From Takakia lepidozioides (taxonomy: Eukaryota > Plantae > Bryophyta), in assembly GCA_030704615.1 (NCBI GenBank), contig CM060731.1, positions 7,564,001 to 7,628,000 on the forward strand: a stretch of DNA of 64,000 nucleotides, given 5' to 3'. The notes below the pieces were generated by a model. The model made no database searches. It had not been told where the DNA came from and saw nothing but the letters and a program-made list of their open reading frames with translations. Position 1 is the stretch's first letter. Each line of letters begins with the position of its first letter. This document shows, piece by piece, positions 1 through 64,000 of this stretch. The translations under genes were made by a program, and so were the position numbers.

Positions 1-1082
1 CTTATGTTCTGTCATCATGTCATTCTCAATGCATCAGTGAATGTTTTACAAGGGCTTGCGAATAGAAGGATGGAGAGTACAAGTAATTTCACATCCACGA
101 GGCATCTTACTGAGTAGAACAACATTATTGAACATCAGGCAAGGCCGTCAGCTAAGAGTGCCTCACAACAAAATAAGAATGTTTGTGTAGTAGAAACACC
201 TTTGGAAAGCCACATAACCAGGTTGAAACCAATGATGATTTCACATAGCTCTGTGGCATTCCCAACCTGCCCCTATAAAAAGTTCCAACGAGATGCACCA
301 TGTGTCAACCTTCAACAAAGCTTGTGTTGAATGGGCTCATGTCAGCACACAACAACAATTCAATGTCGACCAAGAAAAGCTTGAGTCATTTATTAGTCTC
401 TCTCTTGTTTCTGGTTCTCTTGGTACATTTTAATTCAGGCATGTTCTATAAGCAATATTTACAACTTGGTAGCATGAAGCTGTAGAAATGTCCTTCGCGT
501 AGAAAGGTGCTTGTTGTAGTTGTGATGTTATGGACCTGGACAGAGAGATATGGATGTGTGACTTGGGGAGGAAGGGCTGCAGGTGACCTTTATTCCAGAG
601 GAGAAACCTCCGCCAGCCTTCCATCACTCATGAGAGCTTGGGGGCATAACATACACGTTGTATTCATATAGCTTCCTAGACTTTTGGCCAGGTTGGCTCT
701 AAATTAGGGCCTGCCGTTCAAGAAGCGATTTCAATTGATTAGATGTGGACTATCACGGACATAGCCCAGAGGAACTTACCAGGAGTAAATACCAGAAATT
801 ACCAAGTTACCATGTTACTGGAAGTTACCATGACTTACCGTGATTTATCATGATCTACCATGATTTACCATTAGTTACCAAGTTACCGGGAGTTTACCAA
901 TTTACCAAGAGTAACTTGGGAAACTGGTGAGGAAGCTTCCTTTGGAGGAAACTTCTTCATCAAGATACCTCATTTGTTTAAGGAAGCTTCTCCATCAAGA
1001 AACATTTGTTTAATCTTGGAAACTTCTCCATCAATAAACCTCTATAGGGGAAGCTTCTTAGGGAACTTCTTAGTAGCCAGTA

Positions 1083-1805
1083 TGTCGCGCACCTCACTTC
1101 GGTAAGCTCCCCCCTCAAGTCATAGTTACTCGCTTTGATGCGCGCGCCTGACTCCCAACCGCCACCGGGCCAACTTGGAGCTTCGGCTGCTCACCGGGAC
1201 ATAACGGTCCCCCTTCGCTCTCCCGAAAGACCCTCCACCTATTTGGGCCTAGTGGAATTCCCTTTGGTAGATGGCAGTCCGGAACAGCTCCCCACTCTTT
1301 GGTCGCTTTCCGGCTCGCTCGCTTACTCACTAGTTTTTGGTCACCAACGGGTTTGCACCGTTCTCGGGGTTACTACTCCCTATATATACTTCTGTAGCTG
1401 TCCGCGGGGGTTTCACAACCAGCCATGCCATTTTATGGCGAACCACCACGAAGACCCTCGATTCCCGGTGGTGAGTCGCGGTGAGTCTTGGCCCGCTCAC
1501 CACGGCCCCTATGGACCGTGACGAGTCCCAAGACTCCCCACGACTCCCACCACGAGGTCTCCGCCCCCATGGTGAGTCCTATGCCACCCCCACTAAGTCC
1601 CACTAAGCTACCACCACCCCTTGTGGAGCCACCCCCACCGCAACCCGGTGTGCGGGGCTCCACCTAGTGAGCGCCTCCGCTCCTGAGTGCCTTGGGCACT
1701 CAAGGGTGCTTCAGCCCCCCATACCTATCGTTGTTGCTGCCCCCACCACAGGGGCAGCCCCTCATGTGTCCCGACCCCCTGCCCTCAAGGCAAAGGGCCG
1801 CGACA
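1083..1805 (-). repeat. 3' LTR of A1
   Basis: Direct repeat of 6101-6808; preceded on the - strand by the purine-rich GTTGGTAGGGGTGTG tract. Confidence 0.95.
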
Positions 1806-2708
1806 CACACCCCTACCAACAGGGAGTCGATGTCCTCATCGACTTGTCCATTTTGTAGAAACGAACATCCAAGTTGTGGCATCCCACATCAAGGAGTTTG
1901 TTTCTGTACCATGGCGTCCCATGGCAAAGAACCAAACCCCACACTTGACTCTACTCTCCACTAGCTAGTTCGGCCCGACTTCCTCCAAGTCCCGGCCAAG
2001 GGTGGAGCCTCTCCAGCTCCTCCCAGTGCACTCTTCTTGGCCTACTTCAAGGCCAAGGAACGATCCTCCCCGAGGATCGAATCGCCTTATTGCAACAACA
2101 TTGCTTGCGATCGCTCATGATGCCGCTTTTGGCATCACCTTGAGCAAGGGTTCACCTGGAACCCTCTTTGACTAGGAAGATAACCTTGAACCAACCGTGC
2201 GCCCCAATCACTACAATTGGGTCCGCCTTGGAATGCTGGCCTGAGGTACGGGAACACGCCGAAGCCGCACTACGACTTCGTCCCGAGGCTACACGATTAT
2301 AGTACGTGAACGGAAGCACGTAGCTTCCGCGTTAGCCCGCACTACAAGGCAACCCCCTCGGTAGCGCAGTTATAGTACGCGCACGCGCCAGGTGCGCACT
2401 AGCACGTGAACTCCCAAAGAAGGCGCAAGTTTCCTTGCCCCTTGGATGGGAGTCACCCGATTTCGGCACTGCGCAAACACACGATTAACCCAATTTACCT
2501 CTCCCACTTTTGTAAGCTAGCATGCATTCTACACACTAGCCAACCACACCATGCATCACCATTCCAAACACAATAGGACGCACAATATTTGGAACCCATT
2601 TCCTTTATAACAAATTTTTACAATACAGTTTTTGCAATCGGATTCCTGAGCTAGCTAAACCGGGCTAAGCATGCATTTCCTCCCCACGCTCCAAGGTTGA
2701 TGTCCCCA

Positions 2709-5298
2709 TCAACGCTTCTTCCGCTTTTGAGGTCGCCCTTCGAAAGCTGCAACCGCCCTCGGATGCGTTTCCCATTTCTGAGGCACGCACCCAAGATGCC
2801 TCCACATGATGATAGCCCTTCCATTTGACGAGATACTCCGTTTCTCGGTTCCTGAACCTCTCGACTTAAGTATTGCCTCCACCTCGTACTCAGGTTCATT
2901 TTCATGATCCAACAGCATAGGTGGCGGACGCAACACTTGATGCCGATTCGGACGCGCTTCATCTTTGAAGTAAGGTTTTCAAAAGGAGACATGGAATACT
3001 GGGTGCACCTTGCTGTTTGCCGCAGCTCCAATTCATACACATCTCATTCATAACCTTCCGAATGCGAAAGGGTCCCGCATACGGAGGTACGAACTTCGGA
3101 CTCACTTCCGGAGGTAGTCGGAAATTCTTGATGTTCAACCAGACCTCTGTGCCTGCCTCAAACTTCACTTCCATCCGCTTCCGATTCGCCTGCCTTTCAT
3201 ACCGTTTCCTAGCTTTGGCAATATTGTACTTTGCGAGCTTCAACAAACGCTCGCGTTCTTCCAGTACTGCCGCTACTGCCGGTTCCTCAACGTCCTGGGC
3301 GGCCCAACTTGTCGGCACCAGAGGTGCTTTTCCATAGACCAATACAAAAGGGGAAACTCCCGTTGCGGAGTGTTCTGTGTTATTATAACAGAACTCTGCC
3401 GCGTCTAAGTGTTCCATCCAGTCTGATTGGTCTGCCGACACGTAATTCCGCAAGAATTGCTTCACTACGGAATTCACTCTTTCCGTTTGGCCGTCCGTCG
3501 TAGGTCGGAAGGCGGTGCTCATCTTCAGCCTCGTCCCCATCTTCTTCCAAAGTGTCCTCCAAAATTTACTCGTAAACTTTGGATCGCGGTCCGAGACAAT
3601 ATCCTTCGGGACTCCATGATGCTTTAAGACGTGGGCGAAGTAAAGTCGCCCTGTCTCCTGTGCCGTTGCCGTCTCCTTGGTGGGGATGAAATGGCCCATT
3701 TTACTGAACCTATCCACCACCACCATGATTGCATTGAATCCTTTTGACAGCGGCATAGCAGTCATGAAATCCATCGAGACGCTTTCCCAAGTCCCCTCTG
3801 AATCGGCAAGGGTTGTAACAGCCCCCGCTTGCTTTTTGTACTCGCTCCGGTTTTGTTGGCATGTGGTGCATGTCTTGACATACTCCTCTGCCTCCTCCCT
3901 CAGTTTGGGCCAGAAATACTCTTTCTTCAGGAGTGCCGCAGTGCGCTTGGCTCCGCCGTGGCCCGCAAGCGGGCTATCATGGCATTCTCTCAAGAGGCTA
4001 TCTCCGATCCCTCCCTTCGGCACGTAGAGACGCTTTTGCTTATACCGGAGCAACCCATTTTTGCAAGTGGAACTGCGATTTAACCCCCATTCTCAAGTCC
4101 TGCATCACGGACTTTGCCAGCTCATCCTTCCGGCAAGCCTTCCAGATCTTCCTTTGGAGCGCCGTCTCGCCCTTGTACACCAACAAGAGCTGTTGCTTTC
4201 TACTTAAAGCATCGGCCACCACATTGTCCCGTCCCGTTTGTACTGGATATCCACGTCGAACACCGCCAAAGTATCTTGCCACCTAAGTTGTTTTGGAGAC
4301 AACTTGGGCTGTGTGGCAAAATACTTCATTGTGACATTGTCCGTGAACACCTTCACTGGGTTGGAACCAACATAGTGGCGCCAAAGCTCAAGGCAATGCA
4401 CCACCGCCTTCATCTCTTTTTCGTGCGTTGGCCACCGTCGCTCCACTTCATTCAGTTTCTTACTTTCGTAAGCCACTGGACGTCCATCTTGCATAAGTAC
4501 ACCCCAATCGCGAAGTCCGATGCATCTGTATGAATCTCAAACGGACGATCGAACTCCGGGATTTTCAAGACTGGAGCTTCCGTCATCCGCTGCTTCAATT
4601 CAGCAAAAGCTTGGCCACAAAATGTGTTCCATACCCAGACTTTGGATTTACACAGAAGGTCCGACAACGGCCCCGACGATCTTGGCGAAATTTCTCTCAC
4701 ATACTTCCGGTAATAGGAGGCGAGTCCTAGGAAGGATCGCACTCCCGGGACCGAAGTCGGAGGCTCCCAGTCCAAGATCGCCCTCACCTTTCTGTCATCC
4801 ATTTTGATCCCATCCTGTGTAATCATCATGCCCCAGGAACTCCACTTTTGTGACCCGAATTCGCACTTTGAAGCTTTGGCATACAGCTTCCCTTCCCGCA
4901 ATTTTTGGAACACCCTTTTTAGGTGCTCCAGGTGCTCCTCATTTGTTTTCGAGTACACCAAGATGTCGTCGATGTACACGATCACAAAGTCATCCAACCA
5001 CTCCTGGAAAAGGCTGTTCATCAGCGTACTAAATGTCGCTGGTGCATTGGTGAGCCCAAAAGGCATCACCAAGAACTCATATGAACCATACCTTGTCCTG
5101 CACGCGGTTTCTCCTCATCTCTCCCGCACCGAATTTGGTGATAGCCGGAGCGCAAGTCGATCCGGCTGAAATACTTCGCTCCTGCCAACCGATCGAAGAG
5201 GTCGTCGATCCTTGGCAAGGGTACCGGTTTTTTATAGTCACCTTATTCAGAGCCCTGTAATCGACACACATCCGCAGCGTCCCATCCTTCTTGTCTGC
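2709..5298 (-). pseudogene. pol: pol of A1 (RT, RNase H, integrase, chromodomain), frameshifted
   Basis: [49 protein letters not shown]...CTTCQ, SMDF, SDRDPKF, TDGQTER, GPFRI and EYEVEAIL motifs spread across several frames. Confidence 0.93.
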
Positions 5299-5375
5299 AG
5301 ACTCAGCTCAAGGATCTAATGTCAAAGGGGTACATCCGGCCGAGTAAGTCACCTTACGGAGCCCCGGTGCTATTC

Positions 5376-6045
5376 TGCCATGTCCGCGACTTCGAGCAAC
5401 AGCACATTGAAAGCCTGGACATATCCCCGAATGTCATCTGTTTGCTTCAAATTCCTCATCTTGTCCCGGGCGGAGCCAGGAGCGTTGAGGGGCACAAACT
5501 GTCTCTTCATCAATTCTTGAACCCACTCCAGTTCAAGGTTTCGGGCTTGGACCTCGGTCGTGAAGGCGTTTTCTGCCACCATTGTTGAGCATAGCCCTCA
5601 AATAGGTGGGAGCCACTTCCACCCGATCCTCGTCACTCAACTTGGCCGCCCGGAAGTACTGCTCTAGCTCCAAGAGCCAAGTGTTGAGTGCCTTCCGATT
5701 TCGGACGCCCTCGAAGGTGCCAGGTTCCTTAGGCTTCACCTTAAACTTTGCCTTAGCGGAAGTGGCATTAGCCGCCTTCAACACGTCTTTCAACGTCCCG
5801 CCAAATTGCGCCAACAACCCTTCCAAAAGGCTGCCGGCATGGGAGGCATCTCTTGGTTTGTCGGAGCATCTCTCAAGGATTCCTCGGGCTCCGACTCCTC
5901 GATTCCTCCCGCTCTTGGGCGGCCTCGTTTTCGGAACATGCATCGCTTCCTCAAACGGCCGCCTCGGTGACACGCCGCCCCCATCGGCTCACCGGGATCA
6001 TCATCTTTGGGCCGTTCCGGTTTGCTTCGGCTTGCCCGACCCCAT
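5376..6045 (-). pseudogene. gag: gag of A1, 3'-truncated
   Basis: KPKEPGTFEG...WLLELEQYF...LKQTDDIRGYV, matching the A2 and A3 gag; stops at the internal deletion. Confidence 0.9.
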
Positions 6046-6100
6046 GATGAGGCCAATCCCAAGGACAATCGCGTACTGAACTCTAAGCTCTGATACCAAG

Positions 6101-6808
6101 TGCGCGCACCTCACTTCGGTAAGCTCCCCCCTCAGTCATAGTTACTCGCTTTGATGCGCGCGCTTGACTCCCCAACCCGCCGCCGGGCCAACTTGGAGCT
6201 TCGGCTGCTCACGGACTAACGGTCCCCCTTCGCTCTCCCGAAAGACCCTCCACCTATTTGGGCTAGTGGAATTCCTTTGGTAGATGGCAGTCCGGAACAG
6301 TTCCCACTCTTTGGTCGCTTTCCGGCTCGCTCGCTTACTCACTAGTTTTTGGTCACCAACGGGTTTGCACCGTTCTCGGGGTTACTACTCCCTATATATA
6401 CTTCTGTAGCTGTCCGCGGGGTTTTCACAACCAGCCATGCCATTTTTGGCGAACCACACGAAGACCCTCGATTTCCGGTGGTGAGTCGCGGTGAGTCTTG
6501 GCCCGCTCACCACGGCCCTATGGACCGTGACGAGTCCCAAGACTCCCACGACTCCCACCACGAGGTCTCCGCCCCATGGTGAGTCCTATGCCACCCCCAG
6601 TAAGTCCCACTAAGCTCCACCACCCCTTGTGGAGCCACCCCCCCACAACCCGGTGTGCAGGCTCCACCTAGTGAGCGCCTCCGCTTCCCTGAGTGCCTTG
6701 GGCACTCAAGGTGCTTCAGCCCCCATACCTATCGCTGTTGCTGCCCCCCCACAGGGGCAGCCCCTCATGTGTCCCGACCCCCTGCCCTCAAGGCAAAGGG
6801 CCGCGACA
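6101..6808 (-). repeat. 5' LTR of A1
   Basis: Direct repeat of 1083-1805; followed on the - strand by CT plus TGGTATCAGAGC (PBS). Confidence 0.95.
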
Positions 6809-9126
6809 CAGTATATATAGGAGGCGAGACTGGACACTCTTCAGTCTCGCCAACACAAGTTCAAGCTACTCTTGTTCCCAGTCCCAAGTACTCCAGTCCA
6901 GCTTCTAGTACTCTAGTCCAGTTTCCAGTATCTGGTACCCCAGTCCAGTTTCCAGCATTCCAGTATTCGAGTCGAGTTCCAGTATCATGTACTCTTGTCC
7001 ATTGTTATAAACATCATCTTGATTCATGTTTATCCACCAAGCATTTGGCCACGCCGACCTTGACTTCTTGTCTAGTCTTGTACTTCTAGTCTGACATCTT
7101 GTTTGTGTTCAGTCATGTTCTCGTCCTTGACATAGACCATGGAGAACATATAGAAGTGCTGTCAAATGTTTCTTGCATATCTCCATGTCACTAAATTATC
7201 TACTTTTCCATTCATAACCCCCCATTTTCCTCCTCCTGTAAGCATGACATGTAAGGTAATCTTAGCTGAATTGTTGCTTGTTTGTTAGGACTTGAAATAG
7301 GGAATGCCACACTATTTCACTTTCCATACACAATAACACTTTGTGTAATTCTCCAAACTTGGTGGCACCTGGGGTGTAATCAGTAATGAACTGGGCACTC
7401 TTGTGTATTTTAGGTATCATAACATAGTAAGGACATTCACCCGAGCTGTTTGTATGTGTGTGTGTTTGCACATGTTGGACACCAGATATGAACTAGTCAT
7501 AGATTTGTTCTAAACTCCTCACCCATTGCCAAAGTTGGAAGATGGTGTGTGCAACAGCAATCCATCACTAGAAGCATTCGTGTTTTTTCCGATTCGACTG
7601 CATGTCCGCGACCACTCCGGGAACCACTTGGTAGTAAACGGGACTACTGGAGAGTCGAAACAGACAATGTGGGCCCACAGGGGCATTTCAGACGGCGGAC
7701 AGAAGTGGGGTCAACGACTCCGGAGTCGTAGCAGAATTCCGGGCTATTTTACGAATTGCGTAAATACATAAAATTTGAAAAAGCCAAAATTACAAGTGGT
7801 TGTAATTACTGCACATGCGACTACAAATTTTCTTTCCTAATTCGATTAATGGAATAAAGATATTTATTCATTAAAGTGAATATGTAGTCGACTCAATGAC
7901 TTCGTGAACCACTGCGCATTCATTGCACCCATGACTCGGCAGCACATTTGTTGACGTGGCTTTCACAAAAAAAGGTAAACAAAATGTGGCCTTGGGGGAA
8001 TAGATATTTTAATACGTGCTGATGCAAGTGCTGCGTCGGACATGGCGGGACGTGGGAGTGGAAATCCTGACACGGCAAGGCCTTCGTATACTGTGAGCAC
8101 GCGTAGTGGCTTCTCAGAACGGTGTACATCGGGGTCTTGGTCATTCATCATTTACAGAATGTGCTGGATGGAGGCACGATGGAGCGTGCATACGGGCATG
8201 CCCTTCTGGCATCAATTCCCAAGTATCCACGCAAGGTGAGGCTGCTGAATTGGGTTTTTTGCCCGTCTAGTTTTCTGACAGCATGCTCGAAACGTCATAG
8301 TGCCATTGATTGGCATCGCAATAATTTGATGTGTAGCTGCTTTTCCATTTCACAAGTTATGCAGAAGGCGTCACAGAAGAAGATCGCAAAGACGTCAAGG
8401 CTGAAGAATATGCCCTTTGGTTGTGAACTACAACCATATCATGCCAAACCCCATTTTCCCCACGCAGATGAGGGAGACATTCTGCATTTGCGAGTGGGAC
8501 TTAATTCCTCTAAACCCAGCTTGAAGGCAGTTGTGACACCAGAGAAACTGGAAACTACCTCCAAGAAAGTTGAAACTCGCAAGATAGTCATGTATTCGTC
8601 TCATTATCTCCAACTGGGATTCCGAGTTATCATCCGACCCTTTACATGTGCGCTGGAATGGAGTATAATTCTGGTTTAGGCAGTTATTGCCACCAGACGT
8701 TCGCTTCTCCAATTTTTACATTTAAGGATGTCTCTGTGTTTATGGCACTCTTTCTCCCAAGGAGGCCTGAGTACCCCCCTGTACTTGCAAGAATTTGATG
8801 TGTAGCTGCTTTTCTCTTCATAAATTATGAAGAAGCAGTCACAGAAGAAGATCGCAAAGAGGTCAAGGCTGAAAGCGTTCATTAAGGTTGTGAACTACAA
8901 TCATATCATGCCAAACCAGCGGCGGCAGATGGTGTCATGAGACATTCTGCGATTTGCGCATAGGTGGACTTAATTTTTGATGTTGACTTGAAGGCAGTTG
9001 TGACACCAGTGAAACTGGAAACTACAGGTTAGATGATGGCGTGCTGCATCGCGACATAAACCTGCATTTGACATTCAGGCTTAGGATTCATGCAATTTGG
9101 TGCTAGTCAGGCCTGCACAGTTCCAG

Positions 9127-9848
9127 TGTCGCGGCCCTTTGCCTTGAGGGCAGGGGGGTCGGGACACATGAGGGGTTGCCCCTGTGGTGGGGGCAGCGGG
9201 CAGCGATAGGTATGGGGGGCTGAAGCACCCTTGAGTGCCCAAGGCACTCAAGGAGGCGGAGGCGCTCACTAGGTGGAGCCCCGCACACCGGGTTGCGGTG
9301 GGGGTGGCTCCACAAGGGGTGGTGGTAGCTTAGCGGGACTTAGTGGGGGTGGCATAGGACTCACCATGGGGGCGGAGACCTCGTGGTGGGAGTCGTGGGG
9401 AGTCTTGGGACTCATCACGGTCCATAGGGGCCGTGGTGAGTGGGCCAAGACTCACCGCGACTCATCACCGGGAGTCGAGGGTTTTCGTGGTGGTTCGCCA
9501 TAAAATGGCATGGCTGGTTGTGAAACCCCCGCGGACAGCTACAGAAGTATATATAGGGAGTAGTAACCCCGAGAACGGTGCAAGCCCGTTGGTGACCAAA
9601 AACTAGTGAGTAAGCGAGCGAGCCGGAAAGCGACCAAAGAGTGGGGAGCTGTTCCGGACTGCCACTACCAAAGGGAATTCTAGGCCAATCGGTGGAGGGT
9701 TCTTTGGAGAACAAAGGGGGACCGTTATGCCCCGGTGAGCAGCCGAAGCTCCAAGTTGGCCCGGCGGCCAGGTTGGGAGTCAGGCGCGCGCATCAAAGCG
9801 AGTAACTATGACTTGAAGGGGGAGCTTACCGAAGTGAGGTGCGCGACA
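9127..9848 (+). repeat. 5' LTR of A2
   Basis: TGTCGCGG...GCGCGACA, direct repeat of 15336-16059; TATATATA box near 9548. Confidence 0.95.
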
Positions 9849-9903
9849 CTTGGTATCAGAGCTTAGAGTTCAGTACGCGATCGTCCTTGGGATTGGCCTC
9901 ATC

Positions 9904-12900
9904 ATGGGGTCGGGCAAGCCGAAGCGAAAGCGGAACGGCCCAAAAGATGATGATCCTGGTGAGCCCGATGGGGGCGACGTGTCACCGAGGCGGCCGTTTG
10001 AGGAAGCGATGCATGTTTCCAAAACGAGGCCGCTCAAGAGCGGGAGGAATCCGAGGAGTCGGAGCCCGAGGAATCCTTGAGAGCTCCGACAACCAAGAGA
10101 TGCCTCCCATGCCGGCAGCCTTTTGGGAAGGGTTGTTGGCGCAGTTTGGCGGGACGTTGAAAGACGTGTTGAAGGCGGCTAATGCCACTTCCACTAAGGC
10201 AAAGTTTAAGGTGAAGCCTAAGGAACCCGGCACCTTCGAGGGCGTCCGAAATCGGAAGGCACTCAACACCTGGCTCCTGGAGCTAGAGCAGTACTTCCGG
10301 GCGGCCAAGTTGAGTGACGAGGATCGGGTGGAAGTGGCTCCCACCTATTTGAGGGGCTATGCTCAACAATGGCAGAAACGCCTTCACGACCGAGGTCCAA
10401 GCCCGGAAACCTTGAACTGGAGTGGGTTCAAGGAATTGATGAAGAGACAGTTTGTGCCCCTCAACGCGTCCTGGCTTGCCCGGGACAAGATGAGGAATTT
10501 GAAGCAAACAGATGACATTCGGGGTATGTCCAGGCTTTCAATGTGCTGTTGCTCGAAGTCGCGGACATGGCAGAACCAGAAATGGTCTTCAACTTTGTGG
10601 CGGGACTGGCCCCATGGGCCAGGCGGAAGTTGGAGGAGAAGCCACCCAAGACTTTGAACGAGGCAATTGAGAGGGCTGAATGTTTCTCGATGTCCCTAGG
10701 GGTGAAGACAAGGCCGTACGGAGCTGAACCACAAGAAGACCCGGCGGGAAGGTGACTCCTTCCGACCGGAAAAGAAGTGGGATAGGCCACGCGGCGACAA
10801 TGGCACGTGGAAATCGAAGGGAGGGCCTTCACACGTCAAGGCGGCACCCGGTGCTTCGAAAGGAAAAGCGGGTGGAGCGGCTTATGGCGGACAGAAGGCG
10901 ACCTTTGATGGAGTGTGTTTCAATTGCGGGGAGCCCGGGCACATGGCCAAGAAGTGCACAAACCCGACAATTGAACATGACTCGGGCAACCACGGCTGTC
11001 GGAAGATACCATCAGTCGCTTGGTGGAAGCGGTGGTCGCCAGGACTTGCAAGGTAGGCAACTTTCTTGTGAGTTGTATCAGGAAACTGGCGCCTGCGTAA
11101 AGGGAGTCAGTTATTGTTCGTGGATGGGATAATATCCGGAACTAATGTGTCGTTGTTGGTGGACACAGGAGCGTCGCACTCCTTCATGACGCCGGCGGCG
11201 GCGCGAAAGTTGGGACTCCCGACAAGTGACGTGGGGCCTCTATTGAGGTGCGTTCTGCCAAAGGAGAACCACAGTTGGCGACAAGGTTGGCGTTTGATGT
11301 TCCTCTTCAACTGGGGAGTTGGGAGGGACGTGAGAACTTCACCATCTGCGAGATCGATGGAGTGGATCTCATTTTGGGGATGACCTTTTTGAGCAAATCC
11401 GGAGCGGTCATAGATGGCCGCAAGAGAGTAGTCACGCTGCCATGTTGGGAATGGTGAGGTCTTACGAGTGTCGGAAACGCCCAAATCCGTGGGAGGGCGA
11501 ATAAACCTTCTGTCAGCAAGGGAGTGGGCCGTGGAGGAGGCACACGAGCCCCAGTTTTTGCTTTACATTAGAGAAGTGAAGGGAGAAGGCGATGGGGAGC
11601 CGAGCCCAGATTGGATCAAGGGGATTTTGGAGAAATACCAGGATGTGATGCCGGAGGATTTACCAAGCGGCTTGCCACCGCGAAGAGGAGTTGACCACAA
11701 GATTGAGGTGATACCGGGATCGGAACCGCCTGCCAAGGCGCCCTACCGTTTGAGCCACAGGAGTTGGTCGAGCTGAAGACTCAGCTCAAGGATCTAATGT
11801 CAAAGGGGTACATCCGGCCGAGTAAGTCACCTTACGGAGCCCCGGTGCTATTCGCAGACAAGAAGGATGGGACGCTGCGGATGTGTGTCGATTACAGGGC
11901 TCTGAATAAGGTGACTATCAAAAAACCGGTACCCTTTGCCAAGGATCGACGACCTCTTCGATCGGTTGGCAGGAGCGAAGTATTTCAGCCGGATCGACTT
12001 GCGCTCCGGCTATCATCAAATTCGGGTGGCGGAAGGAGATGAGGAGAAGACCGCGTGCAGGACAAGGTATGGTTCATATGAGTTCTTGGTGATGCCTTTT
12101 GGGCTCACCAATGCACCAGCGACATTTAGCACGCTGATGAACAGCCTTTTCCAGGAGTGGTTGGATGACTTTGTGATCGTGTACATCGACGACATCTTGG
12201 TGTACTCGAAAACAAAGGAGGCACCTGGAGCACCTCAAAAGGGTGTTCCAAAAATTGCGAGAAGGGAAGCTGTATGCCAAAGCTTCAAAGTGCGAATTCG
12301 GGGTCACAAAAGTGGAGTTCTGGGGCATGTGATTACACAGGATGGGATCAAAATGGATGACAGAAAGGTGAGGGCGATCTTGGACTGGGAGCCTCCGACT
12401 TCGGTCCCGGAGTGCGATCCTTCCTAGGACTCGCCTCCTATTACCGGAAGTATGTGAGAAATTTCGCCAAGATCGCGGGGCCGCTGTCGGACCTTCTGTG
12501 TAAATCCAAAGTCTGGGTATGGAACACATTTTGTGGCCAAGCTTTTGCTGAATTGAAGCAGCGGATGGCGGAAGCTCCAGTCTTGAAAATCCCGGAGTTC
12601 GATCGTCCGTTTGAGATTCATACAGATGCGTCGGACTTCGCGATTGGGGGTGTACTTATGCAAGATGGACGTCCAGTGGCTTACGAAAGTAAGAAACTGA
12701 ATGAAGTGGAGCGACGGTGGCCGACGCACGAAAAGAGATGAAGGCGGTGGTGCATTGCCTTGAGCTTTGGCGCCACTATGTTGGTTCCAACCAGTGAAGG
12801 TGTTCACGGACAATGTCACGGTGAAGTATTTTGCCACGCAGCCCAAGTTGTCCCCAAAACAACTTAGGTGGCAAGATACTTTGGCGGTGTTCGACGTGGA

Positions 12901-14432
12901 TATCCAGTACAAACCGGGACGGGACAATGTGGTGGCCGATGCTTTAAGTAGAAAGCAGCAGCTGTTGGTGTACAAGGGCGAGACGGCGCTCCAAAGGAAG
13001 ATCCGGAAGGCTTGCCGGAAGGATGAGCTGGCGAAGTCCGTGATGCAGGACTTGAGGATGGGGGTTAAATCGCAGTTCCACTTGCAAAATGGACTGCTCC
13101 GGTATAAGCAAAAGCGTCTCTACGTGCCGAAGGGAGGGATCAGAGATAGTCTCTTGAGAGAATGCCATGATAGCCCCTTGCGGGCCACGGCGGAGCCAAG
13201 CGCACTGCGGCACTCTTGAAGAAAGAGTATTTCTGGCCCAAACTGAGGGAGGAGGCAGAGGAGTATGTCAAGACATGCACCACATGCCAACAAAACCGGA
13301 GCGAGTACAAAAAGCAAGCGGGGCTGTTACAACCCTTGCCGATTCCAGAGGGGACTTGGGAAAGCGTCTCGATGGATTTCATGACTGCTATGCCGCTGTC
13401 AAAAGGATTCGATGCAATCATGGTGGTGGTGGATAGGTTCAGTAAAATGGGCCATTTCATCCCCACCAAGGAGACGGCAACGGCGCAGGAGACAGGGCGA
13501 CTTTACTTCGCCCACGTCTTAAAGCATCATGGAGTCCCGAAGGATATTGTCTCGGACCGCGATCCAAAGTTTACGAGTAAATTTTGGAGGCACTTTGGAA
13601 GAAGATGGGGACGAGGCTGAAGATGAGCACCGCCTTCCGACCTACGACCGACGGCCAAACAGAAAGAGTGAATTCCGTAGTGAAGCAGATCTTGCGGAAT
13701 TACGTGTCGGCAGACCAAACAGACTGGGTGGAACACTTAGACGCGGCAGAGTTCTGTTATAATAACACACACTCCGCAACGGGAGTTTCCCCTTTCGTAT
13801 TGGTCTATGGAAAAGCACCTCTGGTGCCGACAAGTTGGGCCGCCCAGACGTTGAGGAACCGGCAGTAGCGGCGGTACTGGAAGAACGCGAGCGTTTGTTT
13901 GAAGCTCGCAAAGTACAACATTGCCAAAGCTAGGAAACGGTATGAAAGGCAGGCGAATCGGAAGCGGAGGGAAGTGAAGTTTGAGGCAGGCAGAGGTCTG
14001 GTTGAACATCAAGAATTTCCGACTACCTCCGGAAGTGAGTCCGAAGTTCGTACCTCCGTATGCGGGACCCTTTCGCATTCGGAAGGTTATGAATGAGGAT
14101 GTGTATGAATTGGAGCTGCCGGCAAACAGCAAGGTGCACCCAGTATTCCATGTCTCCCTTTTGAAGCCTTACTTCAAAGATGAAGCGCGTCCGAATCGGC
14201 ATCAAGTGTTGCGTCCGCCACCTATGCTGTTGGATCATGAAAATGAACCTGAGTACGAGGTGGAGGCAATACTTAAGTCGAGGAGGTTCAAGAACCGAGA
14301 AACGGAGTATCTCGTCAAATGGAAGGGCTATCATCATGTGGAGGCATCTTGGGTGCGTGCCTCAGAAATGGGAAACGCATCCGAGGCGTTGCAGCTTTCG
14401 AAGGGCGACCTCAAAAGCGGAAGAAGCGTTGA
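9904..14432 (+). pseudogene. gag-pol: gag-pol of A2 (Gag, CCHC knuckle, aspartic protease, RT, RNase H, integrase, chromodomain) with many 1-bp frameshifts
   Basis: CFNCGEPGHMAKKC; LLVDTGASHSF; [31 protein letters not shown] (Galadriel-like); YIDD; TDASDFAIGGVL; integrase SMDF/SDRD/GQTER; GPF; chromodomain EYEVEAIL...YLVKWKGY...SW. Confidence 0.94.
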
Positions 14433-15335
14433 TGGGGACATCAACCTTGGAGCGTGGGGGAGGAAATGCATGCTTAGCCCGGCTTAGCTAGCTTAGGAAT
14501 CCGATTGCAAAAACTTGTATTGTACAAAACGTGTATAAATGAAATGGTTCCAAATGTTTGTGCGTCCTATTTTGTTTGGAATGGTGATGCATGGTATGGT
14601 TGGCTAGTGTGTAGAATGCATGCTAGCTTATAAAAGTGGGAGAGGTAAATTGGGTTAATCGTGTGTTTGCGTAGTGCCGAAATCGGGTGACCCCCATCCA
14701 AGGGGCAAGGAAACTTGCGCCTTCTTTGGGAGTTCACGTGCTAGTGCGCACCTGGCGCGTGCGCGTACTATAACTGCGCTACCGAGGGGGTTGCCTTGTA
14801 GTGCGGGCTAACGCGGAAGCTACGTGCTTCCGTTCACGTACTATAATCGTGTAGCCTCGGGACGAAGTCGTAGTGCGGCTTCGGCGTGTTCCCGTACCTC
14901 AGGCCAGCATTCCAAGGCGGACCCAATTGTAGTGATTGGGGCGCACGGTTGGTTCAAGGTTATCTTCCTAGTCAAAGAGGGTTCCAGGTGAACCCTTGCT
15001 CAAGGTGATGCCAAAAGCGGCATCATGAGCGATCGCAAGCAATGTTGTTGCAGTAAGGCGATTCGATCCTCAGGGAGGATCGTTCCTTGGCCTTGAAGTA
15101 GGCCAAGAAGAGTGCACTGGGAGGAGCTGGAGAGGCTCCACCCTTGGCCGGGACTTGGAGGAAGTCGGCCGAACTAGCTAGTGGAGAGTAGAGTCAAGTG
15201 TGGGGTTTGGTTCTTTGCCATGGACGCCATGGTACGGAAACAAACTCCTTGATGTGGGACGCCACAACTTGGATGTTCGTTTCTACAAAATGGACAAGTC
15301 GATGAGGACATCGACTCCCTGTTGGTAGGGGTGTG

Positions 15336-16059
15336 TGTCGCGGCCCTTTGCCTTGAGGGCAGGGGGGTCGGGACACATGAGGGGTTGCCCCTGTGGTGGG
15401 GGCAGCGGCAGCGATAGGTATGGGGGGCTGAAGCACCCTTGAGTGCCCAAGGCTTCCAAGGAGGCGGAGCCGCTCACTAGGTGGAGCCCCGCACACCGGG
15501 TTGCGGTGGGGGTGGCTCCACAAGGGTGGTGGTAGCTTAGCGGGACTTAGTGGGGTGGCATAGGACTCACCATGGGGGCGGAGACCTCGTGGTGGGAGTC
15601 GTGGGGAGTCTTGGGACTCATCACGGTCCATAGGGGCCGTGGTGAGTGGGCCAAGACTCACCGCGACTCATCACCGGGAGTCGAGGGTTTTCGTGGTGGT
15701 TCGCCATAAAATGGCATGGCTGGTTGTGAAACCCCCGCGGACAGCTACAGAAGTATATATAGGGAGTAGTAACCCCGAGAACGGTGCAAGCCCGTTGGTG
15801 ACCGAAAACTAGTGAGTAAGCGGGCGAGCCGGAAAGCGACCAAAGAGTGGGGAGCTGTTCCGGACTGCCACTACCAAAGGGAATTCCCGCTGGTTCCCAA
15901 ATCGGTGGAGGGTTTTGGGAGAACAAAGGGGGACCGTTATGCCCGGTGAGCAGCCGAAGCTCCAAGTTGGCCCGGCGGCCAGGTTGGGAGTCAGGCGCGC
16001 GCATCAAAGCGAGTAACTATGACTTGAGTGGGGAGCTTACCGAAGTGAGGTGTGCGACA
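15336..16059 (+). repeat. 3' LTR of A2
   Basis: Direct repeat of 9127-9848, preceded by the PPT. Confidence 0.95.
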
Positions 16060-16796
16060 TCCAAAGCACAAGTGGGAGCCCATCCGAGGGATGGGGACCT
16101 CGTAAGTGCTTCTTCATTTTGTACTCACCTTGTTTTTGCATCGCACTTGTGCTACAAGGGGCAGAGCCATTCATTTGGCTGGAGGTTCAATTCCTCTACA
16201 AGTGAGCTATTCCCGTGTCACTACAATCAGTTAGATGTGTTTGTGGTGGTTGCTGGATTTGCGGCTCTGGGGTGTCTTGCCAAGTGCTTGCAGGGATCAA
16301 CGTTAATGTGGACGTGGCAGTACATGTAGCAAAAAAGCTCATTCGCTGGTGAAGAAGACCATGTTGCAACATATGTCATGCTATTGCTTCGAGAGTGCTG
16401 CTGTTGGGCAGGTGGGAGAATGCAACAACGGTGAGAAGGAAAGCAAGGGAAGCACAAAAAGGTGTCGTTCGGTCCTGCTCCTTTGGAGACACCCCCCATT
16501 CCACTGGTCTTTGTTCCTGGAAAGCATGCAGCTGGGCCAGAAAATGCATGCACACATTCACGTCTACTTCCCGTACATGAAGACGATCCTCTCCCTCACA
16601 TGTCAGAAACAATATTGGCAGAACAAAAAAAGGTTTGTTCACAAGACAGTACGGACCACATACCGGGACATTATCGATACTATTAACTGTCTCGCCCTTG
16701 CGCGCTTGCAGGACTGTACAAAATGGGTTCTAAGGACAGTAAGAGTCCTTAGCATAGCTCTCGTCTATGAGCTGCTGGCTTAATGGACACTGAGAT

Positions 16797-19700
16797 TCAG
16801 CTGGGCTCACTATCTATATCCAAATAATCTTCCCCTTCACTACCCACATCTGCAATTTGCCTTGCGGTAATTACCAACCCTGGAATGTCTTCCTCATTAA
16901 AGGTAACTGCTCCTTCCAAAGAGACTGGTTCGGCCGTATCTGGTAGATTTTGTGGTTCCCTCAGACCCTCGTGGTCGGCATTCTCCCCTAGGTCCAGATC
17001 ATGGACGTCGGCCACGACTCGTTTGGCCCGGGGGTCCTTGTGAAGAACCACCTTCCATCCCGGCGCATGGGTGTCATCTGAAAAGAAAACTTGCTCAACT
17101 TGCGATGGGAAGATGAATGGCTCTTCATCTTGTGGTAGCATTTTTCTGAAATCAGCAAGGAGGAACCCGTACTCATCCCGTTTCATGGTGGCATTCTCTC
17201 CTACCATATTGGCTTTTACCCAAGAACAACGGAATAGAATTGGCTTCACAAGACCATAGTCTAGTTTAAGGATCTCTTTGATCACTCCTACATATTGCAC
17301 ATGGCATGAAATTGGATTCTGATCTCGTGCACAGCTCCTACTCTCTTGTTCAAAAAATGATGCCACTCCGCTGTCATAAGTCACCAGGAGGCTGGTGTTG
17401 GCATCGTCCACTCTATAGTGATTGCCATATGCTTTCATTGACCGGTACGAAGTGGCAATCAGCCCTGGGGGGAATGACAGACTCACCATGCCCTCATCTG
17501 GGTCCTCGTTCTCTGATGCGTACACTGCAATTGCAGATCTGACCCACACTGTAAAGGGCTGCAGCTCCTCCATTGTTGTGGGTACTCCACCGGGGATCTG
17601 CGCCTACGACCGCCCCTCCGCCATGCTTTTGCAAATGCACTCCGTTCCGTTTTCAGGCGGACCTTCTCCGCTGCGTACTTTCTGGCAGAAACCAAATAGA
17701 AGCTGCAACTCAGTCCCCCTGACCAACACCGTGCTGTACATGCATGCCACATGCAGAGTGTGTGTCCTTTCAAGCACACTGTAGTGATGCAGCCTACTTC
17801 ATAATCACTTGCAAGCAACAACCCAAGATCTACGAAACACCCTCTGTAGTCGTCTGAAGCACCCTGTTAGTACACGATCCCACTCCCATAGTGGCCGGAA
17901 TGACTTGTGACAATATATATGTAATTCCAGCATACAAAGACCATTAAGAATAGCACAGGAGGGATGTAAGTTGGCACCCACTGTCTCCATGGTGTCATGG
18001 TTGTTGTGTTGTTCAGCACATAATCATGTGCCACATCCCGAAGGCGCGGGCTCATGGCACGCTTTGTTCCACCACCTTCTAGGACCTCGCCTACAACTCC
18101 TTCTTCCTCGTTCTCGTCCCACACCCGTCGTTGTATTGCATCAAATGAAGACATATACTCTGTCATGAAGCCCAGGGCTTCGTCGCGGATGTAGCCCTCC
18201 GCCATACTCCCCTCTGGCCGTGCCATGTTGCGTACACCCCTTCAGATCCTTCATGTACCTCTCCATGGGGTACATCCACCGGCTGGCTACGGGCCCACAC
18301 ACATGCAACTCCTCTACAAGATGCACTAGCAAGTGCGTCATGACGTCAAAGAATGATGGAGGGAATTCTTTCTCCAGCAAACATAGGGTCATAGCCACAT
18401 CCTCATGCAACGATGTAATGTCCCTCGGATCCCACACCTTCGCACAAATCTTCCTAAACACTCGACTTACACGCATTATGGCTGTTCGAGGACCTGGCGC
18501 CATCGTACCCCGAATGCACACTGGCAAAATCTTGCATCATCACGTGTAGATCATGTGACTTCATCCCCGACCATTTCTTGTTTATGGCATGCTTTTGGAA
18601 AGCACCCGAGAATCCGGTTGGCACTTTCATGGCTCCCAATGTCTTCAAAAAATCCTCTTGCTCTGATTTGGTCAGGACGTATGATGCTGCTGGCATGAGC
18701 ACTTTGCCTGGTCTATTTGGATCAGGCCTTAGCCACAGATGTGACCGTATCCCTTCAATCTCCATGTCCTTTCGTACGTTTATCGTATCCTTCTCCCCAA
18801 AGATAGTCTTCAGAATGTTCTCGCAGAAGTTCTTCTCACAATGCATGGGGTCCAGGAGGTACCGCTGCAAGAGGTTCTGAAATGCCAAATGTCCTCCCAT
18901 GAGACCAAGTTCTATGGGCAAAAAAGTAGAATATGTGGCAGAAGTTGTCCATGTTACTACATTCTGCTTTCAACAACTCCACGATCCTCTCCACAGTGAG
19001 GTGTACGACTTCAACATCTACTGCATAGTAGTTACACTGACTTAGGAGTTGGTGGAAGGACTCCTGACAGTAAAGGTAATTCCAGGAAGCACAATGTGAA
19101 AGAAAGTGAGTGAATGGGGGGGGGGATTCATGCACCTTCCAGTATGGCAAATCCCAAAGGATTGTCCGGCGCTTCACCCCGTGCTCCATGGCTGGATCCG
19201 CACTACTTCCGTCTCTCCCTCCAATCTCCATGAACGCCTCTTTCTCCTTTGCAAATTGCAATGTCTCCTCCGGTGTCACAGCATTTGGTGCCATTCTCTT
19301 TTCAACACATCCATTGAAGTGCCTTCCTGCTCGTCGGTAGGGGTGGTTTCTTGCAAGGTAACGTCGATGCCCCATGTATATTGTCTTCCCTAGTGGCTTT
19401 GAGTGCCGTGAATCCACATAGGGCCCACAAATGGGGCACCCTTTGTAGCCCTTCGTTTGCAACCCGCAACAAGGCCATATGCGGGGAAATCGTGGATTGA
19501 CCACATGAGTATGGCACGGAGGGTGAAACTCCGTTGCCCTACTGGTTTCAAAATGTCGTAAGCTTCAACTCCAATCCATAGTTCCTGTAGCTCTTCAATC
19601 AATGGTTGCAAATACACATCTATGTTTGCATTTGTCACGGACTCCTTGCCTGGAATCAAGAGAGACAACATGACAAAATTTCTTTGTTGTCAACCATGGT

Positions 19701-20858
19701 GGCAGGTTGTATGCCACCAACTGCACGGGCCATGTGGACCATGTGCAACTCTTTGATCCGTATGGGTTTACTCCATCCGTAGATACAGCCAATCGCACAT
19801 TGCGTGGGTCCTCGGCAAATCGGGCCAAGTTGCATCTATATGCTTTCCATGCAAGGGAATCTGGGACATGCCTTACCAAACCATCGTTTGAGGCATTCCT
19901 GGAATGCCAAGTCATGAGCTCACTAATGGTCTTGCATTTGTACATTCGTAATAGACGGGGGATAAGGGGAAAGTGCCTCAACACCTTGGCTGGCTGTTGT
20001 AACCTGCCCACATCATGGTATCGGGCTGCACCGCATTTGGGGCACTCCATAGCATCCTTGTACTCTCTTCTGAAAAGTACATGTCCTTTTGGACATGCAT
20101 GTATTTTCACGTAGTTGAGGCCGAGCTTCCCAATCATTTGGTTGGCCATGTGACAGCTTTTTGGCATTTCATTTGGTTGTGGAAGCAAGTTCAGCCGAAG
20201 CAAAGAGAACAACTCGTCAAATGGTCTGAGACACCGTGGGTTGTGCACAGGTTCATCAACAGCATGGTGGCAGCAAGCTTTGTGGATTTGCATCCCTCGT
20301 ACAGTGGCACACATGCTTCTTCTAGTGTCATGTGTGCAGAATTCAATTCTCCATCTCCACCTCCTTCCACGCCTTCCCCCACGTGAATGCCTTCATTTCC
20401 TGCGTCATCACCATCCCCAGTTGTCGCAGCGCCGTCCCCCTCTTCAGCATCGTCCATGATGTGGAATGCTTCCTGCAACATTCGAGTAATCTCCACCCCT
20501 CCGTCCATGCCTGGTTCATGTCCTGCGCCCATGACATAGTCCTCGTCTGGCCTGTCTGTATGGCTCCCTCGGGGTGTGCATTGTCCAATTGTGCCCACTC
20601 CTCATCGTCTTCGTCTGCAGGTCCATCTCCAATCCACACCCGAAATGCTTCATGTCTTTTGTGGTGAAGGAGATGTGTGCGCACACCGTCCTCAGATCTA
20701 CTTGTAGTGCCCAAACAACGTTCACATGGGCATGGCATCCTTGAAAGCCCAAGGGCTCGGGCACGTGCCACTTCTCTTTCCCACAACCTGTCATCTCGGG
20801 TGTTCTGTCTACAGGGGTGATTAATTGGAAGTCCTCCGCATGGGCGAGGGGAACTCAT
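16797..20858 (-). pseudogene. tnpD: CACTA TnpD-type transposase (spliced, frameshifted)
   Basis: MPCPCERC N-terminal domain; IHACPKGH..F...CPKCG, LRHFPLIPRL, DPRNVRL..STDGVNPY, STWPV...YNLPPW, IDVYLQPLIEEL (Transposase_21-like); LDPMHCEKN; FPPSFFDVMTHLLVHL, WMYPMER, PEGSMAEGY (DUF4218-like); LFRCSW, EPFIFPSQVEQVFF (DUF4216-like). Confidence 0.93.
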
Positions 20859-22919
20859 TTTTGTTGGGGAGCCTCTTCAATGCTGTTTGTGCACGCCGTT
20901 GCAGGGGCCGGATTCTCCTTTGCAGAGATTCCTCAATTTGGCTCTGCCACTCCCATTTCACTACCGTCAATTCCCTCCTCCTGCAATCTCAATTTGAAAG
21001 GTTCAGCCGCACATCCTTTGGCAGAGAAGACAGTTGACATTTTAACCATAGATTCCACAACATGATGAAAAGTTACACTCAACAGCAAACCATTTAAAAG
21101 CCATCACGATGCTTCCCATCATAACTAGAATCTTTTCAACAAGACACTGAGAGAAATGACCAAAATCGACTCAAACAACGACATCCTGGAAAACGACCTG
21201 TCTCTACAGTTCGTGTGTGTGTGAGGAATCGGAGGACGTACGTGGAATTTCAATTTTCACGATTGACGACGTTGTGATCTTGGGCATATGGTTGAATGTG
21301 TATGAAATGTGTGCATTGAAGTGTGAACAACCTGACTACAAGGCCAGAACCTGCGCCACTTGTCTTAGGCCATCTCCAAATCACGTTTCGGCGGACAATC
21401 CCGTTCCGTTGCCGTGAAATTGCACCGTGGCGGGAAGGGAGTCCATTTGTGTGGCTATCACCATGGCGGGAAGGGGAGCATGTTAAAATGGAGCATCGCC
21501 CTGCCACTTCACTCATTTGCTGTTTGCAGCTTCTTCCACCATCTTTCTTACTTAATTCTGATTCTTGCAATGCTGCCCTTGAGACGGCAACTGCAAGTGA
21601 CCGGATCCTTTGATCGTCGCATTCAAACACTTACGTGTAGCAGATCGCAGACCCCCAAATGCCTGGAGAGAAAGCCAGAGGCAGTCAATGCATGCACGGT
21701 TGTTTTGCACTGGTTGGGACGGAGTGGGGTGCAGAGGAGGCGTGTTGTGCCCGAGTTCGCATGCCTAGCATCCTGCAGCCGGCGGCTTTTGCACGTTGGG
21801 CAGCAGTACCCTCTGCTGTATGATTACCATTTGTGGTACAGACTCACCGGCCCCCCTGTCCACTTGGGTCTTGGGACAGCGACTTATGGAGTATGTAGAC
21901 AGAGTTGCATGTCGCGCAGGTACACCAAAATCTCCCATGTAACATAAACCCATTTCTCATTCATGCTTGCATGTGATCCACGGGGTAATTTCCATGTTCT
22001 CCCAGCTGATGTGGGTTCGCAAATTCTCGGTGTGTAGGTGTGTGTGTGAGGACCTCAACCTGGCATGGTGCGATGGGTGTCGAATGGACCCTTCTCTGCG
22101 ATGGGAGAACCACTACAGTTGAGTTTGTTTTTGCTGAATCATTTGGCAGAGCACTGTGTTCACTTCTCACACATCATGCGCATTTTCTCCAAGAATGCAT
22201 GTAAAGCGGAGCCATACACGGCATCATTGCAGTGTGTTTCCTTCCTAATTTTGAACGAAAAAAGTTAACGGATCCATGTCAGTTGTGTGAATCACTACAT
22301 CTAGTTGTCTGGAGGATTGTAAGTGGTTTAGGGTTTAACGTCTCAAAGTCGAAAGGCCATAGTGTCGGATGCACGACACGTGTTCATATTTGAAATCAAC
22401 AACGGCCGGATCTTCACTACAGATCGGGGGGTGTGTGATCACACTCCCCTCCTTGTCCTTCTTTCCTCCTTTGCATGTCTTGGTTCCTCGCTCGTCTTTG
22501 TCTTGGTCATGGTCTATGTCCTCGCTCGTCTTCATCTTTGTCATGGTCTATGTCCACGCCTAGTAAGAAGCGCTCGACCGCCGAGGCAGCATCACCTCCT
22601 CCCACTTCTGCACATTCCAGCCCCGCGGTGCGAAGGAGCCCCCGCCTGGCTCGACTGAATCCGGTACAGATGGCGTCGGTGCGAGAGGGAAGGCAGAGCG
22701 GTGGGCGGTCTTCGTTCGGATTTTGACACAAGCGAGTATAGCATGGGCGACGACGATGAGGTGGAGGACAGTTCGGAGGAAATTGCACCTCCATCTGCAG
22801 AGTCTCTCCAAAAGGTGCGCAACGGCAAAACCGCTGCGCATGAGGTGAGTTCTACCCCTACTTGTGTTCTTGTTTTCTGGGCGTTGAGTTCTCCTGAAAC
22901 TGAAACTGGGATGCACATA

Positions 22920-24040
22920 TCCACAAAGTTGTTCAAACGGATGTCGTAGTATACAGGGCAGTAGAAGAAGAAGTGTTCTTCAGTTTCAATTTCCTTGCTG
23001 CGCCCTATGCAAGCTGGACATAGGCGGTCCTCCCGTTGCAGGTTTTCCCATCTGCCAGTCTCTATCCGTAGGTTGTGGGAACCCACCCTGAACCGCCCCA
23101 ATGCCCTCAAGAGGGAAGGAGGTAAGGGTGCTGAAAGGTAATTTGGTCTGAAGATTCTATCATCGCGGAGCACCAAGAATGTCTCTCGATAGAAGTGGAG
23201 CTTTGTTGTGAGATTGGGTAGCATCCAAGTTCTCTTGACATGTAATTCCATAAGCTCTCTCCGAATGAGTCTGTTGCGGTCATGTCTGGATGTGATGTCC
23301 ACCTCATGTGGGTTCATTGGTAATAGGAAAGCAGTAGAAAGTCCGTTACGTTTCAATAACTGTCCACTCGAGCATACCAGGAGTTCCCGAAACCTGCAGC
23401 TTTGAGCCTCATAGATGTTGTGAGGGCCCTTGCCACTAGCCCTTTGGGTGGAAGGGCCTGCAATCTATGGAGAAAGATTGTAAGCCTGAACTGTGCCTCG
23501 GATTGCAATGGTACACATGCGAACTCTGCACCTAGGATCTGAGATGGAGTTGTGCTCCTGGCGCCAAGCATTGCTTGGAGAAAAGATGACTGTAATGGTT
23601 CCAAATTCTTTTCCCACCAGGAGACAGGGACACAGGTGCCCAAACTCACAACCATTGATGGTAGCAGGGCTGACGACGGTGTCAAACAACCACTTTTTGG
23701 TCGGGGGATGCCGCAGATGTATTTGCTTGCATTTGGCGTGAAGGCGGACGGAGGCCGCCTTACCTTTAGTCAATCTGTCCAAGGCAGTGGCTGCAAAGTG
23801 AAACTTGGGGGAGTGGATAACCAGACCTAGGTACCGGTATGATTTGACAATCTCAATTTCCTGCTGGTTGAAGATGAATCTACGATCAGCCTGGCCATTG
23901 AAGACCATGATCTTGGTCTTGCTAAGATTGACTTGCATCCCATAGTCTTTGCAGAACTGTTCCAAAATTTTGATATGGCGTTGCAGAAAGACCGGGGATT
24001 GTGCCAAAAGGGCAACATCATCAGCGTAGAGGAGATCTGA
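22920..24040 (-). mobile_element. Non-LTR retrotransposon (RTE-X-like) RT C-terminal half plus zinc finger, fragment
   Basis: LLYADDVALL, VNLSKTKIMVF, YRYLG; C-terminal RFRVGSHNLRIETGRW...RLCPAC...ETEEHFFFYCPVYYDIR. 5' end truncated at YADD. Confidence 0.85.
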
Positions 24041-26399
24041 TTGGGCAGAAAATGAAGTTAGGCAGAAAACATCCCTGAACATGTTTTCAATTTGTGTCAT
24101 GGGGGAGGACATCGTGGAAAAACCTTCAGGTCTACCACTGTGTGCAGAGGGACTAGTTTTTAGGTCAAGGAAATGTTGCTTTGTCACGTCATTGCACCTG
24201 CGTTGGAGTACGCATTTGCTATATGCGTTGATAACTCCAACGAGGCTAGGTCTGCAATATCCTTTCAATTGAATTGTGTCTGCACCTGTGTTTACCAACA
24301 TTGAGAGTCTTTAGGCCTTTTGGGGCTCCGTTGCTGGGCTCCGCCATACAGCCATTTGCTGATTGTGAATAGATGTCCACTGGATATGTGCAAAACCCGG
24401 ATGGATGTTTCTGTTTCCTGGTAAGTTTCATGTGGTACTGATGTGAACCCGCCCACATTCTGTTTCTTCACCAATGAATGGGCTTACATGTTATGAGGAC
24501 ATTCTGTCCCTCTCCTTTTCAGTTTTTGGCACTTGCGCTGCAGGGGAGTGGGTTTGAGGTCAGCCAATCCATAGTTGTGGTTGTGGGATGGTTTGTGCTC
24601 TGGTGACGTTGTGTTCAGTAGGACTACAGCTGATGCACCTTGTGTGTGGGATGTTTTTGGCAGCGGAAGGGGAGTGAAGCTGCAGCAAAGCACTCACAGC
24701 CACCACACAATGCCAACCAACACCAACCTTGGCACCCACCCCCTGCCGGATGGTCTCCACAACAGAGTGCACCATGGGGAGCCCCCCCTGCTTCGGGGTC
24801 GTGGCGCTGGCTTCCTGATGTTGCCACGTCACAATGGGGGCCTCCCACATCTCCATACGGCCCTCCCCCCTCCGGCACACATCAGTCACCCCCCACAACG
24901 TATGACGGCGCTGCTCCAGAGCATGGGGGCAGGAAACGGACATCAGAGCTGAGGAAGGAACGACGTCATGCCATGAAACAATGGGAAGGAGATGGAGAGG
25001 GAAGGGTGGCTGCAGGGCTAAGCGCCACAAGGTGGAGGTGCATGGAAATGGAGTCATCAATGCTGGCTGCGAAGGTAAGGAACACTGGCAGCGTGATTTG
25101 CGTGGCCTGGCATTGCGTTACCTTGACTCAAGCGTACAAGACATTGACCAGCAGTCCCAGAGTGCCATGTCAACAGTAATAGAGGGCATAAATGGAATGT
25201 ACGAGTACACACCTATCCCTGCCAATCGTGATTTTATAGTGAAGCAATGTGGGAAGATAATGAAAGGAGAAAGAGCAAAACTGAAAGATAAATGGGCGAA
25301 GACTGGTGTGAGGCCAATGAACACTGAACCCGCCTATTGGGATAAGCTTGTTGCCTACTGGGAGTCCCCTCGTGGACTTGCAAAGGCTGAAGGGATGAAG
25401 CAAGCGCGTGCTTGTGTCACGAACCCCTCGCGTTGGGGCCGGGCAGGAGTTGCAGGCCAAGCAGCCCGTTTGGTAATCTCCCTCACCCCCTTCTCATTGC
25501 TCTTACGTTGTGGCATGTTCTGATGGAAGAGACACCCACGAGTGGGTTTTATTGCTTGTGCAGAATTAGTTGTTATGTGATATGCAGGGCAGTGCTTTGT
25601 CCATATGCTCCTGGCATTTTGTACTGACAGTGTGTGGATGGGCAAATACAGAAAAGACGCAAAGCGCGGAGCCCGTCACTGTCCGAGCTCGGGGCGGAGT
25701 GCAAGAACGCTGCGACTGGCACCCCATCAGAGTCTGTTTTGAGCCAGGTATGTTTTGAAGTCCGGTTTCCATTCATGAATCTGTTGTTGTACTAAGATTT
25801 GGTGGGTATGTGGGGCCCCCACGCATGGTACACGAGGGGTGTTATGCCAAACCTAGCCATCTCCGAATGCCTGAAATCCTGCACATTCGGCCTCTTCTTC
25901 TGGTTTTTAACAGTACGGGTGGGTGTTTGTATGCGTAGGGAATGGCAGCCCGCATCGGGGCCCTGGAGAGGCTTGCGGCTCTCTCTGCGGAGCGGGAGAG
26001 GGGAATGGAAGCACAACTGAAGAAGATAGTCATGATGGGGCAAAAAGGGGGTGTGACGGGTGGCATTATGGAAGACCCCCCTGCTGCGACCATTGTACCT
26101 GACAAGGAGGAAGTAATTGTAGTGGGTAGGGATGTGACAGAGGTCCGGGCTGTTGTTGATGATATTCACAGTGGGGGGCAGGGTCCACTCGTTGAAGAGG
26201 GAGAGGTCCAGCAAGTTGGTGGGGATGACATGGACGATGGGGGGTCATTGCTCATGATGGGGGAAAAGGGGAAGCTGTAGGGGGAGAGGGTGGTAGTTTG
26301 CCTGGTCCAGGCTGCAGGGGGACCGAAACTTTGCCCTCCGGGGTGACTGTTGTCTCCCAACCCACTGAGGTGAGACCCCGTGACACCCCTTCAAAAGCT

Positions 26400-26960
26400 C
26401 CTTTCATAGAAAAGTCGAAACTAATTGTTCTAGACCTGAACGGGATCCTGTGCCACTCTATTCCTAACTTTCAGCCCAACCCGAGGCGTCATTGGCCATG
26501 GGTGTTGACCACCAACAAGTATGTTTTCCCAAGGCCCCAGGTCTGCGAGTTTTTAAACCTTCTCTTCCGGTATTTCTACGTTGGGATATGGTCCTGTGCT
26601 TCCAAGGGGAATGTTGCAGACATCTTCAAAGTGGTGCAGGGGGTCAAGGGTTCTCCCCTCTTTGTGTGGTCACAAGAGGAGTGTGACCCCTTGACAGAGC
26701 CACACCCCACAAAAGGGCCTGCCGTACAGAACTTACAGAAGAGACTGTCGAGGGTGTGGTCGGAATTTTCTGGATTTAACGAATCCAACACCTCCTAGTG
26801 GATGATTCACCACACAAGGGGAGGGGGAACTCCCCTTTGAACATGGTCCATCCATTGTCGTTTGATGTCACTGGCAATGTCAGTGAGGGGCCCGATTCAG
26901 ACTACCTTTTAGAAACAGTCTGGCCCTACTGCCAAGATTTGTTTTGCTCCAAGGATGTGC
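26400..26960 (+). pseudogene. FCP1/NIF-like HAD-superfamily phosphatase domain inside the CACTA
   Basis: KLIVLDLNGILCHS, FPRPQVCEFL, FYVGIWSCA, LFVWSQEEC, KRLSRVW, F..SNT-(frameshift/stop)-DDSPHK...N...HP.SF: motifs occur in the order typical of the DLNG-type NIF/FCP1-homology family. Confidence 0.8.
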
Positions 26961-29677
26961 GTGTCTTCACAAGCACGCGGAAGCTGACCCCGACTGGCAG
27001 CTTGAATGTGGGAGAGGATGGGGTCGTTGGGGGAAGTACTTCTGCCCATGCAGGTGAAACTAACCTTACTGTTTGCAACATGACATCGAAGCCAAAGTCC
27101 ATGTTTGTTTTGTTCCCCCCGGATGCCCTCTCACGCAAGGCTGGCACTATATGTTTTGCAGGGACCACATGTACAGGGAGTGGCAGTGGGGTCGAATGTG
27201 AAGAAGGTGGGTCCTGCGCCGACCATAGTGCTACGGCGGCAGCATTCCGGATTCCCCCCCCGGCATGAGGAGGCAGCGCCCAAGGTATGGTTGTTCCCAG
27301 CCCCTCTCCGCAAACTTACTTGGTTGGTTTCCTTTATGGATACACTTCCTGAAGCGTTGCAATGTGTATTCATTGCAGGTGAGCAAGAGGAGTGGGCTGT
27401 CCCCGGCACCATCATCGCAGCAGGACGTGGTTCCCCAGGCATGCATTCATGGCTCCTTGCTTTGCCTGGCTGGTTTTTAGTAGGGTTATTTTTGCCAGGA
27501 AGTTGTAGTGCTAGGGTCTGAGCAGGGTGTTTGTTAGCTTGCTCCGTGGAGGTGTGTTTATACCATTGCAACCACCAGAGTTCATGTTATTCTTATCCGT
27601 CTGACTAAACCTCTTTTTGCTGCTGCTGCAGTTGAAGACACGTGGGCAGCTTTCCTCAGTTGCCACCCTCAGCGACGAGCTTCGCTTCAAGGTACGTTGG
27701 TACACCGTGAATTGGCTGCTGATTCAGTATTGTGGCAACCAAGATCGTTTCCATGCCCAGCTGCGCTTGACTTTCACCCTGTCATTGCTATGTTTGTTGC
27801 TGAGTGGACCCTGATGTTGGTGTCTGCAGATATCAGATCCTGTGTTTCTCCTGAACCCCCATGACAAGCGGTCAAAGACAGCCGCCGCCAAGGCGGAAGT
27901 GGTGGGAATAGCCGGGGTTGACAAGTTCCACTGCAAGGACATTCGATCCGGGTGGTACAAGGTGAAAGTCCACGAGATCATGCTTCCAAGTGTTACATTG
28001 CCTTGCCCAAATGTGGACGATGCCCCCCCCAGACCACACTAGCGCACGTGAAAGGCACGGTGACTCTGTGGCCAGAGAAGAGTATGAGGAAAGGTGAAAG
28101 TATCAAGTGACATTTCATGTTTGTAGTCCCTGTTGGGTGTGTAATGATACTCATAGAAGTGTGTATGATACTCACGTTACCAGTTTTGAACATTTGGGCC
28201 ATGACAGTTTAAGTGATGTCCGGCAACCATGTATGTTGGCATTTAGTCTTGCTCATATGCAGGTGTGCCGTGACGGTCTCTAATTTGAATGTAATATCAC
28301 ATTTCCTGACTTGTCGTCGTGTCCGTCCACCTTCTATGTGTATGTGTGATGGTCTTTGGTCTCCCTGTTGCCTCGTCTATTTGGTTCATTAGCGTGATGT
28401 TGTGCATGCATCGTGGTCTGTGTTCTCAGTCTCGCCCAGTATCATTGCTTCTCAATTCCCCCTGCATATGGGTGAACCACTAAAACCAGTAGAATGCATC
28501 AGAACCATATTTTCAGCTTAGAATGCAGGTCAGTTGGAAACTCACACAAACCACTACAAGTGCTCATTTTTGCTTTCCTACTGTAGTGCAACCAACTAGC
28601 ACAGTGGCAGCGGAGTTGGCCAAAGCAGTCCCGAGATGGCACAAGCACTCTGCGTCTTTCCACTAGCAGTCGTACCCGTCACTGCCATTGCGTGGGGACG
28701 ACGCCACGCGTCGACCCACACACTCTCCACGTGGTCCCCGTGGATTCGTCTGCCGGAAGTTGTGCAGTTGACTTCGCCAGTGGCTGTTGCGACGTCACAT
28801 GCAGCACTCCAAGTGATGTGGCCGACTGCGATGTGGCGTCTTGGGCCGTGGCCAGCGGCAGCATTGCCGCTCGTCGCGGCGCCGCCACATCGGCATCCAC
28901 GTCCGCGTCCATGTGTGTCACCGCGCCCCGGGTGAGTCAGTCCACTCATCCGGAGGGAAAAGTCAAAGTCAGCCCAAAAGGTCAGACACACGGGCGGCCC
29001 GCCTGGTTACGCCACGTGGTTCTTCAGCATTAATCGCATTAATCGCTGAGCAGTTGTTCGCGCGTCTGCGTCCTTTACCACTCCAATCATTGGATGTCCA
29101 ACCCAACTACCACGTCTGTTGTAACTAGTCTGTTGTAACTTCCAGTCGATCCCAGTTTTTTGACTTTTACGACTCAAAATGAGTCGTTACCCCAGTGGTA
29201 AATGACACGAATGCTTCTAGTGCATGTTGAATTTCAGATGGACAAACATTTCAGAGATACTACTGGCACTTCGAGTCAAATCAGATATCTCCGGTGCTAA
29301 GACATAGCTTACTAATTGTGGGTTATGTGGGAGACAAAAGATATTAGTGAGTTTGGGTCTTCGCAAGAGGCAGCCCGCACATTTGTTCTTTGTGCTCTCT
29401 TTGTGCTCTGATACTCTTCTTGTTCTGCTTTTGTGCAACAATCAAGCCCATAATGTAAAGCTCTTGAGAGCCATGACATTTGAAAGGGTTGTGTTTGGTA
29501 TGTTGACGTGTTAACTCGGGATTCTCAGCAGGACCAATGTTTGTGGTTGCACGCACAAAGTCAGCACATTCAAGCGTTCCCAGGTATAGTTTATTCATAT
29601 GGATTGAATGATGATTCACAAGGATCGTCTGAATTTTTGACATACTCTTTATCAGTACTGCGTTGTTCTGTCCACAC

Positions 29678-30304
29678 TGTCACGGACATAGCCCAGAGGA
29701 ATTTACCATGAGTAAATACCAGAAGTTACCAAGTTATCATGTTACCGAAAGTTACCATGATTTACCATGATCTACCATGATTACCATTAGTTACCAAGTT
29801 ACCGGGAGTTTACCAAATTACCAAGAGTAACTTGGGAAACTGTTGAAGAAGCTTCCTTTGGAGGAAACTTCTCCATCAAAATACCTCATTTGTTTAAGGA
29901 AGCCTTTCCATCAAGAAACCTTTTGTTTAATCTTGGAAACTTCTCCAGCAAGAAATCTCCATAGGGGAAGCTTCTTAGGGAAGCTTTTTAGTAGCCAGTA
30001 TATATAGGAGGCGAGACTATACACTCTTTAGTCTCGCTAACACCAGTTCAAGCTACTCTTGTTTCCAGTTTCCAGTACTCCAGTCCAGTTCCCAGTACTC
30101 TAGCCCAGTTTCCAGTATCTGGTATTCCAGTCCAGTTTCCAACATTCCAGTATTCAAGTCGTATTCCAATATCTTGTTCATAAAGATCGTCTTGATTCAT
30201 ATTACTCATCGTGCATACGGCCACGCCGACCTTGACTTCTTGTCTAGTCTTGTATCTCTAGTCTGATCACTTGTTTGTGTTCAGTCATGTTCTTGTCCTT
30301 GACA
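29678..30304 (+). repeat. 5' LTR of Gypsy family B
   Basis: TG...CA ends; homologous to the split solo LTR 751-7132; TTACCA-type internal repeats; TATATATA near 29999. Confidence 0.9.
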
Positions 30305-30342
30305 GTTTGACGAGACCAAAGTTTGTTCCTTAGTTAGTTAAG

Positions 30343-30960
30343 ATGGAAGACACATTTGCAGAAATGGTCGCCACATTGCAGAGTCTTCAGCTCCAGATGC
30401 AAGAACTTCATGCATCTACTGCCCAACTACAAGTTGATCAGTCTCAAGATCTTGGCAACGCTATCAACAATTTGCAACAATAAATTTCAGAGTTGAAGGA
30501 GTCGAGCAATGGATCTTCAACCTTACGAGTCCCTACTACAACAAATCCTACTGCAACGGTTCCTCCAAATCTTCAACAAATTACAATGGAACCAAAGGTC
30601 GGCATGCCCGAAAAATTTGATGGGACGAAATCAAGATTTCGCGGTTTTGTTCAACAAGTACGATTGTTCCTACGACTACATCCACAACGTTACCCTGATG
30701 AAGGTATTCAAGTGGGATTCGTGGGCACCCTTCTATCAGGCACTGCCTTATCTTGGTTTGCACCGCTACTAGAAAAAAATTCGCATTTACTATACAATTT
30801 TGAAGCGATCATGTCCGAGTTCACTGCAACGTTTGGAGAGAATGATAGAGAGAGAATTGCAGAGACAAAGATGCGAAATCTTCGACAAAGAGCACGTCCA
30901 GCTTCCGTTTATGCTGCCGAATTTCGACAACTTGCGTGCGACCTCGACTGGAATGAGAAG
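30343..30960 (+). pseudogene. gag: Tcn1/sushi (PEG10-like) Gag, stop at 30481, truncated at a junction with Helitron sequence
   Basis: Coiled-coil N-terminus, then PEKFDG...FVGTLLSGTALSWF...F...FG...LRQ...ASVYAAEFRQLA..LDWNE. Confidence 0.88.
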
Positions 30961-33103
30961 GTTACAAAACCAACGAAGACGTTTTCAAAAAGAATTGTAG
31001 ATACGGATTTCCCGCTATCTTAGTTGAAGAAACGCATTTCGACGATGAAACCGGGCTGCTGCATATAAAACGAACCGACAGATGGTTGAACAACGCAAAT
31101 CCATGGATGTTAGTATCAGGAAGATGCAACCACGATTTGAAATTCATCGGTGCTTCAGGGAAAGACACAAAGGCTCTGATATACTACATCACGGATTACA
31201 TCACAAAATCTTCCGTCTACACATCACACATGTATTCGCTTTTGCAAATAGCCGTAAAAAAGATCAAAACGACTTATGACGATCTATATTCCGAATATTC
31301 AGTTGAGAAAAGCCGCAAATTGTTGATTCGATGTTTAAACACGATCGGATCGCAACAAGAAATCTCGGCGACAAGGGCAGTCAGTTACCTTATGAAATAT
31401 CCACACCATTTGACAGACCACCAGTTTGCATATTTGCCGTGGTATAGTTTATCGGCATAGATTCGCGAACAAGAAAAATCTCAATCGAACAAAGATGGAA
31501 ACAACGATCTGAACAGCACACCTGACGATAACGACCCCGAAAACACCTTCGAAACATTCAAAGTTGAAAGATCCAAACCGAACGACAAGTTGATTATGTA
31601 AAATTTCCGCATCGACTACCAAAGCAGGCCACACAAGTTCAAGGAAATGTCACTTTACGAGTTCTGCAGTAAATCGTGCAATGTGAAAAGCCCGTACTAC
31701 TACAAATTTATGCATGAACATTTGCAAAGTGACACCCACAGTGTATATGAATCTCAAGTAACCAAAGTGCCGGTAATACAAGGCTACAAAATACCTTCGA
31801 AAAAAAATGATGCGGCAACGTACGCTCGCGCTGTTTGTATTCTGTTCATGCCATGGAGATCTATCCACGACTTAAGATCGCAACAAACTTGGGAAGACAC
31901 TCTCGACGAACTATATCCAATATGTTCGGAATTCAACAGAAAAATCATCGCAAATATCGGCATGCTACATGAATACAAATAATCACGAGACTCCGACAGA
32001 CTGTTATTGAAGAACGAAAATCCAAACGATGACGAGAACCCAGAAGACATCAACATCGACCCCTTATACAATGAGATGCTAGATGAAATGCACGAAGACA
32101 ATGACGACGATATATATGTGGACAAGAATTCGGCGTCGCAACATACAGAAAACATAGTCACAAATGGCCAGAAGTTACAAATCGAATATCTTATGTGCAA
32201 TACAAACGAAAACAATTACGTGGCCGAAATTATCAACAAGCTCGTTACGGATGCCAACGGGAAAAAATCATCACAACCCCATACCGCACCAAAAATAGGA
32301 ATGGTCCAAACTGCATCCAAAAAATCAAATAGAACCCAGATCAATAAATGGTTGAAAACATTACGCGAATCCAAAATCCCACCCGCTAGCATTGACAACG
32401 AACTGTACAAGTTCGCAAATCCAAATCAGTCATCCAAAAAATTAAGGGAGATTCCAAAAAACGAACCAATGGACATCCCAGATGACGACAATTACGATGT
32501 AGATCCTGATATCGTACACAATGCAGATCAACATCAAATAGCTAAATATTTTGTCATGAAAAAATACAAGCTCAACACTTCGCAGGAAATCAACATTTGA
32601 ACGTTTCATAGACCCACAAAATCACCATCCCGATGTAAGGAAACAAACGTTAATGTACGTGGGAGGTGCTGCCGGAACGGGAAAGACCGAAATAATTAAA
32701 GCAATGCAAACGTATTTCATAAAAACCAAGAGACCAAAAATCCTGAAAATCGGTGCTTACATAGCCAACGCCGCAACCCTCATAGGGGGATCAACCATCC
32801 ACGCTTTATTGGGACTCAAAATCAGCCAGAACATCAATGAATCCGACACAAAAAGTTTCATAAACGAATGGTCGGGAACTAACTATTTGATTATAGACAA
32901 AGTATCTATGGTCGGATGCAACATGATCGCTGATATTCATCTGAAATTACAAAAATTCAAATCAAACATGTTACCATTCGAAGGACTCAATATAATGTTC
33001 ATGGGCGATTTCATGCAGTTCCCACCAGTCACCGACGCGCCTCTCTACTCAACGAACATACAGCCCATATTCACATTCACAAAATACACACAAAAAAAGA
33101 TTA
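30961..33103 (+). mobile_element. Helitron RepHel internal fragment (Rep C-terminal part plus Pif1 helicase N-terminal part), degraded
   Basis: CRYGFP...KRTDRWLNNANP...RCNHDLKFI...ALIYYITDYITK (Rep tyrosine motif); ILFMPWR; GGAAGTGKT Walker A; GGSTIHALL; IIDKVSMV; GDFMQFPPV. Confidence 0.88.
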
Positions 33104-33684
33104 CTGAAATCGGGAATTTGTTCGCATTGCAGACCTTGTAAGTTTCAACTGTCCTGTGGATCGCCATCAAAGCCTTTCCACGTGTTTGTGATTTTGTGAG
33201 GGCTGCTAGCTGGGATGCCAGGGATGATCTGAGGGTGGGAGGCTGGCAAGAAAGAGAAGGAGGGAGAGACGGAACTGAGCTTCTGTAGGCCTTGTTCAAA
33301 TGGTGGTTGTTATGTGATGCATATGGCCAGGGACCTGCATAGCAACAACTTTAGTGGAAGCATTCCTACCACATTGGAGAACATCACAAATCTAAACTTG
33401 TTGTGAGTAATTTATAACCTTGTTGTCATTATTGCAGGTGCAAAGTATCTTACTAGAACTCCAATGACATTCATATTCTGGCAGTGGCGTTGTTGGGGAA
33501 GAAGTATCAGGAACCATTTAGCTTTAAAGTACACATGTTTGTAGGGGATGTCAGTGAAATCTTTGTCACTTAACACCCCCCCACCTCCCCCCCCCACTAG
33601 CCCCACGCCCCTTACAGCAGCCTACCTGTGGTATTGAAATGGTGGAGTGTGGGAAGAGTCCGTCTTCAGTCTATACTTTGTGCC

Positions 33685-34612
33685 TGTCGAGCGGCTTTTA
33701 CTCACCCATCCCTTCGCTATCCGAGGTGGGAACTCCAAGATAGAAGAGTTGGAAATCTCTAAGCACTCAGCCCGCTCAGAACAATCAGTCATGACCTACA
33801 GCTAGTGTATCATGGGGATGTTTCCCTATTTGTACTCCTTCCCACATTCATGTTAGCGAGTTACCTTACTATCTGCAATTAAGCATCAGTTTGCTTCAAA
33901 TTCTATCAAGTTCCATCCATTCATTCATTCCACAGTTTCACTCAGGTCTCTCTACACAGTGTGAGTATGAAGTATGTATCAGATTAATATCTATCAAGTA
34001 TCAGGCTGAAGCCATGGTGTCTCTAATCTACTCTACATTACAATTCTACAGCTTGCATTCATGAAGTAACAACAGATCGTCACTTCTCCTACTGCGTGCT
34101 CTTCATCTTTCCATTCAGAGATGTGCTCTCCCCTCTATTTCCCAGCCCTGATGTAAGAAGTCCCCCACCAAGAAGTGACCCCCCCCCCCCAAAGTGATTT
34201 CTCGTCCTCCCGCTCTTCACTTTTTCCACTACAAGTTGTTGTTTCTAACGGCTTTCCTAACTAGCCGTCATCCCTGTAGTACACGTTCATTTTTCAGATG
34301 TCGTTCCCAGTTCCCAGCTGTGCCGAGCTGTGACTGGCTGTATCAGGCTGTGGCGGGCTGTGACTGGCTGTGCAAAGCTGTGGCGGCTGTGTCGGGCTGT
34401 GACGGGCTCTGTCGGCTGTGTCGGACTGTGACGGGCTATGTTGGCTGTGCGAAGCTGTGACGGGCTGTGATGGACTGTGTCGGGCTATGTATCTCCCCCC
34501 TAAAGCCTGTTGCTGTCACCCCTAAGGCTCCTGATGGTCTCAGTCTGTGTAAAAATTAAGGGTACCCCACAGATCCCGTAAAAGCGTCTAAGTCCCAAGC
34601 AGCCCTCTAACA
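33685..34612 (-). repeat. 3' LTR of C (contains a GGCTGTG[T/A]CG 10-mer tandem array at about 34315-34490)
   Basis: Direct repeat of 40221-41162. Confidence 0.95.
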
Positions 34613-34651
34613 TTTACCCCTCCCCCTCTCAAAAAGCCGTGTCCTCACGGT

Positions 34652-37648
34652 TTACTGTTTGGGATTAGCAAACCTTTGTGAGCGAGCACCCTTCTGACGT
34701 TGAGAGTCTCGTGAAGGACTCCGTGTGCGAGCCCGTGTCCTGTCACTGGTTGAGGGAGATGATTGAGCACTACCTGGAAATGTCAGTCCTTCCTTTGGCT
34801 GATATCGAGGTAATCTTTCAGGCATAGGAGACCCCCGTCGCTTCTTCTCTGCCATCTGAATTGCATAGTCCTCTGCCATGTCAAAAGAGTCTGCTGAAGA
34901 ACCAGTAGTATCAGAATCCTCGTCCCCTCTGAGGTGTTTTAATGGTCGAACTCTAACTGGAATCCGTTCGGGCATACAATGTGTTCCCACCATGTCTGGA
35001 AGTTTAAACCGTAAAACTTGTTGTAAGCGCTGAATTGCAAAATTGGTGAAGACCTTGAACTCCTTGTCTGTCCAGATGAGTGGTGTACCAATGACTTGTG
35101 AATTGTGCAAGTTTTTCCATGCCTCATGGCCCTTAAAGAAAATATCGTCAGGCCCGAATTTCTGTGTTGACAAATTGTTCCAGGCCGCATGAAACCATGA
35201 AAGAAGTTGGGAATCCTTTTGCATCATCACCTTTGCATCATAGAGGTACATATGAGGTGGCACTGAAGGTAAGACCCAATGATCCCCACTGGAATAACTC
35301 AGAAATCGCGATTGCATTTTCTGCTGCTCAATGTGATAATGTGCCAGAAAACAAGCAGCATAGTATAACCCGCAGCCCATGACAATACTTGCTACCTCCT
35401 TGGTCTTGGTATAAATGAATCCATGTACAACTTGGGGTGCTGCTATCTGTGCATACCGTCTGACAAATCTTCTGTAATAGCTGGTTTGTCCCAGGAATCT
35501 CCTTAGACTCTTAGCATTTACTGGGGGTGGAGAGGCTTTAATGGCCTCTATCTTTCTGGGATCCACAAGAAGTCCCTTCTTGCACACAATGTGTCCCAAC
35601 AACACCCCAGAGTTCACACAGAAAGTACACTTCTCTGGATTCAGGCCCAGACCTCTCATCCTGCATCTGGCCAAAAATAACTCTAATTTATGCAAGTGCT
35701 CACTTTTAGAGCTGTACACACTGAAATCATCCAGAACACCCTGCATGAAGTCATCCAGATACTCCTGAAAGGATTCACTTATCACTCTCTGAAAAGTTGC
35801 TGGTGCATTACAAAGTCCAAAAGGCATGACTTTGTATGCATAAGCACCCCAGTCTGTGATGAAAGCTGTCTTTCCCTGGTCTTCTTCTGCCACTTGCACT
35901 TGATTATATCCACTGAAGCCATCCATGAATGAGTATATCTCATGGCCTGCCACAGTGTCCAATACTGCTTCTGTGAATGGCAAGGGAAATGGATCCTTCT
36001 TCGTGCAAGCATTCAACTTCTTATAGTTCACACAAACTCTTAGTTTACCATTCTTCTTGGGAACTATCACAATGGGTGACAACCAAGTTGTATACTCTAT
36101 TGGGTATATAAACTTAGCCTCAACCAACTTCTTGATCTCTTCTCCAACCTTCTGTGCATAGTTGGGATTCATTATGTACCTTGCCTGCTTGATTGGTACT
36201 GATCCTGGTTCCAGTTCAATCTTCTGCTGACAGATCTCAGGTGGTATCCCTTTTAGATCCTCGTAGCTCCAAGCAAATACATCTCTGTATTTGATGAACA
36301 AACTCTTGGCTTCTTCAAAGAATTCTGGCTCCAAATCTGCTCCTACCTTCACCATCCTCGGTTCCTCTTCAGTTCCCACATTCACTTCCCTCACCTGCTC
36401 ATCAACTGTGATTGTCCAACCAGTCACCACTTCATCCTGTAAACTCACAGTGGCCGGTTCCTCTAGGATTTCCATCTCTCCCTCCTTTTCTTCATAGAAA
36501 TGTGGTGGGTAACTGCTGGTTTCCTCTTCAATTGGTGTTGCCGACACTACACCACAACAGATACCTCTTAAACAACTTAGGCCTTCCAGTCGCATCTCTG
36601 CAACCTGCTCCCACTCTGGGTGTGCAGCGAACAGGGTAGCTTCCTGCTCCTCATCCAGTCCTCCCCTCCAATCATACTCTCTGACCCCTCGAGGTCTTCT
36701 CGTAGCAGGTAATCTATTAGATTTCTTAGTGGTAATTTGTATCTCGTGCATCCCATTATGCACAGTTAGTAACTGAGAATTCCAGTCATGGAATACCCTG
36801 GCCTGTTTCAGCCACGGACGTCCCAATAATAAGGAATAAGCCTCCATGACTTCATCCATCTTCAACACAGTTATTGTGATCATAAAGATCATCTTCTGTA
36901 TCTGTATCTTAACTCCTCTTATCAATCCCAATGGCTGTACACTTCTTTGATCTGCCATTGTTACTGTAAATGGGGCTGGTTTCATGTTACTTAGACCAAA
37001 CTTCTTCCTTAATTGGTCTGTCATGATATTTTCTCCAGAGCCTCCATCTATCAGTACATCAGTTAGTTCTGTGCTTCCAATTCTCAATTGGATTACTGGC
37101 ATAGAATCATCAAAGTCCATGACTGTTTCTCGCCCTTCCGGCTTCACATTATAACTGGTCACCTTGCTGTTCAGGTCTGTGTTTCCTGTCTCCTGGGCAA
37201 TTCGATTGATTGCTTGATACAGCCTGTGTCGACAATAAGGTGCCATAGCCAATAGCTGTCCAATGGTAATCTTTGCTTTGGTCTGGCATATTACTTCAGC
37301 CAAAGTCCCTTCATTACTTTGCATGTCTGCAACTTCTTTCTTCATTTCATCCTCACTCACTTCTTCTTCTCCATCAGAATCAGAGGAATCTGCCACAGAA
37401 ATATCAGTATTCTTCTGCATTTCCCTTATGATATCTGCCACTTCCTTGTGCAGTTCTTTCTCATCTCTCCAAGCCTCATCATCTTCAGGCATATCACTGC
37501 CATCTTCATTATCATTATCTTCCTCAACTACTGGAGGTATTAGTTTGGTTTTGCTTCTTGTTACTATCATTGTACTTACTTCTGGTACAACACATGGCCT
37601 AACCATGTGAGCTGCCACCACTGGGCCCTCATTCACAGGAGCTCTCAT
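34652..37648 (-). CDS. pol: Protease-RT of element C fused in frame to about 260 aa of unknown sequence (998 aa ORF)
   Basis: VLIDGGSGEN protease; KKNGKLRVCV, DGFSGYNQ, MPFGLCNAPATFQR, VLDDFSVYS, FLGQTSYYRRFV; homology stops at YAQIAAP (about 35433). Confidence 0.85.
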   Translation of the reverse strand: MRAPVNEGPVVAAHMVRPCVVPEVSTMIVTRSKTKLIPPVVEEDNDNEDGSDMPEDDEAWRDEKELHKEVADIIREMQKNTDISVADSSDSDGEEEVSEDEMKKEVADMQSNEGTLAEVICQTKAKITIGQLLAMAPYCRHRLYQAINRIAQETGNTDLNSKVTSYNVKPEGRETVMDFDDSMPVIQLRIGSTELTDVLIDGGSGENIMTDQLRKKFGLSNMKPAPFTVTMADQRSVQPLGLIRGVKIQIQKMIFMITITVLKMDEVMEAYSLLLGRPWLKQARVFHDWNSQLLTVHNGMHEIQITTKKSNRLPATRRPRGVREYDWRGGLDEEQEATLFAAHPEWEQVAEMRLEGLSCLRGICCGVVSATPIEEETSSYPPHFYEEKEGEMEILEEPATVSLQDEVVTGWTITVDEQVREVNVGTEEEPRMVKVGADLEPEFFEEAKSLFIKYRDVFAWSYEDLKGIPPEICQQKIELEPGSVPIKQARYIMNPNYAQKVGEEIKKLVEAKFIYPIEYTTWLSPIVIVPKKNGKLRVCVNYKKLNACTKKDPFPLPFTEAVLDTVAGHEIYSFMDGFSGYNQVQVAEEDQGKTAFITDWGAYAYKVMPFGLCNAPATFQRVISESFQEYLDDFMQGVLDDFSVYSSKSEHLHKLELFLARCRMRGLGLNPEKCTFCVNSGVLLGHIVCKKGLLVDPRKIEAIKASPPPVNAKSLRRFLGQTSYYRRFVRRYAQIAAPQVVHGFIYTKTKEVASIVMGCGLYYAACFLAHYHIEQQKMQSRFLSYSSGDHWVLPSVPPHMYLYDAKVMMQKDSQLLSWFHAAWNNLSTQKFGPDDIFFKGHEAWKNLHNSQVIGTPLIWTDKEFKVFTNFAIQRLQQVLRFKLPDMVGTHCMPERIPVRVRPLKHLRGDEDSDTTGSSADSFDMAEDYAIQMAEKKRRGSPMPERLPRYQPKEGLTFPGSAQSSPSTSDRTRARTRSPSRDSQRQKGARSQRFANPKQ

Positions 37649-39612
37649 CTCATTCTGGTGTCTAATCTAGAACGAACAGGCTGCCTTGCGATGTCCTGGC
37701 TGATTACAATAGTAACACAGTTCTTCACCATTGGGTCCTCGCCCTTGGTCTGCTCTTGGATTATTTCTGTAATCCTGATTCCCTGGCTGGTAATTCCCCT
37801 TGGATTACCCTGATAGTTGCCTCTGGAATTTCCTTGGTAATTCCCTCTTGAATTACCTCTCCATTCCATGCCATTGTTATAACCACCAGACCTACCATAG
37901 TGGTCCTGATCACTGTTTCTTCTTGGCTGGGGCTGCACTTGATGCACCCTTACTTGCCTAGGTTCTCTAGCTGCTGTCCTTTTGTTGTAGTAACAATTCT
38001 CAGTAGAATGGTTATCCATTTTACAGATAGTACAGTGTTTCTCCTTCATGTGGCATTCAGTGGTGGTATGGCCTTCATTCTGGTACTTTGCACACCAAAC
38101 ACCCTTCCTCCAATGTGTTGCAGCCTCTGTGGCATACTTCTTCAAGATTTCTTCTAATCTTTTCTCATAGTTATCCCTATTCAACTTCTTCTTTCTCTTA
38201 CTCTTCCTTTTCAGTTCTTGCTCTTCTTCTTCATGTGACTCATCCTCAGAGTCCTCATCATCCCTTTTATCTCTCCTGAGCATTCCCAATTGCTCAATTC
38301 TGTTTGCAGTTTCAAATGCCTCCTCCACTGTATTATGGGGTAACATATCCACTTTCTTTTGCAATTCTGGTCTTAGTCCACTCACAAACCAAGTCTTCTG
38401 TAAACCTGGTGCTGGTACAACAGCCAGTTTTTTCATCATCAATTCCATCTTTTCCATATACTCCTCAACAGTTTCATGCTTCTTTTGCTTTGACTGTTGT
38501 AAACTTCCATACACTTCATCCTCAGTTTTACTTGTCCTGAACCTATTTCGGAATGTTGTATTCAAGCCATTCCAGGTTAGGAAATGATTATCAGGGAATC
38601 TTGCATACCATTCACTTGCTTTCTTGATAAGTGAACAAGGAAACAATCTCATCTTGGCATCATCGCCATTCTCATTGTTCACTATACACATGTGCTCAAA
38701 TTGGCTAATGTGTACATCGGGATCCCCTTTTCCTGAATATATTCGAAAATGTGGTTTTGCCCGTGTTGGTTGTAACGCCATCTGTGGCCCTACCTTCTGC
38801 CCACTAACAGGTGCTGACACCCTTGCTGGTGCTGGTCCTTGAGGACCTGTTGTAGTTGTGATGGATCTTCCACCCAGTGGTGGCCCCTGAGCACTCCCTG
38901 CTACTGGCCCCACGATATTCACAGTATTCCCAACTCCAGTTGCACTACTTCCCACACTCCCTGTCCCCCCAGAGCCAGATCCAGGCAGCCCGCCTGATCC
39001 CCCTGAGCCGACACCTTCGTTGGCCTGTGATCCAAGTGCTCCACTTGATCCAGGTCCAACGGGTTGGGATGTCCTGGTTGTAGTCTCAACCTCAGCTGTT
39101 GGGTCTACTTCTTCACACTCTTCCTCTTCCAATTTCTTCTCTATATTTTCATCCTCCAAGTTCTGCCCTTGGGTTTCTTCTTCACTCATGTAACTCAACT
39201 GCAATGGTGTTGGAGAGTCTGAACTCTCCATTGGTTCTGCCACATCCTCTCTTCCTTCTTCACCCTCCACTTCAGAAGCTGGAGTTCTTGCTTTTGGTGT
39301 TCCATGCCAACTCTTATCAAAGATTTCTGTCGAATCTTTTATCCAGGGATGTACCTCAGATCTTTCACCTCATGATTGATCTTCTTCCCGTATCAATTCC
39401 CTTAATCTTTCTTGCAAAGAAAAAGAATGAGTGGCATCCAACTCTAGTTCTTCCGGTATGGGTGATGTACTCTCTGATCTTAATGGTGTGAGAGGTCCAG
39501 ATGATTCCCCTATGTCTATTCCTCTCTCCCAAAGATATGGATAATTAGCTTTCAGATAGCTTTCTCTTTTTGCTGAATATCTCTGGAGTCTAGCTTCTCT
39601 TTCATCACTCAT
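37645..39612 (-). pseudogene. gag: Gag of element C (frameshifted near 39370 and 37800)
   Basis: YSGKGDPDVHISQF...LFPCSL..KASEWY...TW..L...F; zinc knuckles CTICKMDNHSTENC and, in an alternative frame, CYYCNQPGHRKAAC. Confidence 0.88.
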
Positions 39613-40220
39613 GTCCCATGTCTTTCATTTCTTTTAATGTGGCAATAACCAAAACTCTCTTCTGTAATATCTCTCGTATATGCCTGGGTTTCTCTCAAGC
39701 TTCAATGTTCCTCTAGATATACTAGAAGTCTCCGTTACCATATACCCATATGGTAAACAAGTCTGAAAAGCTGTTCTTGGTGTGAGTTTGATCCACAAGA
39801 TATCCTTTGGAATCCAGTTCTTTACCAGTACAAGTTCCTCATGCATATGAGTATAAACATTCACCTTTCTTTCCACCCAGCCTTCAAACTCTACTCGTTT
39901 AATGGATAGCAATGCTATCACATAAACCAGTGTTGGTAACCAACGTGCTATTCCTCTACAGGCCACTTGATAAATCTTTATCACTCCTTTCTCCAGACCC
40001 CATTCAGGGTCAGCATCATGCACTATTTTAAGAATGTTTTCTTTACAACCGCTGGCAATTCCAAGAACCTCTGAAAGAATCGTTTGGACAATCTTTCCTT
40101 CTCAGTTTCACAGGGAATTTGATTCACATCAAATTCTTTAATTCTCCATCCACCATGATCCCACCAGATGCCTGTCACATCTGGTTGTTCATGACCCAGT
40201 TCCCCAGTATGGTCGCCAAA

Positions 40221-41162
40221 TGTCGAGCGGCTTTTACTCACCCATCCCTTCGCTATCCGAGGTGGGAACTCCAAGATAGAAGAGTTGGAAATCTCTAAGC
40301 ACTCAGCCCGCTCAGAACAATCAGTCATGATCTACAGCTAGTGTATCATGGGGATGTTTCCTATTTGTACTCCTTCCCACATTCATGTTAGCGAGTTACC
40401 TTACTATCTGCAATTAAGCATCAGTTTGCTTCAAAATTCTATCAAGTTCCATCCATTCATTCCACAGTATCACTCAGGTCTCTCTACACAGTGTGAGTAT
40501 GAAGTATGTATCAGATTAATATCTATCAAGTATCAGGCTGAAGCCATGGTGTCTCTAATCTACTCTACATTATAATTCTACAGCTTGCATTCATGAAGTA
40601 ACAACAGATCGTCACTTCTCCTACTGCGTGCTCTTCATCTTTCCATTCAGAGATGTGCTCTCCCCTCTATTTCCCAGCCCTGATGTAAGAAGTCCCCCAC
40701 CAAGAAGTGATCCCCCCCAAAGTGATTTCTCGTCCTCCCGCTCTTCACTTTTTCCACCTACAAGCTGTTCTAACCGCTTTCCTAACTAACCGTCATCCCT
40801 GTAGTACACGTTCCTTTTTCAGATGTCGTTCCCCCACCGTTGTTCCCTGCCAATGATAACTGTTCCCAGCTGTGCCGAGCTGTGACTGGCTGTATCAGGC
40901 TGTGGCGGGCTGTGTAGGGCTGTGAGAAGCTGTGTCGGCTGTGTCGGGCTGTGATGGGCTGTGTTGGCTGTGTTGGCTATGACGGGCTGTGACGGCTATG
41001 TCGGCTGTGTCGGGCTGTGATGGACTGTGTCGGGCTGTGTATCTCCCCCCTAAAGGCTGTTGCTGTCACCCCTAAAGCTCCTGTTGGTCTCAGTCTGTGT
41101 AAAAATTAAGGGTACCCCACAGATCCCGTAAAAGCGTCTAAGTCCCAAACAGCCCTGTAACA
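40221..41162 (-). repeat. 5' LTR of C
   Basis: Direct repeat of 33685-34612; followed on the - strand by the PBS. Confidence 0.95.
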
Positions 41163-42629
41163 GTGCCACACAAAGGTTTCATCTACCTTTTGGATCTATG
41201 CAACATGCTCTAACCATCTATGTTTTGTGTTTCTTATTTTCATGCAGAGACTTATCGAATAATCATTTGATAGGAACTTTTGTCCTCAGCACCAAACTTG
41301 CAAAATCCTCAAACACCTCGTATGTGGCCTTGCAAACCCTGTACATTTCGACCTGAATGACTTGGGGTAATTTGCGGGAGAAGAGAGATTAGAGTGGTGT
41401 CCTTGAGGATACTGAGGTCTTGCTCCTTTATGGTTGTGGCAGTATCTTCCCACCTAAGATTGGCATATTTGTTCAGGTTTGAAGGCAATCCAGGCTTGTG
41501 CATTGAGACACCCTCAAATCCATGTAGTCAAACTGGTATGTTGATTGCTTGCTAAGATATTCTTCTCTTTTGAATGCCGCACCAGAATAACGTTTTCACT
41601 TGTAATTCATTAATGTCTTTTTTTGCTATCCCATCTAGGATGCTTATTCATCTTGCTTTTCTTCCAACATCTGCAAGCCACTTAAGCTCTTACCCAACCC
41701 CCACTTAAGCTCTTACCCCCAGCACAGTGTACCTCATTGCAGCAAGAGAAGCCTTCCATATGACAATAGAACATACTAGCATTGTAGACCTCCATGCTCA
41801 ATGCTGGACTTTGGCCTTGAAATTCTCGGAGATGTGATAAGTCTGAGAAAATTAGGGGGGATGTTGCGTGTGGTCTGAAGTCAATATTGTACAAGCAGTA
41901 TGTGGCTTTGTTGCGATGAAGGGGTCCTGTCCTTCCTGCACGAAGTTGAAGGCAGTCTGTGTACTGAGTCCCTTCAACCATCTTCCACTTGTCAAGTAAC
42001 AGCTTATGCAAACGAGGGAAGGGCTCGCTTTTCATGGAGTAAACATCCTCGTTTACATAGTCATTCAATAGTCACTCGACTGTTTGATATAGGCCATGTC
42101 CATTGCAGGTCATGACTACTGGGGAGCTTAAATTTGCATTGCAAGTGTTATACTAGAACATCATGAACCTATTTTGGCCCTAAAGAGCAGTCTGTCTCTA
42201 AAGGAAAGAGCCAAGAGATAAGAGTTTTTCTAGATCAATGTAGCCAATGACTTCATTTTGCAATCCATGATGCAGGGAAATTGGTAAGTTGCCATTCTAA
42301 CCACTCTTTGCTTTATATTGGTGGTTGAGAAGATAAATTTATAATTGTTTGAAGTGACGTGACATGTGCAATTAAGATGGTCATTTCCCAAGGGCAGTTG
42401 CAAAACAAGCCAGTTGTGAGATCCAGTCTTTGGGTAGCCAAAGAATTACCGACTTACACACAGTAGACAAGCAAGAAAAGATAGCCATAAGGTTTAACAG
42501 TGACATATTGTTGCAACTGCAGGTGGAGCAGAAAAAACGTTCTATAGATTAACGTGATTAATTTTAAAGTCGCACTCTTAGGGTTTAATTCTCCTAAAAA
42601 ACCCACCGATATATACTTTCAGCTGCCCC

Positions 42630-42632
<3 letters not shown>

Positions 42633-42660
<28 letters not shown>
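42633..42660 (+). repeat. (CT)n microsatellite in a putative 5' UTR, downstream of TATATA (about 42610) and a telo-box-like TTAGGGTTT (about 42578)
   Basis: Seen directly, just upstream of the ATG at 42682. Confidence 0.8.
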
Positions 42661-42681
42661 ACACCATAAATACAAACAACC

Positions 42682-43416
42682 ATGTCAACATCAGAAATAG
42701 CCGACGCAATAGACACTGTAACGGACCAAGAAATAACCCACCAAGACATGACAAACGTGATATACGACAGTTTCACGTCAAATGACCACCATGCCCTTAA
42801 GGTGGGGAACACGTGGAAACGCCTGCCCAACAATACAAACTTCCACAGCACCTTGTGGAACGTCCCTTCGGACCGTGAAGAAATAGCAATCTTCGTAGGT
42901 ATTGCAAAATTCTCCTACCTTGGCAAAACCGGGAATTACAGATTCGTGACTTTCGCCGAAGAACTAAAAGACGCAAAATTCACAATATTGATAGAAGACA
43001 GCCATTTCCTGTTCGACTACGCAAATACAATAACGGAATGGTCCGATCATTGGAAGAGGAGAGGCAAGGACATGAGGTGGATGGGTGAAAACAACATGAG
43101 CTTCACGAAAAAGCTCCTAAAAAACAACGCAAACAACTCTGGGTCGACGTTCCGTAACAACAAACGTCACAAAACAAACAACGACGGGATGTACAATACA
43201 ATAGAAGTCCTTAACGAAAATGGCCAAAAAATGGATGGACAATCCGTACGTTCAAGGGATCTCGTTGCAGTCAAGTGTAACATCTGATATTGGATGAATT
43301 TCCGTCACAAGAAACACGGGCTTTCATTCCAATTAAAAGGGGTCAAACTGCTGGCCAAAGCACCGGAAGAGATAGAATCGAATGACGACAATTGGAGCAA
43401 AAGCATAGCTTGGTAG
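42682..43416 (+). pseudogene. Orphan intronless ORF (244 aa if the TGA at 43285 is read as CGA), putative OB-fold ssDNA-binding protein
   Basis: The frame continues past the TGA as YWMNFRHKKHGLSFQLKGVKLLAKAPEEIESNDDNWSKSIAW; the C-terminal pattern resembles viral SSBs. Confidence 0.5.
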
Positions 43417-44218
43417 ATCTTAAATTAGACACTTCTAAACGTTCCGTGTAAGGGCCACCATATTTTATAAAGACCGTCCTCCTTGATCTCCTCTTCAAAA
43501 AGTCTACATTTTATGCAAGCTCACAACGGATAATAAAAAAAAATAACTGATTTATCATATTCCAAATCTACTTGTTGTACCAAAACGACCCATGGAAATC
43601 CCCTCCAACTCCTCTTCCCCCCCCCAATTCGGAACTGCGTGACCGACATTTAAGCACACTGCATGATCCGTATTCTCTCTCATGATCCTCGAGTTTGGCC
43701 ATCCGTCCGGACGTCCTTCTCAGAAGTCGTCGCTAGTAGTGCGGAGCAATGCGAAGCCCTAGTTATAAATAAATAAAAAACCAAGTTGTATACAAAAGTT
43801 TTGTCACATCATGCTGTGAGATTTGTTGGTTAGACCGCTTATCCCAAAGATACTAATGACGAGGTGTTGGGTTCAAATATTTTTAGCACACCTAAACTAT
43901 TGTTTTAGGTCTTATATGGTTAGGGTTGTTAGGGTTGAAACTCTCTTTCATTCTCTTCTTCGTTTATGACTTCTACGGCGCGCGACGCACTTAGAGTCAG
44001 CTCGAACACCTTCAACCTCTGCCGCTTTGGTCTGCTGCAACGACAGCGATGTGTCTCCCTTCCTCTGCCACATTCATAACTACTCCCCATCAAAGAAGAA
44101 CACAATAAGAGCACGACTCCACAGTATAAAGGTGCACTTCTCTTTCTCTTCACTTGCTTTCTTCTTGTTCTCCCTCTTCTTTCATTCTCAGCTACCTGGT
44201 CTCTTTAAGTTTGAAGCT

Positions 44219-45609
44219 ATGGCAGGTTCAGTGAAGCGAGAACGCCCTCTGCTGTGTGTAGACGACCTAGATCTTACAGTCCGAGATGCAACTTTTGAGG
44301 GTCTTATACTGAGTAGGTATGGCAATGTGAACAAGCCCTCTATTCAGGAGTCTCCCAGCACATGGTCCTATTTGCATTGTGATCCACATATAGGCTTGGT
44401 TTCACAACGGTCAGTGTTACTGTGTCCAGGTCATTGGTCCAAACACACTCAGAGAAGTTCTGCAAAGGCGCTTATGTGCGCTTGGAGAATTTCTCCGTAT
44501 ATCCTAAGCTTAAGTTCGAGAGAGGTGATTTGGTGTACTGTTTGAAGATTACCTCCGCCACCCTTGTGCAGGTCATAGCACCATTTCAGAGCCCTCCAGT
44601 ACTCAAACTTCTTTTGCAAAGACACCATCAGTGCTTTCTCAAAAAGATTCCATGAGAAGTTTGCTACCGTCACTATTGATGTGGTGGTTATAGGAGTACG
44701 TGGTCAGGTGGAACAGCGTTTCGAGCTGACAGTGGCGGATGGACCTTCTCAGCTGGATGTTCAGATTGTAAGTCTCTTACCATTTGTTTGCTTTTGGTTT
44801 TTTCTTTGTTATGTTATTTTAAACTTATTATGGAGTAGTAATGGTATTGTTTGAGTGTATGCAGGTCAGTTTTCTGCCAGCGTTCCATGCAGAATATGAG
44901 CGGTTAGTCCAGCAGTTTCGTAGAGGAGGTGCTACATATGCACTTTTCAAAAACATTGGGGCAACTCAGAGCGGTGACGTGCGGCTGGTCACACTCCCTT
45001 GTACCATTTTCGCTCCTGTTTTGGATGATGACACATGTGCCGCTTTGCAACGAGTGCATAATGCCCACACAGCCCATGGAGGACATGGCATAGCTACCCA
45101 GATAATGATATCTTTTTATTTTCAAGGTTTCTCCTCTTTGTATTTGTTTGCAATTGCATTCTCTTCTCATCTCTAACACCTTTGCTGGTTTTCTATTTTT
45201 CAGGTTACAGGGATTTTTTACATCACCTCGCCTTCCACTCCACCCTTCAAACGAGTGTGTGCCACATGTGGTCTCGAGGACATAGCACGTCAGGATGACG
45301 ACTTGTTCTTTTGTAATGCTTGCAAAATAGCAAGTCACTGTGCCCTTCATGTTTGCATAGCTGGTAGCATTCAGGGTGTGGATGGGATTGTGTAGGTGTA
45401 TGTCAATTCAGATTGGGTGGAGGCCATAGTGGGCATGACCGAGGAAGATCTGAAAAATGCTCATAGAACATACATGCTTTCCATCATCAAGGCGTTCTCT
45501 AGCGTGCGTCATGTGGGACGGTTTTCTTTGAACCCTGTGGGGGATTTGGTTGGATTTGAAGAACATGCAGCTTAGTTCTTTTGCTGCATTCAAGAGCATG
45601 CTAGACTAG
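44219..45609 (+). pseudogene. RPA70-like multi-OB-fold protein gene (3 exons, frameshifted)
   Basis: OB1 (KFCKGAYVRLENFSV...CLKITSATLV); OB2 (IDVVVIGV...FELTVADG | VSFL...YALFKNIG); zinc-ribbon OB (RVCATCG...FFCNAC); intron 44768-44864 with GT-AG ends. Confidence 0.7.
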
Positions 45610-46238
45610 AGGGCTGCTTTCAGGTGTATCAGGCTTTACAATAGTTTAGTGTATGCTCGGATTTCCTCGGATTAACTTGGACTTCCTACATCTATAGGCT
45701 ATTTGGTTTCATGGTGCTGCTTCATATGTGAAGCATTTTTCCTGAGCATCTCTACTTAGTCAAAGTAGTTCTTACCATGACAATATAGCCCACACAACAT
45801 AATTGGATTTTAGTAATCCATTTTTGTGAGTTGTGTATGGTTTATGGTTGCAATATATGAGTATTTTGACAATATTGTGCCATTCTTGTGTGTTCTTTCA
45901 GTTTTACAGACTCAACCTTTTAATTTACAGCTACATTTTCAGCCAGTCCCTCAGTTAATCAGCCAGTCTCTCACTTAATTTTTCAATTCAGATTTATCTA
46001 CTACAATATTTATGAAATTTAATTCATCCAAACATATAATTTACTATTACTATTGTTCAACAACTCTTTATTCAACGTTTCATTGCCTTGTACATTGCTT
46101 GTTTGTGTTCTTATATGATTTTCAAAATCTATCTAATCTGGCCAACCTCCATTAATATTATTTTCTGTTATAATACAACTTGACCTTAATTCAGTTTTTT
46201 TACAACCTTATTTTTATATCTAATTTACTCTCTTAATA

Positions 46239-49200
46239 ATGGATACAGAGATAGACTTAATATTACAATTTCAGGATTTGCATCGTGTACATGATTACCA
46301 TTATGTTGTTGGAGACTGTTTATTTGATTCGGTTGCTATTTGCTGCATTATGAAATATCATCTACAGATCTCCGTCGTCAAACCATGAAACATTTTATGC
46401 AAACTTTACAATTGCCCACTGATGAGGTGGCCGAAATGATTCAAATCCACTTTTCTTCGGATGCCCTCTATGAATTACATGGTGTTCGCACAATTGATGA
46501 ATTTGTTCAACAAATGTCCCAAAGTGTTGTTTGTGAGGTTTAGAAGGTGATAATCGTGCCATTTTTTGTTTAGCAAATTATTTACAAAGACCCATTCGGT
46601 TATGGTCTCGAGTAAATAAAAGAATAATATTTTCTGTGGGTGATCAATTTGTTGTGCATACCCCTCTCCAACTACTTTATGACGATAGACACGCTACGAA
46701 GAGTGGACACTTTGAACCTATTATTTTAAAAAGAACTCATTGCACTTCAAATGTTATGCCGTCGACCTCGATTTCAAATTCTCAATCGCTTTCGATTTCG
46801 GGATTTGCAACATCGGTACAACCTCTTTGATATCACAACATGTCACTAAAAAAAGGGGTCGACAACAAAATGATATTATGAACAACACCAATGTAACCCC
46901 GAAAACACCTCGTTTTCAATGGCTACCAACTCATGATGAACACATGTTCAATTTGATGGTCGAGTTTCTGTCGTCCACTCTCAAAGACATAGCGCAGATC
47001 TTCTCCCGTCATCATGCAACTTTGAATCTCACATTTACTCAAATTTATTCTCATTTGCGACGAATATATATATATATATAGCAAAACAAAATACACCGCA
47101 AATTGATTCTCCCATTGCTCCTGATAGTTCAGTCCAACCAATACCTCTTCATTCATTGCATCATTCCAACAATAATCCCATTGAAATTCATGTCAACTCT
47201 GCTCATCGCAGTACATACATAGAAAAAAAATTGTTAAAAAAATTAGCCGTGTATATTCCTATTGTAACAACGGAACAAAATCATGGACAAATGTTTATAT
47301 GTCGAAGTTGTAAATTAATGCTTGACCACGATAAATCTCCTAAATTTGTAGTTCCTAACATAATTCATCTAAATGCTCATATTAATAATGTTCAAAACCT
47401 CAATGCGCTTGAGGAAAGATTAATTGCACCACGTATGGCATTTGCCCAAATATATCAATTGCAAGGTTATGGCCAATACGGTATACGTGGTAGCATTATA
47501 AATGTTCCATCAAATGTTAACAATACACAATCAGTTTTACCTCGCATGTTGAATGACGATACTACCATTGGAGTACTTTTAAAACGTCGTCTGGAATATA
47601 AATCTCCATATTTATCAGGAACTGTTCGTCCCAATTTTATTATATTGGCTTTACATGATCTTGTTACTACTCCATTATACATAGAAGCTAATGTTACCAT
47701 TCGACCACAATGGTTAGGATTATTTGCAATGTCCCATCAAACAGAACAAAATTATATAAAATATCGATGAACCATTAGAAGAATTTAATGAAATATCTCA
47801 AGATGAGTTTGGGGAAATTGTTGAAAATACTACTAGCGATACTCTGGTACAAAATATCCTCAATACTCATAGTGAAGAATTGAATTTTCCTACTTTGTTT
47901 TTTGGACATCCTCGATCAAACACTAGTTCATTGTTTTATCAAGCCATTGCACAATGGGAACTATTACATAAAGATCATGATTTCGCGAGACATATTCCAA
48001 ATCTTTTTTTTTAAGCTATCAAAGTATTAATTCATGGCGTTACATCATCTTCATGGATTCATATTCGTAAAGGTAAACTTCTTGGTAGACAATTGAAAGC
48101 GGGCGAACTTACTGAAAAACCAAATTTAGATAAATTATTACGTTCGGATCTAGGCTATAGGGATTTGGAAAGATTACGAACATCGCCAGATTATTTGGCT
48201 CGTCTTCGGAAACAGGCCTTTGCAATGATTCGACAACTAGGACCACCAACTTTCTTTGTCACATTTACAAGTGCAGAAAGTAAATGACCATCTTTACTGC
48301 AAACCATCCATTTGCTCAATCATAAAAAATTGGGAATTCCAAATGACATTCAAAATTTGGAAAGTAAACACGTTGCTGAATTGGTAAGATCGGATCCCGT
48401 TACATGTGCTCGATCATCGAATGGGTGCATTTAGACATGTATTTATGAAAGATCATACCATTTTTGGAACACTCCGTGATTTCTTCTTTGTAACGGAATT
48501 TCAAAGCCAAGGCAGTGAGCATGATCATGGTATGTTATGGATAGCTAATGCACCAATTTACAGGGTTGATAAAAATGATATAATTGAACGATTAGTAGAT
48601 AAATATATAACATCCGATAGTAATGTTCTTCCACCCATTCTACGTGAAGCTCAAACCCATCGGCACAAACGAACATGCAGGAAAAAGAATCAAGCTATAT
48701 GTTGTTTTCATTATCCATTGCCCCCAATGAATTCTACCACAATTTTGGAACCTTTAACAGAACAATTAAACAAACAAGAATTGATGCATTTGAATCAAAT
48801 ATCAACTGTAATATTTACTGAGTTGGACAAAATGTTACATATTGATGAAAAAACATATATAGCTGCTTTACGTAGTAGATTACACAAACCAACTTTATTT
48901 TTAAAAAGAGCATGTAAAGACATTCGCACAAACGCATTCAGCATACATGCGGGTCCACTGTGGCAAGCTAATACTGATGCACAGTATATTCTTGATCCTT
49001 ATGCGGCAGCTAGTTATTGTACATCTTATCTAACTAAAATAGATAAAATTATTACTAATGAATTTCGCACAATCATACAAAAATGTAATTCAGAACAAAT
49101 TGATGCAAATGTCAGAAGCCGTAAAATGGGAAATGTTTTCCTAAATGCACAACAGATGTCTGCTCAATTGGCTGCATATATTGTGTTATCCATACCACTA

Positions 49201-52036
49201 TATCATGCATCAAGAACTTTCAAATTCATAAATAAATCATCTCCGCAAGAACGTGCATTTGTATTGAAATCCGATAAAGATTTACGAGGTCTTCCACCCG
49301 AGTCCACAGATATTAAATGTTCATCTGCTATTGACAAATATATTGAGCGACCAACTACATTAGATCACTTGAGTCTTAGTGAATATATAGCAGATTATAA
49401 TATAGATAGAAGTAATATAAAACCGCGGCAAAAATCCCATATTATTAGATATGTGCACTATAACGAACATCGCGATTCCGAGAACTATTATCGAGAACAA
49501 CTTTTACTTTTTCATCCATTTGTGGGAAGCGCAGAATCACAAAAAGGCGACCATGAAACATGGTATGATGCTTATTTGGTTCATAAACCAACTATATTGA
49601 TGAAACGTGACAAATTCATATATAAGTTCCTAACAGAAAACACTACTATCTCAAATTGGAATACATTAGAGACAAAAGCACACGAATTAGCAAAAACCAA
49701 CAATCTTAGTATATGGATGGACAAGTTCATTGATGTTGATATAGAACCAAACGTTTTTGAGTCTTTGACAGATTGCACAAGGATTGAAACATATGACATA
49801 TCAACAGAATTCCATTTGCGTCCTGAAATTGGATTGTCAACAACAATACCGGAGGCAAACATATCTACAACACCTGACAACATTATTCCTAATAAACAAT
49901 TTTATGAACAATTGCGAAAGCTTAATCCAGAACAACGTGCAATTTCGATGACTGCATACACTGAAAACAGATGTTTTCTGACAAACCCTTGCATTTGTTT
50001 CTAACTGGGGGAGCAGGAACTGGAAAAACGTTTACTTTACTTATTATTATCCAAGGTCTAGCTTAGATTTTATAATAAACATCCACAATCTGACCCACTT
50101 AAGAAAAAAGCAATTCTTATGGCTTACACTGGCAAAGCAGCCTTCAATATTGATGGAACAACCATTCATTCTGGGCTAAGCATACCTCTTAATTGCAAAG
50201 ATTTGCCTTCACTCGGATCAGAACGACTGGACACGTTGGTAAAATCATTTGATCAACTACAATTTATGGTGTTAGATGAAGTGTCTCTTGTGGGTAACAT
50301 GATGCTTACGTTTATTGATCAATGACTACGATCAATTAAACAAATTCATGATACTTTCTTTGGTAATATTGATATTATTATTACTAGAGATTTTTATCAG
50401 GCACCGCCAGTAAGAGATTCGTGGGTTTTTAAGAAAAAACTCGTCCTGATGCTTTAGTTCCCGGTTTTTGGCAGGACTGTGTTAAATGTTACGAACTTAC
50501 TCAAGTAATGCGTCAATCAGATAATGAATTTATTGGCATACTCAATCGACTACGAACATCAACAGCAACCCAACACGATATTAATATTCTAAATCAACAA
50601 TGTTGTCGCCCTCCACCAAACAATCCAACATTTCCACATTTATATTATACCAACAAAAATATGTTAATTCATAATCACAAAACATTCGAGCAAACTAAAG
50701 GATCTGTATATATTTTTGAAGCTGTTGACAAACACCATGATACATGTCCATCTACTTTTAAGCTCTTGGACAATGCAGCCAACATGGCCGGCTTACATAC
50801 AACAATTCATGTTAAAAAAGAGATGTTAATTGAATTATGTGCAGGAAATTATGCAACTCATGATGGTCTAGTAAATGGGGCGGACGGTATATTTAAACAT
50901 ACTTCCGTGTTAACAAATTCAACCCCTTTAATATGGATACAATTTAACAATCCAAAATCTGGTGTTGCTACACGTGCAAAAAATATTCACTTATATAACT
51001 CAACAATAGATAAGTTATGGACTCCAATTCAACCAATTTCTAAAGAGATTCAAATAGTATCAAATACTTCACATATAATTACTAGAACCCAATTTCCTAT
51101 TCAATTAGCAGCCGCTCGAACAATCCATCGTTCTCAAGGCTTAACTTTGGACTATCTAGCATTCGATCCTACAGGGGTATATAAACATGGTTTAAGTTAT
51201 ACAGCTCTGTCACGCATACGTAACAAAGAAAACTTATACCTCTTAGCAAATTTGCAATTGAAAATTTTTCATGTTGACAATGGGGTTGCCGAGGAGATGC
51301 AACGTCTACATACAAGCGCACGATGGAAGTTACTCGTTCCAACTTTGCACATATACAAACAATCACATGTAATTATACAGCACTTGAATACAAGATCATT
51401 GTTATTACATAAAGAAGATGTTTTTGCAGACCACAACTTACAAACGGCTCATATTTTATGTTTTAGTGAAACGCACTTCAAACCTAATTCCAATATAAAT
51501 CTGTTTATGGATTCCACAAAATATTCATATATCGCTGTACATGGTAGTCATGGCACCATGATGTTATATGACACAACAATGTCCTTAGTATCTCATGAAG
51601 TGTTTTCATTCTCCGGTGCTGAATATATAATGGCCACTTTCAATAAAAATACAAGAAGAGCTATTCATGTAGTTACTATTTACAAACCTCCATCACTTTC
51701 GATATCTATATTTTTGTCTCAACTACAAACAATTCTTCATAAAATACCACATTTTTGTCCCACCATTATTATAGGGGATTTCAATATAAATATATTAGAA
51801 AAGATTCAACCATGTCAAAACAATTGCTACAATTCATGAGGATGTTCAATATGACACTTCAATTCATGAAAACTACTACAATATATGGTTCACAGTTGGA
51901 CCATATTTGGACAAATACACCTAACCAACAATGTATATCAGGAGTTACAGAGGCATATTGGACAGATCACAAACCCATATATATAGCTTTCAAACTACCA
52001 AACCATGTTGTTAAATATCATCATTCTACAATATAG
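46239..52036 (+). mobile_element. Helentron/Helitron2-type RepHel polyprotein: OTU - DUF6570-like - Rep (HUH/Y2) - Pif1 helicase - AP endonuclease; disrupted by stops and frameshifts
   Basis: GDCLFDSVA...LQRPIRLW...GHFEP (OTU); ICRSCK, LNALEERLIAPR..F, GQYGIRGSIINVP; AMIRQLGPPTFFVTFTSAE; EFQSQGSEHDH; YCTSYLTK; GGAGTGKT; DEVS; QFPIQLAAARTIHRSQGLTLD; HLNTRSL, FSETH, IYKPP, IGDFN, LDHIW, TDHKP. Confidence 0.93.
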
Positions 52037-52998
52037 CATGTAAAATACTTCGTTACACACTCCACATTGGAGGGTGGAGCCATTACGTGTCTAGCTGCTT
52101 GTTTTTCAACATGAAGCCCATATCTCATTTTGTATATATTGATGCATGTGTTATGATTTGCTGGTTGTTTGCTATATCTTATTATTATTATTATTATTTA
52201 AAAAATAATTCTAAATTAAGAATATTAAGAATATTTTATCAAACAGCCACTGGCTTTCGGGGTGTTATCCCATTCATTTATAAGAATATAATATAGTAAT
52301 AATAATAATAATATGATTATTATTGTTACTATTTATGTTATTACACTACTTTTCGTCCAATAGAAACACAACACTGGATGTGACAGTGTTTATACCTATG
52401 TTATTAAGTTCACACCCTGATTGGAAATAATTACACGTGTCATATTACCTTTGCTCCACGTATTAGTTGGATGTCAACAAGTTATATAGAGGCCCCAGGG
52501 CTACCACTTATGGAGGAAACACTTATAGACTATATTACAGTTGATCGATTGGTCCTATATTGAGTTTGCTTTTGTTTCATTAATTTCTCTGAGATTACTA
52601 ACAAATGATGGAGGACGATTCCCTCCAATTCCAAATCAATGTTGAAAATAAACATCAATCTAAGTTCTATCATATCTGGCACTTATGAATTTTGACATCC
52701 ATCAACTTATCTTGCAATTTTGGTACTTAATATGGCTTGAACCACCATTGTGTGGGTATATAGTTTTAGCCATACCCTCCAGGTCGGGTAACACGTTGTA
52801 GAACTAAAAAATATATACCCTCTGGGTCAGAGTGTTTTCTTAAATTTGATATAGATATATCATCGGGATAGGGTAAATACCAAGGTTGGACTGGTATCAA
52901 GTTTTTTACATACAAGTCTGGTCCTCGTACCAGACGTATCACAAAACTTTCATACCAGTCTGGTCTATATAATGGTGGATGTATAAGTTTAAGGTAGG

Positions 52999-55387
52999 TT
53001 ATCTCTCAATCTTGCGTTCAGCCAGCATGCGGCGGCGTTTGCCATGTTCATCTTCCCGGGAACGTGCACGCTCTTCCTCCTCCACCCGGAGCAGCTTATC
53101 TCGTGGCACCCGCACAGCTGCCCTGTCTCTCTCCCAATCCTTCTCCTTCTCTCGCTCTCTTTCCCGTGGCTCCCGGTATGCCTCTCGCTCCCCAACTCGA
53201 TGTCTTTCACGATCCCATTCACTCTCTCTATCTACAACCCTTTCCTCACGACGCCTCCGCTCTGCTGCTGCCCATTCCCCCTCCACTACCCTTTCTCGAG
53301 GACCCATCCTCCCTCCCAACTCAGCACCATAGCCAAAGTCAGGGCCACTCATGTCATCTGCATACACACCTTCCCGCATTCGTCTTTCGTGCTCTTCTGC
53401 ACCCCACCCTGGCATTCCCACTTCTCCCCATCCTGCTGGGGGCCCCTCCATACCCCCTCCGGGTCCCATACTGGGACCATTCCCATTGGCCCTCCCAAAG
53501 AAAGCTGGGTTCACATGGGGGGCCACCCCGGGCAAACCTGGGCCCATTGGAAGGCCCATTGGTGGACCCATTGGAGGTCCAAAGCCTGGCCCCCGAGGTC
53601 CAAAGCCTCCTCCTCCTCCAGGTCCCATACCATAGCCGCCTCCCCGGGACATGGGAGGTCCAAAGCCAGGATCAAATCCCTGCCCCATCATTCCTTGAGG
53701 TGGCATCATATTTCCGGGTGGACCTCCCATGGGGCCACCAGGACCACCAAAAGGGCCCATTCCTCGGGCACGCCCTCTGCTTGAATTCTGATTCCCTCTC
53801 CCACGGTCCATCCCTCCTGGACCACGGCCCGGTTTGGTGTAACCTCGGCCAATGTCTCCACTCTGCCCTGCTACCGAGCCCTTGCCACCCTCCCCCATCT
53901 TCTTGCCTTGCATTTCCCCTCGGCTTTGTCCTGCGGCTTGGCTCTTTCCAACTTGCGCAGCACCCATCTGCTTGATAGTGTGTGGGGATGCAAATGCAAC
54001 CACGCATGCTCGACCATTAAACACATGCCCATCCATTTTCTCCTTGCACACTCGTGCTGCTTGGCTATCATAAAATTCCACCTGGCAGTAGCCCTTGGAC
54101 TTGCCACTGGCCTTCTCCTCGAAAAACTTGAGGTTTTTGATGCGCCCGTAGTCTGAGAGGGCTGCCTCTAGTTCGGCATCAGTGGTCCACCATTGAAGCT
54201 CGCCAACAAACAACATCATGCCCCCATTCTCTGTAACCTGTGCACCATGCTTCGCCATATACTCCACAGCCACATTGCTGTTGGCCCCACCTCCCACATT
54301 GCCACCAATTCCAATAGATCCACCTGTGAAAGAATTTCTCCTTAGCAAAGACTTCTCCAAACATAAATGGTTTAACAGGAAAGATGAATGCTGGCTCAGA
54401 AAGTGCTCCCCCAAAATCCAAAGAATTGGTGCCAGATAAAGCACCTGATCCTTATAAATGTGAAGCCCAGGTATTCAACATTCAGCAGATGTAAAAAAGA
54501 AACAACTTTGAACCCTACAGCGATTTGGAATACACCTTGCAGAAAAATATCCGGAACCCAAGGCCCAAACCACACTCTTTGAGAGAAGTAGAACACTAAC
54601 CTGAGGTGCCTGCTGGCGGCGCCCACCCCGATCCTGTACCTTCGACAACGGTGCGAACCCCTCGCCCAACCCCTGTATCGTTCCCAGCTATCCCATTGCT
54701 TCCTCCTCCTGGTGGCCCACCGCCCTTACCAGTTCTGTCTTTCAACGACGAAGAGGGCCTCCCAGGTTGAACATGAGTGGAAGGCCCCTGGTCGGCCACT
54801 ACCTTGGGTTTCAAGATAGAAAGGGTACCTCGATCCACGTCCATCGCTCCAAAATCTCTCTCTTGCCTAACCCTTGCCCCAACACCAGAACTGTTATACT
54901 CTGGTTGGCCATACTCCATAGCCTCCTCTTGAACCTGGGGCGCCCGAACCGGCCTCCCAGGCTGAAACTCATCTTCTCTACCTTCCTCTTTGGGCCTGAC
55001 CCCTGCACCATACGCCTGCTGTGGTCCTCTGTCACCTTCCTCCTTCACCCTCGCGATATCAGGCGGTCCACTCTCCCGAAATGTCTGCTCGCCCGCATCC
55101 TCAACAATGGCATAATCATCATCTCCCCCAGAATCAATATCCGCATACCCTTGCCCCCCGTTCTGGGCTGTGCCGAAGGCAGGTGCTATCCTGGAAGCAG
55201 CTTGAGGTGGTGGAAACAGCCCAACATTGACATCCCCATACAGATCCTCATAATCCTCTTCCTCCAGCTCCTCCTCCGCCAACGCCGCTATGGCAGTGTG
55301 ACCACTGCCGCCCGTCCGCCCTCCTGTTTCCAGCACGTCCTCATCCTCGTAGTCAAGTTCATCCTCTCCATTGTCCACAAAGGCCAT
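52999..55387 (-). CDS. CPSF6: Cleavage and polyadenylation specificity factor subunit 6 (CFIm68-like) RRM protein; exons 55387-54601 and 54323-52999, 703 aa
   Basis: Acidic N-terminus with DLYGDVNVG; RRM LFVGELQWWTTDAELE...FFEEKASGKSKGYCQVEF; APHVNPAFF; Gly/Pro-rich middle; RE/RD-rich tail. Phase-1 GT-AG intron 54600-54324 restores the frame. Possible 5' UTR intron acceptor near 55400. Confidence 0.92.
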
Positions 55388-55869
55388 CACACCCCAATTC
55401 TACAGTCGATCAAGAAACAGATCAATCCCCCGATGCTCACACAGAGATCAAATCCATCGGATGCCTGATCCACATCCCTGCCCCTTCCTGCTCCCCATCC
55501 ACCATCACTACTCTAACCTATTCCGCACAAAATTCAAAGGCAGACTCCGGCAACCTAAAAAACATCAAAATCAAGCTTTTCTTTCTTCCAAAACCTCCCA
55601 CTTCTGCAAAATCTGTCACCAACCCTCAAAGAACGAAATTTCGCAAGCCCAACCTAACGTGTCAGCCGGCACCCAGCGACGACAGAGCGGGTGAGACAAC
55701 GCAAGTCTCAGTCAAAAAACAGAGCGACACACTCTCTCTCTGCACCCACGCCCTCCTCCACAGTAACGGTAGGCTCCCTCTCCGTCCATCGGTCGACCGA
55801 CAAATATTGAAACATGTTATCAGAGACCGCCGGACGGCGTCTCCGAATTCTAGGTCGCCGTTACCACGT

Positions 55870-56744
55870 TTCTTTTTATCTTTTTATCTTTTTATCTTCT
55901 TTTTTTTTTCTTTTTTTAAAACGGAGAGCAGGGGCCTTTTAATCAAATTAAAGGTTCACATTAAGGTTCCACGAGGGAGGCCGTAGAGGCTCACTGAGGG
56001 GGAACTTCCCCGTGACCAAGCATACTAGCTAAGAACAAATGAAGTGCAGTAGTGCATGAGGAGAGATTAAGCAAGTGAGCCTAAAGAGCAAGGCTGATAA
56101 GCAGCCATGGAGAAAGATAACACTGAGTACAGCTGCCTGGTGGCAAAAGTAGTACCCAAGTCTGGAGCAGGGGAAAAGTTTGAGAAAAGATTCTTTGAGC
56201 TACGTGCTAAAAACGCAGCTGAGTCTTAGACTTGGCAACTTGAGGCTTATTGTGCCTCCAGTTGAAGTCCACATCGTCCCCATCACCAAGGGATATCCCA
56301 TGAATTTGGAGTGGAGACTTTCCAGCAGTACCGCATGTTGGGAAGACTGGTTCCGAGAATGTCATTTTTACCCCAGGACTGTTGAAAACTAATGATGAGC
56401 CACGTTGTTCTGAAGATCTGGAAACAGTTGCACACAACATATCCCAAGCCTTCCTTCCCTCAGTAAGCAGGTTTTGATACATGCAAAAAAACACAGACCT
56501 GCCCCTGGGGGGTCTCCCTTAAAAAACAAGAGCACATCTAACCTTCCAGAGGTTCCATAAGGTTAAAGCTCTTAGACTTGCCCACACAGGGCAAACTGAT
56601 GGCACGTGAGCAGGCAAGAAATTCAAGAGCAGAAGAGAGGAGGGGGCTGGGGATGGAAAAGACTCCCAACATGAGTAAAAGTGTAACACAGCTCTCCAAA
56701 CTCTAGCAGGGAAGGGGCAGTCTGTTAGGCAGTGCTCGATGGAC
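55870..56744 (-). mobile_element. L1/Tx1-type LINE 3' end (zf-RVT region plus A-rich tail), cut by A3
   Basis: SIEHCLTDCPFPARVW...LWNLWKVRCALVF; T-rich run on the + strand at about 55870-55917 corresponds to a poly(A)-like tail. Confidence 0.75.
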
Positions 56745-58552
56745 TGTCGCGGCCCTTTGCCTTGAGGGCAGGGGGTCGGGACACATGAGGGGCTGCCCCT
56801 GTGGTGGGGGCAGTGGCAGCGATAGGTACGGGGGGCTGAAGCACCCTTGAGTGCCCAAGGCACTCAAGGAGGCGGAGGTGCTCACTAGGTGGAGCCCCGC
56901 ACACCAGGATGCGGTGGGCGTGGCTTCACAAAGGGGTGGTGGTAGCTTAGCGGGACTTAGTGGGGGTGGCATAGGACTCACCTTGGGGCGGAGACCTCGT
57001 GGTGGGGAGTCTTGGGACTCATCATGGTCCATAGGGGCCGTGGTGGGTGGGCCAAGACTCACCGCGACTCATCACCGGGAGTCGAGGGTTTTCGTGGTGG
57101 TTCGCCATAAAATGGCATGGTTGTTTGTGAAACCCCCGCGGACAGCTACAGAAGTATATATAGGGAGTAGTAACCCCGAGAACGGTGCAAGCCTGTTGGT
57201 GACCAAAAACTAGTGAGTAAGCGAGCGAGCCAGAAAGCGACCAAAGAGTGGGGAGTTGTTCCGGACTGCCAACTACCAAAGGGAATTCCCGCTGGGCCCA
57301 AATCGGTGGAGGGTTCTTTGGGAGATCAAAGGGGGACCGTTATGCCCCGGTGAGCAGCCGAAGCTCCAAGTTGGCCCGAGCGGCCAGGTTACGAGTTAGG
57401 CACGCGCATCAAAGTGAGTAACTATGACTTGAAGGGGAGCTTACCGAAGTGAGGTGCGTGACACTTGGTATTAGAGCTTAGAGTTCAGTACGTGATCGTC
57501 CTTGGGATTGGCCTCATCATGGGGTCGGGCAAGCCAAAGCGAAAGCGGAACGGCCCAAAAGATGATGATCCTGGTGAGCCCGATGGGGGCGACGTGTCAC
57601 CGAGGCGGCCGTTTGAGGAAGCGATGCATGTTTCCGAAAACGAGGCCGCTCAAGAGTGGGAGGAATCCGAGGAGTCGAAGCCCGAGGAATCCTTGAGAGC
57701 TCCGACAAACCAAGAGATGCCTCCCATGTCGGCAGCCTTTTGGGAAGGGTTGTTGGCGCAGTTTGGCGGGACGTTGAAAGACGTGTTGAAGGCGGCTAAT
57801 GCCACTTCCACTAAGGCAAAGTTTAAGGTGAAGCCTAAGGAACCCGACACCTTCAAGGGCGTCCGAAATCGGAAGGCACTCAACACCTGGCTCCTAGAGC
57901 TAGAGCAGTACTTCCGGGCGGCCAAGTTGAGTGACGAGGAACGGGTGGAAGTGGCTCCCACCTATTTGAGGGGCTATGCTCAACAATGGTGGCAGAAACG
58001 CCTTCACGACAGAGGTCCAAGCCCGGAAACCTTGAACTTGAGTGGGTTCAAAGAATTGATGAAGAGACAGTTTGTGCCCCTCAACGCGTCATGGCTTGCC
58101 CGGGACAAGATGAGGAATTTGAAGCAAACAGATGACATTCGGGGGTATGTCCAGGCTTTCAATGTGCTGTTGCTCGAAGTCGCGGACATGGCAGAACCAG
58201 AAATGGTCTTCAACTTTGTGGCGGGACTGGCCCCATGGGCCAGGCGGAAGTTGGAGGAGAAGCCACCCAAGACTTTGAACGAGGCAATTGAGAGGGCTGA
58301 ATGTTTCTCGGATGTCCCTAGGGGTGAGAGACAAGGCCGTACGGAGCTGAACCACAAGAAGACCCGGCGGGAAGGTGACTCCTTCCGACCGGAAAAGAAG
58401 TGGGATAGGCTACGCGGCGACAATGGCACGTGGAAATCGAAGGGAGGGCCTTCACACGTCAAGGCGGCACCCGGTGCTTCGAAAGGAAAAGCGGGTGGAG
58501 CGGCTTATGGCGGACAGAAGGTGACCTTTGATGGAGTGTGTTTCAATTGCGG
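56745..58552 (+). mobile_element. gag: Family A copy A3: 5' LTR (56745-57463), PBS (57466-57477) and gag, truncated within the zinc knuckle
   Basis: LTR homologous to A1/A2; gag from the ATG at 57519 is open up to CFNCG, followed by unrelated sequence. Confidence 0.93.
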
Positions 58553-58627
58553 AATTGTGTTGTCTTCTAAGTTATCTCTACATATGAACGGGAGTTCATG
58601 AAACGCTTAAATGGGACTTTACCCTGC

Positions 58628-59696
58628 CATCACCAACTCCTTCCGGTACTTCTCAAGGAACCCACTCATTTGGTTGATTCTCTCACGCTTCTTCGAAAGG
58701 TTTCCCAACTCGAGGTCCCCTCGCATGCTTTTTTTTTTTACGTTTGACGTGGAATCTCTATATCCCAGCATCATCACCGAGCTCGGCTTGTATGAGCTCG
58801 AATGTGCAATTGGAGGTAATTTCACCAAACACAAAAAAGACCTGATCATGACCCTCGCTGGATTAGTCTTGAAACACCATTACCTTGAGTTCAATGGTAG
58901 TTTTTGGCACCAAATTTGCGGGACGGCCATGGGGAGCAACTTTGCAGTTGTTTACGCTTGTTTGTTCCTCTGTCGGTTGGAGATGTACATGGAGTACGTG
59001 TGCCCATCGGAGCAAGAGCTGCTTTATCTTAAGCGCTATATCGACGACGGCTTTGGCATCTGGGTAGGCTCCGAAAAGAGCCTCCGGTCCTGGTTACGGA
59101 ACTACGGTTCCATGTTCGATGGCATCAAAATCACGGCCGCCATAAGCCCGACGTCCGCCGACATCTTGGATATCACCTTCCTCAAAGGAGACGACTTCAT
59201 CCAAACTCGACGGCTCTCTACTAGATGTCATCAAAAGGCCCATAGCAAGTATCAATACTTGCCTTGGTCCTCGTGGCATCCACATCACCAAAAGAAAGCT
59301 TTCGTCATCGGCGAGCTCCAACGGTACGTAATACGAGAAAGCACCATCCAAGGGTTCAACCATTTGCGACTTTTGTTTTACAAACGTCTTCGAGCCCGAG
59401 GTTATCCGGCGGTGTTCATCCGGAGTTGCTTCACCAAGATCTCCTACGACCTCAGATCCGCTCTACTCGACCAACAGACGCAATGCGCAATTGAGGGTAA
59501 ACGGGCCCCCCTTGTTCTTAAGCTCGACTACTCTTCGTACACTCGAGCCTTGAACTTGGGGGCCACCCTAAACCCTAGACTCCACGAGTTGCTTCAGCAA
59601 GTCCTGGAGCTTCGGTTTCTTCCTCGAGCGATGATTTGTTGGAGGAATCCGCGAAAACTGAGTTCATTCCTAGTTAAATCTAGAATGATAGGATGA
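58628..59696 (+). mobile_element. Penelope-like element reverse transcriptase (core plus thumb), 5'-truncated, no C-terminal GIY-YIG
   Basis: HHQLLPVLLKEPTHLVDSLTLL-(frameshift in the T run near 58730)-TFDVESLYPSI, FNGSFWHQICGTAMGSNFA, RYIDDGFGIW, ILDI, YLPWSSWHP, FVIGELQRY, RLRARGYP, NPRKLSSFLV, then stop. Confidence 0.88.
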
Positions 59697-59784
59697 TTTT
59701 GTAGTGCAAATGTCCCTAGCATTATTAATTTTGCCTTATGTTAAAGTCAAAGGGTTCCAACAATTAATTTGGACCATTGACTTA

Positions 59785-60411
59785 GCTGGAGTACCATCTC
59801 CAGACCTTATAAGGCTATCCAATGATGCTTAAGATAGGCCTTCTCATGCTGATTTAACATGGTAAGTACCAAGCGGTACTTTTTGAACATTGAGGTCAGA
59901 GTTCTAAATTTAAAACAGCCCCGGTTACACTGTTTTAACTTAGAGAGATTACCAAGCAGCTGGAGTGATGGGCTTTTCAGATTACATAACACCTGTTTTA
60001 AGGTTGCCAAGCGATGCCATTGGAACCATCCTTTGAATTTGAAACAAGTTCAGTTTTACTATGTTAACTTGGAAAGTACCAAGTTGTACTTGACTTGGAA
60101 GAATACCAAGCAGTGGTCTTGTTGGGCTTTTTCAAAATACATAGGGTCTGGTTTAACTTATCGAACTAGCCTTTTGGAATACCCTTTGAGCTGGTGTTGT
60201 CTATAAAGTTATGATTATGCTCATTGTAGCACTCCACTCTGATTGAGTTTTGGAGAGATGATTGGAAAACCAGATCCAGACCTTTTGTGCATTCATGGAA
60301 CATAGAAATAGCATGCTGGCTGGTCTACATTATCAGGCTGGGCTCTTGGAATTGCAACACCTGCAACTCATTCTTAAAGGCTCAAGTGTTTATGCTGATC
60401 TGGTATGTACC
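59785..60411. repeat. About 626-bp direct repeat, copy 1
   Basis: Near-identical to 63018-63643. Confidence 0.92.
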
Positions 60412-63017
60412 AAAGGTGGTGTTTGTCCCGATTGTTTTTATAAGAAAAACAAGACTCCTTCAATGATGAATGACATCTGAATCTAGGGTGATGGTTGTCT
60501 TGGAAATCCCACCCTCCCACCCTAATTTTTCATGTGTTTTTAGGAAGATGACATGAGTTTTTATCAGGTAAGATGTTGCCTATGGAAGGTGAAGTTAGAT
60601 AGTGCCTTGTTATGAGGCTGATTTGTCGTTAATTTGACAAAGACCTTGTTTGGTCTCGTCCATGTCCCGACAAGACATAGTATCTTCCCTCTCTATTCTT
60701 GACCAGTGTACTTAGTGGTTTATGTACACGCTCTCTCTCTCTCTCTCACCTGCCATTTTCCAGTTTTCCTTACTATGATGTACTAACACCTTTAATGGCT
60801 TTTGCAGAGGTCTAGGAGAGCCATGGGGTATCAGCCCCCTATACCTCCATAACAATAGTGTGGAGCAACAAATCCCTCATAAGGTATGATGATCCTCTCC
60901 AACAAAAATTTGTTGGCGGATTGGACAACGAGAGAAAGACATTGCTGATATTACTTGAAGAACATCTAAGGGTTTCTTGCATACTGATAGTATTAGCTAG
61001 GCCCGGGTAAAACAGCCTGTTAGAGTATGTGTGTACACCTTCTACATGATCCGGTCAATGCACATTACTCCTGTTAACTGGTAACCTGTAGTTGATGCCT
61101 TATGTCAGCATCAGATCCCTTGTGATGAAAATCCTTCCCTACTCGTGGGCTTTAATACTTCTCCTGGATGTGGGTTTGCTCTTTATAGCACCACTAAAAA
61201 AATGCGCAGGTGTAACATGATATGTCCTTTTTCATACCTTAAGGAAATCTGGTTTTTAAACCATAAAGCTGGCTGATATGGTGAAAAGATGTGCAGCACA
61301 TTGCTGCCAATGTTCTTATTCACATGTTCATGTTGTGAATCACGGGCAGTAGACTACTGCCACTGGCTGAAGAACACAAGTTCTTATTCATACCTTTGGA
61401 AAAACGGTTCTAACCATAAAGTTGGCTGATATGGTGGAAAAATGTGCAGTAATTTACTACCATCGGTTGAAAAACACCTGTAATTTCTGAACTCTTGCAT
61501 GCCCAGCTATATGAATGTTTTGTCCATATTTTCTCTTGACTTGGGAAGCAGAGACTGTAGCTTTTTAACCGAATATAAAACTACATCGCACGGAGATCCT
61601 TCCTTGGTCTCTACTTCTTTACAAGAGCTTGTTGACAAGATAAGAGGTAACATGGAAAATGCATGACTCTATATTCTTGCCAAGTTTGATTTATGCTATG
61701 CCAATGGTCACTCGTGATCTGAGGGCAGAGAGAATGTAGACCTTTTATCTTTTTGGTATTCAAGTCCAAGAATAGAACTACATTGTAGAGGGAGAGCCTC
61801 ATGAGAATGGGTCTGGTATGCACTCCCTTACGGGGTGAGTGCATACCACACTCACTCCATAAGAGACTGCCATACCAAGGGTTGGATGGTGGGCGCCCCC
61901 TCTCTCCCTCTCTCCAATTATCTGTTTGGGATTAACAATTTTTTTCCTAAGCCTACCTAGTTTGGAAATACCTTCTTTCTAATCCCTAATGGAATATGTC
62001 TTGAATTTCATCCATACCGGATGAAAAAATGCCAGGTATAATCCCTAATTGGATGAATTATTGTCTTGAGCTTTACCACTAAGGATGTAGCCTGCAATTT
62101 TTCATCCATGACGGATTACATCCATCCTGGATGTTACCCTAACGGATGTAAACCTAAGAGGATGCAACTCTAATGAAGTGCAAAATTTCATCCCAGTGGA
62201 TGAAATCACGGGATGGTTTGCTAACCGCCTCTCTGCCCTAAGCACGGCACGATACTCGTGCTTGTTTTCTCTGGAGGATGGCGATGGCGGCTGAGCTGAG
62301 TGCTCGAGCATCACGATGCGCGTGCATTTTGTTTTTTCTTGCGCGATGGCGGCAGGCTCTTCCATTTCCCGCACTGGCAAATGACCTACTGTTGTGTTTG
62401 CCTGCAATCTTTCTTATTCATGAAGCAGCGGCGCTCATAAGGTGATGGGGGAAGTATCATGCACTTTGTAAATATGCACTTTGTCCTCAAATATCCCAAT
62501 TTGTTGCATTCTGCTGTGATCTCTTGAGATTCAGGTGTTGAATGCCGCAGCGTCCCACTCCACAAACGATCAAAGTTCTCTGTGGTGTCGCATCTATGTT
62601 TTACTTTTGATCAATTTGCTCACTGTAGAATGCATGTTGGACATGGATAGCAACTGTGAAGACCTGCTCCTCACCTCGTGCATCCTCACTAACACACATC
62701 TTGATGTGGTGGTTTTTGGGACGGGCACAGGTGAGGGTCTTCACTCGATGTGTATTTTTTCAGTTTGCAGATGATCAAAGGACTTGGCGATGGTGACGAT
62801 TGACGCTACATACTGCTTCAGTGGGGCATCCGATACGATTCGGCCTCTCAACCTTAATCCTTTTTGGGTTTTATGGGTTGTAACCTGATTATAAGTCAGT
62901 ATTCTGGTATGATACCAGTCTGAACTTTGGCACCATATTAGTGAGGTTTTCAACCTGATTGTAAATCAGTTTTCTGGCATGATACCAGTCTGAGCTTCGG
63001 CTGCATTTTGATATGGT

Positions 63018-63643
63018 GCTGGAGTACCATCTCCAGACCTTATAAGGCTATCCAATGATGCTTAAGATAGGCCTTCTCATGCTGATTTAAACACGGTAAG
63101 TATCAAGCGGTCCTTTTTGACCATTGAGGTCAGAGTTCTAAATTTAAAATAGCCCCGGTTACACTGTTTTAACTTAGAGATTACCAAGCAGCTGGCGTGA
63201 TGGGCTTTTCAGATTACATAACATCTGTTTTAAGGTTGCCAAGCGATGCCATTGGAACCATCCTTTGAATTTGAAACAGTTTCAGTTTTACTATGTTAAC
63301 TTGGAAAGTACCAAGTTGTACTTGACTTGGAAGAATACCAAGCAGTGGTCTTGTTGGGTTTTTTCAAAATACATAAGGGCTGGTTTAACTTATCGAACTA
63401 GCCTTTTGGAATACCCTTTGAGCTGGTGTTGTCTATAAAGTTATGATTATGCTCATTGTAGCACTCCACTCTGATTGAGTTTTGGAGAGATGATTGGAAA
63501 ACCAGATCCAGACCTTTTGTGCATTCATGGAACATAGAAATAGCATGCTGGCTGGTCTTCATTATCAGGCTGGGCTCTTGGAATTGCAACACCTACAACT
63601 CATTCTTAAAGGCTCAAGTGTTTATGCTGATCTGGTATGTACC
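63018..63643. repeat. About 626-bp direct repeat, copy 2
   Basis: Near-identical to 59785-60411. Confidence 0.92.
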
Positions 63644-64000
63644 TCAAAGTGATGCCAAAAAACGGCATCATGAGCGGTCGCAAGTAATAGTTGTTGCAGT
63701 AAGGCGATTTGATCCTCGATGATGATCATACCTTGGCCAGGGGACAACGACGCAATGGCGTGAGCACGTGAGCGCGTGCTCATGCAGGAGTGACGTGGCG
63801 TGAGCGTGCACCCACGCTGACGTGGCGTGAGCGTGATGTCATCAGGTTGACATGGCGGCAAATGCTGACGTGGCACTGTATCCCCATCTGCCACGTCAAC
63901 ATGAACATGCGGCGCCTATAACCGAGGATGGTCCTATGACCATGGGATTAATGCAAAGAATCATTACCTGAATAAAAGATGATTGTAGTGCATAACGACA

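Follow-up and report, generated by a model that had tools for sequence, protein, structure and literature searches.

A NIF/FCP1-type domain of the DxN subfamily within the putative TnpA-type accessory gene of a CACTA element

Overview

The window, i.e., the whole stretch of 64,000 nucleotides that was analysed, contains a CACTA element whose second gene very likely carries a NIF/FCP1-type domain fused into it in frame. The domain has probably been retained by selection. That it serves as a tethered, non-catalytic phosphate-binding module in a protein of likely TnpA type is plausible and, judged from sequence, slightly short of probable.

Borders and architecture of the element

The element extends from 7566 to 29222. 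It is bounded by perfect 18-bp terminal inverted repeats (TIRs) starting with CACTA (7566–7583 on the plus strand and the inverted match at 29205–29222 on the minus strand), and both ends are flanked by the 3-bp target-site duplication CAT, read directly from the sequence, with identical letters at 7563–7565 and 29223–29225. The right end is also marked by contig ends and by the depth of run X4, which drops steeply between 29132 (6755) and 29375 (212); in addition, a contig of run X12, belonging to an 87% relative, aligns up to 29222 and then runs into a different flank. TIRs beginning with CACTA, a 3-bp target duplication, a TnpD gene and multiple dispersed copies together identify the element as CACTA/En-Spm. 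In the search for subterminal repeats, which covered exact 8–10-mers in the outer 1 kb of both ends taken together, none was present in more than three copies. An alternative pair of ends (CACTACAGT at 22111/28588) was dismissed, being 9 bp long and without a target duplication.

The element contains two divergent genes. The TnpD/TNP2 transposase gene lies on the minus strand (16797–20876), where Pfam reports Transposase_21, DUF4218 and DUF4216 above the cut-off and Transpos_assoc below it; the second gene, which includes the NIF domain, is on the plus strand. The left arm holds an LTR retrotransposon (9127–16059) with paired 730-bp LTRs that are 96% alike and target-duplication letters that agree at 4 of 5 positions. 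It would represent an insertion into one copy, outside the CACTA family proper, and without it the element measures about 14.7 kb. Open frames without a Pfam match are also present in the left arm (8107–9025 and 16307–16783) and could belong to a further accessory gene, and an internal duplication (8318–8558 and 8787–9025) is 78% alike.

Between the two genes lies a LINE fragment on the minus strand with approximate borders 22877–24430, a reverse transcriptase match (RVT_1, E 5e-11 at 23468–24310), a depth of 30,000–70,000 and loose ends at 22877. The junction of this high-copy fragment is bridged by a contig of another study (22547–22967), so the LINE may have been amplified along with the CACTA element. 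If a first exon lies at about 22747–22845, as is possible, the LINE would be in intron 1 of the accessory gene. A pyrimidine-rich 34-bp tandem repeat (2.2 copies, 22485–22559) is found between the divergent genes.

As for the rest of the window, positions 749–7132 hold nested LTR elements, in which a 5.7-kb element (1083–6809) splits an LTR with an intact relative at 29678–30304. The same LTR family is present inverted at 9127–16059 and partially at 56745–58552, the sequences being 91–97% alike. A fragmented Helitron-like sequence (30957–33141, PIF1 helicase piece with E 6.5e-16) interrupts a Ty3-type gag starting near 30340, and a Gypsy-type element occupies 33685–41162 on the minus strand, its 930-bp LTRs holding 10-bp tandem arrays.

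Identity and fold of the domain

The second gene encodes a NIF domain of the FCP/SCP fold. This HAD-type domain of the C1271.03c-like DxN subfamily spans 26418–26983 on the plus strand according to Pfam, phmmer and the structural model. Its match to PF03031 (NIF) has an E-value of 1.1e-8 and 35.3 bits, above the Pfam cut-off of 21.8, as the initial annotation had anticipated when it proposed this family for checking. All the HAD motifs quoted there were recovered on the plus strand, including RP, FL, IWS, W.Q..C, K.L..VW and DDSPHK. The stretch KLIVLDLNGIL starts at 26418, which puts the motif I Asp at 26433 and the Asn at 26439, and DDSPHK is located at 26801; thus motif I reads DLNGIL, motif II is Ser, motif III is Lys and motif IV is DD.

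With 26400–26795 as query, phmmer reports 794 cluster representatives (E≤0.001), and comparison of a 95-row profile with the PDB retrieves UBLCP1, SCP1–3, CTDNEP1 and Tim50 (E from 3e-16 to 4e-7); the single-sequence PDB search gave nothing relevant. The AlphaFold2 model of 26400–26789, which is based on the 95-row alignment, has a pLDDT of 90, and Foldseek matches it to CTDNEP1, SCP1–3, Tim50, UBLCP1 and Fcp1 with E-values between 1e-6 and 2e-3.

Exon structure and reading frame of the accessory gene

The gene model comprises seven exons on the plus strand. Exon A (24634–25472, 5' border uncertain) encodes a Pro/Gln-rich part followed by a helical TnpA-like region that leads into the start of Transposase_24. 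Exon B (25652–25747, 96 nt, AG..GT, phase 0) is joined from 25748 to 25962 in run X12. Exon C (25939–27053), defined by short-read contigs and phase, encodes a coiled-coil-like start, a Gly/Val/acidic linker and the NIF domain. Exons D (27162–27284, 123 nt, AG..GT, phase 0, low complexity) and E (27379–27438, 60 nt, AG..GC donor, phase 0) are predicted from sequence and phase. Predicted exon F (27632–27691, 60 nt, AG..GT, phase 0) and predicted last exon G (27830–28110, with a window frameshift in a C run) are both kept in a diverged contig, in which the introns flanking exon F do not align.

In the window the reading frame is shifted near 26790, which splits the NIF domain, and near 26238, which cuts the domain from the upstream coiled coil. 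These frameshifts are not a feature of the CACTA family. Short-read contigs from three studies (X1, X4 and X6) carry extra letters at 25019, 25940, 26029, 26238, 26790 and 27043, and those of X1 and X4 also at 26630; the sites are those among the matches listed, and they explain every gap counted in X4 and X1 contigs over exon C. The TnpD gene shows the same pattern, with five listed window indels absent from the X4 contigs. Errors of a long-read assembly are a more likely source than one damaged copy of an intact family, since nearly all differences are missing letters.

With N placed at six extra-letter sites, exon C measures 1140 nt, begins and ends in phase 0 and gives 380 codons without a single stop; motif I falls on codon 172 and DD on codon 296. 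Its frame is in phase with all flanking exons, and exons B, D, E and F consist of whole codons. The NIF domain shares its exon with the coiled-coil-like stretch and, therefore, would not be separately spliced in or out barring cryptic sites.

Splicing of the upstream part is supported by a 618-nt X12 contig, 88% alike, which covers 25023–25472 and whose junction between 25748 and the beginning of exon C falls on the predicted sites. Its length corresponds exactly to 450+96+72 nt, i.e., to exon A, exon B and the start of exon C, and DNA contigs retain the introns across which it joins. The exon A–B joint is absent among the X12 matches listed, and X12 is taken to be RNA by guess, no run being recorded as such. 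The spliced contig stops about 420 nt before motif I and comes from an 88% relative, not from the abundant subfamily. In run X11, the coiled coil and motif I are covered by separate pieces, 88% alike, and there is also a 1248-nt contig whose match is limited to 39 nt around motif IV; the flanks of this contig, translated by eye, continue the element-type frame. None of the RNA-type contigs listed bridges the coiled coil to the NIF domain, or the domain to exons D–G. Thus, the proposed splicing of the domain to the TnpA exons holds for the upstream junctions, whereas its downstream half was not seen among these contigs. A mature protein containing both the NIF domain and exons D–G is what the gene model would predict.

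Copy number and diverged relatives

In run X4, the contig that passes from the coiled coil into the domain (25941–26666) has a depth of 1662 and the next one 2189, compared with 2168–2420 for TnpD contigs and 28–38 for lone diverged contigs; across 16061–29222 the depth is about 50 times that of the lone contigs. Since the domain and TnpD contigs so far exceed the lone diverged ones, roughly 45–60 near-identical copies would be present, most of them with the NIF domain, depth being a rough proxy and not a copy number.

Related copies are also represented by more divergent contigs. One X4 contig is 84% alike over the C-terminal half of the domain and aligns again at exons F and G, leaving the stretches between them unaligned. 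Some relatives of the element are damaged in the region of the domain: in a rearranged contig of an 88% relative, seen in X4 and X1, TnpD sequence is joined to the NIF domain, and in a diverged DNA contig 26132–26558, motif I included, is replaced by 122 letters. The domain is therefore not confined to a single copy, the outcome that had been named as evidence against its significance; X4 depth and relatives 84–88% alike both point the other way. When exon A is compared with a related contig, 15 of 30 listed differences occupy third positions and synonymous changes make up 12 of the 26 altered codons; this count, which used 30 listed of 63 differences, is a small sign of coding constraint.

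The view that the domain is built into the accessory gene is thus upheld by the stop-free frame of exon C, by the location inside a CACTA element bounded by TIRs and a target-site duplication, and by the presence of the domain in most copies and in diverged relatives.

Run X8, which bears a second species label, contains pieces 97–99% alike to both element genes (window 20024–25572). X8 and X7 come from the same study, so contamination and a close relative are indistinguishable, and X8 was left out as evidence of spread. Another run that contains the element bears the label plant metagenome.

Relationship to TnpA

According to Pfam, exon A matches Transposase_24 (PF03004) with an E-value of 0.05 and 14 bits against a cut-off of 28.7. 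ESM Atlas gives hits in plant clusters (0.92–0.95), and 6 of 30 hits belong to sets in which PF03004 is found on 32% of members. The single-sequence model of exon A is all helical with a pLDDT of 54 and has no clear fold match. At the other end of the gene, the 68-aa piece of exon G has no relevant match in Pfam or ESM Atlas; by eye it resembles the C-terminal Tnp1 (PF03017)/DUF8039 pattern of TnpA. As for the flanks proposed in the initial annotation, the domain indeed sits between the Transposase_24-like exon and the 3' exon at 27830–28110, but the Tnp1/En/Spm name of the latter was confirmed by neither Pfam nor ESM Atlas.

Gene position, exon structure, the sub-threshold Transposase_24 match and the Atlas neighbours moderately support a TnpA-like N-terminal part, which would then correspond to the TnpA DNA-binding domain. 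The accessory gene probably works like a TnpA gene and is a candidate member of that family. A recent preprint (bioRxiv 10.64898/2026.08.24.746577) describes TnpA as binding groups of motifs near the ends of elements and as switching on cognate copies by way of host demethylases. Subterminal clusters of the kind that TnpA binding would lead one to expect did not stand out in the outer 1 kb at either end of the present element, which speaks against a TnpA.

Conservation of the DxN motif

Subfamily counts were made on 154 homologous domains scoring above 40 bits, which come from 151 proteins. The nucleophile Asp is present in 149 of the 154 domains, Asn two places on in 148 and Lys in 151; in motif IV the first Asp is found in 145 and the second in 134. 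The element domain has the majority residue at D12, N14, G15, R45, W64, C95, K114, D135, D136 and K140, ten positions at which the family counts range from 134 to 154 of 154. In comparison with seven homologues, Asp, Asn, Gly, Arg-Pro, Trp-Ser, Cys, Lys, Asp-Asp and Lys are all kept despite an identity of 28–34%.

The element domain also fits the C1271.03c-like pattern (DxNG in motif I, W[ST]S, W.Q..C, K.L..W and DDSP.K). The relatives that carry a name are hypothetical proteins of Sphagnum and Ceratodon and a "C1271.03c-like" plant protein, P0007. The catalytic motif I of FCP1/SCP enzymes, DxDx(T/V), is not matched, the element having DLNGIL. Hence, the FCP1/NIF-type assignment made earlier stands as regards PF03031 and the FCP/SCP fold, while the subfamily is C1271.03c-like DxN and not FCP1/SCP proper. 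Likewise, the Asn that had cast doubt on catalysis is indeed there, but decay specific to the element is ruled out, Asn being the norm in the homologous domains. With Asn normal in so many of them, DxN is therefore inherited, and dephosphorylation of the Pol II CTD is unlikely.

In the part of the literature accessible here, the fungal DXNXT NIF group is listed as candidate pseudophosphatases (PMC13216928). Judged by its motif, the element domain would likewise be a pseudophosphatase, presumably non-catalytic on phosphomonoesters.

Origin of the domain

The element domain is 28–34% identical to moss host domains, and Ceratodon and Sphagnum hosts are 53–55% identical to each other; these moss host domains belong to other species, and the own host gene of the source organism is not among them. 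In the tree it sits on a long branch, separate from the conserved land-plant host clade, and groups with the long-branch proteins P0001, P0082 and P0110 (SH-aLRT 90–92), near a viral-metagenome protein. The AU test rejects placement within the moss host group, which was picked after inspection of the tree (p 0.025), but does not exclude a grouping with plant host genes (p 0.36), and for this reason no viral origin is claimed. The smaller tree took in 46 of 155 rows. From these sequence comparisons the capture of the domain appears to be old, and P0001, P0082 and P0110 may come from similar elements or from domesticated copies. Three further proteins, P0104, P0148 and P0180, have DxN NIF domains on 167–170 kb contigs (one of them viral-metagenome) or in a Geosiphon bromodomain fusion.

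Regarding domain combinations, Pfam covered 76 of the 151 homologues, namely those of at least 330 aa, and found a transposase domain in none of the 76 (best five families for two of them). Members of the host family are fused in some species to DUF724, a GeBP-like DNA-binding domain (DBD) or a bromodomain, and two homologues have CCCH zinc fingers. BLASTP of nine gene-model pieces against the 151 homologues gave nothing at E≤0.01. Searches for fused proteins are weak negatives: 1 of 50 candidates matched when the domain was used on proteins of 232–2000 aa, 0 of 775 with exon A, and 1 of 3777 with a five-row profile on proteins of 1321–3770 aa, the latter being a fungal NIF-bromodomain protein. 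Among metagenome contigs, 373 pattern matches yielded 0 confirmed cases. A locus from the metagenome TIR scan (L001) was dismissed as chance, having no further likeness.

Possible roles of the domain

According to the mechanism that we propose, central exon C encodes the coiled-coil-like stretch and the DxN NIF/FCP1 domain in one frame, and this domain, by prediction, holds on to phosphorylated partners without removing their phosphate. The accessory protein would tether this phosphate-gripping module to the DNA of its own element, where the module would help the element stay transcribed or assembled for transposition. In its broad form the proposal is possible but more doubtful than not: a plant CACTA lineage, probably moss-wide, would long ago have fused a DxN pseudophosphatase to TnpA, and the resulting DNA-tethered phospho-reader or trap would grip phosphorylated Pol II or a silencing factor and so keep the element active.

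The strict conservation of the remaining active-site residues is also compatible with catalysis. The same fusion might contain a working hydrolase that acts on the ends of the transposon DNA or on RNA of the element, its substrate being an unusual one with a good leaving group (for instance, a cyclic phosphate or the terminal phosphate of a nucleic acid). We consider this unlikely. The element retains the nucleophile Asp, the motif II Ser, the Lys and the metal-binding DD, while Asp, Lys and the first motif IV Asp occur in 145–151 of the 154 homologues, and the two homologues with CCCH zinc fingers fit an activity of this kind. In other CACTA elements, however, TnpD and host repair are sufficient, and the literature searched gives no substrate for the DxN NIF family. 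A biochemical parallel in the accessible literature, T4 Pnkp, can be read both ways: with DxN the phosphomonoesterase is abolished and the phosphate-bearing product trapped, and the D167N enzyme is left with about 7% of its cyclic phosphodiesterase activity (PMC3592404).

The domain could instead act in trans, without DNA tethering, as a decoy for or competitor of a host DxN NIF protein or a silencing factor. In some species host relatives are fused to domains linked with chromatin or DNA, which agrees with such a role, as does the low identity of the element domain to moss hosts compared with that among the hosts themselves, a divergence expected of a conflict protein. Nevertheless, the domain is retained as part of a TnpA-like protein, not encoded by a gene of its own, and no host partner is known, which makes this explanation less probable still.

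CACTA elements are known to capture host sequence, as noted in the available text of a 2026 review (PMC13317346), and a host fragment of the Pack-CACTA type could be in frame by chance and have been amplified in a young burst without any role. Near-identical copies are uninformative on selection, and the relatives broken across the domain are what such cargo would leave. However, invariant residues that are still in place at about 30% identity to any host gene imply long survival under constraint. Moreover, nesting in the moss host group is rejected and TnpD is present, at variance with a Pack-CACTA; the domain outlasts the adjoining introns in the 84% relative, and a more distant RNA-type contig has the motif IV region in frame. 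Neutral cargo is accordingly regarded as very unlikely. Equally improbable is the strong form of the initial annotation, an active CTD-type phosphatase working on Pol II at the chromatin of the element, for which the FCP/SCP phosphatase fold and family speak, but against which stand the missing general acid Asp and motif I Thr, the DxN subfamily membership and the inertness of a D-to-N change at the same place on phosphomonoesters in Pnkp (PMC3592404, accessible text).

Comparison with known systems

The initial annotation knew of no phosphatase–TnpA fusion, and neither the protein searches nor the full-text literature searches, which exclude subscription journals, Repbase reports and bioRxiv supplements, retrieved one. 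The word "phosphatase" is absent from the main text of the TnpA preprint (bioRxiv 10.64898/2026.08.24.746577) and from that of the 2026 review of gene capture by plant transposons (PMC13317346). According to the same preprint, as far as its main text goes, TnpA-like proteins occur in flowering plants only among 962 Repbase structures; with a bryophyte host, the present gene would extend them beyond that group.

If selection has kept the domain, phospho-signalling would be another front of transposon–host conflict. If the tethered phospho-reader is real as well, it would mean anti-silencing through phospho-signalling, in addition to the Ulp1, SET and TET cargoes already known, and would offer a first functional handle on a pan-eukaryotic family of candidate pseudophosphatases. 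The fusion also gives a context for the widespread DxN NIF family. The CACTA family looks young and intact in short-read contigs and, therefore, is a practical source for cloning and assay. To our knowledge, known transposon accessory enzymes have DNA, histones or SUMO as their targets.

With En/Spm elements (maize Spm, Arabidopsis Spm1 and Spm3), as far as the accessible descriptions go, the present element shares CACTA TIRs, the 3-bp duplication, TnpD and a multi-exon Transposase_24-like gene; unlike them, it has an internal NIF/FCP1 DxN domain and two divergent genes. Among phosphatase-like proteins, FCP1, SCP1–3, CTDNEP1, UBLCP1 and Tim50 have the HAD Rossmannoid fold and motifs II–IV in common with the element domain, which differs in motif I (DLNGIL versus DxDx(T/V)) and in which BRCT, UBL or a membrane anchor were not seen. 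The C1271.03c-like and fungal HAD-type NIF proteins are closer, sharing the DxN of motif I, W[ST]S, W.Q..C, K.L..W, DDSP.K and the FCP/SCP fold (PMC13216928, accessible part). In contrast to these relatives, the domain described here resides inside a transposon protein, no transposase domain having been found in the 76 long homologues.

Two transposon systems provide further analogies. The Plavaka elements of red algae, giant members of the EnSpm/CACTA superfamily, have enzyme-like accessory genes (PAG1–3) for which modification of their own chromatin has been proposed; their cargo includes N6-adenine methylase, SET, ParB and 2OG-oxygenase, and a phosphatase is not listed in the accessible text (bioRxiv 10.1101/2025.02.11.637652). 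Kaonashi/VANC-Ulp1 of VANDAL Mutator elements likewise has the domain of a host enzyme of post-translational modification inside a transposon regulator gene, that domain being a SUMO protease in a Mutator element according to the available text (PMC13317346), whereas here it is a phosphatase-like domain in a CACTA element.
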